From: Planctomycetota bacterium
Lineage (GTDB): Bacteria > Planctomycetota > UBA8108 > SXIK01
Direction: 5' to 3'
Assembly (NCBI GenBank): GCA_965223265.1
Contig: OZ244999.1
Span: 6,464,001 to 6,528,000 of the forward strand
DNA length: 64,000 bases
The translations under genes were made by a program, and so were the position numbers. Below are positions 1 through 64,000 of this stretch, piece after piece. Below the pieces are notes generated by a model. That model was not told where the DNA came from. It worked only from the letters and a program-made list of their open reading frames with translations, and made no database searches. Each line of letters starts with the position of its first letter. Positions within the stretch are counted from its first letter, which is position 1.

Positions 1-698
1 GTCACTTCTTGCCACTGTGCGCACAGACGAGTCTTCACCCGAAACTTGAGGCGAGCCTTACCAGTCCGGACTCCCCCCTTGAAGCAGCGCAGGAGCCAGG
101 TGCCAGCGATCTGGTCCGATTGACGCGCCTCACCATCTGCCCCCGAGTCGAATCTGCGCTTGCCCTGCTGCGAAGTCAAATCGAGTCGCCAACGCTGAAA
201 GTCAATCGCTCCGAAGCGAGGCTCGGCTTGGACGTGAATCCAAAGTGAGCGAACGTCACCGTTGAGTCGCACAACCGGTGTCAGGCGGAATGCGCCTTCC
301 TCGACTGTCGCCCCGATTGGCATATAGGCGCCGAAACGGCGATCGCTCGCATCGGGCGCGGGAAGAGCGAGTCGGAGCATCTGGCCTCGATTGTCGGCAA
401 ACGTGTAGCCCGTCTCTTTCGAGATCACCTCGACCAGCGACCAGAAACTCCATGACTCCTGGGGCCGGAGCTTCACTTGCCGCGCCAACACTTCGTCGAC
501 GTCAGAAACCTTCCCGGAAAGCTTGATTCGATTTCCCGTTTGATTCTCGATCTGCTGCAGAAGCTCCCCGAACGTCAACTGCGTCGCGCTCAATCTCACC
601 CGCGAGCCATGTTTCAGCTCGTCCTGGAGCTCGCCGGGTGCTGCTGCGTGGGAATTCAACAAAAGCGTCGAGAGCAATACCATTGCCCCTAGGTGCAT
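1..698 (-). CDS. Hypothetical secreted protein, truncated at the window edge (possible STN/secretin-N0-like N-terminal domain)
   Basis: Not in the ORF track. AGGAGG precedes ATG at 698; the frame MHLGAMVLLSTLLLNSHAAA...VRLSATQLTFGELLQQIENQTG... stays open to the window edge; hydrophobic signal-like N-terminus. Confidence 0.7.
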   Translation of the reverse strand, partial: MHLGAMVLLSTLLLNSHAAAPGELQDELKHGSRVRLSATQLTFGELLQQIENQTGNRIKLSGKVSDVDEVLARQVKLRPQESWSFWSLVEVISKETGYTFADNRGQMLRLALPAPDASDRRFGAYMPIGATVEEGAFRLTPVVRLNGDVRSLWIHVQAEPRFGAIDFQRWRLDLTSQQGKRRFDSGADGEARQSDQIAGTWLLRCFKGGVRTGKARLKFRVKTRLCAQWQEV

Positions 699-707
699 CA
701 CAACCTC

Positions 708-2228
708 CTAAGAAGACGAAGAGTCGAGCGGTCTCTCCCGCTGCCAACGTGCAAACGCCCCTGCGCAACGGCTGACGTCGCGCCCAATCGATTCCTCATC
801 GAGAGTCACAACCGCCGCGCCGTCGTACAAGACCTTTCCGTCCACGACGGTCAGCTGAACATCGCGGCCGCTAGCGCAAAAGAGCATGCTGACGAGTGGG
901 TCGTAGACAGGTTCCTGCCGTACCCCGGAAAGGTCCAAGGCGATCAGATCAGCCCGTTTGCCGGGCTCGAGCGTACCGATCTCGTCGGCAAGCCCCAAGG
1001 CGCGGGCACCTCCTATTGTCGCCAGTTCCAAAAGACGAGGAGCATCCACGCGACGCGCGTGATGTGTGCCTGACGCCGTCAGCTCTCCTCCATGTTGACC
1101 CTCTTGCGCTCGCGCCAACAGGAAGGCAACGCGCGCCTCGTCGAAGAGGTCACAGCTGTTGTTGCTGACGGTGCCGTCCGTTCCAAGCGCGATCTCGACG
1201 CCGGCTGCGAGGAGCTGCGACAGCGGCGCGATTCCGTGGGCGAACTTTGCGTTCGACTTTGGGCAGTGGACGACTTTGGCGCCGCGCGACGCGATGAGTC
1301 CTACGTCACTGGCATCAACGTCGACCGCATGGACGAGTAGCGGGGCTGTCTCAAGAATTCCGCAATCTTCGAGAAGACGCACTGGAGAGACGCGACGCGC
1401 GGTCACCGGAATCTCTCGACGACGGTGATCGTCTGCGAATGGGCCCGCTCCGTCGCGCACGAACGCCCGCTCAGCCTGCGACTCCGCCACATGGATCGAA
1501 ACTGGAAGCGACATCGACGTCGCCAGCCGCGCCACGCGCGCGAAGAGCTCAGTGGATACCGTGTACGGCGCGTGAGGCGACACACCGACGCGCACACGGG
1601 AGCTCTGGCGCCGTAGCAGCGGATCGAGTCGCTCGGTGAGAGCCTCAAGGCTCCGCACGGCGTCACGTGGATGTGGACCGAAGACTTCCTGGAACGTCAC
1701 TCCACGTACACCAGACTCTTCGAGCGCCCCGAAGATCGCGGCGTGGTCTGACGCGTCACCCACCGTGGTGATGCCACTGCGAATCGCTTCGATCAGCCCC
1801 CAACGCGCAGCCGTCTCGAAGGTCTCGCTGGCCACCTCCGAATACTTGAGCGCCGTGAGATGGCGAATCCACGCAAAAAAACCACTCTCTTCACACAAGC
1901 CCCGAAATAGCGACAGGTCGAGGTGCGTGTGCGCGTTGACCAAACCAGGAAGAACCGCGCAGCCAGGAAGGTCGACCAACTCCGCGCCGCCGCTCGCCTG
2001 AGCCTGAGCCAAGACCTCAGCGCGTGGACCGACGCACTCGATCCGCGCCCCTGAGGTCAAGACGGCACCATTTTCGATGACCGGGCTCGAAACCGGCACG
2101 ACCCAGCGCGCGGCATACACCCGCTGGCTCGAAGACGATGACGAAGTGAGTCCACCGATCGTGGACGCGACGGTGTCGGTCTGGACCGGTTTCGGCGAAT
2201 GGTCAGACGATGGACGATCACTTGGCAT
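708..2228 (-). CDS. Metal-dependent amidohydrolase (MtaD/SAH deaminase- or aminodeoxyfutalosine deaminase-like)
   Basis: PGLVNAHTH, SPHAPYT, IHVAES, HCPKSN, ALGTD and GTLEPGKRADL motifs. Confidence 0.85.
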   Translation of the reverse strand: MPSDRPSSDHSPKPVQTDTVASTIGGLTSSSSSSQRVYAARWVVPVSSPVIENGAVLTSGARIECVGPRAEVLAQAQASGGAELVDLPGCAVLPGLVNAHTHLDLSLFRGLCEESGFFAWIRHLTALKYSEVASETFETAARWGLIEAIRSGITTVGDASDHAAIFGALEESGVRGVTFQEVFGPHPRDAVRSLEALTERLDPLLRRQSSRVRVGVSPHAPYTVSTELFARVARLATSMSLPVSIHVAESQAERAFVRDGAGPFADDHRRREIPVTARRVSPVRLLEDCGILETAPLLVHAVDVDASDVGLIASRGAKVVHCPKSNAKFAHGIAPLSQLLAAGVEIALGTDGTVSNNSCDLFDEARVAFLLARAQEGQHGGELTASGTHHARRVDAPRLLELATIGGARALGLADEIGTLEPGKRADLIALDLSGVRQEPVYDPLVSMLFCASGRDVQLTVVDGKVLYDGAAVVTLDEESIGRDVSRCAGAFARWQRERPLDSSSS

Positions 2229-2427
2229 CGCGGTTCACTCTCTCAACAACTTTGACGGTCTCTTCCGCGCTCAAACGAGAGGCCCACCCGCAGCGCAACG
2301 CACTCGAAACGCCTTCTGCCGTAGCCCTCGCTCCTCGAACACCCTCCCTCGCGAGCACCTTCGTGCGCACAAGCAGTCCGACTCGCGACCTCGCCCCGAC
2401 ACGCATCACCACAAACTCAACGCAGGT

Positions 2428-2477
2428 AAAAAAAAGCGGCCGCCACTCCTGGGTCAGAGAGAGTGGCGCACCGCTTT
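2428..2477 (-). terminator. Intrinsic terminator downstream of the sigma factor gene
   Basis: Minus strand AAAGCGGTGCGCCACTC...GAGTGGCGGCCGC followed by T8. Confidence 0.7.
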
Positions 2478-2583
2478 GAGGGGGTTGGGAGGGATGCTCG
2501 GCCCGGTGAAGGGCCGAGGGTTCGGGTCGATGGGATTCTGGTTTTGTTTTCTATCCCGAAAATGGCTCGCGCGCTCCGTCAGC

Positions 2584-3804
2584 TCAGTTGCGCGCCAACG
2601 CGGCGCCGGAACCATCGACAAGATCGAGTTCTTCGTAGACTTCTACCAGGTCGTTATCGTGCTTCATGTGCTCGAGCGCCTCGCGCTCGATCTGCCGGAT
2701 CCTCTCGCGCGAAAGATTGAGGTGAGTGCCTATTTCCTCTAGGGTCTGCGGGCGTTCACCGCCGAGCCCAAAGCGCCGCTGCAGTACGTCGCGCTCGCGC
2801 GTGCTCAGCGACTCCAGCGCTTCGGCCACGGCTTTTGGGACACGCCCGATGTGGAGCCCGCGGCTACCAGCCGCCTGGGGTGACACGTCCTTGACGTCGA
2901 ACGAAAAGCGGTCATCGCTATCATCGGAATCGCCGGCAGAGAAGAGGACGGTCTCGGTCAAGATCCGTCGCACGCGATCGGCTTCGTTCTCGGCGAGTCG
3001 ACAAGTTTTCTTTCGCAGCTCCTCTTGCACCGCCTGGGGCACACGGATGACTCGCGACTTGTCGATCAGAGCCTTGCGAATCGACTGCCGAATCCAATAC
3101 GTGGCGTAGGTCGAAAACCGAATGCCGCGCGTCGGATCGTAGCGGAAGACGGCTTTGTGCAGCCCGATGATCCCCTCTTGGAAGAGATCGCTGCGGCGCA
3201 TTCCGGTCGGGTGGTAACGGAAGACTTCCTTCATGACGAGGCGGAGGTTCGGCAAAACCATGCGATCACGATCGTTCGCGAGGATCTCCAGGGCACGCCC
3301 CAGCACCCGATGCAGTCGCGGGAATTCAGCCAGCTGGCCCATGGCGCCAGGCTTCTGATCACTCTCAAAGACTTCTCGGGACCACTGCAGCAGCGTCTCA
3401 GGGTCGAGGTTGTAGGTCTCGAGCACTTTGACGCCGCGCCGATAGGCCTGGCGCGCCTTCTTTTCATCACCGTTTTCGACCCAGCGCTCAGCCCGCTCGA
3501 GCGCTCGCGTAGCCTTGCCAAAGTCGGCCTCGATCCGATCCTTGAACGACAGCCAAGTGTACATGAGGGAACCACCGCTGGTCACCTCGCTCATACGCGC
3601 GAGGAGACGCCTGTAGCCGACGGGGTGGCGCGGCAGGAGTGTGCGCAGGCGCCGGAGAGATTGACGCACCTTGGAGCCGAGAAAGATCTCTTCCTCACGG
3701 GTCAACAGTGGGCGCACCGGCACCTCAAGATCCATCAGCGAAAGTGGCCTTGGAGAGGCAGCCGCTGCAGGAGCTTTCAGCTTTGATTGTTTGGGAGTTT
3801 TCAT
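2584..3804 (-). CDS. RpoD/RpoS-family sigma-70 factor (alternative sigma)
   Basis: Region 1.2 LLTREEE, region 2 NLRLV...DLFQEGIIGL...FSTYATYWIRQSI, region 4 TLEEIG...SRERIRQIE; start moved to ATG 3804 after GGAAAGG. Confidence 0.9.
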   Translation of the reverse strand: MKTPKQSKLKAPAAAASPRPLSLMDLEVPVRPLLTREEEIFLGSKVRQSLRRLRTLLPRHPVGYRRLLARMSEVTSGGSLMYTWLSFKDRIEADFGKATRALERAERWVENGDEKKARQAYRRGVKVLETYNLDPETLLQWSREVFESDQKPGAMGQLAEFPRLHRVLGRALEILANDRDRMVLPNLRLVMKEVFRYHPTGMRRSDLFQEGIIGLHKAVFRYDPTRGIRFSTYATYWIRQSIRKALIDKSRVIRVPQAVQEELRKKTCRLAENEADRVRRILTETVLFSAGDSDDSDDRFSFDVKDVSPQAAGSRGLHIGRVPKAVAEALESLSTRERDVLQRRFGLGGERPQTLEEIGTHLNLSRERIRQIEREALEHMKHDNDLVEVYEELDLVDGSGAALARN

Positions 3805-4320
3805 TGAAAGCGACCTTTCCTGATACTTGCTTCCCCCGACAAACCTCGACTTAGAAGTACCGGCGAGTCGGACGATTCGTAAAAAGGGGGAGCTCTTGTG
3901 CAGGGTCGAGCACCAAAAGTCACGCGGGCCTTTGCCGCCGGCAAAGGAGACGGTCCCGAGTGGCTCTTGACTCTTCTCAACACTTTTGACGCGCAAAGAG
4001 TGTTCCTGTTGCAAAAAAAAGCCGGGAAAACTTTGCCGTCGCCCGACCGACGCCGAGAGACTCCCGTAAAGATTTAATTCAACGGGACTTACAAAACCGA
4101 CAAAGAATCCGCTCAGCAACTCACGGAAGCGCCGCACAGTGGCGGTGGTGACTTGTCAGGTGTTTGCGGATCAAACAGCGCTCGACGAGCCCGTTCTGCC
4201 GCAACGCAAAACGCTCTCCGGTTCACGTCGAACTCTCGTGAAAGTGTCTCCCTTCTTCCGACGACGCGCGCCGAGCCCGGTATGACTCGCGACACCGCAC
4301 TGGGAACACGGAGGGACGCG

Positions 4321-4355
4321 ACTCTGTAACGACACTCTGTAACGACTCTGTAACG
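4321..4355 (+). repeat. Three direct copies of ACTCTGTAACG
   Basis: Copies at 4321, 4334 and 4345; a fourth core CTGTAACG at 4371. Confidence 0.85.
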
Positions 4356-4371
4356 GAACTCGGTCCCGGGC

Positions 4372-4399
4372 TGTAACGCGCGGCGCTGGAGAACGTCTA
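4372..4399 (+). promoter_or_regulatory. Candidate ECF-sigma promoter TGTAAC-N16-CGTCTA
   Basis: Matches the general ECF AAC...CGT pattern with a 16-nt spacer, 10 nt before ATG 4410. Confidence 0.5.
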
Positions 4400-4409
4400 T
4401 GACCGTGTC

Positions 4410-4628
4410 ATGAAGAACCACACCATCAACACTGTGATCGCAGGCATCGTGGGTGCGATCTCTTCTCGTTTCATCTTCGGCCTGCTGGGCTGGGGCGGAG
4501 GAAGCCTGTTCGGTATGGTCGCCGGGGTCGCACTCTACCGCCTCGGAAGCCGAGCGTCCGCACGGTCGATGTCGAGGCCGGGCGACGCATCGCGGCCCGT
4601 TCCGCGCCGCGCCGCCTCACACCGCTAA
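4410..4628 (+). CDS. Small Gly-rich membrane protein (GlsB/YeaQ-like glycine zipper)
   Basis: 72 aa with two hydrophobic Gly-rich segments (IAGIVGAI, LFGMVAGVAL); fills an intergenic gap behind a promoter-like motif. Confidence 0.6.
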   Translation: MKNHTINTVIAGIVGAISSRFIFGLLGWGGGSLFGMVAGVALYRLGSRASARSMSRPGDASRPVPRRAASHR

Positions 4629-4779
4629 CAGCCCGCATTCCTCACAAGTTCCTCGTCGCTCAACCGCAAACGAACCACCGTCGTTCACACGGATTCACGG
4701 GTTCGTTGTGTGCCGCTCTTGCGAGAGCCTGCGACGCGCCGCGTGCCCCGCGCCCCTGCGGCAGCTGGTCGAGGCAACG

Positions 4780-6933
4780 TCAATACGCCACAAGCTCACG
4801 GAGCGCCGCCTCGATCTGACGCTCACCCGGTAGCATCTTCTCCTCGAGCACGGGCGCATACGGAACTGGGAGATTCAAGGCGCCGACGCGCCGCACCGGT
4901 GCGTCGAGGTGGCCGAACAGGTCGTCGCCAATGCGCGCCGCGATCTCGGCGCCGAAACCATGCTCCAGCGGTTCTTCCGTGACGACGAGCGCCCGGTGAG
5001 TGGCGCGGACCGACTCAGAGACAGCGTCCCAGTCGTAGGGCACGAGGCAGCGCAGATCGATGATCTCGACCTCGACACCGCCGGCACTCAGGGCGTCGGC
5101 CGTCTGCCGACACTTCTCCACCATGGCCCCGTACGTGATGACCGTGACATCCGTACCGCGACGGACCCTCCTGGCCTTGCCAAGCGGAATCACATAGTCC
5201 GGGCCAGGATACGGCGATCGCGCATACGGCTGGCGATAGAGGTGCTTGTGCTCAAGAAAAAGCGTTGGATCGCCGCAGCGCAGCGCCGCCCGGAGTAAGC
5301 CGGCAGCATCCTGGGCATTCGAAGGAAAGATGACACGAAGGCCGGGACAACTGCAAAAGATAGACTCAGCGGACTGACTGTGGTACATGCCGCCGCCGCG
5401 AAGATATCCGCCAATCGGCACACGCAAGACAACAGGAGCGGAAAAGTTGTTGAACGAACGCCAACGCAAGACGGCCAGCTCGTTACGAATCTGGTGCATG
5501 GCCGGCCAGATATAATCGAAGAACTGGATCTCGGCGATCGGCAGCAGACCACGGGCGGCGAGACCGAGCGCCCGGCCAACGATGGCAGCCTCGGCGATCG
5601 GGGTGTTGAAGACGCGCTCGGGGCCAAACTCGCGCTGGAGTCCTTGCGTCAGGCGAAACACGCCGCCCTTTCCGTCTAAGCTCCCGGCGAGGTGAGCGCG
5701 CGAAACGTCGGCGACATCCTCACCGAAAACGAGGATCCGATCGTCGCGACGCATCTCCAGCGCCATCGTCTCGCGAATCGACTCGAGGAGCGTGACCGAC
5801 TTACCGTCCGGTTCGGGCGGAGTTTCTTGCGCGCATGCGGCGACGGGCGAAAAGAGGAACCTCTCGACGCTTGTTGCGTCGGCCTCGGGCTCGTTCTCAA
5901 TCAGCTGCACTGCACGGTCCACTTCCGCCGTGATCTCGAGCTTGAGGTGCCGCAACTCGGCCTCGGTGATATGGCCGCGATCGAGAAGCAAGCTCTCGAG
6001 CTTCGTGAGAGGGTCGCGGCGGCGCATGTCGCGACGCTCGTCCGCCGGCCGATAGCTCGCGTCGTTGTCCGCGTCGGAGTGCGGGGTCAGCCGCTCGACG
6101 TGGGCATGGACCAACGCCGGGCCGCGACCGGAACGCACATGGCGCACGGCCTCGCCCAGGCCGCGGTAACTCGCGACCACGTCGGTACCGTCGAATTCCT
6201 GAATGAGAAGTCCAGGAAAGCCGCGAAAAAGCTGCGAGATGTTGGCGCCCGGGGTCTGATACTCGACCGGCACCGAAATCGCGTAGCCGTTGTCCTCGAT
6301 CAAGAATACGACGGGAAGCCTCTTCAAACACGCCGCAGAGATGGCCTCGTAAAACTCCCCCTCACTCGTGGCGCCGTCGCCACCACAGGTGAGCACGATC
6401 TCGTCGGGTTCGACTCGCGCTGCGTCCACAGCATCGACGTGTGACGGCGTCACGCCGGTGCGGCGCGCGTAGGCGATCCCTTCGGCGGTGCCGACTGCGT
6501 GGAGGAATTGGCTCCCCGTCGCACTCGACTGATTGACGATACGCAGCGCGGGGGTGCCGAAATGACACGGCATCTCTCGCCCGCCGCTGGTTCCGTCCGT
6601 CACTTTGGCGAACGCTTGCCGCAGCTGGTCGACGACGGAGACGCCAAGACCGAGACTAAGACAACGGTCTCGATAGTAGAGGTAAAACCAATCGTACCCT
6701 GGTCGAAAGAGCTGCGCGGCCGTGGCTTGAATCAGCTCATGTCCCGCACTGCTAATGTAGAAGTAGGTACGCCCTTGCTTGCGAAGTCTGGCCTCAGCGT
6801 CGTCAAGCGAACGCGAAAGGACAACCAGACGAAGGATCTCTACCAGGGTCGCACTGTCCGGTGCCTCGTAGGTCGGGGCAGCAACCCCAGTCGCTTGGCG
6901 GCCGCCCGTGTCGCCCTCTCGTAGATTGGCCAT
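4780..6933 (-). CDS. 2-oxoacid (probably branched-chain) dehydrogenase E1, fused alpha+beta subunits
   Basis: TPP motif GDGATSEG...EDNGYAIS, PHSDAD; beta-subunit motifs FGEDV, FNTPIAE, EIQFFDY; RBS GGAGAGG. Confidence 0.9.
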   Translation of the reverse strand: MANLREGDTGGRQATGVAAPTYEAPDSATLVEILRLVVLSRSLDDAEARLRKQGRTYFYISSAGHELIQATAAQLFRPGYDWFYLYYRDRCLSLGLGVSVVDQLRQAFAKVTDGTSGGREMPCHFGTPALRIVNQSSATGSQFLHAVGTAEGIAYARRTGVTPSHVDAVDAARVEPDEIVLTCGGDGATSEGEFYEAISAACLKRLPVVFLIEDNGYAISVPVEYQTPGANISQLFRGFPGLLIQEFDGTDVVASYRGLGEAVRHVRSGRGPALVHAHVERLTPHSDADNDASYRPADERRDMRRRDPLTKLESLLLDRGHITEAELRHLKLEITAEVDRAVQLIENEPEADATSVERFLFSPVAACAQETPPEPDGKSVTLLESIRETMALEMRRDDRILVFGEDVADVSRAHLAGSLDGKGGVFRLTQGLQREFGPERVFNTPIAEAAIVGRALGLAARGLLPIAEIQFFDYIWPAMHQIRNELAVLRWRSFNNFSAPVVLRVPIGGYLRGGGMYHSQSAESIFCSCPGLRVIFPSNAQDAAGLLRAALRCGDPTLFLEHKHLYRQPYARSPYPGPDYVIPLGKARRVRRGTDVTVITYGAMVEKCRQTADALSAGGVEVEIIDLRCLVPYDWDAVSESVRATHRALVVTEEPLEHGFGAEIAARIGDDLFGHLDAPVRRVGALNLPVPYAPVLEEKMLPGERQIEAALRELVAY

Positions 6934-7109
6934 GGTCCTCTCCCCTTCGATTCACTTCTCTTCCGTGGAGCGGTGGAGACGTGGCGATCCCCCGCTCTCA
7001 TCACGAACGGTGTTGACGCGCGCCACAGGTTCCTCGCGGAGGCGGTCTTGTGAAAAGGAAGCTCGACACACCACTGGGTAGGCTAACGCCATCACCGGAG
7101 CGGGTCGAC

Positions 7110-8060
7110 TCACGATTCGCTGTCGTGCCCCCAAAGGCCCGTACTAAAGTAACGCTCGCCGAAGTCGTTGAAAACCGTTACTACGACGCCGCGATCGATT
7201 CTCTCCAGAACGGACTCCACTCCTTTAAGGTACCCCCCAGACGACTGACCTACAAAAAAACCTTGTTTGGCGAGCTGCTGACAATAGTCGTAGGCGTCGT
7301 CGATACGGACCTCGACGCGGTGGTCGATCACAGATTCGTCGAGGATTTCCGGAACAATGTCCTCGGGATGGCCGAGCGGCTTGAGCCCCTCGATGCCCGG
7401 GAAAAGATCGGGGACGATGCAGGTAACCTCAATCCCCGGAACTTCTTGCTTCAAGCGCCGGCCCACGCCAGTCACCGTGCCACCCGTGCCAACGCCGGCG
7501 ACGAAATGGGTCACCCGCCCGCCGGTTTGGTCGAGAATCTCCTGCGCCGTACTGTGGTAATGCGCCTGCCAATTGTTCTCGTTGGCATACTGATCGCAGA
7601 AGAAAAACCTCTCGGGTTCGGCCTCCGCCTGGCGCCGCACCTCGCGCAGCGCTTCGTCGTAGCCTTCAACGGGATCGGTATAGAAGATGTCGGCTCCGTG
7701 CGCCACCAAACGTTTCTTACGCTCCGCGGATGCGTTTCCTGGAATGACGATGCGAACGTCATAGCCAAGCGCGCCGCCGATCATAGCGTAGGCGATCCCA
7801 GCGTTACCCGAAGAGGAATCCAGCACGGTCATCCCAGGCTTCAGCCGGCCGTCTAGGATCGCCTTCATGAGCATCCATGACACCGGTCGATCCTTGATCG
7901 ACCCCCCTGGATTGAAGTACTCAAGCTTGGCGTAGATCTCCACACCGGGCTTCTTCAGGCCCTCGAGTTCGACACGAACGCAGGGCGTTTGACCGATCGC
8001 GGAGAGCACCGGATAGCGCTCAAGGAAAGTCTGAAACTCAGACGGAAGGTAAGGATTCAA
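7110..8060 (-). CDS. cysM: PLP-dependent cysteine synthase (CysM / O-phosphoserine sulfhydrylase-like)
   Basis: KLEYFNPGGSIKDR, SSGNAG, GVGTGGT, GERYFST; next to a sulfur carrier and a MoeZ-like gene. Confidence 0.8.
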   Translation of the reverse strand: MNPYLPSEFQTFLERYPVLSAIGQTPCVRVELEGLKKPGVEIYAKLEYFNPGGSIKDRPVSWMLMKAILDGRLKPGMTVLDSSSGNAGIAYAMIGGALGYDVRIVIPGNASAERKKRLVAHGADIFYTDPVEGYDEALREVRRQAEAEPERFFFCDQYANENNWQAHYHSTAQEILDQTGGRVTHFVAGVGTGGTVTGVGRRLKQEVPGIEVTCIVPDLFPGIEGLKPLGHPEDIVPEILDESVIDHRVEVRIDDAYDYCQQLAKQGFFVGQSSGGYLKGVESVLERIDRGVVVTVFNDFGERYFSTGLWGHDSES

Positions 8061-8069
8061 GGGCCTTCG

Positions 8070-9230
8070 TCAAGTGCTGCAAAAGTGGCCGTAGTCGATG
8101 TAGCCAGGGAATTCATCCTGGCTGCAGTAGTGGCATTTCGGATCCCGCTTGACTCGGAGCTCGCGGAACCTCACTTCTAGAGCGTCGTACATCAAAAGGC
8201 GCCCTACAAGCAAGTCGCCTTGGCCAAGAATGACCTTGATCGTCTCGATCGCCTCGAGCACGCCCACGACACCCGGAAGCACTCCGAGCACTCCAGCTTC
8301 AGCACAAGAGGGCGCCATCTCCGGCGGCGGCGGCTCGGGATACAGGCACCGATAGCACGGGCCGCGACCCGGCCAAAACACCGTCACCTGCCCCTCGAAA
8401 CGGTAGATACTCCCGTGCACGTTCGGTTTGCGGTGTTTGACACAACCGTCGTTGACCAAATAGCGCGTCGGGAAGTTGTCGCAACCATCGAGAATCACGT
8501 CGTAGTCGCTGAAGAGTCGGTCGACGTTCTCGCTTGTGAGACGCTCCTCGTAGGTCACCACCTCGATGTCGGGATTCATCGCCTCGAGAGTCTCCCTTGC
8601 CGAGTCGGTCTTGAGCATGCCCACGCGAGCGTCGGTGTGCAGAATTTGTCGTTGGAGATTCGTTCGATCGACGACGTCGTAGTCGACGATCCCGACCGTT
8701 CCAATGCCGGCAGCGGCCAAGTAATAGGCAGCGGGAGAACCCAGCCCGCCGGCCCCGATGCAGAGCACCTTGGCTTTCTTGAGCTTGATCTGTCCAGCTT
8801 CACCCACTTCGTCGATCGTCAGATGGCGCGCGTAACGCTCGCGCTCGCGCTCGCTCAGCACCTCGGGAACGTGGAACGCGTGCCCGTTCTGCTTCCAGCG
8901 GGTGAAACCGCCGCTCATCGAGATGACATCGGTGTACCCCATCTTCTGCAGCGTGTCCGCTGCAAAGAGCGATCGCACGCCGCCAGCACAGTAAGCGACG
9001 ATCTTCCGCTCCTTCGCATTCAACCTGGACTCCGCTTGCAGCTCCAAAAAACCGCGCGGCAGGTGAATCGCTCCAGGGAGATGGCCCTGGCGGTACTCAT
9101 CGCCTTCGCGCACATCGACGACGACGACATCTTCCGAACCGTTCCCTTGGATCAGCTTCTCAACGTCCTCAGGAGACGCCTCGGGAATGCGGGTTCGCAA
9201 TTCGCTGAGCCATTGGTCCTTCATGGACAC
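8070..9230 (-). CDS. moeB: Rhodanese-MoeB/ThiF fusion (MoeZ-like adenylyltransferase/sulfurtransferase)
   Basis: N-terminal rhodanese (DVRE, GHLPGA, YCAGGVRS); RYARH, GAGGLG, NLQRQ, CYRC and CHYC zinc motifs. Confidence 0.88.
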   Translation of the reverse strand: MSMKDQWLSELRTRIPEASPEDVEKLIQGNGSEDVVVVDVREGDEYRQGHLPGAIHLPRGFLELQAESRLNAKERKIVAYCAGGVRSLFAADTLQKMGYTDVISMSGGFTRWKQNGHAFHVPEVLSERERERYARHLTIDEVGEAGQIKLKKAKVLCIGAGGLGSPAAYYLAAAGIGTVGIVDYDVVDRTNLQRQILHTDARVGMLKTDSARETLEAMNPDIEVVTYEERLTSENVDRLFSDYDVILDGCDNFPTRYLVNDGCVKHRKPNVHGSIYRFEGQVTVFWPGRGPCYRCLYPEPPPPEMAPSCAEAGVLGVLPGVVGVLEAIETIKVILGQGDLLVGRLLMYDALEVRFRELRVKRDPKCHYCSQDEFPGYIDYGHFCST

Positions 9231-9347
9231 GGTGGTGGTCCTCCTTGTCTGAGGCCCCGCTCTTGGGGTTTTCGTGGACTAGATTTGGATTCTTGACGAC
9301 TTCGAGCGACGGGCCGCGCCACAACATGTCAGCGCAGCAGATGTGTC

Positions 9348-9641
9348 TCACCCGGCAGCACAATCGGAGCACCCCCCAGCGATCGCCGGAACAATGCTCA
9401 GCTCGTCGCCATCGTTGATCGCCGTCTCAGGTCCTTGGAGGTGGCGAATGTCTTCGCCGTTGACGAAAACGTTGATGAAACGACGCACTTCGCCGCTGTC
9501 GTCAAAGATCTTTTCCTTGATGCCGCTGCAGGACGATTCCAGTTGGTCGAACGCTTCACGAACGTTCGCACCTTCAACCGTCACCTCTGCCTGACCGTTA
9601 GCATACTTTCGTAGCGGGGTGGGGATTCGAACAGTAGCCAT
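9348..9641 (-). CDS. MoaD/ThiS/CysO ubiquitin-like sulfur carrier with a C-terminal extension
   Basis: VRIPTPLR...RRFINVFVNGEDIR...IVPAIAGG followed by CSDCAAG; start ATG 9641. Confidence 0.9.
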   Translation of the reverse strand: MATVRIPTPLRKYANGQAEVTVEGANVREAFDQLESSCSGIKEKIFDDSGEVRRFINVFVNGEDIRHLQGPETAINDGDELSIVPAIAGGCSDCAAG

Positions 9642-10049
9642 TCGTAGCGCTCTCTCAAGCAAGGAATAGGGAGCAGTTGCCCTTCAACAGCGGACTTACG
9701 GGATCGGACCAGGTGGCGCCGCGACGCGCGCCCCATGGAGTCCATCAGCCCGTTGGTGACGCTGATCTGGCGCTGCGAGCCGCAATCTTTCACGGCAGTC
9801 GTCAGAATTCAGGAGTATATCGCACGACCGAGACGCCTTCAACGCCGCTAGCAGTCGGTTGTCCTACTACTGCAGGCTTCGAAGGGCAGAAAACGGCACT
9901 GCATTGCTCGCGCTGCGCCGAGACCGCCGGGAAAGCGGCACCCCCAAGGCCCGGCGCTCGCGTCGCGAGAGCAGGCGCTTCTCCCGGGACAAGTCGGCTT
10001 GCCCGGCTGCCCGGCGCCGGCAAGGCTCCGCCGGACACGCTTGTGCTGT

Positions 10050-11282
10050 CTAGCGCTGGGCGGCTGCCGCGGTGCTCTTTTTCGGAGGCTGCTCCTTGGC
10101 TCTGGCGTTGGGTGACTCGCGATAGGGAGGACAAAACTTGCGCCACTCATTCTCCCAACCTCGCGTGACGAGAAAACGCCCTTTCGACGACGTCGCGAGC
10201 CCGAGCCGACTCACCTTCTGAAACACTTCCTCGAGCACCTTGTCAGCAATGTGATAGACCCGCAGCTGCGTGCGATTCTCTGCCGTCAACCCGGGGTAGC
10301 GACTGGCGATGAGCACCGGCCTGGTGTCGAGGAGCGCATCGAGCGCCACGGGAACGACCTTCAGCCCCTGCCCTGCAATGCGCTGCACAATCGCTTCCGT
10401 CGTCAGCTCCGGCTGTCCCTCCTCGGTAGCCTCCGGCTGCACACTCAACTCCCCGAGCGTCAAGTAGAGGTCCGGCGAACCAAGAACCTCGCTCTGGCGC
10501 GACACACGCTCCCACAGCACGCTCGCCATGAGTCGGCGCACCTGCAGATAGGCATCTTTCTCACTCTTGACGTTCTCTTGGTGTAGGTCAGGCACCTCAA
10601 GCGCATCCAGAAGCTCGCCGGAGGGCGACATCACCGCTAGTTCGGCGTCGGCAACGACCTTGTAACCGAAGACGCGTCCCTGAGCCTTCAGATGTTTCAC
10701 AAAGCCAATCTGTACACTGCCCTCGACCCTATACTGCGCGTCTTCGATCGTCTCGACGATCCAAAACCCAGCGCGACGCAGATACTCTGCAAGGTAGCGC
10801 TCAACGACTTGGACATCGGGAATCCGCTGCTGCGACTCCGAGTCGACAATCGACTCACCGAAACGGAGGAAGACCTTACCCCGTTCGAACTTCACCGTCG
10901 CCGGGTTCGGTGGCTCACGCGTACGCGGTGGCAGCGCGCCGTCGGGAAGTGGCGCGAGCTCCCGGCCGCCGGCCGCGCTGGGTCGAGCGTTGGACGGCTC
11001 GGATTCCTTCGCCGTGGCCGGATCCCTATCCTTTGCAGCCTCTGATGTATCTTCTTTCGCTCTCTTCTCTTTCTTCTCTTCGCTCTCTTCTTTCGCCGCG
11101 GCCTTTTCTCGCGTCTCCGCCTTGCCCCCTTTTGCCGAGCTCGCGGCTTTGTCAGTCTGCACGGACTTCTGATCGCCACCGATCCCACGTGCGCACACGG
11201 CCATTGTCAAAGTCAGCGCAAACACAACAGCGCGACGAGAAAGCCGCGTCCAGCGCATCGATTCATAGCGCTCCATCGACAA
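10050..11282 (-). CDS. Hypothetical exported protein with a charged low-complexity linker
   Basis: 410-aa ORF, GGAGG RBS, signal-like N-terminus, K/E-rich spacer. Confidence 0.65.
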   Translation of the reverse strand: MSMERYESMRWTRLSRRAVVFALTLTMAVCARGIGGDQKSVQTDKAASSAKGGKAETREKAAAKEESEEKKEKRAKEDTSEAAKDRDPATAKESEPSNARPSAAGGRELAPLPDGALPPRTREPPNPATVKFERGKVFLRFGESIVDSESQQRIPDVQVVERYLAEYLRRAGFWIVETIEDAQYRVEGSVQIGFVKHLKAQGRVFGYKVVADAELAVMSPSGELLDALEVPDLHQENVKSEKDAYLQVRRLMASVLWERVSRQSEVLGSPDLYLTLGELSVQPEATEEGQPELTTEAIVQRIAGQGLKVVPVALDALLDTRPVLIASRYPGLTAENRTQLRVYHIADKVLEEVFQKVSRLGLATSSKGRFLVTRGWENEWRKFCPPYRESPNARAKEQPPKKSTAAAAQR

Positions 11283-11624
11283 TCCTCCGGTGTGACGTAA
11301 CCATCTCTCGAACCGACGACAAGCGCCAAGCCCCGTGGTGGCTAGTTCGCGGCGTGACGACGGTTCCTTCCTTAAACTTAGACGCCGACCGGCAGAAAAT
11401 CTGGCGGAAAAACCGACTTTGCCCCCAACTCCTACAAAGAATGGCGGGAAAGAGTGCGGCGGTGCGCCGTTTCGAGGCGAGGCGGATACGCGAAGGGTAC
11501 TTCGCGGGAGGTGAGCATGGCCAACTCGGCGGCAGCGTCGCTCCTGGCTTCCTTTGCCGGACCGAAGGCGCCTATTGTGTCACTTCTTTGCCGGGTTGAG
11601 GGTCAAAACGAAGTCGAAACCGCC

Positions 11625-11684
11625 GCCGTACAGAGCCGTACAGAGCCGTACAGAGCCGTGCAGAGCCGTGCAGAGCCGTGCAGA
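11625..11684. repeat. 10-bp tandem repeat GCCGT(A/G)CAGA x6 (VNTR)
   Basis: Three A-type units followed by three G-type units, intergenic downstream of dapF. Confidence 0.95.
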
Positions 11685-11733
11685 GGCAGCAGCTCACTGC
11701 GCCCTTGCCATGCTTCGGCGTCATCCTCGGCGT

Positions 11734-12804
11734 CTATGACTCGGTGTGCGGGAAAGGCGCCAGCGTTGAACGCCCCGGCGCTCGAGCGAGGGGCTCACGA
11801 ACGCCCGTTGCCACCGTCGGGTGCGGCGAGTACGGCCAAGCCCCGGCGAACACTTCCACCGCCGGCCCTGTCATGTGCACCGCTCCGCATCGACTCAGAC
11901 CCGGGTTCTCCCAGCGAATCTTCAGCTCGCCGCCGCGAAGACGCAGCGTCGCCTCTGGCTCGGCGCGGCCGCTGAGCACGGCACTCACCAGGACTGCGCA
12001 TGCACCCGTACCGCAGGCAAGGGTCTCGCCGCTGCCGCGCTCCCACACGCGCAGCTCGATTTCAGTCGGCGAGATCACACTGACGAACTCGACGTTCGTG
12101 CGCTCAGGAAACGATGGGTGATTTTCGAAACGAGGCCCCCACTCTGTAACAGAGAAACCCGCCAACGGCGTCGCGTATGGCAGCGCCGCAGCGCGCGCAA
12201 ACGCGCTGTCGCTTCTAAGTGGTTGCGGCTGGCTCGGAAGAAACGTCACCGCGTGGGGGTTGCCCATCGAAACAGTCGTGACGCGAAACTCGGTACCGCC
12301 CACCTGCAGCGGTACGTCGATCGCCGGCGCGTCTGCTGCGCCACCGTCGACAAACGGCACCGAGCCGCGGCGCAGCTCTGGCGGCCCCATATCAACCTCA
12401 ACGAGCGACTCACGGCCGCAAGTGCTGGCGACAATGGAGACGCACCGCGCTCCCGCATCCGTATCGACGACGAAAGTTGTCTCTTCGACTAAGCCGTGAT
12501 CGAAGGCGTACTTCGCTACGCAGCGCAGGCCGTTACCGCACATGCCGGCGCGTGAGCCATCCGCGTTGTACATCTCCATGCGGCAAGCCGCGTGGCGCGA
12601 GCGCGGCGGCTTGATGAGGATGAGCCCGTCGGCGCCGACTCCGAAGTGGCGATCCGAAATCTGCCGCGCTAAATCGGCCACCTTGGGCGTCCCCGCAAGG
12701 AACTTCGAGGCAGCCGCAGCCCCCTCGGAGGCCACGTCGATGTAGACGTAATCGTTCCCGAGGCCCTGCATCTTGGTGAACCTCAGCACCTCCGTCCTCT
12801 TCAC
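11734..12804 (-). CDS. dapF: Diaminopimelate epimerase
   Basis: FTKMQGLGNDY, MCGNGLRC, SMGNPH, ERGSGETLACGTG. Confidence 0.95.
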   Translation of the reverse strand: MKRTEVLRFTKMQGLGNDYVYIDVASEGAAAASKFLAGTPKVADLARQISDRHFGVGADGLILIKPPRSRHAACRMEMYNADGSRAGMCGNGLRCVAKYAFDHGLVEETTFVVDTDAGARCVSIVASTCGRESLVEVDMGPPELRRGSVPFVDGGAADAPAIDVPLQVGGTEFRVTTVSMGNPHAVTFLPSQPQPLRSDSAFARAAALPYATPLAGFSVTEWGPRFENHPSFPERTNVEFVSVISPTEIELRVWERGSGETLACGTGACAVLVSAVLSGRAEPEATLRLRGGELKIRWENPGLSRCGAVHMTGPAVEVFAGAWPYSPHPTVATGVREPLARAPGRSTLAPFPHTES

Positions 12805-12877
12805 TTCGCTTCACTCCCTCCCTTCACTGACACCCCAAATTCACGCCGCGGCCCGATTCGTCGCGCTGCGGCGAAGT

Positions 12878-13984
12878 CTATCGCCGTCCAGGCTGTCGTC
12901 GCCGTTTCTCCCTCGAGTTCTTCTTGGCAGCCCGCAGAACGACCTTGCCGGTGCCGCGCGTGATCTCACCAATGTGAGCCGCCGGAACACGGAGATCCCT
13001 CAAGTGCTGCAGGATAGAGTCGCAAAAAAAGCGCGAGACGACGAGGACCATACCGATTCCCATGTTGAAGACGCGGAACATTTCGCGGTCACTGATCGCC
13101 CCCTTCGTCTGCAACCAATCGAAGAGCGGCGGCACCTCCCAACTGCCCTTGCGAATCACGGCGTTGACCGAACCCGGGAGCACCCGCGGTACGTTCCCAA
13201 CAAGGCCTCCGCCAGTGATATGAGCCATGGCGTGGATCACACGCTTACGCCGGTACAGTGCCAGCAAACGACGGATGGGCTGGACGTAAATACGTGTGGG
13301 TTCGAGAAGGGCCTCACCGAGAGTGGTCTCAAGCCCGCGAGGGCGACTATGCAGTTTGGCGCGACTGAGCGAAATCACTCGTCGCACGAGAGAATAGCCG
13401 TTCGAATGCACACCGCTCGACGCCAAGCCGATGATCTGATCGCCCGGGGCGACGGCATCGCCGAGGATCAACCGCGACTTCTCCGCCACGCCGACGGCAA
13501 AGCCGGCAAGGTCGTAGTGCCCATTCGGGTAAAAGCCCGGCATCTCAGCAGTTTCACCGCCGAGGAGAGCGCATCCCGACTCGCGACAGCCCGCCGCGAT
13601 ACCCTTGACGATGTCGGCGACGGTCTGCGGCTTCAGCTTGCCGACGGCCACATAGTCGAGAAAGAAGAGCGGCTCGGCGCCTTGGACGATGAGATCGTTG
13701 ACGCACATCGCGACGAGGTCAACGCCAACCGTATCAGCGCGCCCAGTACGAAACGCGATCTCGAGTTTCGTTCCGACCCCGTCGGTGCAAGCCACGAGCA
13801 CGGGGTCCTTCAAGTCTCGGCGGAGCAGCCCCTTGGGGTAGTCGAGCTGGAAAAGCCCAGCAAATCCACCGTGGCTGCCGTTCAAGACCTGCGGAGTGTA
13901 CGTGCTGCGGACGTGATTCGTGATCAAGCGAACCGCGTTGTCACCGGCGTCGATATCGACGCCGGCGTCTTTGTAACTGACCAT
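12878..13984 (-). CDS. purM: Phosphoribosylformylglycinamidine cyclo-ligase (AIR synthetase)
   Basis: YKDAGVDI, TDGVGTK, GGETAEMPG, SSGVHSNGYSL, AHITGGG, FNMGIG. Confidence 0.96.
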   Translation of the reverse strand: MVSYKDAGVDIDAGDNAVRLITNHVRSTYTPQVLNGSHGGFAGLFQLDYPKGLLRRDLKDPVLVACTDGVGTKLEIAFRTGRADTVGVDLVAMCVNDLIVQGAEPLFFLDYVAVGKLKPQTVADIVKGIAAGCRESGCALLGGETAEMPGFYPNGHYDLAGFAVGVAEKSRLILGDAVAPGDQIIGLASSGVHSNGYSLVRRVISLSRAKLHSRPRGLETTLGEALLEPTRIYVQPIRRLLALYRRKRVIHAMAHITGGGLVGNVPRVLPGSVNAVIRKGSWEVPPLFDWLQTKGAISDREMFRVFNMGIGMVLVVSRFFCDSILQHLRDLRVPAAHIGEITRGTGKVVLRAAKKNSREKRRRQPGRR

Positions 13985-14149
13985 GTCGCCTCAAGGTTTT
14001 CGAAACGATGTTGCTGTCGTTCCTCTCTACCGGCCACCGCGTCGCGATGCAAGGAAAGACGGCTGCCGATGGTGAAGACGACCCAACGCGGTGCCCACAC
14101 GCGCGCGACGAAACAGGCTCTCTCGTTCGCGGCGGCACCGCTCGATCGG

Positions 14150-14878
14150 TCAGCTCGTCGATCGCTTGGGTTCTTCCCGGGCGCCAGGCGGCCGATCAGG
14201 GCCAACCGGGACGTCGGCCGCGCTCTCCGTAACTCCGACTGGAGCGCCGCTCTCTGGCGCCGGCGCCCGTTGATCTCCTGGTTTTTCCGTGGTGCCGGAT
14301 TCCCGACGCCCGCGGACGCGCTCCAGCGCTCGATCGATCTCCCATGACCACTTGCCTTCGACATCAAGTTTGGCGGCACGCCTGAGTGCCCGGCGAGCTT
14401 GATGCGGCGGCGCAAAGTAAGAAAGGACAACCCCAAGTCGCAGCTGCGCCTCGACGTCGAGGCGGTCTAAACGGAGACAAGCGGCGAACTTTTCGGCAGC
14501 GTGCGGCAAGTCGCCGCGCACGTAGGCAAACATGCCGCTTTTCAGGCACTCGTCGCGGAGGTCACGCTCAGCCCTGACGCGCACCGGACGCGTACGCCAA
14601 AAGAGCTCGATCCACTGCGCGCACCAGAGAAGAACGAAAAGCAGTCCGGCCGTGCGTGTCCAAAACGTTCGGTCGGGGCCGGTGTAGAAGAAGTAGGCGT
14701 ACGTAAAGAGAAAGAAAAACGGCATGCACAACATGAAGAAGAGAAGGCCCTGCCGTTCGCGGCCCCAACAGATGTGTCCCCAGCCGGGGATCACTCCCAA
14801 GACGAGGGACAGTAGTCGCGAGCGCTGCGGAGAGGCTGGCGGCAATTCAACCTGCGAAACGGAGAGCGGTTCGTCCAT
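14150..14878 (-). CDS. Membrane protein with C-terminal TPR
   Basis: IPGWGH motif, two to three TM segments, then TPR-like helices. Confidence 0.7.
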   Translation of the reverse strand: MDEPLSVSQVELPPASPQRSRLLSLVLGVIPGWGHICWGRERQGLLFFMLCMPFFFLFTYAYFFYTGPDRTFWTRTAGLLFVLLWCAQWIELFWRTRPVRVRAERDLRDECLKSGMFAYVRGDLPHAAEKFAACLRLDRLDVEAQLRLGVVLSYFAPPHQARRALRRAAKLDVEGKWSWEIDRALERVRGRRESGTTEKPGDQRAPAPESGAPVGVTESAADVPVGPDRPPGAREEPKRSTS

Positions 14879-14979
14879 GTTCGGCCGCGATTATACGCAA
14901 CGGGCATCGGAAACGAAACTGCGGGACAAGAGCGGAGACGGAGACGGAAGCACCGCCCCCGATCTTCGTCGAGCTCGAG

Positions 14980-16107
14980 CTACTGTCGCTGCCGCGAGGA
15001 GGGTGCCGCTGGCGGCGCACTGGCAGCTGGTGTCGACAGCGACTCCGCGCTCGTCGGCGCCATCGCTCGAACGAACTCAGCGGCGGCGCTCTCGGGATCA
15101 ACCGCGTCGAGGATGGCCGCGCCCACCGCCACTCGCCCGATGCCGACACGACGCAAGTCCGTCAGACGGGTAGATTGGATGCCACCGATGGGAAACACCG
15201 GAAGCGAAGCGACCCGGTAAAGCTGGGCCGCTCGGTCGACCCCCAGCGGTGTCTCATGATCCCTCTTCGTCGACGAGGGGAACAGCGGGCCGATGCCGAC
15301 ATAATCCGCGCCCTGTCGCTCCGCCGCTTCGATCTCGCTCTCGTTGTGAGTCGAGAGACCAACGAGGACCTCGCCAGCCACTTCCCGCACAGCGCTGAGC
15401 GGTAAGTCGTCCTGCCCAACGTGAACGCCGTCCGCATGGACGATGCGGGCGATGTCAGGCCGCTCATTGATCAGGAGGAGCGCAGCAAACTCCGCGGTCA
15501 GCTCTCGCAGGCGCACGCCGAGCTGCAGAACGTCGCCGTCCGAAACTCCCTTCGCCCGCAGCTGTACCAGCCGCACGCCGCCTTGGAGCGCGGCGCGCAC
15601 AGCCGCAAACGGAAACGACGTCCCGGCTGCGCAGGTGGCGATCAAATAGACGCGCGCAGCCGCCAGTGCGGCCGCGCGTGCCGGCGGCTGGACGAGGCCT
15701 TGCAGCCGCTTCTCGGTGCCATAGAGCGAGTAGCGAACAGCCTCGAGCTCAGGCATCGACTCGGGTGCGGCGATCCGACAGCTCTCCTGCAGCACTCGAA
15801 GGGCTTCTTTTGCCCGCGACAGATTGCGCCAGGCGAGGTCAGCTGGCTGCAGGGACGGGGCGTCGATCGACTGATCACGCCCGACGTCGGCTTCAATGTC
15901 GCGCGCCGCAAGCAACCGCTCCCGAGTTAGTCCGGAGAGGGCCAAGGCGGCGAAAACGCGGTGCCGCAACTCTTGAAGCGAAGCGGCTGCCAGTGCCAGG
16001 TTCCAGTGAAATCTGCACACGTCCTCGACGACCCGCAGCGCTTCGGTGACGCGGTTCAAGTTCGCGTCGATGAGTCGAAGCAGACTAGTGGGCTTGTCGG
16101 AATTCAT
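14980..16107 (-). CDS. thiE: Thiamine-phosphate synthase with N-terminal ThiD2-like domain
   Basis: RLIDANLNR..EALRVVED N-domain; VQLRAK, DGVHVGQDD, GLSTH, SSTK, PIGGI. Confidence 0.9.
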   Translation of the reverse strand: MNSDKPTSLLRLIDANLNRVTEALRVVEDVCRFHWNLALAAASLQELRHRVFAALALSGLTRERLLAARDIEADVGRDQSIDAPSLQPADLAWRNLSRAKEALRVLQESCRIAAPESMPELEAVRYSLYGTEKRLQGLVQPPARAAALAAARVYLIATCAAGTSFPFAAVRAALQGGVRLVQLRAKGVSDGDVLQLGVRLRELTAEFAALLLINERPDIARIVHADGVHVGQDDLPLSAVREVAGEVLVGLSTHNESEIEAAERQGADYVGIGPLFPSSTKRDHETPLGVDRAAQLYRVASLPVFPIGGIQSTRLTDLRRVGIGRVAVGAAILDAVDPESAAAEFVRAMAPTSAESLSTPAASAPPAAPSSRQRQ

Positions 16108-16318
16108 GGCAGCGCCTCAACGGGGTCGTTGATCGAAAAGATCATCTCCCCTCCACTTCGCGCGCTGCAGTCGAAGGCGCGGGATGCCGACGAGCCGCCA
16201 CAGTCGATGGCAAACTCGAAAGACCGGCGAAGCGCCACGCCCGCATTGTCGCATCAAATCACGCGGCCGCCTCCGCAGCGCTGACGGCGATCGACGACCA
16301 AAGAACGCGCAAGCTAAA

Positions 16319-16930
16319 CTAGACTTCTACCTCCTCGGCAGCGCGCAGCGCATTGCGCAGGCCGCTGACGACGAGGTGCACGGCAATCATGTGGGCATTC
16401 TCGGCAATCTCCATGTCGAGGACACCGCAGTGGATGCTCAAGTCGACCGACGACTTGAGTTTGCCGCCGTTGAAACCCGTCATGCCGCAAACGAAGAGAC
16501 CGTTGTCCTTCGCCCACTTGACAGCGCTAAGAATGTTCGGACTGTTGCCCGAACCACTGATTGCGATGAGTACGTCTCCTGGCGAGGCGTTCGTGATCAG
16601 CTGCTCCCGGAAGACGGTCTCGAACCCGCAGTCATTTCCAAGCGCACTGATAAACGGCACCGAGTCGGTCAAGCTGAGCACCCGAAGGCGCTTCGGCTCG
16701 TCCATACTCTTGAGAATCCCTTTGGCGAGATCCTCCGCGAAGTGCGACGCGGTCGCCGCGGAGCCACCGTTGCCACAGATAAAGACTCGAGTGCCGTGCT
16801 CGTAGGCTTCATGAAGTTTGTCAACGAGCGTCTTCACGGCGGCGATATCGATCCGCTGTAGCACCTCGATCGTCCGTTCGATGTGATCGTGCATCCCCTT
16901 TTCGATCGCGGTTTCTGGGCTTCCCACCAT
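16319..16930 (-). CDS. gmhA: SIS-domain sedoheptulose-7-phosphate isomerase (GmhA-like)
   Basis: CGNGGSAATASHF, ALGND, ISGSGNSPN; start codon uncertain. Confidence 0.75.
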   Translation of the reverse strand: MVGSPETAIEKGMHDHIERTIEVLQRIDIAAVKTLVDKLHEAYEHGTRVFICGNGGSAATASHFAEDLAKGILKSMDEPKRLRVLSLTDSVPFISALGNDCGFETVFREQLITNASPGDVLIAISGSGNSPNILSAVKWAKDNGLFVCGMTGFNGGKLKSSVDLSIHCGVLDMEIAENAHMIAVHLVVSGLRNALRAAEEVEV

Positions 16931-17125
16931 CTTCGAATCCTCGATTCTTGCCTGATTCTCTCTACGGCGAACCACATTCCTGCGAAGCCGCCTGCTCTCC
17001 ACTTCTACGGACGCTTCAATCATGCGAGCCGCAGATTGTAGCCAAGATGCGGCGAGACGAACTGTAAAAAATCGCTCTTTTTCGGCTCGCGTACCGTTGA
17101 AATCCAGTGAAAACCCGCCACACCT

Positions 17126-19156
17126 CTACGAGGAGCCCGTCGCCGATGCGAGGGGCCGGTCGGCTGGCTTCTCGATCTGGTAGACGCGGAGTTTCTCATA
17201 CAGCGTCGAACGATTGATGCCAAGAATTTGGGCGGCCCGGCGCTTGTTCCAGTTGACGCTCTGGAGGACGCGGGCGACGTGCTGCGCTTCCAGTTCGTTG
17301 AGTGACACGAAGGGCTGGGGATTGTCGTCATGACGCAGCTCAGTAGGTAGATTCTCGGGGTATATCGTCCGGCCGCTCGCGAGCAGTACGGCTTGTTCTA
17401 TGCAATTCTTCAGCTCGCGGATGTTCCCCGGCCAATGATAGGCGAGAAGCAGCTCCTTGGCCCGCGGCGACAGATCGAGCGGCCCCACTCCCTCCTGCGC
17501 GTAGAGCGAGAGGAAATGCTGCACCAGTGGCAAGATGTCGTCGCGACGATCTCGGAGCGGGGGAAGCTCAATCTTGAAGACCTTCAGACGGTAGTAGAGA
17601 TCCTCGCGAAACTCGCCGTTGTCGACCGCCTTCAGCAGCACCTTGTTGGTTGCCGCGACGATGCGCAGGTCGACGGGAATGCCTTCCTGACCGCCAAGGC
17701 GATCAACGACGCGCTCCTCCAACACGCGGAGGATCTTCGCCTGCGTCGCGAGGCTCATGTCGCCGAGTTCATCAAGGAAGAGAGTGCCGCCGTCCGCAAG
17801 CTCAAATTTGCCGGGCTTGCCTTGTGGGTTGCTACCCGCGATTCCGGAATCCGGCACGTAGCCAAAAAGCTCACTCTCCAGCAGTGTCTCAGGGATAGCC
17901 GCGCAGTTGACGGCCACGAACGGGCTACCGCGACGCGGGGAACGATCGTGTATGGCGCGCGCAACGAGCTCCTTGCCGGTTCCGCTCTCGCCCGAGATCA
18001 ACACGGTCGTATCAAACTGGGCGACTTTCTTGATCTTGCGAAGGAGTTCCTTGGAGAGAGAACTGACGGCAACCATGCGGTTCTTGTGATGCAAGATCGA
18101 CTTGAGCTCGATGTTTTCCTGCTGAATCTGCTGATAGAGCTCGTCCTTCTCAAGCGCCATGGAGATCAGGTGCGAGAGGATGCTTCCGAAGTAGAGGTCC
18201 GCCTGGCAGAAGCTCTCAGAAGCCTCGCGGTTGTCGAGGTAGAGAACACCGATCACCTCCTCACCGTGGAAGATCGGCAGGCACATGGCGCTCTTGATTT
18301 TCAAACGGACGATGCTCTTCGAACTCTTCGGGTCGAATTCCGCCTGCGGCGGTGCCGCGGGTCTCTCAGCGTCCGCACCGCCAAGCGCGACAGAATCGGT
18401 GCCGTTAGAGCTCGCGACAGCGGAATCCCCAACCGCAATATCCTGTTCAACGTGAGGGCAGAACAGAATCGAGACGCCGTCGCGACGGACGCGCTCGACG
18501 ATCGTGTGGCTGTAGGAACGCCCGCGAATCCGCCCTCGATTCTTCTCAGCGACGATCTCCAACTGCAGGTCCGGCGCAAAGAAACCGACGAAGCCGCGAA
18601 TGACGGTCAGGTTGTCAAAGACGGTCTCGAGCGCTGCTTGGAGCAACTTCTGGCGGTCGGAGATATTGCGAATGAGGTCACTGAAGTTCTGGAGAATGCG
18701 CAGGTTCTTGTCCGAGCGATTCGATAACGTCTCCGCCGTCTGGAGCGATGGCAGAGTGTCCTCAACCGACGAGACGCGACGAACTCCGGAGCGGCGAAAC
18801 AGCGCGAGAGCCTCGCGAGCATCGACGATGAGGGGGGCGGGGTCTTCGATGGACTCTTGGCCGCTGGCGTTGTCGCCGGAAAAAACGATCTCGGTGTCGC
18901 CGACCTTGATCACATCGCCTGCAGTCAGCGTGTGGCTAATCACCTCAGAGCGATTGACCCGGAGAGGATTGCGCCCGCCGATGTCCTGAAGCACAAACTT
19001 GCTGCCACGAGCGATGATGACGGCGTGCTGCCTGGAGACGAGCGGATCGTCGAGGACGAGGTCCATGGCTCGGTCGCGACCGAGAAACACCGGACTTTTC
19101 TCGCTTTCGAATTGGCGCGCAGGCCGCTCCTTCGGGCGAACTTCTAGTCTTAACAC
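17126..19156 (-). CDS. FHA-GAF-AAA+-Fis HTH enhancer-binding-type transcriptional regulator
   Basis: FHA (LGR, VSRQHA), GAF (SAMCLPI, GVLYLD), GESGTGKE, TLFLDE, FREDLYYRL, WPGNIREL, HTH; start placed at GTG 19156. Confidence 0.9.
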   Translation of the reverse strand: MLRLEVRPKERPARQFESEKSPVFLGRDRAMDLVLDDPLVSRQHAVIIARGSKFVLQDIGGRNPLRVNRSEVISHTLTAGDVIKVGDTEIVFSGDNASGQESIEDPAPLIVDAREALALFRRSGVRRVSSVEDTLPSLQTAETLSNRSDKNLRILQNFSDLIRNISDRQKLLQAALETVFDNLTVIRGFVGFFAPDLQLEIVAEKNRGRIRGRSYSHTIVERVRRDGVSILFCPHVEQDIAVGDSAVASSNGTDSVALGGADAERPAAPPQAEFDPKSSKSIVRLKIKSAMCLPIFHGEEVIGVLYLDNREASESFCQADLYFGSILSHLISMALEKDELYQQIQQENIELKSILHHKNRMVAVSSLSKELLRKIKKVAQFDTTVLISGESGTGKELVARAIHDRSPRRGSPFVAVNCAAIPETLLESELFGYVPDSGIAGSNPQGKPGKFELADGGTLFLDELGDMSLATQAKILRVLEERVVDRLGGQEGIPVDLRIVAATNKVLLKAVDNGEFREDLYYRLKVFKIELPPLRDRRDDILPLVQHFLSLYAQEGVGPLDLSPRAKELLLAYHWPGNIRELKNCIEQAVLLASGRTIYPENLPTELRHDDNPQPFVSLNELEAQHVARVLQSVNWNKRRAAQILGINRSTLYEKLRVYQIEKPADRPLASATGSS

Positions 19157-19685
19157 TTCAACCTCGTGATTGCGTACCGTTGGCGCGGCGGCGACATAAG
19201 CGATGGTGTCCGCGCACCGCACCGAGCGCCGTACCGAGCGCCGGAGAATCGTGAACCAAGCGGCTCGCCCGCAGGCAGGCGGCTGCCCCTCGTCGTGCGA
19301 GGAAGGCCAGCGCAGCCGAGGACCCGCCGTCAGCGCCAAGCGAAAACCCGATTTCCACTCCACAAGCCGACCGTTGTCGGGCGACTCGAATCAATATCTC
19401 TTGCGTTGACTGTGAACTCTTTCCGACCCGATCCCACCGCGATTTCGCATCCGCCCGCACTCCAGAGACGACTGCAAACGTCGGCTCCGGAGTCCCCGCT
19501 CGTACGCCCTCAGAGGAGCTCGTGAGCACCGCTTCGCGCCGCGCATCCCTCTCCGAGCGGCTCCTCGGAGCGAGCTGCCGGCGACGGCTTTGAGACACCC
19601 TTGAGACCCTACCACTGCGGAAGGCCGATAACCTAACGCAGCGCGAAGGCGGTGTCAAGGGGTTCGGCACCGAGGGACTATCATA

Positions 19686-19710
19686 AACCATTGATTATCA
19701 ATGACTTAAG
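19686..19710. promoter_or_regulatory. Palindromic double IHF-consensus site
   Basis: TAAACCATTGATTATCAATGACTTA matches WATCAANNNNTTR on both strands, in an AT-rich patch between divergent genes. Confidence 0.55.
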
Positions 19711-20047
19711 AAAGTTAAAAAGAGTGCTGGAAAGACCAACGTCCGAAAATCCAACGCGACCCGACTGTACACCAAAACTGCGACGAACCCAAAGACCGTT
19801 GTCAAAGTTTTCCCAGAACCGCTGCCTGCCGATGACCGCCGCCATCGTTGAACGTTCGACTTTGCCAAGACTTGGCGAGGAGCCGCGCAGCGCGAACACC
19901 GCAGGGCAGAGCGCGCCTGGTATTGCGTCCCGGAGCAATTCTCAGCTCGCCAGCTGGCGAGCTTCAGATCAGACGTGAGGCGTGATAAAGTGAGCGATCC
20001 GCCGCGCCGCCACTGACGCGGCCCGCCCCGGCCAGGACAACCAACCG

Positions 20048-20713
20048 ATGCGAACGCTCGCATTTTGGCTCGTCGCTTTACCACTTTTCAGCTGCGCGAG
20101 CTACCAGACGCTCGATTTGCCTCGTCGGCCAGCCCACACTTTCGCGAACCGCCAGGTGCAGCACGGTTTCGTTATGGCGGCCGAGCTTCTTCTTGAACCA
20201 GAGGAAAGAGCGCACCAGTTCGGGCCGCAGCTCCAGGATCTCGGCTACTTGCCGGTGCTCGTTTTCCTTGAGAACAACGGCGCGAGCAGCTTCGAAATCT
20301 CACGCCAACACTGCGAACTCCTGCTCGAAAACGGCGACAGGCTCGGACCGACGCCGCCGCTCACAGTCTACCGGCAACTACAGAAATCCTTCGTGCCGGT
20401 TGTCTTTCTCGGCCCCCTCGTCCTGCCGCCAATCGCGCTCTACCGACACCTCGAGACTTACAACCACGACTTGGCGCGTGACGTCTTCACGAAGGCTTTT
20501 CCCGCAAGCCTGCGCTTGCAGCCCGGCGATCCTCCACAAGCCTTCGCCTTCTTCTTTCGTGACCCGGATCATCGATTGCAGAGCGAGTTTCTCAGCTCGG
20601 TCTTGACGGCACGTGTCGAGCAGGAAGGCCGGCGTGAGGCAAAGAGCGACTCGAACGCCGTCGGCCGCACGCTGACGTTCACGATCTCACTCTACACGGA
20701 AGGAATGAGATGA
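20048..20713 (+). CDS. Hypothetical lipoprotein
   Basis: Lipobox-like LFSC after a hydrophobic leader; ATGA overlap with the next gene. Confidence 0.75.
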   Translation: MRTLAFWLVALPLFSCASYQTLDLPRRPAHTFANRQVQHGFVMAAELLLEPEERAHQFGPQLQDLGYLPVLVFLENNGASSFEISRQHCELLLENGDRLGPTPPLTVYRQLQKSFVPVVFLGPLVLPPIALYRHLETYNHDLARDVFTKAFPASLRLQPGDPPQAFAFFFRDPDHRLQSEFLSSVLTARVEQEGRREAKSDSNAVGRTLTFTISLYTEGMR

Positions 20714-22518
20714 ACCTGCGCGCCATATTTTCCCTACCGATCGTCATGCTCGCCGTGATCTGCCTCCGGTGCGCTGCACCGCTAGCAGTCGACAGCACGA
20801 CGCCCTACAAGCTTGGACTCGAGGCGCTGGAACGAAACGACCTCGGCGCTGCGATCACCCAGTTCACGCTCGCCATCGAGAAATCCGAGAACGTCTTCTT
20901 TACAGCGGCGTATCTCAAGCGGGGCGAATGCTATCTACAGCGCACGCTGAGCTCGGCTCCCGACAACGTGCGACACGAAACCATTCAACGCGCCCTTGAC
21001 GATTTCGAACGCGTCCTCGGTCAGTCCGAGTTGAGCGTCGGAGAGCGAGCTAGATCGCTCTACCTTCAAGGCGAAGCGCACCGAAGAGCCGGAGAGATCG
21101 ACCCGGCGATCGACTCTTTCCACCAGGTTCTTCAGCTGCCTGTCGCAGAAGAGACAACGCAGGAGAGACTCCGGACGCACACGGTACTCGGAAGGATACT
21201 ACTTGAAAGCGCGTTGGTGTCTTACGACGCTCATGGACTCTCAGAACAGACCGCGGACACTCTGCGGCGAGCGCAGCGCGAATTCGCCGCCGGACTGAAA
21301 ATCGATCCGAACGAACCATTCTGCAATCGCGGCAAAGGGATTTGCCTTTTCTACCTCCGCCAGCATGGACACGCCGTTGACCTTCTCGAACGGTCGACGC
21401 AATTGAGTGAGCAGCAGGGCCAACGCAACCCCAGGGGGCACTTCTATCTGGGGCGGGCACTTGGCGCCTGGCGTGGCCCCCAGCTCGCCGCGCTGGAGCA
21501 CTACCGGAAAGCACTCGCGCAGGATCGTGATCGCAAGTTCACACGCCTCTACCGCCACTTGATTGACGTTATCGAAGACTACGTTCCGTTCGACACCCAA
21601 GCCGCGCTGTTCGAGAAGATGTTCGAAGAGCTCCTGCTTTACGCGGGCGAGGACACAGAGTATTGGCGTCGCGTCGAAGCTCGCACGAACGAAATGATCG
21701 CTTCAGACATCGAGGGTAAAAAGCTTCTGGGTCGCTATGGACGCGCGCTCGCTCGAGCGCGCCAAGGCAAAATCGAAGCCGCGGTCGACGACTCGATCGC
21801 GCTAGCGGCGGCATCGCCACAACTGTTTTTGACACGGCTGAAATCGGTTTTCTCGCCGCCCACACCGCTACTGCGCGACCACTACGGGCGAGGGCTGACC
21901 CTGTACAGGACCGGACGGCACGAGGAACTCGACCTTCTGTACCGCGAGGAGCTTCCGGAGCTCGTCACCAACGGCGTGGACGTCGCTGAGAAGGGTCGTT
22001 ATTACTACCTGCTGCGCCTGCTTTACGGGCGCAACATCGTTGAACTCTGGCGCCGGAGCGAAACGAGCGGCGAAGAGGTCCTGCTCCCGGAAGACCATGC
22101 TCCCCTCGAGGAGGCAAAGGCAGCGCTCAGATCGTATCTGACCGAGCACGAAAACGATCCACAGGTGCGCCTCGATCTCGGCGACGTTGAAGAGATTCTG
22201 AAGTCCTACGTCCAGGCGTACACGCAGTACGATCTCGTGATCGCGTCGCAGCCGGATCACACCGAGGCCTTTCGCCGAGTCCTACGACTGCACCGCGATG
22301 GCCTCCTTCAGCAACTCGACCACGCGCGCGCCTGGACAACGCTGAAGTCGTACCGCGGCGAAGATCCGGAGATTGTTGGCTACATCGCGCAGGTGAGCGC
22401 CCAGATCGAAACGAAAAGCCGCCATAGCTGCCGCCGCTGTGGCCATCAAGGACAAGCGAACGAGGACATCTGCCAAGCCTGCGGCAGGCGCTTCGTCCAG
22501 CGGACCCCGATGCCGTGA
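20710..22518 (+). CDS. Exported TPR-repeat protein with C-terminal zinc ribbon
   Basis: Signal peptide with Cys, multiple TPRs (AYLKRGECY, HFYLGRAL), CRRC...CQAC at the C-terminus. Confidence 0.8.
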   Translation: MNLRAIFSLPIVMLAVICLRCAAPLAVDSTTPYKLGLEALERNDLGAAITQFTLAIEKSENVFFTAAYLKRGECYLQRTLSSAPDNVRHETIQRALDDFERVLGQSELSVGERARSLYLQGEAHRRAGEIDPAIDSFHQVLQLPVAEETTQERLRTHTVLGRILLESALVSYDAHGLSEQTADTLRRAQREFAAGLKIDPNEPFCNRGKGICLFYLRQHGHAVDLLERSTQLSEQQGQRNPRGHFYLGRALGAWRGPQLAALEHYRKALAQDRDRKFTRLYRHLIDVIEDYVPFDTQAALFEKMFEELLLYAGEDTEYWRRVEARTNEMIASDIEGKKLLGRYGRALARARQGKIEAAVDDSIALAAASPQLFLTRLKSVFSPPTPLLRDHYGRGLTLYRTGRHEELDLLYREELPELVTNGVDVAEKGRYYYLLRLLYGRNIVELWRRSETSGEEVLLPEDHAPLEEAKAALRSYLTEHENDPQVRLDLGDVEEILKSYVQAYTQYDLVIASQPDHTEAFRRVLRLHRDGLLQQLDHARAWTTLKSYRGEDPEIVGYIAQVSAQIETKSRHSCRRCGHQGQANEDICQACGRRFVQRTPMP

Positions 22519-22816
22519 GACGCCCACCTCGAGGCGAACACTGCGTCTGGGCGAAAAAAAAGTTCGACCCGGAAGGGGGGAGAATCCCGTGTGGGAAACA
22601 GCTCCGGGACGAACCTTGTCCAGACCGTTGAAGTCGCGCCTCGTCGGAGCATCACGACGTCAGCGATCCGGTGCACCGAGCTCATCGAGAATCGGTACTT
22701 TTTGTAATCTTTCTCGTCGTTTGTGCCGTTCTTATTCTATAGTCAGTGGAAGTGTTGTCTACCTCTACTCGTTGGGCTGACGAGTAGTTGCGCACGATTC
22801 GTTAGGACTTAGAAAG

Positions 22817-23581
22817 ATGTCAGACTTCCGTTCGGTGCTCGTCGTTACCGCTGCGTTACTTTCCAGCTGTTCGCCGGCCTCTCAAACCCCCGCCGCGAAA
22901 CCTCCTGGGGGCGACCAGACAGGTCAACCGGCGACTGATTCCAGCCCGAGCGATGGCTCGGCTCTCGCAAAACTTGAGGCAGACGTCCTTGGCACTGAGG
23001 CGACCAAGACGATGACCGAGTCGGCGGCACCGCCGACGAGTCCGCCGGCGCCTGAAACGCCGCCCCCCCCTGCGGGCGAGGCGAATCGTGATGCCTCTGA
23101 TGCCTCGAACGCCGCAGCTGCGTCCACGATCAACGACGCCACAGGAACCGACGCACCACCTCCTGCGCTCAGCGAAGCGGAGGCGGAGAAACTGATCGCA
23201 TCGATCGGCGAGCAAGTCGGCGCTGCGATTCGCTCGACCGATCGCGAAGAATTCGACGCACTGTTGATCAAGCCCGACGAGCTCTCCGAGTCGATCGTCT
23301 CCGGCTACCGTTCGATTCTCGGCAATACGGTGATCGAGCAGAATCGAGTCGTCGCCGACCGGCTCTTTGAGGTTCTGAACGGCCGGACGGTGGAAGCTGT
23401 CAAGTGGCGGCCAGGATCGCTCTCGGTGACGCGACCAGGAGCAGCCTTCGTGCCAGGACGACGTCATATCTCGGAGTCACGCGCACTCGTGACGGTCGAT
23501 TCCGTGCACGTCGTCGTAAAAATCGACACTCTGCTTGAGGTCGGCGGCGCCTGGAAAATCTTTCGCGTCTCACTACCGTAG
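22817..23581 (+). CDS. Hypothetical lipoprotein with Pro/Ala-rich linker
   Basis: LLSSC lipobox, low-complexity linker, C-terminal alpha/beta domain ending GGAWKIF. Confidence 0.75.
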   Translation: MSDFRSVLVVTAALLSSCSPASQTPAAKPPGGDQTGQPATDSSPSDGSALAKLEADVLGTEATKTMTESAAPPTSPPAPETPPPPAGEANRDASDASNAAAASTINDATGTDAPPPALSEAEAEKLIASIGEQVGAAIRSTDREEFDALLIKPDELSESIVSGYRSILGNTVIEQNRVVADRLFEVLNGRTVEAVKWRPGSLSVTRPGAAFVPGRRHISESRALVTVDSVHVVVKIDTLLEVGGAWKIFRVSLP

Positions 23582-23714
23582 AGTCGTCGTGGAGTTTCTG
23601 TGGGATTTCATGATGGGGGCCTCGACGCCCGACCATGGAACAGCCACCTAACCCGCGTCCCAAAAGACACTTAGCGCCATCTCGATAGAGCCTCAGCTAG
23701 CCGCAACTGTGCCC

Positions 23715-23743
23715 TTGACAGGCAACGCGCAGGTGAGTATATT
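23715..23743 (+). promoter_or_regulatory. Near-consensus sigma-70 promoter
   Basis: TTGACA-N17-TATATT. Confidence 0.7.
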
Positions 23744-23749
23744 AGGCTC

Positions 23750-23925
23750 CACTGTCGGCGCACTCGCACTGCGAGTCGGTGACGCCAAAGCGGGCAACCG
23801 TCCGAGATCGTCGCGATTCTCGGTGTCCGAGGCGGCCCGTCCGGCATCTGACAACACTCGAAAAAAGCTTTTCTCTTCACTTCTTTTCTAAGGGCGTCTT
23901 AACTCCTCTGAGACGTCCTTTTTTT
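23750..23925 (+). ncRNA. Candidate orphan structured small RNA (about 175 nt)
   Basis: Lies between a consensus promoter and an intrinsic terminator, contains no ATG, and has nested hairpins with G-U pairs on the + strand. Confidence 0.55.
23890..23925 (+). terminator. Intrinsic terminator
   Basis: AAGGGCGTCT...AGACGTCCTT stem running into a T tract. Confidence 0.75.
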
Positions 23926-24009
23926 ATTTCGAGTGCCTTGTCTTGTTGTGGTTCGCACGCCGAGGCTGCGTCTACAGGGGAGAAGGTGGAGCCGCCGATC
24001 GTGGCATGC

Positions 24010-27000
24010 TCACCGCGCCGTCGCGGAAGTGTTGTGCACGCGTGAGTGCGCCACCCGACTGCACCAGCCGAACTGCTCCTGTAGTGCTGGGCTCAGCTGT
24101 CCCTTGATCGTCGCCGTGATTGCCGCCGCGCGCTCCTGGTAGCGGCGTGAGGCGTCGTCCTTGCCGCGATCGGCATAGACCACGGCAAGTGTGGAGAGGA
24201 CCTCCCACTGCAGCCGAGGGCGACATCTCGATTCGGCTCCATGGAGCGCCTGCTCGAGCGCATCGATCGCACGCACGAAGTTGCGGTGAGGATTCCGGCC
24301 GCTCGCCTCAATGCTGCCAAGCAAGTGGAGAAGGTCTCCGAGCAGCGGACGAAGCTGGCACACACGTGCGATGTCGATCCCCTGACGGGCCGACGTGATC
24401 GCCGCTGCAAACTCGCCAGCGTGAAACTGAAGCCAGCCACGCTCGAGAAGTAATCCGCAGCGTTCAACCGGCTGCCCCAAGAGGCTGCAACAGCGCTCGG
24501 CCAACCCGAGCTCCTGCTGTGCAGAGTCGCATTCACCACCGCTCTCCGCCATCCGCACTATGACGCGCCGCGCCGCGAGCTCAAGCTCACGGTTGCTGGC
24601 GCCGGCGTTGAGGGCCAGCGCGGAACGCGCGACAGACAGCGCCGCAGCCGCTGCCCCGATACCGCCAAAGTACTCCGCGAGGGCGAGGAGAGCGAGGGCC
24701 AGCGCCGAAGCTTCACCGCTCTCCAGGGCGATACGAAACCCTCGGAGTGCGTAGGTGTGAGCCGAAGCGAAGTCGGCGTGTTCGACGAGCACGCCGGTTG
24801 CCTCGCGATAGGCCTGCAGGACGATCATCCTCTCGGGAACGCGGCCGATACCGGACAGCCCTTGCTCAATTCTATTGAGCGAACTGTCATAGTCGCCGGT
24901 CAAGGCATCAATGCGTCCCATACGCATCAAGCTCCGTGCTCGCAGGCGGCCCCCCTCAACAGAGCCGACATCACGCGTAGCAGATCTGCACACTTGCCAG
25001 TAGACATCACGCGCTTCGCTGAGCTCGCCAGAATCGTCCAACAGCTTGGCGTAGGCAAAACGCTCGCTCAGCTTAATGCGGCCACGAGAAATCTTCTTTC
25101 GCAGCGAGGTGATCTCCCGTTGCCGAACGGCGGCGTCGTGAGGTTGTTCTGACGCCTCAACCCTGACGCTCCGCCGGCACCAATGCTCAACAAGCTCACG
25201 AGCGGTGGCTCCGACGGCACTGAACTGACCGGCCTGCAACTCGCACACGACCACTAAGCTGCGCACCTCGTCGAGCGCCTCGTCGTCTCCCAGGTCGCGC
25301 AAGGTGTCCGCCGAGTGACGAAAATAGGAGAGGGCCTGAAGCAGCTGCCCACGCTCACGCCAGAAACAGCCAAAGGCGTGATGCGCCTGCGCCAATACGT
25401 GGCGCGAGCCACTTTCGATCGCCGCATTCTGCATCTCGCGCAAGAAGCTCTCGGCGTTGTCCCAGTCGCCGCTCGCTTTGTGAAACTGAGCGGACTGGAG
25501 CAAGGCTTTCACATAACCCAAAAAATTCGCATGGCGGCGGCGCTGCTCCAGAAAAGTTTTCTCGCCGCCCGACGCCCCGTCCTCTACTAACCACTCGACC
25601 TCTACCGCCTGACCGAGTGTGTAGGCGGCACCGAACGCATCGTGTTCTGCAAGTTCCTCGTTCGACAGGAGCGGGCGTAGCTCGTCAAAGATCGTGCGAC
25701 ACTTGATATCATCTCCCGCCTCGTGGAACGCTTTCGCTTTTGCGGTCAAGATCCTCAGCCTCTCGGCCTCGTGTTCTATCTCGACACTTTCGAGACACTG
25801 GAGTCCCGCGTCGTACTCGCGCTGGCAGACTTCCCCGTCGCTGAGCGACGCGCGCAGATCACCGATCCAGAGGTGCAGTCGTGCCTTCTCCAGTCCGCGC
25901 GGCACCAACCTGCGAAGCTCCTCGTACTGATCAATAGCTTCTCGATGTCGCCCGCTGGCGTGCAAGGCACGGGCGTATCGAAGTCGCCAGACGTCACCAG
26001 CGGCGCTATCGTGGCTCGTCGAGGTGACCATGGAATCCAGCAGTTCAATGGTCTCGTCAAGACACCCCAGTGTCTGGAGGTACGAAATCGCGAGAGAAGC
26101 AGTACCCTCGACATCAACCGGCAAGCGTGTTCGCAGGAGATGGCGTAGGGCATATGGCCACAGGCGTGGATCGTCTGCGGCTTCGAGGGCGAGAGCCGCG
26201 GCCGCTCCGGCGTCAATCAACTCCCGGTCGTTGGAGGGAATCGACTCGGCGATCGTCGAGGCAATATCCGACGCCACGATGCCGAACTCGGTGTAGGTGA
26301 CGGTCCCCGCAGCTCTCTGCTCGATCGCCCAACCGAGCTCACACAACCTCTCGAGGACTGATTTCGAGTCAAAGCTCTCGAGCTGCAGCTCGAGAGCGAG
26401 TTCGGCCGCTTCTTCGTCGCCAAATCCCGTGGCCTCGAAGAGAAGATTCGCGGATACAGGACGTGCCAAGACGGCGAGCACCTCGATCAATTTGCGGACC
26501 GTGGGAGGCGTGCGCTCGAGGCGCTCACGGACAAGGTCGCCCAGCTCGACGGCCGCATCGCCGCGGTCACCCGAATCCTCACGCTCCGACCAACCGCGCA
26601 GGAACCACTGGATGGTTCGGACATGCCCTCCACATGACCGCATCACACTTTCACGCGTCCCTACCGGTAGATCCTGCTCCAAAACATGCCGCGCGAGACC
26701 ATCGAGGTCACTACGCGAGTAGCCGCGCGCCACGACTTCAAAGGAAGTCAGAGAGTCGAAGTTCCTCCAGAATGCGTCGTCGAACCCCTCGACACTACAG
26801 CCGTCGGGCATGCCGATCACCAGTAACATTCGAGGCATGCGGCGACGCTGACGGCGAAGAGCCAACATGCGGAGGAGGTGGTCAAACACCCGCCGTGAGA
26901 ACACGTCCATGTTCTCGAAATCTTGAACGATCACAACCATGGCCGTCGAAGCAGATGCCTCGAATAGCGCCCTGGCAACCGCGTCGACAAGCCGCAAGTT

Positions 27001-27480
27001 GTCGAGCTCAAAGCCGAGAGAAGGGAGGGGGACCGATTCAGAACTTAGGTCGACGGTAACTCGGCTCAACTCACTGGCCACGGACGTGGACAATCCGGCG
27101 TCCGGACCATCGCCGTCGTCTGACTGCTCCGATGCTTGACCTTTTCTGATCGTTTCGAGATCAACGAGCTGCCGCATGAGGTCGCCGACAACACCCGGTG
27201 ACGGCGAGTCACAGACACTTCGCGCACAAAGAGCCTGAAGTCCAATGTGATGACAGAAGTCTCGAAACGCCTCGAACGTCTCGGCCTGTCCGCAGCCGTC
27301 ATCGCCTCGTAGAATCCCGACACAGCGTGATGGGCCGGGGCCGCCTGTAAGCTGCGACAGCCATGCGTGCATGCCCTCCAGCAGCAGTCGAAACTCTCGC
27401 CGCGGTACACGTGGGTCCGTCGTGCGGTGGGATGCGGTGTCGACTGACTGCTGTCGACTGGATGGTGATGCGCCTTGCAT
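24010..27480 (-). CDS. Large STAND/MalT-like ATPase-TPR protein with degenerate Walker motifs
   Basis: GDDGCGQA at the Walker A position, MVVIVQDFENMD at the Walker B position, CGGHV at the GGNP position, then a long TPR-like region; start placed at ATG 27480 after GGAAGGA. Confidence 0.7.
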   Translation of the reverse strand: MQGASPSSRQQSVDTASHRTTDPRVPRREFRLLLEGMHAWLSQLTGGPGPSRCVGILRGDDGCGQAETFEAFRDFCHHIGLQALCARSVCDSPSPGVVGDLMRQLVDLETIRKGQASEQSDDGDGPDAGLSTSVASELSRVTVDLSSESVPLPSLGFELDNLRLVDAVARALFEASASTAMVVIVQDFENMDVFSRRVFDHLLRMLALRRQRRRMPRMLLVIGMPDGCSVEGFDDAFWRNFDSLTSFEVVARGYSRSDLDGLARHVLEQDLPVGTRESVMRSCGGHVRTIQWFLRGWSEREDSGDRGDAAVELGDLVRERLERTPPTVRKLIEVLAVLARPVSANLLFEATGFGDEEAAELALELQLESFDSKSVLERLCELGWAIEQRAAGTVTYTEFGIVASDIASTIAESIPSNDRELIDAGAAAALALEAADDPRLWPYALRHLLRTRLPVDVEGTASLAISYLQTLGCLDETIELLDSMVTSTSHDSAAGDVWRLRYARALHASGRHREAIDQYEELRRLVPRGLEKARLHLWIGDLRASLSDGEVCQREYDAGLQCLESVEIEHEAERLRILTAKAKAFHEAGDDIKCRTIFDELRPLLSNEELAEHDAFGAAYTLGQAVEVEWLVEDGASGGEKTFLEQRRRHANFLGYVKALLQSAQFHKASGDWDNAESFLREMQNAAIESGSRHVLAQAHHAFGCFWRERGQLLQALSYFRHSADTLRDLGDDEALDEVRSLVVVCELQAGQFSAVGATARELVEHWCRRSVRVEASEQPHDAAVRQREITSLRKKISRGRIKLSERFAYAKLLDDSGELSEARDVYWQVCRSATRDVGSVEGGRLRARSLMRMGRIDALTGDYDSSLNRIEQGLSGIGRVPERMIVLQAYREATGVLVEHADFASAHTYALRGFRIALESGEASALALALLALAEYFGGIGAAAAALSVARSALALNAGASNRELELAARRVIVRMAESGGECDSAQQELGLAERCCSLLGQPVERCGLLLERGWLQFHAGEFAAAITSARQGIDIARVCQLRPLLGDLLHLLGSIEASGRNPHRNFVRAIDALEQALHGAESRCRPRLQWEVLSTLAVVYADRGKDDASRRYQERAAAITATIKGQLSPALQEQFGWCSRVAHSRVHNTSATAR

Positions 27481-27859
27481 GGTTCCTTCCTGAGCCAGCC
27501 CCTCTGCTAACACTTCGTCCAGACACGAAGTGAGCTCGCAAGAGTTTCCTAGGCTTCCCGTCGGGCGCGGCGATCCGACCAAGAAAGATACAACGCGGCG
27601 AAAACAGCTGCCATCCACCCCAGAGTCAGCGCACGAGCGCTATCGGCCATCAAAGCAATACTATCGGCCGTACGAACGTCCTGTAACGCGTAGTTGTGTC
27701 GTCGCGTTTGCAAAGTTCTGCTGGCGGTATAGATTTCTTCGTCCGTGTTGCCGTCCATGCGTTGGGTAATAACTCGACGACAATCGGTCGATACACGGAG
27801 AAGGCTCTTCGCACTTCGCTGGAGAAGCCCCGCCCCCCCGCTAAGAGGACCCGCATAGG

Positions 27860-30325
27860 ATGGCTGTAAAGTTCACCGAGAAAGCCGAGAAAATCCTCCT
27901 CGCTGCCGGCAACGAAGCGAAGGAACGCAGACACGAGTACATAGGAACCGAGCACATCCTTCATGCGTTACTCGGCCACACTGACAGCATCGCGATGCAA
28001 GCCATAGGGCGCTGTGAAGTGAGCTCCGTCGAGCTTCGCACATCGGTGCTGCATCGGCTCGAACGCATCCAGAGCCAGGAAGACGATTCGAACGCGAACA
28101 TAGCGTTTACGCCACACGCGAAGCGCTGCCTGGAGCTCGCAGGCGACGAAGCCGTTCGCTGGGGTCACTTCTACATTACGACTGAGCATCTCCTCATGGG
28201 CTTGCTCCGTGAAGAGGAAGGAAGTGCCGCTCGACTGCTTTCGGACCTCGGCATTTCCGTGACCCAAATCGAAGAGCAGGTCCTCGCCATTCTGGGCGAG
28301 CCGAAGGACAGTCCCAAAGAGGACAAGTATCAGTTCCTGCAGTCGCAGAATCCGAAGTTGGCCGTGCTCGAGTCTTTCAGCATCGATCTCACCGAGCAGG
28401 CCACACTCAACAAGTTGGACCCCGTCATCGGTCGGGACAAGGAAATTCAGCGCATCATTCAGATTCTCAGCCGGAAGACAAAGAACAACCCAGTCGCGAT
28501 CGGCGAGCCCGGCGTCGGCAAGACGGCGATCATCGAGGGCCTCGCGCAGCGTATCGCCGACAAGGAAGTACCAGAAGTCTTGGTGCAAAAAAGAGTCGTT
28601 AGCCTCGACCTAGCAGCCGTCCTCGCTGGTACGAAGTATCGCGGCGAGTTCGAGAAGCGGCTGAAAACCATCATCAAAGAGGTCGTCGAAGCGAAAAACA
28701 TCGTCCTCTTCATCGATGAGCTACATACGATCATGGGAGCAGGTGCCTCTGAAAGTTCTCTGGATGCTTCGAACATCTTGAAGCCGCCGCTTTCTCGAGG
28801 TGACATCCAGTGCATCGGCGCAACCACTCTGGACGAGTATCGAAAGCACATCGAAAAAGACGGCGCGATGGAGCGACGCTTTCAAACGGTGCTTGTGGAA
28901 CCGCCAACGAAAGAGGAGACCGTTGAAATCCTGTCGGGCCTCCGGGACAGTTTCGAAGCGCACCACAGAGTTCGCATCAGTGACGATGCTGTCGTCGCGT
29001 CCGTCGAGCTATCCACCCGCTACATCTCAGACCGTTTCCTTCCGGACAAGGCGATCGACGTGCTCGACGAAGCATGCTCCCGCGAACGACTCGAACGCAC
29101 GACGAAACCGCCAGACATCGCGAGCTTAGAAGACAGACTCGTGCTTCTCGAGAGGGAGAAGGACCAGGCTGTCCACAGCCAAGACTTCGAACTGGCTGCA
29201 CAAATCAGAGACAAGGTTGAGAAACTCAAAGAGGAGCGGGACCAGATCCTCAATCAATGGAAGAACTCTTCCAAAGAAATCGATGGAAAGATTGATCGCT
29301 ACTCCGTCGCAGAAACGGTTGCTGTGATGACAGGGATACCTGCAGCAAACCTCCGCGAGGAAGAGAGCACCCGTCTGGCCAAGATGGAACAGAATCTTCG
29401 TTCTGTGGTCGTCAGCCAAGATAACGCCATTAAAACCGCCTGCCGTGCCATCCGCCGCTCGCGCGCAGGACTTCGAGATCCCAACCGGCCGTTGGGGTCG
29501 TTCCTATTCGTCGGCCCAACAGGCGTAGGCAAAACGTTGTTGGCCAAAGCGATGGCGAAATTCTTATTCGGCAGTGAAGAGGCACTCATCAGCCTCGACA
29601 TGTCCGAGTACATGGAAAAACATAGCGTTTCACGCCTCGTCGGATCGCCGCCTGGCTACGTTGGCTACGAAGAGGGCGGGCAGCTCACAGAGAAAATCCG
29701 GCGCAAACCGTACTCTGTGGTGCTGCTCGACGAGATTGAAAAGGCGCATCCCGACCTCTCCAACATGCTACTGCAGGTTCTGGAGGAAGGACGCCTGACC
29801 GACAGCTACGGACGTGTGATCGACTTCAAGAATACCTTGCTAATCATGACGTCGAACCTTGGTGTCGAGAAAGCTTTGTCGCAATCGACGTTAGGTTTCC
29901 GACACGACGGAGACTCCGAAAACGACGTTCAAAGGCGTCTCATCACAACAGAACTCGAAGAGCATTTCCGACCTGAATTCCTCAACCGACTCGACGCTGT
30001 GGTTTCCTTCGACTATCTCGATCACTCTGCTATGGAAAAGATCTTCGAGCTCGAGGTTGACAAGGTTCGTGTGCGCCTGAAGGAACATGGTCTCAACCTC
30101 GTCGTCAGTGAGGAAGTCCGAGACCGCTTCATCGAGCTTGGGCACAGCGACCGGACCGGCGCGCGAGGCATCCGCAGGGTTCTCGAAGAGCATCTCGAAG
30201 ATCTCCTCTCTGAGCTGATCATTATGAATCAGATTCAAGATGGACAAACGGCGATTGCCGAGATCGTGAACAACCAGATTGAGATGCGCGTCGTTACCGA
30301 GGAGACTCCCCAGCTGTCAGATTGA
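27860..30325 (+). CDS. clpC: ATP-dependent Clp protease ATP-binding subunit ClpC
   Basis: Two Clp_N repeats, [11 protein letters not shown] coiled coil ([11 protein letters not shown]), [11 protein letters not shown] ClpP-docking loop. Confidence 0.92.
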
Positions 30326-30435
30326 CCGGGCAGCTCGCTCTCCGCGACGCCGCCTCGCACTGACGAATCGCTAGCCATTCGATTTCTGCGCCCCAGCGTT
30401 GCTTGCGTTGTCCAGGGCGCTATCATCGAGGCACC

Positions 30436-30744
30436 ATGGATTACTGTCCTCATTGCGGCGAAGAGATCTCACCGGACGCGGAGTGCTGCCCGCATTGTGG
30501 CAGCGATGCGGAAACCGGCTGGAACCCGGAGAGCGAATACTACAGCGTCGATCTGCCGGAGGAGGAGGACTACACGCCGCGGAACGCGCAGCGCAGCAGT
30601 GGGATCATCCCAGTAGTCGTCGCGGCAGTGCTCGCCTTGGTAGCACTAGCGAGACTGCCGAAAGGCGAAGGAATCGCAGTCGCGATCGTCCTCTGCATCT
30701 GCCTCGTGGTCTTTCTCCGCACCGTCAATAAGAGCGCGACTTAG
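30436..30744 (+). CDS. Small zinc-ribbon membrane protein
   Basis: MDYCPHCG...CCPHCGSD, acidic linker, two TM helices; GAGG RBS. Confidence 0.8.
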   Translation: MDYCPHCGEEISPDAECCPHCGSDAETGWNPESEYYSVDLPEEEDYTPRNAQRSSGIIPVVVAAVLALVALARLPKGEGIAVAIVLCICLVVFLRTVNKSAT

Positions 30745-30908
30745 CTAGCTCGCTGGAAAGGTCATTCGGCCGAGAAACCGCGCTCTTCACGCCCAGCTCA
30801 CCCGCGGCGAGCCTCGATCATCCCGAAGATGACCGACGTTCGCAGCGGAAGCAAGTTCCGACGGCGTTAGACCGACTCGTTTCGAGGAGTCTGCTTGCGA
30901 CTTCTCGT

Positions 30909-31706
30909 TCACCGTCGAGCGACGAGAAGACCGTAGCCGACTCGGCGGCGCGGCACGCGGCGCTTGACGCGGTAGCCCGCGTCAGTCAGATAGCGGGCCA
31001 ACGCAACCGAAGTAAACCGCGGGTCATCCGCGGTCGCCTCGTGAAACTCGAGCGCAATGCGTGCGATGCGACCGAAGAGCTCAGGCGACGTGTGATACAG
31101 AATATCGTACTCCCCACCTTCGCAATCGATCTTGAGCAAGTCGCAGCGATCGATGTTGTGCACGCGAAAGAGCTCCTCAAGCGAAATCGCGGGCACTCTT
31201 CTCGCCTCGGCAACAGTGTCCGACAGGCTGGGAAGCGAGGAGTGACCGGCGTCGTTTGCGGAGACGTATAGATCAATCTCCTGGCGCGTCGCCGACACTG
31301 CCGCCTCGACAAGCGTGACGTTCGTACAGCCGGCCGCCTCCATATTGCGTCGAAACAGTTCCCCATTCTCGGCGATCGGTTCACAGGCGACGACCTTGGT
31401 CGCCAGAGGTGAAACGCAAGCCGAGAACACGCCGATGTGCCCTCCGATGTCGACTACGCAGTCAAGCTTCGAGCCGATGTGAGATAGCCGCCGCAGGCTA
31501 CCCACTTCGTAGCTATCTCGCAGGAAGACGTCTTTGAAGACGTGAATATCCGAGGTCCCCGAGCGCACGTACATCACTCCACCTCGACGCAACCTCAGAG
31601 GCACGAGCGTTCCGGGGGGTGACATGCGGCGGGCGCGGGCAGCCTCCAGTGGATTCGATACGTAGCGACGATAACGCCACGCTTTCTCCAGATCCCTTAG
31701 GCGCAT
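30909..31706 (-). CDS. FkbM-family methyltransferase
   Basis: VDIGGHIG, ACEP, LLKIDCEGGEY, LEFH. Confidence 0.88.
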   Translation of the reverse strand: MRLRDLEKAWRYRRYVSNPLEAARARRMSPPGTLVPLRLRRGGVMYVRSGTSDIHVFKDVFLRDSYEVGSLRRLSHIGSKLDCVVDIGGHIGVFSACVSPLATKVVACEPIAENGELFRRNMEAAGCTNVTLVEAAVSATRQEIDLYVSANDAGHSSLPSLSDTVAEARRVPAISLEELFRVHNIDRCDLLKIDCEGGEYDILYHTSPELFGRIARIALEFHEATADDPRFTSVALARYLTDAGYRVKRRVPRRRVGYGLLVARR

Positions 31707-32021
31707 CGCAGTCGCTTCTCCTCAACTCGTCTCTTCTCTATCTTCGTCCTGGCCTCCAGGATGCCACGAACCGAGCGTCGCCGCCACATCGGCGTGACGC
31801 CGCTGGTCGAAAAAAGTGACTCCCGACGCTGAGAGGTCACGCTCGAAACTGACGAAGCACTGATTCATAGAAGTCAGGCGAGTCGCCGGGAATCGACCGA
31901 CCGACCCGAGCAGTCCACGCGCGGTCGCTTCTTGTTGCCCCCGAGACCCCCAAAGAATTGGGAAGGTCCGCCTCAGAAAAAGGAAGCGTCGTCGGTGCCC
32001 TCGCAGCGACGCCCGACGTGC

Positions 32022-33962
32022 CTACAGCCCCAAGCGACGATTGTATACGAGCCATTCGATGAGAACGAAAACGAGCGCCACCGCAGCGAACCAACGCCAA
32101 TGCTCGGTGCGCCCCTCTCCTTCGGCTTGATTCACCGCCACTTCGAAGTCGCCAAAGTCGATCTTTTCCGCGGGCTCAAGGTTGGACTCTCGTGCGTTCA
32201 GCAACCCCACAGGCAGACGTTCGATCACTTGATCCGCCGCGATCACCTCGTACACACCGACCTCGCTCGGCGACGCGACCACCAAGTTGCCGTTACTCTC
32301 TCGCGTGGGCACCAACCGTTCACCGCTTGGCGAGCGAAACACGACGCCCTCTTGCACTTCGTCTTCGCGATCAGCTGGCCTGTACACCAACGCTTCGCCG
32401 CTACGGAAGCGACTGCGCGTGACCCCGCGGTTCTGTTGTTCGAGCCATTCCAGAGCATTCGCGAAAAAGATCGGGAACGAGTAGTGTTGATCGAATGGCC
32501 AGTTCGTGTCCATGACGTCGAAACCGATCACCACCGCGGTAGCAGGTCGTTGTCCGGGTCGCCGAAACAAATAGCTACCGATAATCGGCCCCTGATCAGA
32601 CTCGACGAGGGGGAGGAATCCATCCCGCTCCTCCAGGACGAACGAAGACTCGATGATCAAGTTCGTGTAGAGCAAGAATCGGTTCACAGGGTGCGACCGA
32701 TCCCAATCGATGATGAGAGGCAATTCGACGCGGCTCGAATCCAAAGTAGAATCTTCGCCGCGCTCGGTCTCAGCGTCGGGCGCACCTGGTAGGCAGCCGA
32801 CATAGAGCGATGGCAGCTGCGGCACGCCCGGGGGAGCCTTCTGGTTGAACAGGACAACGTCGGCACCAAGTTTGCGAGAAAGGTTCTCAGGTGGGACGTC
32901 GCGGGTCTCCTGTAGGTACTCGCCGAAGGCGACACGTCGCATGACGAGGAATGGACTGCCACGAAAAAGCGACTCGATCCAAAAATTGGGTTCACTCACG
33001 AGCAAGACGTTGATGCGCCGTTGTTCCTGCACGCGTACCCAAGCTCGGTCATCCAAATCGAGCGCGTCATCAACTTGGACCTCGACACGCGCAACGCCGT
33101 CCAGTCGATCACCGCAATCGAAGGTGACAGAGTGACTCTTGCCTGCGGCGAGCTCAACCTCCTTGACGTCGACGAGGTCGTCATCAAAAAAGAACTCCAC
33201 TTCGCCACTCCACGCCTTGCTACCGAAGTTCTTCAGTACGGCCAAAACTTCGATCCGCCGATCCACTTCGTAAGTTTGGCGCGCGTCACACTCGATCACG
33301 GCGACGTTAGCCACCGGTGCTGCGGCACTGAAGAACTTCACACGCTGTCGTTTCACCTCTTCAGGCAAACGACTCAAATCTCCGTAGCAACTGTCGCCGA
33401 GGACGTGCACCTCGGCGTCGACGAGAGTGGAGGCCAGCGCGGTACCGTCGACGAGGGAAGGCGTCAATCGCGTCGGCGACGCGACCGCAGCAACCGAATC
33501 GATCGTCGCTGAGAGTGCCGTGCGATCTCGAGTGAGCGCCGCACGCGTCTGCGTTCGCGCCCCGAACGACAGGATCGCGGCGCGGTCCTCCGGTTTCATC
33601 GAAGCGATTAGTTCGCGAGCGTGTTCTTTGATGCGATCGATCCGAGCCTGTCCACCTTCACGCGCCGCCATGCTAGCTGACTGATCGATGAGGAGAACCA
33701 CGTTACGTCCGGGCTCGAGTTTGCCGATCGTATGTGGTCTCCACAGCGCGAGGATCAACCCTACCAGAATGATCAGCTGCAGAAGCAAAAGGAGGCTTCG
33801 CCGCAGCCGTTGAAACGGCGCGTTAACATGCAGATCCTCGACAGATCGACGCCAAAGAACAGTACTCGACACTACGCGCTCCTGTCGACGCAGCTTCAAG
33901 AAGTAGAGCGCAATCAGGGCCGGAATGAATGCTAGCAGCGAATACACTGGGAGCCAGCTCAT
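32022..33962 (-). CDS. BatA-like N-terminal TM + vWA domain membrane protein
   Basis: LYFLKLRR..VSST.LW N-terminus, DQSASM MIDAS, ESNL motif and C-terminal TM (EWLVY). Confidence 0.85.
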   Translation of the reverse strand: MSWLPVYSLLAFIPALIALYFLKLRRQERVVSSTVLWRRSVEDLHVNAPFQRLRRSLLLLLQLIILVGLILALWRPHTIGKLEPGRNVVLLIDQSASMAAREGGQARIDRIKEHARELIASMKPEDRAAILSFGARTQTRAALTRDRTALSATIDSVAAVASPTRLTPSLVDGTALASTLVDAEVHVLGDSCYGDLSRLPEEVKRQRVKFFSAAAPVANVAVIECDARQTYEVDRRIEVLAVLKNFGSKAWSGEVEFFFDDDLVDVKEVELAAGKSHSVTFDCGDRLDGVARVEVQVDDALDLDDRAWVRVQEQRRINVLLVSEPNFWIESLFRGSPFLVMRRVAFGEYLQETRDVPPENLSRKLGADVVLFNQKAPPGVPQLPSLYVGCLPGAPDAETERGEDSTLDSSRVELPLIIDWDRSHPVNRFLLYTNLIIESSFVLEERDGFLPLVESDQGPIIGSYLFRRPGQRPATAVVIGFDVMDTNWPFDQHYSFPIFFANALEWLEQQNRGVTRSRFRSGEALVYRPADREDEVQEGVVFRSPSGERLVPTRESNGNLVVASPSEVGVYEVIAADQVIERLPVGLLNARESNLEPAEKIDFGDFEVAVNQAEGEGRTEHWRWFAAVALVFVLIEWLVYNRRLGL

Positions 33963-34858
33963 TTCACCAACCCCCGACGGCGTAGGTACTCAAGAACCAG
34001 GCGATCGAACGCCCGCGCAGTGCTCGTGGGTACGTAGTGCATGCCGCGCGCCGCGCAGTAGTTCCGAATCTCGGCGCAGAAGAGGTCGAGCGTTTTTTTA
34101 TAGCGTTTGAGCAGCGCCCCGGACACGGAGATTTCAGCTTCGCTCCCGTCCTCGACATCGACGAGGCGCAGGTCACCGGTAACCTCCGGCTCAATCTCCT
34201 GCGGCGCGAGGACGTGAAACACGAAGATCTCCGTCGATCGACCGCCGGCGAGAAGATAGCGCAGGCACGACTCAAACCCTTCCTTGTCGAGAAAGTCGGT
34301 GATAAAGATCACGAGCCCACCGCCTCGCTGGCTCAGCGAAAACTCCTTACACGAACGGGCTAAATCAGTTCCCGCCTCATCGGCCGAGTCCACCCCGCCA
34401 AGCACGTCGAACAGTCGCATGGTCTGCCGACGCCCTCGAGCCGGGCCGAACAGCGGAGTCATGCGCTCAGCGAAACCGGCGAGGCTGACGCGGTCTTGGT
34501 TCACCAGGCCGATGTATGCTAGAGCCGCAGCCAGTTTCTTGGCGTACTCTAGTTTGTTGGGGTCACCGAAGTCCATCGAAGCGCTACGGTCGATCAAGAT
34601 CCGCACGCTCAGATCCTCCTCTTCGAGAAAGATCTTCAGAAACAACCGATCCAAACGTCCGTACACGTTCCAGTCGAGATATCTGAGGTCATCCCCGGGC
34701 ACGTAAGCGCGGAAGTCCGCGAACTCGTTCGAGTACCCACGTCGCTTCGACAACCGATCGCCCTTCAGCTGACCAGCAATCATTCGCCGCGACACGAGCT
34801 CAAGCTGCTCGATCTTGGCGATGAATTCGTCGTCCAACAATCGCTGTTTGGTTGCCAC
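33959..34858 (-). CDS. DUF58 family protein
   Basis: EFADFRAYVPGDDLRYLDWN, DRSASM, ITDFL; start placed at GTG 34858. Confidence 0.9.
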   Translation of the reverse strand: MATKQRLLDDEFIAKIEQLELVSRRMIAGQLKGDRLSKRRGYSNEFADFRAYVPGDDLRYLDWNVYGRLDRLFLKIFLEEEDLSVRILIDRSASMDFGDPNKLEYAKKLAAALAYIGLVNQDRVSLAGFAERMTPLFGPARGRRQTMRLFDVLGGVDSADEAGTDLARSCKEFSLSQRGGGLVIFITDFLDKEGFESCLRYLLAGGRSTEIFVFHVLAPQEIEPEVTGDLRLVDVEDGSEAEISVSGALLKRYKKTLDLFCAEIRNYCAARGMHYVPTSTARAFDRLVLEYLRRRGLVK

Positions 34859-34918
34859 GTTAGCTGACCTATTTTCCCAGGAATTCCTCAGCAACCGAAT
34901 CGAGACTCGACGCCATGG

Positions 34919-35926
34919 TTAGCTTTCCGACACCTCAGTCGTCTTCTCCAGAATCTCATCGACGATCCGGTCAGTCTCGACGCCTTCAGCTTCGCCCTCA
35001 AAGTTGAGAAGAATGCGATGCCGCAGCACCGGATGCGTCGACCTCTTCAAGTCGTCAAAACTCACGTTGTAACGACCATCAAGAAGGGCGCGGATCTTTG
35101 CGGCGAGGAGAAGCGACTGTGCGCCGCGCGGGCTGGAGCCGTAGCGGACATACTGATTCGTCATTGGTACGGCGTAGTCCTTTCCGGGATGGGTGGAAAG
35201 GATCACCCGAATCGCATAATCCTTGACGTGCGGCGCAACCACTACTTGACGCACGAGATCTTTCCACTTTTCGATTTCGTCGCCGCCCATGACAACGGAG
35301 CGCTGATCGTCGAATGCATCCACCGTGCGCTCGAGCACGGTGCCAAGCTCCTCGCGCGTAGGGTAATCTACCAAAACCTTGAACATGAAGCGGTCGAGCT
35401 GAGCCTCCGGGAGTGGATACGTCCCGTCCATCTCGAGAGGGTTCTGCGTCGCCAAGACGATGAACGGCTTCTTCATGGCGTAGATCGTTCCAGCCACAGT
35501 CACACTTCGCTCCTGCATCGCCTCGAGCAGCGCAGATTGCGTCTTCGGTGTGGCGCGGTTGACTTCATCGGCGAGCACAATGTTTCCGAAAATCGGTCCC
35601 TTTTGAAACTCGAAGTGCTTTCGGCCGGTGTCGTCCTCGATGACGATGTTCGTACCAACAATGTCAGCTGGCATGAGATCCGGCGTGAACTGAATACGTC
35701 GAAACTCCAAATCGAGTACTTCGCTCAGCGTGCGCACCAAGAGTGTCTTGCCCAGTCCAGGGACGCCCTCAAGCAGGCAATTGCCGCCGGCAAACAGGGC
35801 GATGAGCACCTGATCGATGATGTGCTGCTGACCGACGATCATCTTGCTGATCTCGTCGCGCACGCGGCCGAATTGCTGGCGAAACTCGGCGGCCTGCTCT
35901 TCCATGGCGGACGCGGCTATACTCAT
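34919..35926 (-). CDS. MoxR-family AAA+ ATPase
   Basis: EGVPGLGKT, RIQFTPDLMPAD, LADEVNRA, ATQNP, YPLPEAQLDRF. Confidence 0.95.
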   Translation of the reverse strand: MSIAASAMEEQAAEFRQQFGRVRDEISKMIVGQQHIIDQVLIALFAGGNCLLEGVPGLGKTLLVRTLSEVLDLEFRRIQFTPDLMPADIVGTNIVIEDDTGRKHFEFQKGPIFGNIVLADEVNRATPKTQSALLEAMQERSVTVAGTIYAMKKPFIVLATQNPLEMDGTYPLPEAQLDRFMFKVLVDYPTREELGTVLERTVDAFDDQRSVVMGGDEIEKWKDLVRQVVVAPHVKDYAIRVILSTHPGKDYAVPMTNQYVRYGSSPRGAQSLLLAAKIRALLDGRYNVSFDDLKRSTHPVLRHRILLNFEGEAEGVETDRIVDEILEKTTEVSES

Positions 35927-36117
35927 GAGAACTCAGCTCCTGGTTCAGCATCTGGGGAAGAATCATCGAGAAGAATCATCGGGAAAAGTCGACTGACTGC
36001 GCGGTCAATTCAGAGGACAACAAGCCATGGCGATTCTGGGAACACCTGGTTCCGCGGTGCAGCTCGACCGTCCGTCGCCGCAGGCGTCGCGGAGGCATAG
36101 GATTGACGGACTTGCGA

Positions 36118-39100
36118 CTAGCTCTCGTCCTCCTCCTTCTTCTCCCGAAGCGCTCTCTTCTTCGCTTCGAGAAGGCGTGATGTATAGGATCCCGCCGCCT
36201 CTGAGCTCGGCTCTGCCTCGGCTGCGGGCGCGGACTCTTTCGCCGGCTTGTCTGCACCGTGGCGAGCGCGCTCCGGCGTCACCTCGGTAAAACTCTCGAG
36301 CGCCGATGCGGCGTCGACCGGACGTGCGTCATCCTCGGCACGGGCATGCACCGCTCGGACACCCGCTGCGGCACGGCCAGAACCCACACGACGCGAAGCC
36401 GCTTCTGACGGTGCCGCGGAAGTCTCCACCGTTGACGGACTGTCAACCGAACCACCTCCGTAACGAGCGTCGGTCGATTCGCGCAGTTTCGCCTTGCGCT
36501 CGAGAAGCGTCGCCAACCGTCCTTCGGTAGGAGCTAGTTCGCGTTTTCTCACACCGATCAGCAAAGCGGCGTAGTTCACGGCCTTCAAGAATGCCTGACG
36601 GTAGTCGATGGCAACGCGGCGCACGAAGACGTCGATAAAAAACATCGCCAATGCCGCCAGAACCAGAGACTGCCAGACGTCACTGACGTCGTACGATGCC
36701 TCAAAGTCGCGGCGAAAGAACTGGGCGTCGGCAGGATCATCGAAGTAGACACCTCCTCCTGCGTCAGCGATCTGTCGCAAGAGTTCATGGTTGGTCTTCA
36801 AGCGTCGATACTCCCCTGAGTATGGCACACTCACGCCAGTGACGAACGAGCGTTGATTTCCGTCACGCTCGTAAACCGCGCTCAGCGTATAGGTACCCTT
36901 CTTCGGTGTCGCGAAGTTGGCGCGATAAGATCCAGGCGCAGTTTGCGGCATGTCGACTCGCTGATCTTTGAAGTCCGGTCCGACGACACTCACTTGCAGG
37001 TCGAGGTCTTTGATGAACCGGCCATCAAGACTGAGCGCGTCGAGCTGAATCGTCGCGGTGTCGCCTTCAATCGAGCGCGTGACGCGGAAACGCTCCTCGC
37101 CGCGCGTGCGCATGACCCACCGCAGGCACTGCGCCCAAAAGGGCTGAAACCCACTCCATTCGGCCCAGTTGCCTCCCCACCGCCGGCCGGCGTCGGACGT
37201 GAACGCGACCGCCTTGCCGACGCCGTAGGCCCAAGTCGCGAGCACGGGATCCTCCGTAGGATCGTCCTCGCTCGCGGGGTGAGTCAAAGGCACCGACGCG
37301 AGAGGCTTTCTGGTCGTCAAGACGTACCCGTTAAGTGGCGGCATGCCGCGCTGTCCAACACCCTGGAGAATCGGGTGGGAGCTGCGCAGATTTGGCGTGA
37401 ACGGCTCTTCTGAGATCAGAGACTTCGTCACCGTCGTTGTCTCACGGATAAAAATCTCCGGCAAATCGTCCGGTGACTGTAAGAAGTAGTAGTTTCCACC
37501 TCCGATCGCCGCCATGTTCTTCATCGCCGCCGGGATCGTGCCGTGTGCCCCATAGCATATGGTCGACACTGTGATCCCCGCGTTGACCATGTTGGAGAGG
37601 AGCGAGTTCGGGGGAGGCGTCGGATCGCCGTCGGACAAGACGATTAGGTGCTTGATCGATGCTGGCGTTGACTGTAGCCCGGTGAACGCCATCCGCATGA
37701 TGTTCTGAAACGACATCATGTCGCCGGGACTAAAATTCTGCAGAAGCCCGAGCATCTGCTGTCGCTTGCTGACAGGCGACATCGGGAAGAGCCACTGGTC
37801 CCCCGCATTGCCGTAGTAAAGAACACCGCAATAGTCACGCGGCGATAGAATCTTGATACCTTGCTGAAGGACCTGAACCGCCCAGTAGTTGCCGCGGGCC
37901 AGCTCACACGAGTGGACGACGAACGCGATGGCGCCGTTGGGCATGACCTTCTTGTTCTTGATGTCCATTTCAACGGGTAACAACCGTTCGATCGGCGTCG
38001 CCCGATAGCCGCCAGCGCCGAAACTGCTCTCACCGCCGATCATGACGAAGCCGACCCCGATCGTCTTGACGAGAGACTCGAACATCTTCATCGTGTCGAC
38101 GCTCAAACGGTCGGCTGGAATATCAGAGAGCACAATGGCGTCGTAACCGAAGTATCGCTCGATCGATGTCGGGAGCGTCTCTGGTGTGGCGATGTCCACG
38201 GAGATCTCTTCAGCTCGCAACGCATCCAGCAAAGCTTGGTCGCCTTCCTCGTCGTCGGCACAGAAGAGCACGGCAGGCGTGCCCTGCACACGCGTGAACC
38301 CGTACGCAACGTTGTTCTCGAAGATGTAGTCGTCCGTAGATCGCAGCGGCTCAACGCGCGCCTCGTAGTAGTTTTGGCCTACGCTTCCGATGCGACGACC
38401 GGAAAAATCGAAGACGTTCTTACCTGCCTTGAGAGGCTGGTTGGCACCCGAGACGAGCTGCCCATTTTCGTAAAGCTGCAGCTGCACCTCAGTCTCTATG
38501 GTCGAATCGACGACGACGCGGATGTCGAAAGGCTCACCAACATTCTGTTCAGGGTCGACGATAAGCTTTTCGACCGAGATTTCCGCGGGATACTCATAGG
38601 TGACCGGCACAACGTCGATGGTCACACCTTGAGCACGAGCGTTGTGGACCTCCTCCACCACCGACCCACTATTCTGATTGCCGTCCGAAAGCAGCACGAT
38701 GCGCTTGGCGTGGCGCTCCGGAAACGCTGCGGTGGCCAATCGGATAGCGGCGCCGATATTGGTAGCCTCTGGCTCGATCAGGGTCGAGAAACTCGTCAAA
38801 TCGAGCTCGAGCGGCCTTGGAGTCAGCTCGATGCCGGGTACGCGGCCAAACGCGAGGACGCCGACGCGATCGTCGGGTCGGCGCCCGTCGTTCGCCTTGC
38901 CATTGATGAACCGGCGCTCAGCGTCCCGCTGTTCAGCAGGCACACTCTCCGACAAGTCGGCGACGAAGATCACGGCGAGGTCGTCGTTCGTGCGAAAAAA
39001 CCGCGCTTCTGCGAGCGCCAGGACCAGTAGAATCACGACCACACAGCGCAAACCGAGGACCACCGCTCGTCGTACGGCAGGCAAGCCCGCGAGACTCCGC

Positions 39101-39183
39101 CGCGAAAAGAGAAAAATCAGGGGCACGAGCAGCAGCAGGAGCAGAAACCACGGCGAACCAAACGCCAACGAGAACTCGGTCAT
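36118..39183 (-). CDS. Large membrane protein with vWA, Ig-like, glutamine-amidotransferase-like and second vWA-like domains
   Basis: N-terminal TMs, DLSES and LLSDG, GGESSFGAGGY, VLSDGDP, YGVGKAVAFTSD, C-terminal TM. Confidence 0.85.
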   Translation of the reverse strand: MTEFSLAFGSPWFLLLLLLVPLIFLFSRRSLAGLPAVRRAVVLGLRCVVVILLVLALAEARFFRTNDDLAVIFVADLSESVPAEQRDAERRFINGKANDGRRPDDRVGVLAFGRVPGIELTPRPLELDLTSFSTLIEPEATNIGAAIRLATAAFPERHAKRIVLLSDGNQNSGSVVEEVHNARAQGVTIDVVPVTYEYPAEISVEKLIVDPEQNVGEPFDIRVVVDSTIETEVQLQLYENGQLVSGANQPLKAGKNVFDFSGRRIGSVGQNYYEARVEPLRSTDDYIFENNVAYGFTRVQGTPAVLFCADDEEGDQALLDALRAEEISVDIATPETLPTSIERYFGYDAIVLSDIPADRLSVDTMKMFESLVKTIGVGFVMIGGESSFGAGGYRATPIERLLPVEMDIKNKKVMPNGAIAFVVHSCELARGNYWAVQVLQQGIKILSPRDYCGVLYYGNAGDQWLFPMSPVSKRQQMLGLLQNFSPGDMMSFQNIMRMAFTGLQSTPASIKHLIVLSDGDPTPPPNSLLSNMVNAGITVSTICYGAHGTIPAAMKNMAAIGGGNYYFLQSPDDLPEIFIRETTTVTKSLISEEPFTPNLRSSHPILQGVGQRGMPPLNGYVLTTRKPLASVPLTHPASEDDPTEDPVLATWAYGVGKAVAFTSDAGRRWGGNWAEWSGFQPFWAQCLRWVMRTRGEERFRVTRSIEGDTATIQLDALSLDGRFIKDLDLQVSVVGPDFKDQRVDMPQTAPGSYRANFATPKKGTYTLSAVYERDGNQRSFVTGVSVPYSGEYRRLKTNHELLRQIADAGGGVYFDDPADAQFFRRDFEASYDVSDVWQSLVLAALAMFFIDVFVRRVAIDYRQAFLKAVNYAALLIGVRKRELAPTEGRLATLLERKAKLRESTDARYGGGSVDSPSTVETSAAPSEAASRRVGSGRAAAGVRAVHARAEDDARPVDAASALESFTEVTPERARHGADKPAKESAPAAEAEPSSEAAGSYTSRLLEAKKRALREKKEEDES

Positions 39184-40277
39184 CGCCTCAACCCTCTCCC
39201 ACTGAGAATGTCGCTCGCCTGCCTCGTCTCGGCAGGTTGAGGCGTCCCCTGCGACTCCGGACCGCTTGCCACACCATCCGCTGCAACGACGTCCGATGCG
39301 GGCGGCTCGCGCTGCACCGCCGCCGTCTCCCAGTCGAAAATCTGCACGCGATGGTTGCCGTAATCAGCGACATAAACTCGTCCGTCAGGCCCGACTTCGA
39401 TATCCCACGGAGTCGAGAGCCGCCCCGGCGCACTGCCAGGTCCTCCCCAAAAACCAAGGAACTCTTCGTCGGCGGAGAACTTCTGAATGCGATGATTCCC
39501 CCACTCGCAGACCAAAATCGCGCCCTTGTGGTCGACAGCAACCGCGATCGGATAGCGAAACTCGCCAGGCCCCTGGCCAAGTCGTCCCAGGGAGCTAACG
39601 TAGCGACCGTCAAGACTGAACCGCTGAACGCGGTGATTCGCGCAGTCGGCGACGAGGAGATACTCAGTGCCCTCCCGCACCTCGATCGCCATGCCCTGTG
39701 GTCGCTGGAACTGACCGGGCGCCCCTCCCATCTTCCCCCACGATTTGATGAACTCGCCGCTCGATGTGAACTTGAGGATGCGGTCGTTGAGACCACCGAA
39801 GTCGCCAGCATAAACCATCCCCTGTGCATCGACGACGACGTCGCGCCCGAACGTCAGCTGACCCGGTCCGAGCCCGTTTGAACCCCAGCGCGCGAGGATC
39901 TCGCGGCCTTGAGGATCATAGCGGAGGATGCGGCTGTAGTGGCTGTCGTTGACGAGAAGGTTTCCATTCGCCTCAACGGTCATGCCGACAGGTTGGCCAT
40001 ACTTGAACTCCGGCAGCGTCCAGACGTTCAAGACACTACCGTCGTCGGCCAGGTGCTGGATGCGCCCGCTGCGGTCGACCGCGTAGAAGCTTCCATCTTT
40101 GGCAACCGCAATAGCGCGTGGTTTGATGAATCGTCCCGGGCGCTGACCGCGCGCGCCGATGGTCGTCGGCGCCTCGATGGCACCCTCAACACTCGAAGCA
40201 TTCGCCATCCACCAAGCGACACCGCTGGCGATGAACGTGACGACGACGATGCCTCGCACCAAATTCAACACGAGCAA
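39180..40277 (-). CDS. Membrane-anchored NHL-repeat six-bladed beta-propeller protein
   Basis: Repeated G..PGQF..P..IAV...VAD..NHRVQ.F units after an N-terminal TM segment. Confidence 0.88.
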   Translation of the reverse strand: MLVLNLVRGIVVVTFIASGVAWWMANASSVEGAIEAPTTIGARGQRPGRFIKPRAIAVAKDGSFYAVDRSGRIQHLADDGSVLNVWTLPEFKYGQPVGMTVEANGNLLVNDSHYSRILRYDPQGREILARWGSNGLGPGQLTFGRDVVVDAQGMVYAGDFGGLNDRILKFTSSGEFIKSWGKMGGAPGQFQRPQGMAIEVREGTEYLLVADCANHRVQRFSLDGRYVSSLGRLGQGPGEFRYPIAVAVDHKGAILVCEWGNHRIQKFSADEEFLGFWGGPGSAPGRLSTPWDIEVGPDGRVYVADYGNHRVQIFDWETAAVQREPPASDVVAADGVASGPESQGTPQPAETRQASDILSGRGLRR

Positions 40278-40408
40278 AAGACCTTCAGAGAATGGGAGGT
40301 AGCGCTGCGCCGCTCTGCCGCGTGCGGGCGTTCACGCCGCAGTCCCGAGTGACAACGGGACACTGAAATGTGCGTGCTCGCGCGGTCCAACGACGCCGCG
40401 CGGTCGAA

Positions 40409-42331
40409 TCACTCGTCTTCCTGATCACCGTTCAGCAATCGGTCGAGGTATCTCTGGACATGCGCCTTCCGCTCGATCGGGAGCGGTTCCGTCTCGACTT
40501 CCTCGGCGAGTTCCTGAATTGCCTGGCTGACATTGACCTTGCCTTCGAAGGTCGCTTCACCACGCATGAGTGGTCCATCGACATCGAACTTGCCAACAAT
40601 CATGCCGCGAGGATTGAGCTGCTTCGCCTTGATCTTCTCGCGCTTCATTGTGGTGTCATGCGGCGCCACGCCAGGCCCGGCGCCGTTCGCACGGCCCGGC
40701 CCACTGCCGGACTTGGGTCCGGTTCTCTGTGACTGTCCCAATGACAACTTCAATCCGTTTGCTGCGCTCCGACCGGAGCCCTGGGCCTGGCCGCTTCACG
40801 TGCCGCCAGGCTTGCCTTTGCCGCCCTGTCATGTGCCGCCGGGTTTCTGACCCTGCGCCAGTTTCTTACCGCAGTTCGCACAGCGATGCAGCTGTCCCAT
40901 CTGCGCCTTGGTCTGCTTGATGAGCTCCATCGCCTGTCGCAGCGCCGCCAGGTCCTGGGAAAGTTGGGCGAGGGAGTTCAAGTCCTGATCCATCCCCTGC
41001 ATGTTCGAAAGCATCTTGGCCATGTCAGCGCTGCTCATGCTCAGCGACTCCATCCCGCTGAGGCTGTTGGCAAACGCCCCCGACTGTCGCGACAGCCGTG
41101 CGAGCTCCTTCTGCAGCTGCTTGATCCGCTGCTTCTCCTTTTCGGTGAGCTGCTTCGGATCTTTCTTCGCGAGCTGCTGCAACTCCTTGGTCAGTTTGTC
41201 GAGCTCTGTCTTTGCCTTCGCGAAGTCGCCCTGTTTGAGCGCGGCTTGCAGCGCCTTCGTAGCGACCAGCGATTTGAGCGACAAACCCTCGAGCTTCTTG
41301 CGCATCTTGTCGAACTGGTCGAAACGGTTGGCGGCGAGACCCTGCTTGAGAATCTCTTCGCGGCGCGCGATTTCGAGGAGCCCCTTCTTCTGCGCGTCGC
41401 TCCTCTTGGCCGCGCCGTCGCCCTTTTGCTCCTGGGAACCTGGCTGCTGCCGGTTTGGCTTTTTTGCCTCAGGGTCATACTTGCTCAGTCGCTTCAACAG
41501 CTCCTGTGTTTCCTTCGAGGTGTTCTCGGCGGCCTTTGCCTCGAGGCGATCGAGCTCTTTTTTGAGTTTGTCTTTTTCCTCGTCGATGGCCTTCGCCATC
41601 TCCTCTTCGTGCGAAGCGCCTTCGGCCGTCGAAGAGAGTCCAAAAGGATCAAGAATCGGCAGGAATGTCAGCGCCACGGCAGCGAAGACGGGTACTACGA
41701 TCCACAAAGCACGGCGTCTTGGGGTGAGAGGGAACACCTGGCGGACGTCAGCGTCCAACAACGATCGCCCGGCGTCAGCGACGACGAGGCCGGCCCACTC
41801 GCTCTGGCCGCGGCGAGTCGAGTCTGCCGCAGACCGTACGTGCGCCGCGGCGACTTCGGGATGCTCAGCGAAGTACGCACTGGCGACGCGTTCCTTCATC
41901 GCCAGTCGGCGATCCGTCTCGACGGCAGTGTCGAACAGTCGAGGACGCCGAAGGAAAAGGGCTCGCACCATGGCGGCCACGAGACTCAGACCAGCGATTG
42001 CCGATACGATCTCGAGGCGGAAAACGCCCGGATAGAGGAGTCGGTCGACGACGATCAAAAGCGCGCTCACTGACGCGGCAAGAATCGCATAGGTGACGAG
42101 ATGGTGCCCAAAGCAAGCAAGCGTCAACCGACGGCGCCCCCGGCGAAGGAATTGCTCGAGGTGGGCTGCCGCATCGCGGCCCTCGGCAGCGCCAGGGTCT
42201 ACCGAGTGCCCCACTTTCGAGCCCCCAACCGAATCCCCCACTACCGAATCTCCCGCGGCCGATCGACCGTCAGCCTCAGGCAGCGGAGAATCGCGCATGG
42301 GAGAGGAATCGTCTCGTCTCGACATAGCCAC
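40409..42331 (-). CDS. Membrane-anchored coiled-coil protein of the MoxR/vWA operon; probably one 640-aa CDS with two in-frame TGA (putative selenocysteine) codons
   Basis: ORFs 40829..42331 and 40409..40753 are in the same frame, separated only by TGA at 40829-40831 and 40796-40798 in the context CANC...KPGGT*QGGKGKPGGT*SGQ; the end LPIERKAHVQRYLDRL resembles the usual C-terminus of such proteins. Confidence 0.7.
40766..40779 (-). promoter_or_regulatory. Candidate bacterial SECIS hairpin
   Basis: GCTCC-GGTC-GGAGC; stem starts 16 nt and the G-initial loop 21 nt after the second TGA. Confidence 0.45.
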
Positions 42332-42560
42332 CCCGACTCGATCAGGTCACGTAGGGCCCGGCGTCGTGTACCGGAAAATCTTTGACCGCAATGACTTCGG
42401 CCGAATCAACAGCGTCTGGACAGGCGCCGCGCAGCATCGTGGCATCCGCCCACGACCGGCTGCAGGCGTTATCATAAGTCGCCCCAGCGCCGCCGACAAG
42501 TTCTCCGGGGAATTCCCACAAAAAAAGCCATCGCGCCCGTGGCTCGCGGTACCCGCGTTC

Positions 42561-43910
42561 TCACTGCGTCGAGGCCGCCCCCTCCTCCGGTGTGATAACG
42601 AACGCCGAGTAGTTCTCTGGGTCGAGCAATTGCTCGACACGATCGGCGACGACCTCCTGCCGGATCCCGCCCAACAGATCCACGACCTCAAAAAGATCAA
42701 AATCGTGGAACTCATAGAAAGTGAAGTGGTTAGCGATGTACTCGAGGGAGTTGAACGCGCTGATAAAGTGACCCGTGAAGCGACGTTTCTCGCGCTCGAA
42801 CTCGTCCTCTTCAACGCCACGCTCCCGACAAGCGACGATCGATTGAACGACCGCCTCCTCGAGACGCTCGGGAGCAGGCGTGTCCCCGCCGATCATCGAA
42901 TAACCGACGCCAGCACCAAGGTTGTAGGAAGACCCGAAATCATCGGTGATCAGCTCCCTCTCGTAGAGGTCGCGGTAGAGGTCGCTGCCGCGTCCGAACA
43001 ACAGTTCGAGGGCCAGCTCCGAGGCGAGCTCGTGCTCGACGAACGCCTTGCCGCTAACGGGGACGTCCAGCTCCTTGAAGCCGAGGAGAAGCTTCGGCAC
43101 GGCCACGGCCATCGATCGCCGCTGGTGGTGCCGCGCCACGCCCTGGCTCTCCGGTGGGAAACGCCGCTCCACAACAGCTCGCCGCCGTCCAGAAGTCGAA
43201 CGTTCGCCGGAATCGGAGTGCTCCGCCACAAATCGAAAGAGCTCGCCTGGATCCACGTCGCCGACGACGAACAGGATCATATTCTTCGGATGGTAAAACG
43301 CATCGTGACACCGGTGGAGAAGCTCCGGTGTGATCTCGGCAATGCTCTCCGGCGTGCCGGCGATGTCGATGCGCAGCGGGTGCCGTACAAACAACTCCTC
43401 TAACACCCCCATGTAGCTCACCCACCCAGGGCTATCATCATAGCCCTTGATCTCTTGCTCGATGATGCCCCGCTCCTTCTCGACCTTGTCTGGGGCGAAT
43501 ACAGGATGCTCGACGAAGTCGATCAGAAGCTTGAGGTTGTCGTAGAACTCGTGCGTTGACGCGAATAGATACGTCGTCGTCGTGAAGGACGTCGACGCAT
43601 TACTGTACGCGCCGTTGCGTGCGAAGAGATCTGAGACATTGCCGGCTTCGGTCTCAAAGAGCACGTGCTCGAGATAATGCGCGATGCCATCCGGAACTTG
43701 CACGCGTTCCCCGCCTTCAACGACGAAGTCGTTGTCGACCGAGCCATAGTACGTCGAGTAGCTCGCGTAGCGTTTCCTAAAGCCCGGCTTGGGACACACC
43801 ATAACGCGCAACCCAGACGGCAGCACCTCGCAGAAGACTTCTTCCTTAAGAGTCGTACTCCAGCGTCGCTGACGCTCGCGTGGGCTCGTCCTCGAGTCTT
43901 CCTTCGACAT
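42561..43910 (-). CDS. M16 family zinc peptidase, active subunit (YmfH-like)
   Basis: VPDGIAHYLEH (HxxEH), NASTS, EKERGIIEQE, HPLRIDIAGT; start placed at ATG 43910. Confidence 0.88.
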   Translation of the reverse strand: MSKEDSRTSPRERQRRWSTTLKEEVFCEVLPSGLRVMVCPKPGFRKRYASYSTYYGSVDNDFVVEGGERVQVPDGIAHYLEHVLFETEAGNVSDLFARNGAYSNASTSFTTTTYLFASTHEFYDNLKLLIDFVEHPVFAPDKVEKERGIIEQEIKGYDDSPGWVSYMGVLEELFVRHPLRIDIAGTPESIAEITPELLHRCHDAFYHPKNMILFVVGDVDPGELFRFVAEHSDSGERSTSGRRRAVVERRFPPESQGVARHHQRRSMAVAVPKLLLGFKELDVPVSGKAFVEHELASELALELLFGRGSDLYRDLYERELITDDFGSSYNLGAGVGYSMIGGDTPAPERLEEAVVQSIVACRERGVEEDEFEREKRRFTGHFISAFNSLEYIANHFTFYEFHDFDLFEVVDLLGGIRQEVVADRVEQLLDPENYSAFVITPEEGAASTQ

Positions 43911-44019
43911 GAACCGCTTGTCCTGTTCTTCTAGCACTTGTGGAAATCTACACGGCATACTCAACGTTCATACCTAACGCGTCGACCCCACGGGCCTCGC
44001 GAGCGGCGCAAGGCAGAAC

Positions 44020-45318
44020 CTAGCCGCGCGTCAAGAGATAGCTTGTGTCCAAATCGAGCTGCTGCGACACTTCAACGATGTGGTCCCGGGTCACCCCGCG
44101 AACGCGCTCGCGGAACCGCTCAAGGTCGAGCGGACGCCCATGCAGGCCCCAGACAAAATCGGTCTGTGCTAGGGCGCTGGGGTTATCCTCCAGCATTTCG
44201 TTCTGATTGAGGATCGTCGCCACAGTCGATGCAATCTCGTCATCGGAAATCTCACCTCTCTGCATCGCCTCCACTTGCTGGCGAATGATGACCGTGGCTT
44301 CATCGACGTTCTCAGGAGCTATGCCGCTCGAGATGGTCAGGAATCGTTTTGTTCGTTCGACGCTCGAACGCACGGAGTAACAGAGGTTCGCCTTTTCGCG
44401 GACATTCTGGAACAGTTTCGAGTGGCTATAGCCGCCGAGAATGCCGTTCATGACGAGGAGCGTCTCGTAGAGGTCGTCCGTGTAAGAAACCTGGTGGCGG
44501 TAGCCCATGACGAGCTTTGCTTGCTGCACGTCCATGGTCTCAACGGCAGACTTGGGCTCGTCGACAGGCCCGAGCGACGCCGGTCGTTCGTTGACAGCAA
44601 GCTCGAGCGGACGGTCCAGGAACTCACAAAACTCACGCGTGATGAGATCCTTCGTGGGTTCAATCTCAAGGTCACCCACGACGTACACGGAAATCGGGTA
44701 GTGGCTCAACCAATCCTTATGGAATTGCCGCAGCGACTGAGCAGTGATCTGTTTCAAGTCGTCGATGCGGCCGTGCTCGTAAAGACAAAACGGATCGCCC
44801 GCAAACATCGTCTCGAGCATACGCTGTTCGGCATACGCCGATTTTGAGTCAAGTAGCCCACTGATGTGGCGATGCAGATTGGCCTTTTCATGCTCGACGC
44901 AGGCCTTGGGAAAGTCGCCATCGACGAGAAACGGATCGCTCACAGACTGACGAACGAACTCGACAGCTTGACGCAGCACCGAAGCGGACTCCGGCAGGAA
45001 GAGGTCGTTGACGCACTCCATCCGTGCCTGCACGAGGTGCCAATCGCCGATTTTGTAGACCGACGATCCCAAGGACGTGCCATACAGCCCTTCGAGAAAT
45101 CTATTCATGCTCTGCAAATCGGGGTGCGCACGAGTTCCGCGCCGCAGCACCATCGGTAAGAGAGCCATTGACGTGACCGTCTCAGAGGTCAGATTGCCGA
45201 GAAAAGTGACCTGCATCACGACGGTTTTTATCTTTCGACTTGAGCACAACGCCAAGTGGAACCCAGGCGCCGGGTCGAAGTGTACGAAGGTGGATTCGGA
45301 CGTGGTCGTGTCTTTCAC
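44020..45318 (-). CDS. M16 family peptidase, inactive partner subunit (YmfF-like)
   Basis: No HxxEH; LRRGT, QAKLVMG and NGILGG..HSKLFQNVREK..LCY motifs. Confidence 0.85.
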   Translation of the reverse strand: MKDTTTSESTFVHFDPAPGFHLALCSSRKIKTVVMQVTFLGNLTSETVTSMALLPMVLRRGTRAHPDLQSMNRFLEGLYGTSLGSSVYKIGDWHLVQARMECVNDLFLPESASVLRQAVEFVRQSVSDPFLVDGDFPKACVEHEKANLHRHISGLLDSKSAYAEQRMLETMFAGDPFCLYEHGRIDDLKQITAQSLRQFHKDWLSHYPISVYVVGDLEIEPTKDLITREFCEFLDRPLELAVNERPASLGPVDEPKSAVETMDVQQAKLVMGYRHQVSYTDDLYETLLVMNGILGGYSHSKLFQNVREKANLCYSVRSSVERTKRFLTISSGIAPENVDEATVIIRQQVEAMQRGEISDDEIASTVATILNQNEMLEDNPSALAQTDFVWGLHGRPLDLERFRERVRGVTRDHIVEVSQQLDLDTSYLLTRG

Positions 45319-45428
45319 AGTTGGTAACGTAGAGCTGAAGAAAGATGCCTATGACTTGGCTGTACGCCGCTGGAAAGATCTACGCGGCGCCGCGCGCTCC
45401 CGTCCGCCCGCCGGTCCGTACGTTCGCG

Positions 45429-47432
45429 TCACTTCCGATCAAACAGCCTTTCGATCTCCCGTTGACTGAAAACGACAGCCGTCGGTCGACCATGAGGACA
45501 GTGTCGGAGATCCGAAGCGCACTCACCGCGCTGCAGGAGACTCCGGATGTCCTCGGCCTCCAAAGTTGTACCACCTTTGACGGCTCGCTTACACGCGATC
45601 GTTGCAGCGATTCGCCGCAGGGGACCCTCGACGCTACTGGGCATGTCCCGCTCGCGGGCCTCCCGACTCGTCGCTGTTTTCACTGCGCCGGCTTGAAAAT
45701 CGAGCAAAATCGCGCTGATCATCTCGCCGAGGTCAGTGGCTCCCGCCTCGCGATCGAAAATACTCGGGAGCGCGTGCACGGCAACCGATTCCGGTCCGAA
45801 CGCCTCCATCTCAAAACCGAAACGTGCCAGAAGCGTCGCCACTTCGTCCACGAGTGGCATCAGCTCCGTTGAGATCGTCACAACTTCAGGCACCAGCAGA
45901 CGCTGACTCTCGACGACACCGTCGACAAGACGTTGATACACCGATTCAAAGAGGATTTTCTCATGCAGAGCGTGTTGATCGATGATCATCAGCTGACCGG
46001 CCACCTCGACGATGATGTAGGTGTCGAAGACCTGGATCACCCGTGCGCCCGCCCCCGGGAGACCGCTGAGACGCGAGGAGTCGGCCGCCTCGGCCGCCGG
46101 GCCGCGACTCCCCACGCTGGTGTTTGTCGCCGCGACGCTGTCGGGCAGTGCTGACGGAGCCCCACCAGCGGTCGGAGTTTGGGGCGCGGGAGCCGCCTCG
46201 GCGCCGGTCTGCCGCCCTCTCGCACCGCCGTCGCTCTCTCCACCTTCCACTGCGACCGGCGGCAGCTCGAACGAAGCCACCGCTCCGTCTGCCGACGCCT
46301 GGTCGAGCACTTCGTCCGGCTGCTTCTGCTGTTGCTCCCAGCGAAACTCGCGGCCGGTGATTTCAGCGAAGAGATCTCCCATCGTCGGTGCCGGATCTGC
46401 ATCGGTTGAAGTTTCTTCCGACTCGGAGGTCGTTTCGCCGAGATTCTCCAGCGCCCGGCGAACGGCATGGTGGACAAGCCGGTAGATCGACGATGAGTCG
46501 CGAAAACGCACCTCCGTCTTCGTCGGGTGCACGTTGACGTCGATCTCTCCTCGCGGAAACTCAAGAAAAAGGTAAGCAATCGGTTGATAACCCGGAATGA
46601 GGAATCCTTGGTAGGCGCTCCGCAGCGCATGCGACAACGTTCGGTCCCGAATCCAGCGACCGTTGGCGAAGAAATGCTGCTCCTTGGCGTCGCGGCGCCG
46701 CGTACTTGGTGCCGCGACAAACCCGACGACAGACGGAAATTTGGGATCGTCGCCGGCTCGGATTTCGATCAAAGCTTCGCTCACCTTGCGCGAGACGAGT
46801 TGACGTACGCGCTCGCCCAAGTCGTCGGTTGCCGCCACGTCCAAAACTTCGCGGCCGCCATGCACGAGCCTGAACCTGACTCCGGGCGCGCCGAGGGCGA
46901 TACGCGTGACCTGTTGAATACAGTGCGACACCTCAGTCGCGGCGGCGCGCAAAAACTTGCGTCGCGCCGGAACGTTGTAGAACAGGTCGCGCACCTCAAC
47001 GCAGCTCCCCGGGGCTCCAGCGTGCGGCTCGGGAGCGTCCATCCCCGGCCGATATCGATACGGGTGTTCCGCGGCAGGCGGCTGCGACACGATCTCCGCC
47101 ATACTGACGGCAGCGACGCTGGCGAGCGCCTCACCTCGAAACCCAAGCGACGAAAACCCAAGCTCGTTGGCGCTAAGCTCTTCGTCTCGCAGTTTACTCG
47201 TGGCATGTCCGTGGAAAGCCAGCTCCAGCTCACCGGGTGCGATGCCGCAGCCATTGTCGCGCACACTGATCAGCTTCTTTCCTCCGTCCTCAAGGAGGAT
47301 CGTGACCTCAGTGGCATCCGCGTCCAGGCTGTTCTCGACGAGTTCTTTCACGACACTCGCCGGTCGCTCGATCACTTCTCCCGCCGCGACGCGATTGATG
47401 ATCTCCGGCGGTAAGATTCGAATCTTGGGCAT
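45429..47432 (-). CDS. mutL: DNA mismatch repair endonuclease MutL
   Basis: AAGEVIERP, GFRGEAL, DVNVHPTK, DQHALHEK, ACK, CPHGRP. Confidence 0.96.
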   Translation of the reverse strand: MPKIRILPPEIINRVAAGEVIERPASVVKELVENSLDADATEVTILLEDGGKKLISVRDNGCGIAPGELELAFHGHATSKLRDEELSANELGFSSLGFRGEALASVAAVSMAEIVSQPPAAEHPYRYRPGMDAPEPHAGAPGSCVEVRDLFYNVPARRKFLRAAATEVSHCIQQVTRIALGAPGVRFRLVHGGREVLDVAATDDLGERVRQLVSRKVSEALIEIRAGDDPKFPSVVGFVAAPSTRRRDAKEQHFFANGRWIRDRTLSHALRSAYQGFLIPGYQPIAYLFLEFPRGEIDVNVHPTKTEVRFRDSSSIYRLVHHAVRRALENLGETTSESEETSTDADPAPTMGDLFAEITGREFRWEQQQKQPDEVLDQASADGAVASFELPPVAVEGGESDGGARGRQTGAEAAPAPQTPTAGGAPSALPDSVAATNTSVGSRGPAAEAADSSRLSGLPGAGARVIQVFDTYIIVEVAGQLMIIDQHALHEKILFESVYQRLVDGVVESQRLLVPEVVTISTELMPLVDEVATLLARFGFEMEAFGPESVAVHALPSIFDREAGATDLGEMISAILLDFQAGAVKTATSREARERDMPSSVEGPLRRIAATIACKRAVKGGTTLEAEDIRSLLQRGECASDLRHCPHGRPTAVVFSQREIERLFDRK

Positions 47433-47615
47433 GCCTCTCTCCTCTCATCCCCCGAGCCTCTGCAAAAAACCGCAGGCAAGATGCAAGCCGCAAACCGGCT
47501 GGAACTCTCTTTCCCAGAGCTCTTCTGCAGGCACTCGGATCATTCTCTCAAGTGAGCGCCCTCTCACTGGCGCTGCGATTCCAGCCCGGTGTGATCCATC
47601 GGGCGAGCATCAAAG

Positions 47616-48485
47616 CTACTGCGACTGCAGCAGATGATTTGCACACACGAATGTGTTTCGAGCCAACATCGCGACAGTGATCGGTCCCACCCCACCCGGC
47701 ACTGGCGTAATCCAGCTAGCCTTTGGCGAGACCGAGTCATAGTCCACGTCCCCGACAACGCCTCGCCTGCCCGGAACACGATTGATGCCAACGTCGATCA
47801 CGATGACGCCGTCACGGACCATATCACCGGTGATCAATCCCGGTTTACCGACGGCAACCACAAGGATATCAGCATTTCGCGTATGCTCCTCGAGGCCGCG
47901 CGTCGCGATGTGACACGTCGTCAACGTCGCCATCTCCTGGAGCAAGCAAAGCCCAACCGGCTTGCCGACGATGTCGCTGTGGCCGACTACGACGACGTGT
48001 TTGCCTTCAACGTCGACCCCGGTCGAGTCAATCGCCTCGAGAACCGCAAGAGCGGTACACGGCCCTGTCGCATGTCGATCGTAGATCAACCGCCCCAAAT
48101 TCGTCGGATTGACACCCTCGACGTCCTTGGTGGCGTCGATCCTCTCCTGAACGGGAGCCGCCGGGATCTCGTCGGGAAGCGGCATCGTGAGTAGGATTCC
48201 CGTCACCGTCGGGTTGGCGTTGAGAGCATCTATGTGGCTAAAGAGAGCGTCGACCGTCGTCGTCTGATCGAGTGACAGATGCGTCAGCTGAATGCCCAGT
48301 TCAGCGAAACGCTCCTTCTGCTTTCGGATGTACACTTCGGACCCGGCGCTACCGCCGACCTGGACGGCCACTAAATTCGGGACCAGCCCGTCGCGTCGAA
48401 GCTTAGCGACCCCGAGACGCACCTCGCCGAGGATTCGCTCAGCGATTGCCTGTCCGTCGATCTCATTTGCCTTGGGCGCGTTCAT
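47616..48485 (-). CDS. folD: Methylenetetrahydrofolate dehydrogenase/cyclohydrolase
   Basis: KDVEG, PCT, SDIVGKP, IDVGIN, TPVPGGVGP. Confidence 0.95.
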   Translation of the reverse strand: MNAPKANEIDGQAIAERILGEVRLGVAKLRRDGLVPNLVAVQVGGSAGSEVYIRKQKERFAELGIQLTHLSLDQTTTVDALFSHIDALNANPTVTGILLTMPLPDEIPAAPVQERIDATKDVEGVNPTNLGRLIYDRHATGPCTALAVLEAIDSTGVDVEGKHVVVVGHSDIVGKPVGLCLLQEMATLTTCHIATRGLEEHTRNADILVVAVGKPGLITGDMVRDGVIVIDVGINRVPGRRGVVGDVDYDSVSPKASWITPVPGGVGPITVAMLARNTFVCANHLLQSQ

Positions 48486-49054
48486 CGACTCTTCCCATCG
48501 ACTCGATCCGTACGACTCCCCGCGTCACGCCGCCAGATTCCGCTACGCCCCCCGCTCTTTTCGACCACATGCGCGTGCTCGATGGACGCGCCGCGGTCGA
48601 CCGCTTTCACCATATCGTAGACGGTTAGAGCGGCCACAGTCGCCGCGGTGAAAGCTTCCATTTCGACTCCGGTACGCGCCACGACCGAGGTTTCCGCCTC
48701 GATCTGTAGTCGCGCGTCCTGGTTGCCCTCGCCTTCATCGGCAAGCCAACTGAACTCGATCTGGACGTGGTCGAGCGGCAACGGATGGCAAAGAGGAATG
48801 AGGTCTGCGGTGCGTTTCGCGGCTTGTATGCCGGCGATACGAGCGACTCCGAGAACACTGCCCTTCGGGTGGCTGTCGCTCGCAATCAAGTCGCGGGTCG
48901 CAGACAGCATGCGCACGACGCACCGCGCCCTAGCGCGCCGCGACGTCGGCTTCTTGTCCCCGACATCGACCATGCGGGCGGCCCCGTCAGGATCGACGTG
49001 CGAAAGCTCAGCGCCGGCCGCAGACTCCCGCGGCGATTTCGACTCTTGGCTCAT
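48482..49054 (-). CDS. moaC: Cyclic pyranopterin monophosphate synthase
   Basis: LSHVD..G.ARMVDV, LIPLCHP, TGVEMEA, YDMVKAVD, KSGG; start placed at ATG 49054. Confidence 0.94.
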   Translation of the reverse strand: MSQESKSPRESAAGAELSHVDPDGAARMVDVGDKKPTSRRARARCVVRMLSATRDLIASDSHPKGSVLGVARIAGIQAAKRTADLIPLCHPLPLDHVQIEFSWLADEGEGNQDARLQIEAETSVVARTGVEMEAFTAATVAALTVYDMVKAVDRGASIEHAHVVEKSGGRSGIWRRDAGSRTDRVDGKSR

Positions 49055-49142
49055 TGATTCAGCCGCGGAGAGGTGTGAATGCGTCGCGGCATCGGCGAGC
49101 GCGAGGCCATTTCTGAGCACCGATGGCCTGTAGCCCCCATGG

Positions 49143-50168
49143 CTAACGCCTACGCCGCAATACATAGTCGCCAAGAAGCTCCAGAGACTCACGCACGTCG
49201 CCAGCGCCTCCGCCGCCGGTCGGCGGAGTTCGGAGCGGACGCCCGACGATCTCTTTGAGTTCCTCCTTCGCGCTGCGGACAAACGCCTCCGCGCGATCCA
49301 AGCATTGATCGATGATGCCGTGCTCGAACACCATCGTTTGGATACGAGCCTCGACTTCAGTCGACAGCGGTCGAGCCAGCTCATCGCGAAGACTCGCTGC
49401 CTCACGACTTGAAACGTTTTCCAACAAATAGATCAGCGGTAAAGTCACCTTGTTCTGGCGTAGATCGCTCCCGAGGCTCTTACCGGCGACGACTTCAGTG
49501 CCGGAATAGTCAAGGCAGTCATCGACGATCTGGAACGCCATGCCGAGGGCGTTTCCAAAGCGGTGCAGTCGATCGCAATCGGGCGCGCCGAAACCGGCCA
49601 GCGTCGCGCCAACGCGACACGCTACGGCGTAGAGAATCGCGGTCTTTTGATGGATGATTTCGAAATAGTGCGTCTCGTCCATCTCCGGCTGAAAACGACT
49701 TTGCAGCTGCAGCAGTTCGCCGGCACAAATGGTCTGGGTGGTCTTCGAGAGCAGCGTCGCCATCCCGTCGACGTGGGTCGATAGATGAAACGCGCGCGAG
49801 TAAATAAAATCACCGATCAGAATCGCGGCCCGTTCACCCCATCGTCGATGCACGGTCTCGAGGTTTCTGCGAATGAGCGCAGCATCCAGTACATCGTCGT
49901 GAACCAAAGTCGCGGTGTGAATCAACTCGATCACTGCGCCGATGCGGATGTGGTCCCGACTGCACTCGTCGCCGTTGAGCCGACCGCAGAGAAACACTAG
50001 GGCCGGACGCAATTGCTTGCCGCGAAATCGAGCGACGTGCTGCAAGATGTCATCGAGAATGTCATCGTCGTGAGCAAACTCGCGACTCAGAAAATCGTCG
50101 AGCGCTCCGAGCTCGCGCCGAATCGGCTCGTAGATCAATTGAAGTTGTGGGCCTGCCTTTATGTCCAT
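49143..50168 (-). CDS. Long-chain polyprenyl diphosphate synthase (IspB/HepT-like)
   Basis: GKQLRP, LVHDDVLD, FQIVDDCLD; start placed at ATG 50168. Confidence 0.9.
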   Translation of the reverse strand: MDIKAGPQLQLIYEPIRRELGALDDFLSREFAHDDDILDDILQHVARFRGKQLRPALVFLCGRLNGDECSRDHIRIGAVIELIHTATLVHDDVLDAALIRRNLETVHRRWGERAAILIGDFIYSRAFHLSTHVDGMATLLSKTTQTICAGELLQLQSRFQPEMDETHYFEIIHQKTAILYAVACRVGATLAGFGAPDCDRLHRFGNALGMAFQIVDDCLDYSGTEVVAGKSLGSDLRQNKVTLPLIYLLENVSSREAASLRDELARPLSTEVEARIQTMVFEHGIIDQCLDRAEAFVRSAKEELKEIVGRPLRTPPTGGGGAGDVRESLELLGDYVLRRRR

Positions 50169-50169
50169 T

Positions 50170-51291
50170 TCACACAGCAAGTTGAGACACTTTGTTGGCC
50201 TCGAGTTCGAACGCGGAAGCGACTCCCGCATGGAAGATTCTGCCGGCGTGTACGTTGACGCCTTGGGCGACATCGTCACCCATATCGACAAAACCGCGAA
50301 TCCCGCCGTCAGCTAACATCAAAAGATACGGCAGAGTAGCGTTCGTCAGCGCGAACGTCGAGGTCCTCGCCACCGCGCCTGGCATGTTCGAAACACAGTA
50401 GTGCACGACTCCTTCGTCGACGTAGGTGGGTTCGGTGTGCGTCGTCGGTCGACACGTCTCGATGCAGCCTCCCTGATCGACGGCGACATCTATGATCACC
50501 GAGCCGTCCTTCATCGCCCGAACGTCGGCTCGCGTCACGAGAAGCGGCGCCCGCGCACCGGCGACGAGAACCGCACCAAGCACGATATCGGCTTGGCGCA
50601 CTTTCTTACGAATCAAGAACGGGTTGGAGAAAAGCGTCGTCACGTTCGCCGGCAAGGTATCGTCGAGGTATCGGAGGCGGTCGAGGTTGACGTCGAAAAT
50701 CGTCACTTGCGCCCCAAGCCCGGCGGCAATCAGCGCGGCGTTCTGCCCGACAACACCGCCGCCTAGAATCACGATCTTGGCGGGCTCGACGCCTGGCACG
50801 CCGGAAACCAGCACGCCGCGGCCGCCGAACGGACGTTCCAGATACTTGGCGCCCTCGAGGACGGCCATCCGACCGGCTACCTCGCTCATCGGGGTCAGAA
50901 GTGGCAATCGGCCACGCGCGTCCCGGATCGTCTCGTAGGCCACGCACGTCGCGCCACTTGTCAGCATAGCGTCGGTGAGGGCACGCGACGAGGCGAAGTG
51001 GAAGTACGTGAACAGAATCTGCCCGGCCCGCACGAGCGGGTACTCCGTCGGCTGAGGCTCCTTGACTTTGACAATGATATCGCCTGTCGAATACACCTCC
51101 GCGGCCGAGGAGACGACTTCGGCACCGGCCGAGATGTACTCATCGTCAGGCACGCCGCTGCCGAGGCCAGCGCCAGCCTCGACGACCACGCGATGGCCAC
51201 GCTCGATCAACGCGTGCGCGCCGGAGGGCGCGACCGCAACCCGGTCTTCGTCCTGCTTAATCTCTCTGGGAACTCCGACAACCGTCGGCAT
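50170..51291 (-). CDS. ald: Alanine dehydrogenase
   Basis: GVPREIK, KVKEP, PMSEVAGR, GGGVVG, DQGGC, NMPGAV; start placed at ATG 51291. Confidence 0.95.
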   Translation of the reverse strand: MPTVVGVPREIKQDEDRVAVAPSGAHALIERGHRVVVEAGAGLGSGVPDDEYISAGAEVVSSAAEVYSTGDIIVKVKEPQPTEYPLVRAGQILFTYFHFASSRALTDAMLTSGATCVAYETIRDARGRLPLLTPMSEVAGRMAVLEGAKYLERPFGGRGVLVSGVPGVEPAKIVILGGGVVGQNAALIAAGLGAQVTIFDVNLDRLRYLDDTLPANVTTLFSNPFLIRKKVRQADIVLGAVLVAGARAPLLVTRADVRAMKDGSVIIDVAVDQGGCIETCRPTTHTEPTYVDEGVVHYCVSNMPGAVARTSTFALTNATLPYLLMLADGGIRGFVDMGDDVAQGVNVHAGRIFHAGVASAFELEANKVSQLAV

Positions 51292-51577
51292 ACTCTCTTC
51301 CACCCTAAAGCCATCACGTTCGCGATCGAACGTGTCTCGGGGATAGTCCAAGCCGCTCCGCTCGTCCCTTGAACGAGGCTAATTCTTGGCGCACTCCACT
51401 CCAATGACCACCATATCTCATGGACCAGCCGCGCCACCCGCCTCGAGAAGCCACCTCAACAACGGGCGCAGCCGTTGCAATGAGTCTCCACCTCCTAGAC
51501 GTGAAGCGACCGTATAAGTCGTTGCTGTGTAAACCCTTGTCGCGCTATCGGCAAACACTGAGCAGGCGAAAACGTGG

Positions 51578-52234
51578 TCACTGATACAGTCGATTCTCTA
51601 GGATATAGCGCGCAACTTTTGCGGGCACCAAATCCGCGAGCGGTCGACCGGCTCTGACAGCCGCACGCACGTCGGTTGAACTCAGAATCGAAGGGGGCAT
51701 TCTTACGTGATCACGCTCGATTCGCAACAAGTCGGCGCGAGAAAATTGGGGAAAATCGTCGGCCCTCCACGAGATCTCTGCGCCCGGGCGGTTGACGACG
51801 ATCAACCGCGCTAGGGAAAGAATCCGCTGCGGCTGGCGCCACTTGGAGAACTCGGCGAACAGGTCGGCACCGATGATGAAATACAGCGTCGCGTCACCCA
51901 GGCGACGACGCAATTCGGCGAGGGTGTCCACGGTGTAACTCGGGCCCGGACGCTGCAGCTCCAGGTCGTCAGCAACGAACCTCGGCTCCTCCTCGCACGC
52001 GAGCTCAACCATTCGTAGCCGGTGCGCGGCCGGCGCCAGTTCGCCGGTTTTGTGCGGCGGCTGGCGCGCCGGTAGAAAGAGCACGCGGTCCAGGCGACGC
52101 GCTGCCGAGACCGCACGCGCGACGTCCAAGTGACCATAATGTATGGGGTTAAATGAGCCACCCAAAACGCCTACGTGGCCCACTTCAGCGCTGTTTGGAG
52201 CGCCTACGGCGTCGCTCTTTTTGTCTGCAGACAT
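51578..52234 (-). CDS. nadD: Nicotinate-nucleotide adenylyltransferase
   Basis: GGSFNPIHYGH, PPHK, SYTVDT, FIIGAD, SST; start placed at ATG 52234. Confidence 0.94.
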   Translation of the reverse strand: MSADKKSDAVGAPNSAEVGHVGVLGGSFNPIHYGHLDVARAVSAARRLDRVLFLPARQPPHKTGELAPAAHRLRMVELACEEEPRFVADDLELQRPGPSYTVDTLAELRRRLGDATLYFIIGADLFAEFSKWRQPQRILSLARLIVVNRPGAEISWRADDFPQFSRADLLRIERDHVRMPPSILSSTDVRAAVRAGRPLADLVPAKVARYILENRLYQ

Positions 52235-52283
52235 GAAATCCGTCCGGTCAGGCCAGGGTGAAACGGACCAACTCGAGAGTAGG

Positions 52284-52478
52284 ACCCCAACGCCTGCAAA
52301 AAAATGGCGAGTAAGAACGGAGAAGAGTGCGTCAGTAGCGGCGTTTGAGACGTGGCGGCACGCGGAGCGTACTTCACTGTACATGAGCATTGCGGACGCG
52401 GTTCGAACGTCGCTAATGGCGTGCTATTCACCGAGCCGAAGGCGTTTCTTGCCGTCATTTTTTTGCAGGCGTTGGGGT
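52284..52478. mobile_element. MITE-like 195-bp element (or structured RNA) with 23-bp perfect terminal inverted repeats
   Basis: ACCCCAACGCCTGCAAAAAAATG at 52284-52306 and its reverse complement at 52456-52478, flanked by AGG on both sides. Confidence 0.55.
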
Positions 52479-52547
52479 AGGAATCACCGGGATGCACGGA
52501 CTCGGCCGGCTGTGGCGACGCGCCAACACCGACGGCAACGCGGCAGT

Positions 52548-53849
52548 TCACGGGTGGGTTCGGTAGAGAGTGCGCGGGAACGGAATGCACTCGCGGACGT
52601 GGTCGGTGCCGCAAAGCCAGGCGACCGTCCTCTCGAGTCCAAGACCGAAACCGGCGTGCGGGACAGAGCCATAGCGCCGCAGATCGAGAAACCACTGCAG
52701 AGGCTCGCGCGCCACCTCGTGTTCGTCGAGGCGAGCTTCCAGCACGTCGAGATCGTCCTCCCGCTGCCCACCGCCGATGATTTCACCGACGCCCTCGGGG
52801 GCCAGCATGTCGACGCACAATGCGCGCGACAGATTCTCGGGATCACGTTTCATGTAAAAAGCCTTCACCGCGGCCGGATAGCGATGGACGAGGACCGGGC
52901 GATCAAACTTCGCCGACAATGCAGTCTCCGCTGGTGCACCAAAGTCGTCTTCGTCGGCATGTTCAACCCCCTGACCGCGAACGACCTCGACGGCTTCATC
53001 ATAAGTCAGGCGAGGAAATGGCCCCTTGACGCACTTCAACGCTTCCACATCACGATTGAGCGTCGCCAGCTCCTCCTGGCAGTGACTCAGAACGTGCGAG
53101 ACGATGGCGACGACGAAGTCCTCCGCGAGTTGCATGATATCGTCCAGGTCAGCGAACGCCACCTCTGGCTCGACCATCCAGAACTCAGTGAGATGGCGGC
53201 GCGTCTTCGACTTCTCAGCGCGAAACGTCGGCCCAAAACAGTAGACTTTGCCGTAAGCGAGTGCAGCCGCTTCCATGTAGAGCTGCCCACTCTGGGTCAA
53301 GAAACATTCGTCGTCGAAGTAGTTGACTCGGAAAAGTGTCGTCGTGCCTTCGCAGGCGTTGGGCGTGAAAATGGGTGCATCGACACAGAGAAAACCTCGA
53401 GCGTGAAAGAAACTGCGGATTGCGGTGATGGCGGCGTCACGAACCCTCATAGTGGCTTGAACCTTGCGGGACCGCAGCCAGAGGTGACGATGTGACAGCA
53501 AGAAGTCGACCCCGTGAGCCTGGTTGGCAATCGGGTACTCGCTTTCAGGTTGGTGGACAACCTCAACATCATGTGCCGTCAGCTCGACTCCTCCAGGAGC
53601 CCGAGCGTCCTCGCGGACGACGCCTCGCAGCGCCAAAGACGTCTCGAAAGGCAGAGTGCTGCAGCGTTCGAACACCTCGGGCGGGGCGTCACTCACGCCC
53701 ATGACGGCTTGTACGGATCCACTGCCATCACGAACCACGAGGAAGTGGATCTTACCCTTCGAGCGCCGCTTGGTGAGCCACCCGCGCACCACGACCTCCT
53801 CCCCGATGTGCGATGCCAAGTCCTTCACCCGAACTTCAGATCCATCCAT
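52548..53849 (-). CDS. asnS: Asparagine--tRNA ligase
   Basis: OB fold RDGSG, LTQSGQLY, FRAEKSKTRRHLTEFWMVEPE, EIIGGGQRE, GFGLGLER. Confidence 0.93.
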   Translation of the reverse strand: MDGSEVRVKDLASHIGEEVVVRGWLTKRRSKGKIHFLVVRDGSGSVQAVMGVSDAPPEVFERCSTLPFETSLALRGVVREDARAPGGVELTAHDVEVVHQPESEYPIANQAHGVDFLLSHRHLWLRSRKVQATMRVRDAAITAIRSFFHARGFLCVDAPIFTPNACEGTTTLFRVNYFDDECFLTQSGQLYMEAAALAYGKVYCFGPTFRAEKSKTRRHLTEFWMVEPEVAFADLDDIMQLAEDFVVAIVSHVLSHCQEELATLNRDVEALKCVKGPFPRLTYDEAVEVVRGQGVEHADEDDFGAPAETALSAKFDRPVLVHRYPAAVKAFYMKRDPENLSRALCVDMLAPEGVGEIIGGGQREDDLDVLEARLDEHEVAREPLQWFLDLRRYGSVPHAGFGLGLERTVAWLCGTDHVRECIPFPRTLYRTHP

Positions 53850-54089
53850 ACGGCGAATGCTCCCCTCTGTTCGCGTTGTCAGTTGTTCGCCCTCGTTTCG
53901 TTCGATGGCACCCGACCGTTGGGGGCGGCAACTGGCCGCCCCAACGGCGACGAAAACCTGCCTGTGCTATAGAGGTTCGGGAACCGGTTGTCGAGCCCCG
54001 AGGCGGCGATCGCCGTCCGACACCGCGAACGAGAGCCGGCGGACACCGGCGCGCGGGGACTCCGGCCTTGTCGCTGTGCTAGTTTCCGT

Positions 54090-54118
54090 TTGGCCGGGTT
54101 CATCGCGCCAGGTATAAT
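54090..54118 (+). promoter_or_regulatory. Possible sigma-70 promoter for the dockerin/cohesin genes
   Basis: TTGGCC-N17-TATAAT, about 400 nt upstream of ATG 54513. Confidence 0.35.
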
Positions 54119-54512
54119 CGTCGTGGGTTGAAGGCGGCCGACTGGCCGCCCTTGGGTCCTGCCCCAAGTTGAGTTCCATCAGCGCCTTACGTTAGACACC
54201 GAGAACCGCGTCAGTGTAGAGCGACGCCGATTCGCCGGGCCTCGACGAGTCGTTACAGACTCGACGAGCTGACAGCAAGACGCGATCATGTTCGGTTCGG
54301 CCGCAGGGCACGCTCACCGCGTGTCGACGGCTGGCCTTTGATTCTTTCGTCATTCTGATTGCCTTATCGCTGTTTGGCTTTTGAGAGGGAGGCGCTTGCG
54401 TCACCCTTCGGAGCTTCGTCTGGGTGTTTCGCCTGCTAGCGAGACGCTCTATACAAACATTGGGGTCTGGCGGTTGTTGTGGGAGCAGCGGGAATCCCCG
54501 CGAGGAGAAGAA

Positions 54513-56642
54513 ATGATTTTCCGGCCGAATCGCATCCAACATCGACGCGGGCGTGTCGTTGGGAGTTTGCTGTTCGTGTTGGTCAGTGCCTTCACGTCGG
54601 TCTCGGCGGATAACGGCGACGTGCAGCGCGTCTCGGACGTGCTCCAATCGAAGACACCCACCGACTTGGCCTTCAGCGACAGTTCACTATGGGTGGCAAC
54701 CCGTAACGACGGCAAACTCCATCGTGTCGATCTGTCGCTCCAAAGCGTGCAGACGACGATCGACAACCCACACGGGGTCGGATCGATCCCCAATCTCGTG
54801 CTCACGTGGGGAATCGCGTCTCGCCCGAGCGGGGCGTTGTTCGTTCTGGCGCAGGATGGCGCTGTGTGGGCGGTGCGAGAAGTCACGACCGCCGGCACCG
54901 AAGTCGGCAGCTTCAACCTCGTGCCGCCGGACTCCGACGCCAATCGATTCCGCGGTTTGACGTTCGACCCGACAAACAATCACCTTTGGAGTCTCGAGAC
55001 CAACCGTGACGAGATCGTCCGGTTCAATCTTTCTGGCAGCGCTGTCGAGTCGCTGGCCCTCCCCGGGGGCAATGCGGTGCTGAGAGGCGAAGGCGTCGCG
55101 ATCTTCGAAACTGGGGCCGGGCATCGGCTATACGCAGCCCACGGTGACATCTTCCGTAGTGGTCCGACCTCTCTCTTGCAGCTGACCATGGCCGGTGAGG
55201 TGACGGGATTCGTCGTGCCTCTCCTGGAGGTGCCTGGCATCGTTTCGTACGGCTTCGAGATGTATCAAGCCGGCGCCCAAACCAGGGCCGTCGTGATCAA
55301 CGGTGACGGTCAATTGATCGAGATCGAGCATTCGATCCCGTCGATCGCGCCGCCGTCGCAGCTCGCATGCACGCTGACCGCGGCGAACAATATCGTCCTC
55401 ACATGGACGAATCATGGTTCCGGCGCTGGCGGCAACTACTCTCAGAGCCTCACAGTTGCGCGTGACGGAGCTCCGATCGCGACGGTCTCGGGGACGACGA
55501 CTTCTTTTGTCGACACAACTCCGCAGGAGGGGCCGGCATCCTACACTGTTGGGGTCGCGGAATCTAGCGCCTCCAGCCTGCCGTGCACGGCTACTGTCGG
55601 AACCGGAGGTCTCATCGCTTGGACAAGCTTTGGCGGGGTCAAGCCGTACGACATCACTCGCAACCCGGTCACAGGCGAACTCCTCATCACCGACGATCCC
55701 GGTGTTCTCGGCGACGGTCGGATCTTCCGTTACAACAGCGATCTCGAATTGTTGGGAGAGATCCCAAGTCCATTCACTGACCCAGGCGCGATCACCTACG
55801 TCGAATCGATCGACGTGCCGACATTTCAGGTCGACCCGCCGTTCGTGACGCTGGAAGACGTGATCGCCGTCGGTCGCCAGTCGACGCCGCAGGTCTCCCT
55901 GATCGAGCCCGATGGCAACGTGCTGACGACTCTGACCCTAGAGATTCCAGGTTCTCCGTCTCGGGTCGGAGGATTGACCTACATCGCCGCAGAACAGAAA
56001 TTCATCTGCATTGAGATGGAATCGCGGGAGATCATGACGTTCAGCGGTTCCGGCCAACTACTTGACACTTGTTTTCCCAAAGGGACACTCCCTCCCCTGC
56101 CGCTTGAAGAGACGCTCGAGCTCGGAGTGACCTACGACCACAACCAGGCCACGCTCCTTGCGGGTTTCGACGACGGCGAGGTGCGTGAACTCTTTCCGGA
56201 CGCCGACGCCCAAGGCGGTTGTGTAGCAACCACGTTCTCGTTCTCGCTTTCGAGTCTTGGCGATCAATTCAACACGAACGACTTTTTCAGCGGCTTTGAA
56301 ATTGTTGACAACACATTGGTCATCGGTGGACGCGATTCGAACGCGATTTTCCAGGTCCTCATGCACCCGTTCACGAATGCGTTCCGTCGAGGCGACGCAG
56401 ACCGAGATGGCTCCATCGACTTAAATGATGCGGTTCGCGTCGCGAACTATCTGTTCAAGGACGGGGCACTCACGATCACATGCCTCGACGCTGCCGACGT
56501 CAACGACGATGGAATCCTCGACGTCTCTGACCCTATTTATCTTCTCTTCCACCTGTTCAGGCAGGGTCCGGCACCGCCAGCGCCTTACAACGCCGAGGGC
56601 AGCGACCCCACGTTTCGTGACAATCTTGGCTGTGCCAGTTAG
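54513..56642 (+). CDS. Secreted beta-propeller/Ig-like protein with C-terminal dockerin-type domain
   Basis: GAGGAG RBS, signal peptide, beta-rich repeats, FN3-like segment, FRRGDADRDGSIDLND...CLDAADVNDDGILDVSD...GC. Confidence 0.85.
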   Translation: MIFRPNRIQHRRGRVVGSLLFVLVSAFTSVSADNGDVQRVSDVLQSKTPTDLAFSDSSLWVATRNDGKLHRVDLSLQSVQTTIDNPHGVGSIPNLVLTWGIASRPSGALFVLAQDGAVWAVREVTTAGTEVGSFNLVPPDSDANRFRGLTFDPTNNHLWSLETNRDEIVRFNLSGSAVESLALPGGNAVLRGEGVAIFETGAGHRLYAAHGDIFRSGPTSLLQLTMAGEVTGFVVPLLEVPGIVSYGFEMYQAGAQTRAVVINGDGQLIEIEHSIPSIAPPSQLACTLTAANNIVLTWTNHGSGAGGNYSQSLTVARDGAPIATVSGTTTSFVDTTPQEGPASYTVGVAESSASSLPCTATVGTGGLIAWTSFGGVKPYDITRNPVTGELLITDDPGVLGDGRIFRYNSDLELLGEIPSPFTDPGAITYVESIDVPTFQVDPPFVTLEDVIAVGRQSTPQVSLIEPDGNVLTTLTLEIPGSPSRVGGLTYIAAEQKFICIEMESREIMTFSGSGQLLDTCFPKGTLPPLPLEETLELGVTYDHNQATLLAGFDDGEVRELFPDADAQGGCVATTFSFSLSSLGDQFNTNDFFSGFEIVDNTLVIGGRDSNAIFQVLMHPFTNAFRRGDADRDGSIDLNDAVRVANYLFKDGALTITCLDAADVNDDGILDVSDPIYLLFHLFRQGPAPPAPYNAEGSDPTFRDNLGCAS

Positions 56643-56657
56643 AGGGAGAGCAAAGCG

Positions 56658-58292
56658 ATGTTACTCATGAACACGAGAACTACACGAAAGACCCCGTCAC
56701 GTTGGCTCTGCGCTCTCCTGCTGTTGGCGGCCACCGCGCCACTCGCGGCACAGGGCACGATTCGTATGGGAACCGCGGAAGGAGACGCCGGCCAGCGAGG
56801 CATCCACGTGATCATCACGGCGTCCCATGACGTGACCCTTCACGGCTACTCGGTAGCGTTTACGTACCCAGCGGACGTTCTGACGTTGACGCGAGTCTCC
56901 ACCGCTGGAACCGACGCGTCGGCCCTCGACCCAGACTTCGTCGGCTCGACGCTCGACAATCAAGGTGGGCTGGGAAGCATGGGCGTGATCTTCGACCTCT
57001 CCGATGGTGCGGGCGTCGTCGAACTTGACCCGCCGGCGGCGAGCGCGACGAACATCATCGCGCGCCTCACTTTCGACGTTAATTCCGGTGCGGAGGGCGG
57101 GGTCTATCCGCTCGCGTTGGTCGATGGCATTGGCAACCCGGCCAAGTTCAACCGTCTGAGCCACCTGGGTACAAGCCTTGTCCCAGAGCTCGTCGACGGC
57201 GAGTTCATCGTCAGCGGCACCGGCAACACCGTGCGCCTTGAAAAGCGACAAGCGATCGCAGGCGCGACTCCCAACTTGCCGATTTTCGCTTCGGCGCAGC
57301 ACTCCGATCCACTGGACGGGTTTCAGATCGCTTTCACGTACGACAAACGAGCGCTCACGCTCAACGACGCCACCTACGCTGGCACTGCGCTCGACTTCGA
57401 GCTCGGCCGGTCCGGGCTCATTGAACTCTTCAGTTTCGAGATCAAAGACGACCTAGACCCAATCTTCAACCGCGCCACTCTCGCCGTTCTGTTCGACTTC
57501 AACTTCCCGTTCGACTCGCAGCAACTCTCGCCGAATCCTGACGCCCCGGAGAATCAGACGCTGATTCGATACAACTTCAACGTCAAGGACTTCGCCGATG
57601 ATGAACGGCAATGGCAAGAGCTCTTCATGGACGAGATCAATGTCCCAGGCATCCTCACGACGCGCATGATTTTCGGCGATCGCAGCGTCCAGCCGACGCT
57701 CGATCACGGCAAGATCTACTTTTCAACCGGCACTCTGCGGGGGCGTGTAGTTGACGCCAAGACCGGCCAAGCTCTCAGCGGTGTTTCCGTCAAGACGTCG
57801 CCAGACAATCTCGCGGTAACGACCAACGGCAGCGGCGAGTACACGTTCAACAACATTCCACCGGGAGTGTACTCCTTGCTGCTCACGAGCCCTATCTACT
57901 ACGCCGCGCGTTTGGACGAGGTCATCGTCGTCGGCAACTCACAGACAACTCAGGCCGACGACGTCTCGATGCATAAGGTTCCGCCAGCGGTGCAGCGGCC
58001 TTTCGTACGCTCGTTTATCAATGACGACGAGACGTTAGACCTCTCCGATCCGATTTTCTTGCTCAACTTCCTCTTTCAAGGCACGGAGACGCCGCAGTGT
58101 CTGGATGCCGGAGACGTCAACGACGACAACGCCCTCGACATCTCCGACGGCATCTTTCTCCTGACATTCTTATTCGTCGAAGGGGGTTCGGAGCCGCCGC
58201 CGCCGTTCTCGTTCGACCGCTCCGGTTGCACGCTTGACCCAACGCCAGGCCCATCACCGCTCGGCTGCGAGTTTTTCAGCTGCGACGACTAG
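56658..58292 (+). CDS. Secreted protein with two cohesin-like domains, a carboxypeptidase-regulatory-like domain and a dockerin-type domain
   Basis: Repeated GYSVAFTYPADVL / GFQIAFTYDKRAL, GTLRGRVVDAKTGQAL...TNGSGEYTF...PPGVY, INDDETLDLSD...CLDAGDVNDDNALDISD. Confidence 0.8.
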   Translation: MLLMNTRTTRKTPSRWLCALLLLAATAPLAAQGTIRMGTAEGDAGQRGIHVIITASHDVTLHGYSVAFTYPADVLTLTRVSTAGTDASALDPDFVGSTLDNQGGLGSMGVIFDLSDGAGVVELDPPAASATNIIARLTFDVNSGAEGGVYPLALVDGIGNPAKFNRLSHLGTSLVPELVDGEFIVSGTGNTVRLEKRQAIAGATPNLPIFASAQHSDPLDGFQIAFTYDKRALTLNDATYAGTALDFELGRSGLIELFSFEIKDDLDPIFNRATLAVLFDFNFPFDSQQLSPNPDAPENQTLIRYNFNVKDFADDERQWQELFMDEINVPGILTTRMIFGDRSVQPTLDHGKIYFSTGTLRGRVVDAKTGQALSGVSVKTSPDNLAVTTNGSGEYTFNNIPPGVYSLLLTSPIYYAARLDEVIVVGNSQTTQADDVSMHKVPPAVQRPFVRSFINDDETLDLSDPIFLLNFLFQGTETPQCLDAGDVNDDNALDISDGIFLLTFLFVEGGSEPPPPFSFDRSGCTLDPTPGPSPLGCEFFSCDD

Positions 58293-58368
58293 CGCTTAGC
58301 TTAGCCTCGAGTTAGCAGCCTGTTGAAAAGGTGCTTCGAGTCCGCCGAATGACTTTTATTGTGGCGTA

Positions 58369-58415
58369 TCCTTGCGGGCTTGGCGCGAAAAAGAGTCGCG
58401 CCAAGCCCGCAAGGA
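58369..58415. repeat. Perfect 20-bp inverted repeat (REP-like or bidirectional terminator)
   Basis: TCCTTGCGGGCTTGGCGCGA-AAAAGAG-TCGCGCCAAGCCCGCAAGGA between convergent genes. Confidence 0.85.
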
Positions 58416-58531
58416 CACAGACAAGTCAGGAAAACAGCAGGAACACGGCCGCCGTCGACGCGACTCGACCGGGATCGACCCAAGAAGCGCTGCACGGGGT
58501 AGCGCTCGACGCGAACTGGCGAAACGCGAAA

Positions 58532-59698
<1,167 letters not shown>

Positions 59699-59728
59699 GT
59701 CTCTTTCCTCAAACGAATGAAGGATCAC

Positions 59729-59935
59729 CCGCGGAGCACTAGTGTCAGCCGCATTTTCACAACTCCTTGGCGAGTCACGGTAAGTGGCGTCACACAGGGT
59801 AGGAAGAGCGTTCGAACAACCATCGAATCGCCGCGCCTGGCAGGCCAACGAAACCGGAAGCCGAAAGCGCGACTTACAGCGTCGCAACAAGTTGTGAGAA
59901 ATGCGGGTTGGTTCGACTCGAAGAACTTCCCGCGG
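59729..59935 (-). ncRNA. Candidate structured cis-regulatory leader RNA of metK
   Basis: Long imperfect stem (59749-59785 pairing with 59872-59906) enclosing two hairpins; G-U pairs favour the metK sense strand; TAGAAT -10-like box at 59951-59956. Confidence 0.45.
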
Positions 59936-59956
59936 CGAATTGAAAGCGGGATTCTA

Positions 59957-61342
59957 TCAACCCGCTGTTCCGAAAAAAAGCTGCATCTGGCCGCGTAGCC
60001 ATTCAATGTGTCGGCTCGTAGATCCGCGGAGCTTTCGGCACGTTTCGAGAGCGCGTTGACCGAGCGCTTCTCGCTCCGCCGGAGCGCTCAACAGACGGCG
60101 GATCGCACCATCAAGGTGATCGAGGTCAGGCACCTGAATCACCGCGTCCGCCGCGGCGAGGCAGTCTCGTTCTGCGGCGAAATTGCCTGTGGATGGACCC
60201 AGGACAACCGGGCGGCCAATCCGGGCAGCCTCGAGCATGTTGTGACCACCATGCGGCACGAAGGTGCCTCCGATAATGACGACATCGGCGAGGTAGTAGA
60301 AAATGTCGAGCACTCCGAGCACGTCGACGACCAACACCCCCGTGCCAACCGCCTCCACAGAGCCGCGCTGAAGCGCCTCAACAATGTTGCTGTAGCGTAC
60401 GGCCGAAGTCGCCAGACCCCAGTTCTCAACCTCGTTGGCAACTTGCAGTCTCTCAACATGTCGTGGTGCCAAAACCAGCCGCACACCCGGCAGATCGGCC
60501 CGCCACTGCTCGTAGAGCCGCGCCAACGCGGTTTCCTCGCCAGGGTGCGTGCAGCCCGCGACGATCACGAGCTGTTGGCCTCGATTCCAACCGAGACTGG
60601 CGCGCAGCGGCTCGCCGTCAGCGGCGCTGGGAGACGGCTCAACGTCGTGCTTCAGGTTGCCGAGGGTCTCGATGCGCCCCGGGTCGACGCCCAAGCGAAG
60701 AAAGCGTTCACGATACTCATCCGACTGCACCGAAATCGCTGTCGGCAGAGCGAACAACCCGCGCGCCAAAGGGCCAACCTGCAAGTAACGGCGCGCAGAG
60801 CGCTCCGATAGGCGACCGTTCACAACGCCAACAAACACTCCATGGGCGGCTGCAGTGAGCAAGAAACCTGGCCACAGCTCGAGCTCGACGAGAAGGATCA
60901 GAGCCGGTCGGCGACGTCGAAACGCAAGCGACAGACATGGACCGAAGTCGATCGGCGCGTAGAACACCCGCCGTGGGTCGAGCCGTCGACGGGCGATCTC
61001 GAAACCCGTCGTCGTCGAAACCGAAACACAAAAGTCCCACTGGGGGAAAGCGTCTTCGAGGACTCCGACCAGCTGAGCGGCCACACCGACCTCGCCGACC
61101 GACACGGCATGAATCCACATTTCAGGTCGCGTGCCGCGACGCCGCGGGACGAAGCCGAACTTGTGCAACCAGTTGCCGCGATACTTTCGGCGCGTGAAGA
61201 AGCGAGAAATCAGTAGGAAGCCAGCTACCGCGAACGGCGACAGCAGCAAGTACACGCAGTCGAGCGCACATCTAGCGACGAGGAACCTAGATCGGCGGCG
61301 AGTCGATGCTCCCGACGAGGTTTCAGCGGCGGAAGACGTCAC
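59957..61342 (-). CDS. waaA: 3-deoxy-D-manno-octulosonic acid transferase
   Basis: WIHAVSVGE, ELELWP, NGRLS.RS, GNLK, LAPRH, GGHNMLE. Confidence 0.93.
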   Translation of the reverse strand: MTSSAAETSSGASTRRRSRFLVARCALDCVYLLLSPFAVAGFLLISRFFTRRKYRGNWLHKFGFVPRRRGTRPEMWIHAVSVGEVGVAAQLVGVLEDAFPQWDFCVSVSTTTGFEIARRRLDPRRVFYAPIDFGPCLSLAFRRRRPALILLVELELWPGFLLTAAAHGVFVGVVNGRLSERSARRYLQVGPLARGLFALPTAISVQSDEYRERFLRLGVDPGRIETLGNLKHDVEPSPSAADGEPLRASLGWNRGQQLVIVAGCTHPGEETALARLYEQWRADLPGVRLVLAPRHVERLQVANEVENWGLATSAVRYSNIVEALQRGSVEAVGTGVLVVDVLGVLDIFYYLADVVIIGGTFVPHGGHNMLEAARIGRPVVLGPSTGNFAAERDCLAAADAVIQVPDLDHLDGAIRRLLSAPAEREALGQRALETCRKLRGSTSRHIEWLRGQMQLFFGTAG

Positions 61343-61371
61343 GGTCTCAGCCTCGTCTTCACTTGCCCCCG

Positions 61372-64000
<2,629 letters not shown>

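Follow-up and report, generated by a model that had tools for sequence, protein, structure and literature searches.

A putative membrane-anchored selenoprotein with two closely spaced in-frame UGA codons, from a family of Planctomycetota proteins

On the minus strand of a 64-kb stretch of Planctomycetota DNA (the window, in the following), positions 42331-40409 very probably form one gene for a 640-residue membrane-anchored selenoprotein with selenocysteine (Sec) at residues 501 and 512; this assessment refers to the whole explanation, decoding and family assignment included. Two open reading frames, one of 500 aa (42331..40829, GTG start) and one of 114 aa (40753..40409, TTG start), share a common frame here. 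The read-through frame is 640 codons long; TGA occupies codons 501 and 512, and a further TGA closes the frame at 40411-40409. The peptide around the in-frame TGAs reads ...HRCANCGKKLAQGQKPGGT(TGA)QGGKGKPGGT(TGA)SGQAQGSG..., so that KPGGT precedes both of them. As read in the two copies, the codons (AAA CCC GGC GGC ACA TGA and AAG CCT GGC GGC ACG TGA) differ at synonymous third positions only. The initial annotation, made from the letters of this DNA, had described the common frame, the place of both TGAs and the repeat in the same way, and re-reading of the sequence agrees with it. It had also regarded TGA as an ordinary stop in this DNA; indeed, TGA terminates this gene and, within the window, ends 15 of the 28 long stop-to-stop frames. 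The GTG at 42331 was taken as the start, but as residues 1-55 lack conservation, the true start is uncertain. The features of the gene and its surroundings are listed in Table 1.

Table 1. Features of the predicted selenoprotein gene and its neighbourhood (positions in the window; residue numbers refer to the 640-codon frame)
Feature	Position	Strand	Evidence or remark
Promoter-like site TTGTCG-17-TATGAT, in the 230-nt upstream gap	42471..42499	-	Consensus match only, not evidence of a promoter
Predicted selenoprotein gene, 640 codons and terminal TGA	40409..42331	-	Single frame; relatives align full-length, across the TGAs
Hydrophobic segment 1, residues 77-95	42047..42103	-	Kyte-Doolittle 2.18; AlphaFold helix
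Hydrophobic segment 2, residues 108-126	41954..42010	-	Hydropathy profile; AlphaFold model
Hydrophobic segment 3, residues 209-227	41651..41707	-	Kyte-Doolittle 2.48, flanking charges; AlphaFold model
Long K/L/A/Q/E-rich helical stalk, residues about 232-479 (~250 residues)	40895..41638	-	AlphaFold helices, pLDDT mostly 70-87; composition
C484-A-N-C487, CxxC knuckle	40871..40882	-	Invariant Cys in alignment A1; CPxCGK in most relatives
Gly-rich disordered arm with both predicted Sec, residues 485-598	40538..40879	-	AlphaFold pLDDT <50
UGA codon 501 (site 1, UGA1), predicted Sec	40829..40831	-	Column Cys/Sec in at least 90% of sequences, alignments A1 and A2
Hairpin 1, GCCUGGC.GC-ACGUGAA-GC.GCCAGGC, proposed SECIS of UGA1	40785..40811	-	+21 to +47 from UGA1; z = -2.2 vs synonymous shuffles
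UGA codon 512 (site 2, UGA2), predicted Sec	40796..40798	-	Sits in the apical loop of hairpin 1
Hairpin 2, GCUCC-GGUC-GGAGC, proposed SECIS of UGA2	40764..40781 (core 40766-40779)	-	Covariation, FdhA loop likeness
C-terminal helical hairpin, residues 601-634, motif E.EPLP.E..........L	40430..40531	-	AlphaFold pLDDT 74-88; P618 and E620 invariant in A1
NHL-repeat beta-propeller gene, N-terminal hydrophobic anchor	39180..40277	-	PF01436, E 3.5e-28
vWA-vWA-GATase1_like membrane protein gene	36118..39183	-	
MoxR AAA+ (35926-34919), DUF58 (34894-33959), BatA/vWA (33962-32022) genes	32022..35926	-	

Comparison with related sequences indicates that both in-frame UGAs are almost certainly read as Sec. 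We read 37 family genes, i.e. the window's own, 13 from one search and 23 from a search of a phylum sample. Two in-frame TGAs, one at each site, were present in 17 of them and three in 2; in 7 genes a single TGA is combined with Cys at the remaining site, and 11 genes are free of in-frame TGA (9 Cys-rich, 2 without Cys). The relatives keeping both TGAs at the same sites are 24-41% identical to the window's protein, and, judged from these sequences, such recurrence is far beyond chance. Sec and Cys are exchanged at either site: Sec followed by Cys is found in L021 (GAGGU..GAGGC) and L034 (EPU..GRC), Cys followed by Sec in L023, L033 and L053 (GKC/GTC..GGTU), and Cys only in L017, L035, L036, L038, L044, L047, L048, L051 and L055. 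Furthermore, L050 and L052 possess the motif CPSUG (CxxU). The 13 family sequences of alignment A1 all have C484 and C487, at least 90% of them have Cys or Sec in columns 501 and 512, and the frame is conserved beyond the UGAs as far as the invariant P618 and E620. Uninterrupted ORFs of 490-660 aa encode the Cys forms, and the homologues have one frame across both positions, which are occupied by a conserved TGA or Cys. We take the protein to be the Sec-containing version of a large family whose Cys-only forms have CxxC pairs at the same place.

Among 401 sampled genomes of the phylum, 176 have a family match, and at least 37 of these 176 have a TGA inside the match, among the matches listed (150 of 265). 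A profile search with a 5-row alignment led to five named Planctomycetota MAG records, and all family relatives that carry names belong to the Planctomycetota. A related-locus search with the single protein as query gave no match, nor did a word-indexed protein search with residues 440-641; the word-indexed search with the whole protein returned only six proteins, truncated or distant. In the databases, relatives of the N-terminal part end at 444-478 aa, and short ORFs starting right behind the Sec sites account for 45 of the best 150 of 2753 database representatives. Such 'hypothetical proteins' and short C-terminal ORFs, along with the way gene callers divide the gene, are what would be expected of a broken or split gene, with a 500-residue product ending at codon 501 and a 114-codon ORF that is untranslated or separate. 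However, we consider this very unlikely, as 17 of 37 genes retain both TGAs at the identity given above, the frame and the C-terminal domain are kept, and the Cys forms are uninterrupted. In addition, the repeat is retained in the 33 nt between the TGAs with synonymous differences only, a covarying hairpin lies downstream, and the TTG ORF begins 13 codons past the second TGA, within conserved sequence.

Sequencing or assembly errors that turned TGC or TGG into TGA are improbable in the extreme. Contigs from four public runs (two samples of one study, possibly the source of the assembly) have identical DNA over 40600-41000, with the same letters at both codons, and the same TGAs are present in the assemblies of 25 other genomes.

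The genome possesses the machinery for Sec insertion. As the initial annotation had pointed out, no sel genes are located in the 64-kb window; all four Sec-machinery genes were found elsewhere in the genome, encoding tRNA-Sec (70 bits; ARAGORN call SeC(tca)), SelA (474 bits), SelB (wing domain, 68 bits) and SelD (309 bits). A strong SelA is also present in 25 of 25 other genomes with TGA forms, and a strong SelA is absent from 3 of 36 genomes tested, all 3 carrying forms without UGA. Note that SelA is common in the phylum sample (it was detected as well in 8 of 11 genomes with no-UGA forms), so that its co-occurrence, though necessary for Sec decoding, is no sharp test. Read-through to another amino acid, either by a near-cognate tRNA (Trp, Cys or Arg) or because UGA has been reassigned to Gly or Trp (locally or throughout the genome), is highly improbable. 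Glycine would suit the Gly-rich context, but UGA terminates this gene and many others in the window, and the sites align with Cys in relatives, not with Gly or Trp. Moreover, SelA accompanies the TGA forms in 26 of 26 genomes (the window's own included), and the loop of the hairpin recurs in a bona fide selenoprotein gene of the same genome.

A bacterial SECIS element has to sit directly after each UGA. Downstream of the second TGA, a hairpin GCTCC-GGTC-GGAGC with a G-initial loop had been noticed in the initial annotation and was recovered at 40779-40766 (hairpin 2); it proved to be SECIS-like and covarying. Its loop is located at +25 to +28 from UGA2, the loop G being 21 nt past the A of the second TGA. 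In 24 aligned sequences, compensatory changes are found in 7 of 7 base pairs, and 91.7% of the cells are paired versus 62.2% in shuffles (0 of 500 shuffles reach this value) and 34-49% in slid controls. A [GA]GU[ACU] tetraloop at +20 to +32 on a stem of at least five contiguous pairs occurs in 20 of the 26 Sec-bearing genes versus a mean of 1.8% of synonymous-codon shuffles, the other 6 failing this strict test; these figures, like those for hairpin 1 below, should be read with the hairpin criteria having been set after the sequences had been viewed and with related genomes being non-independent. In the same genome, the gene of the FdhA selenoprotein (CSRAUH motif, 740 bits) shows the hairpin GGUUGCC-GGUCU-GGCAGC after its UGA, with the loop GGUCU at +22. 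The loop G and U are features recognised by E. coli SelB. With a covariance model of hairpin 2, the whole genome yielded its own site at 34.7 bits, G000:C1:3826775-3826822 at 30 bits and weaker others; the frames at the four sites inspected do not look coding. The model did not match the FdhA SECIS, and it is therefore family-specific and uninformative on other selenoproteins. Rfam models over 40600-40950 gave three chance-level matches, all far below gathering scores. A SECIS-like hairpin with a G in the apical loop is thus found close to the 3' side of the last UGA, and the evidence is weaker for the earlier UGAs.

For the first TGA, the initial annotation had mentioned only a weak stem. This needs correction: a good stem GCCUGGC...GCCAGGC with two additional inner pairs is present at 40811-40785 (hairpin 1), and the second TGA lies within its loop. 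Relatives have equivalent hairpins centred on the later UGA. For 45-nt windows centred on UGAs preceded by a further UGA, stability exceeds that of synonymous shuffles (mean z = -1.66, n = 21), whereas those on first or only UGAs show no extra stability (mean z = -0.20, n = 26). At least six contiguous pairs around a loop holding the next UGA were found in 14 of 21 cases versus 22% of shuffles. L023, L033 and L053, with Sec at site 2 only, are devoid of hairpin 1. As the hairpin on the later UGA is absent where there is no upstream TGA, it probably serves the upstream codon as SECIS, which in the window is UGA1. The hairpin 1 loops (ACGUGAA, GUGAA, CUGAC, UGAG) do not contain the GGUC motif and range in size from 3 to 13 nt; the register of hairpin 1 differs between clades, which does not permit a column-wise covariation count. 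In three-UGA genes, only weak hairpins were found (z from -0.5 to +0.4). The window's own folding energy is unremarkable (z = -0.47 versus dinucleotide and -1.1 versus synonymous shuffles), and the RNA evidence is comparative. The folding-energy signal of the whole region against synonymous shuffles is weak in GC-rich members (mean z = -1.3) and strong only in L019, L020, L039, L041 and L042.

We propose that each UGA is recoded via the SelB pathway with the help of a hairpin in the coding sequence just downstream. UGA2 would be served by the GGUC tetraloop hairpin at +25 and UGA1 by hairpin 1; since UGA2 sits in the apical loop of the latter, the ribosome would have to melt hairpin 1 before reading UGA2. 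Alternatively, the GGUC hairpin could recruit SelB for both UGAs. Hairpin 1 would then not bind SelB; by taking up the 27 nt that separate UGA1 from the GGUC hairpin, it would place the latter within reach of UGA1, and/or it would shield UGA2 from release factor 2 up to the arrival of the ribosome. The loop of the type found in the FdhA SECIS of this genome is indeed confined to hairpin 2, the hairpin 1 loops vary in sequence and size, and in the window the end of hairpin 1 is only 3-6 nt from the start of hairpin 2. Nevertheless, we regard this alternative as rather unlikely. Each hairpin is at the usual SECIS distance from its own UGA (hairpin 1 starts 17 nt past UGA1, hairpin 2 starts 16-18 nt past UGA2, depending on whether the outer or the core stem is considered). 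Furthermore, L021 and L034, which have Sec at site 1 only, possess a GGUC hairpin directly after that UGA, which points to a need for a hairpin at about +25 behind every UGA, as in the model with one hairpin for each UGA.

The predicted product would consist of three N-terminal membrane helices, a stalk, a Gly-rich arm with C484-x-x-C487, U501 and U512, and a C-terminal helical hairpin. The hydropathy profile and the AlphaFold models fit the initial description of a membrane anchor and a coiled coil with a flexible CxxC/U/U arm. According to the positive-inside rule, the residues past segment 3 should be extracytoplasmic; both stalk and arm are thus predicted to be outside the cytoplasm. AlphaFold leaves the Sec arm disordered both when the C-terminal 175 residues are modelled (pLDDT 63) and when the whole protein is (pLDDT 67), and with the arm at pLDDT <50 the models lend no structural support to a defined metal site. 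The four thiol/selenol groups of the arm could form a selenenylsulfide or a diselenide, or hold a metal.

We did not find this selenoprotein family in Pfam, NCBIfam or the selenoprotein literature searched, and it is apparently undescribed within this scope, as the initial annotation had supposed. None of the curated selenoprotein families of Pfam and NCBIfam (release 20.0) matched the window's protein above cut-off, the best matches being noise (YibL, 17.7 bits with a cut-off of 110; CorA, 10 bits). The 13 A1 members matched no relevant Pfam or NCBIfam model and gave only coiled-coil noise. The families of 'Novel selenoprotein neighborhoods' (Haft and Tolstoy, mSystems, 2025) should be covered by NCBIfam 20.0. 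No description was found in the selenoprotein literature searched; Table S9 of PMC4807772, with candidate selenoproteins from two Planctomycetes, could include a member.

Like bacterial genes of the FdhF/FdhA type, the gene has a UGA followed by an in-frame hairpin with a GGUC apical loop at about +22 to +28, homologues with Cys, and a genome that encodes tRNA-Sec, SelA, SelB and SelD. In contrast to FdhA, to which the protein is unrelated, two or three UGAs follow one another here at distances of only 7-12 codons, with the later UGA placed in the apical loop of the hairpin downstream of the earlier. A full-text literature search, at the level of the entries listed, revealed no bacterial precedent for this arrangement. 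A 2026 selenoprotein review, in the part available to us, assigns two or three Sec to a small subset of its 119 families and tabulates UxxU forms. Archaeal VhuD/FrhD (two Sec), bacterial UxxU metal-binding and FmdB-family zinc-ribbon proteins, and eukaryotic SELENOP likewise have two or more Sec in a Cys-rich site, presumably with metal or redox activity. In archaea and eukaryotes several UGAs pose no spacing problem, because the SECIS is in an untranslated region and not a local element as here. The combination of CxxC-x13-U-x10-U in a disordered Gly-rich arm with the membrane/coiled-coil architecture had no counterpart among the table entries of that review accessible to us.

Two protein families share some of these features. 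DUF4175 (PF13779) proteins likewise begin with membrane helices, after which comes a long helical and Gly/Gln-rich region. Weak matches to it were obtained for P0008 (E = 8.5e-4) and for one of the 13 A1 members (E = 1.6e-3); both are below the gathering score of 27.3 bits (the best, P0008, with 17.9 bits), the window's protein has none, and we do not assign the family to DUF4175. Proteins with this domain are tied to aerotolerance and are found beside MoxR/DUF58/BatA genes; we know of no Sec in them. Several Cys-only relatives (P0023, P0044, P0076) contain two to four CxxCxGxG repeats like those of the DnaJ zinc finger. In the Sec forms this likeness extends to an xGxG after each U, the two U of the window's protein being outside CxxC pairs. 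However, the Pfam model DnaJ_CXXCXGXG matched none of 16 Cys-form members (10 representatives at E <= 0.01 and 6 Cys-rich ones at E <= 1), and no HMM link of the Cys/Sec cluster to a known zinc finger was found among the members scanned.

The gene precedes NHL, vWA and MoxR genes, in line with the initial annotation, which had placed it at the head of a MoxR/vWA operon; yet 'heading the operon' can be said in a positional sense only, as two M16 peptidase genes are located 230 nt upstream on the same strand. Downstream, the NHL gene is conserved as a neighbour in 23 of 37 related loci, and the vWA-vWA-GATase1_like gene was found in 13 of 37 related loci, with flanks of only 1.5 kb examined. Clusters of the MoxR/vWA/BatA type are widespread and poorly understood. 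In general terms, the arm may be a redox-active or metal-binding site and a partner of the NHL propeller and the vWA/MoxR proteins, a function to which we give about an even chance. A more specific reading would have nested recoding signals, with UGA2 at the apex of the SECIS of UGA1 and hidden from release factor 2 until the ribosome melts the hairpin and the GGUC SECIS takes over, and a membrane-tethered arm that serves as extracytoplasmic redox sensor or metal carrier of an NHL/vWA/MoxR 'aerotolerance-type' machinery; we suggest it tentatively, as a possibility somewhat on the doubtful side.

The family is cut in two by gene callers, and its members appear as N-terminal hypothetical proteins of 444-478 aa and as many C-terminal ORFs of ~100 aa. 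Together with the TGA forms in at least 37 of 176 genomes (among the matches listed), this implies that the selenoproteomes of Planctomycetota are undercounted. Two or three UGAs 7-12 codons apart provide a natural test of SelB-dependent recoding, and the Sec/Cys cluster of a conserved neighbour points to redox or metal chemistry in MoxR/vWA/BatA-type clusters. If the nested signals and the redox arm are real, the former would be an mRNA solution to the bacterial problem of closely spaced Sec codons, and the latter would add a chemically reactive component to the long-unexplained NHL/vWA/MoxR cluster.

The 500-codon and 114-codon open reading frames that the initial annotation had joined into one gene lie in a single frame, and reading through both gives 640 sense codons with TGA at codons 501 (site 1) and 512 (site 2). 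KPGGT precedes each internal TGA, and its two copies (AAA CCC GGC GGC ACA TGA vs AAG CCT GGC GGC ACG TGA) differ at third codon positions only, synonymously, as had been noted. TGA is an ordinary stop elsewhere, again as described: it terminates the family gene itself, and of 28 long stop-to-stop frames in the window 15 end with it. As to a possible assembly error at the two codons, the region 40600-41000 has the same sequence in contigs from four public runs (two samples of a single study, which may be the source of the assembly). The initial description of the sequence was correct save for one detail, the strength of the stem after the first TGA.

Features of the two-TGA gene and its neighbourhood (positions in the window)
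Feature	Position	Strand	Remark
Family gene, 640 sense codons	42331-40409	minus	read-through frame
500-codon ORF, GTG start	42331-40829	minus	same frame as 114-codon ORF
114-codon ORF, TTG start	40753-40409	minus	same frame as 500-codon ORF
Internal TGA, codon 501	40831-40829	minus	read-through frame
Internal TGA, codon 512	40798-40796	minus	read-through frame
Terminal TGA	40411-40409	minus	read-through frame
Hairpin 1, GCCUGGC.GC-ACGUGAA-GC.GCCAGGC	40811-40785	minus	second UGA in apical loop
Hairpin 2, GCTCC-GGTC-GGAGC	40779-40766	minus	sequence reading
Two M16 peptidase genes	45318-42561	minus	upstream of family gene
230-nt gap, one promoter-like match	between M16 genes and family gene	minus	motif match
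NHL-repeat propeller, N-terminal anchor	40277-39180	minus	next gene downstream
vWA-vWA-GATase1_like protein	39183-36118	minus	downstream of NHL gene
MoxR	35926-34919	minus	downstream
DUF58	34894-33959	minus	downstream
BatA/vWA	33962-32022	minus	downstream

When 40 related genomes were searched in six frames with the read-through protein, 13 proved to have the family gene. Homologues carry TGA or Cys at both positions: in ten of the 13 relatives (24-41% identity to the window's protein) both TGAs are at aligned sites, locus L021 has TGA at site 1 and Cys at site 2 (GAGGU..GAGGC), L023 has Cys at site 1 and TGA at site 2 (GKC..GGTU), and L017 has Cys only (CKSCGKAGQCNSQGKCGSC). Across the 13 aligned sequences C484 and C487 do not vary, columns 501 and 512 hold Cys or selenocysteine (Sec, U) in at least 90% of them, and conservation runs to the C-terminus (P618 and E620 invariant). 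The combination of conserved in-frame UGAs, homologues with Cys in their place and a frame conserved beyond them is a classic selenoprotein-family signature. In a profile search across the phylum 176 of 401 genomes had the family, with a TGA inside the match in 37 genomes among the matches listed (150 of 265); the search added 23 loci (six with two TGAs, two with three, five with one and ten with none). Overall, 37 family genes comprise 17 with two U, 2 with three, 7 with one and 11 with none, nine of the latter being Cys-rich with CxxC pairs and two lacking Cys altogether, with GQ repeats only. These two (L045 and L046, from AT-richer genomes G209 and G048) have long GQ repeats in place of the Cys/Sec cluster; at least some of what the family does is therefore possible without the cluster. 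In the three-TGA genes (L050 in G395, L052 in G274) the second knuckle Cys is also TGA, giving CPSUG...PSGU...GSGU, i.e., CxxU and, within about 20 residues, two further Sec.

The genome (9.18 Mb, one contig) possesses the machinery for Sec insertion: tRNA-Sec (70 bits vs a cut-off of 47; SeC with anticodon tca according to ARAGORN), SelA (474 bits), the SelB wing domain (68 bits) and SelD (309 bits). All four are encoded elsewhere in the genome; that no sel gene lies within the 64-kb window had been stated. Note that a selD-model match at 13430-13699 (minus strand; 21 bits, E 4.8e-4, far under the cut-off of 125) probably represents a different PurM/ThiL-like superfamily member rather than SelD. 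Strong SelA matches (≥409 bits) are present in 25 of 25 other genomes with TGA forms and SelA in 8 of 11 with the UGA-less form (G258 has a 44-bit match only, G376 and G370 none); the co-occurrence agrees with Sec decoding but has limited power to discriminate. A second selenoprotein gene of the genome encodes formate dehydrogenase alpha (FdhA; G000:C1:8399754-8401757, outside the window; 740 bits, one in-frame TGA, motif CSRAUH).

The hairpin after the second TGA, already seen in the initial annotation, proved to be a family feature. In Sec-bearing genes the last UGA is followed by a hairpin with the tetraloop GGUC, GGUU, AGUU or GGUA (RNAfold and direct reading), the loop starting at +22 to +31, mostly +25. 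It is closed by at least five contiguous pairs in 20 of 26 genes vs a mean of 1.8% of synonymous shuffles that leave the protein and the codon usage of the gene concerned unchanged, where the criteria were set after the data had been seen and the related genomes are not independent. In 24 aligned sequences (L040 and L054, which have no such hairpin, were omitted) 91.7% of cells are paired vs 62.2% in shuffles, a value reached by 0 of 500; both sides changed at all seven pairs (47 cells vs 15 expected), and sliding the partner by 1-3 columns reduced pairing to 34-49%. The fdhA hairpin of the same genome (GGUUGCC-GGUCU-GGCAGC) is similar, its loop opening with the same GGUC, at +22. In E. coli fdhF, SelB contacts the G and the U of the loop. 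The 'GRGRG' conservation that relatives show after site 2 is in part the SECIS itself (CGC GGU CGC). Rfam revealed no family over the TGA region. The second-best match of a hairpin-2 covariance model (L070, G000:C1:3826775-3826822, minus strand, outside the window; 30 bits, rough E 0.001; TGA...GGCCGC-GGTC-GCG) lies in a frame that looks non-coding (Arg-rich, many TGA) and is probably a chance hit.

After the first TGA only a weak stem had been noted; in fact, a good stem (hairpin 1) encloses the second UGA. Relatives keep this layout with quite different stems: GGAGGGACC-UGAG-...GGUUCCUCC, GGGAGG-CUGAC-CCUCCC, GCCAGG-GCUGA-CCUGGC, GGAAGGAC.GUUU-GUG-AAAC.GUUCUUCC and GCCCGGC-11 nt-GCCGGGC. At least six contiguous pairs surround a loop containing the next UGA in 14 of 21 cases vs 22% of shuffles, with the same caveats on the criteria and the relatedness of the genomes. 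Compared with synonymous shuffles, windows of 45 nt centred on a UGA with another upstream have excess stability (mean z = -1.66, n=21); those on first or only UGAs have none (mean z = -0.20, n=26). Folding is weak around the UGAs of three-UGA genes, and the folding energy of the window's own sequence does not stand out (z = -0.47 and z = -1.1). Hairpin 1 is absent from L023, L033 and L053, which have Sec at site 2 only. Hairpin 1 might only compact the spacer or shield the second UGA, with the GGUC element serving both codons, which we consider less likely: in L021 and L034, with Sec at site 1 only, the GGUC hairpin directly follows that UGA, which argues for a hairpin at about +25 for each UGA. 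Hairpin 1 is accordingly read as the probable SECIS of the first UGA; where UGAs are closely spaced, the hairpin of the earlier codon holds the later one in its loop. L041 (G033) and L043 (G030), from the same genus, read GGAACC-UGA-CAGGGUUCC and GGAGCC-UGA-CAGGCUCC at the second UGA; the Sec-adjacent residues change (GTUQGS to GAUQAP) while the RNA stem stays paired.

With a profile built on the last 175 residues, 2753 representative proteins matched at E ≤ 1e-3 (993 at E ≤ 1e-10). Among the best 150 of these, 86 are full length (≥450 aa) and 45 are ORFs of ≤200 aa starting just after the Sec sites, i.e., orphaned tails of Sec forms. Five named relatives all come from Planctomycetota or Planctomycetia MAGs. 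One full-length member (P0076) begins with a DUF772 transposase domain (E 1.4e-15), probably owing to an insertion or to a chimeric gene call. No model of the family exists in Pfam or NCBIfam release 20.0, a sub-threshold DUF4175 match in two members being the only lead from domain models. The family is not mentioned in the accessible portions of Zhang 2006, the Haft and Gwadz preprint, the deep-Sep and BSepDB descriptions, the table of a 2026 review (119 prokaryotic selenoprotein families) or the main text of the Porphyra Planctomycetes paper, whose candidate list is in the supplement; nor do these portions describe a Planctomycete membrane or coiled-coil selenoprotein, a GGTU motif or a UGA in a SECIS loop. 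Among the matches listed (15 of 287), literature on selenoproteins with MoxR or von Willebrand domains yielded nothing relevant, and among those listed on several UGAs with SelB there was eukaryotic and archaeal work only. The family thus appears undescribed, as initially supposed, as far as these partly accessible sources and Pfam/NCBIfam reach.

The proposed membrane anchor with a flexible CxxC/U/U arm fits the predictions. Hydropathy predicts three membrane segments (residues 77-95, 108-126 and 209-227), with Arg clusters before segments 1 and 3 and after segment 2, and the positive-inside rule would put the final 410 residues outside the cytoplasm. The AlphaFold model from the 13-sequence alignment (mean pLDDT 67) has membrane helices, a helical stalk (232-479) and a helical hairpin (601-634, pLDDT 74-82), and a model of the 175 C-terminal residues agrees with it. 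As pLDDT is below 50 at residues 485-598, the four thiol or selenol groups (C484, C487, U501 and U512) are placed where a disordered Gly-rich arm begins. Two or four CxxC units occur in many Cys-only relatives, some reading CxxCxGxG; zinc-finger HMMs found no match among those scanned.

Of 37 related loci, 23 have the NHL gene 3' of the family gene; the vWA-GATase gene is present in 13 of 37 despite flanks of only 1.5 kb, and the M16 gene in 6 of 37. Further upstream on the minus strand lie ORFs that, by their motifs, look MutL-like (45429-47432), FolD-like (47616-48485) and MoaC-like (48482-49405).

The gene very probably encodes a true selenoprotein that had escaped annotation. With it as the founding example here, a Planctomycetota family emerges whose members have one to three Sec; the recoding hairpins of the gene are nested in an unusual way. 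Judging from its chemistry and its neighbours, the arm may act as a redox switch or in metal handling for the NHL/vWA/MoxR proteins.
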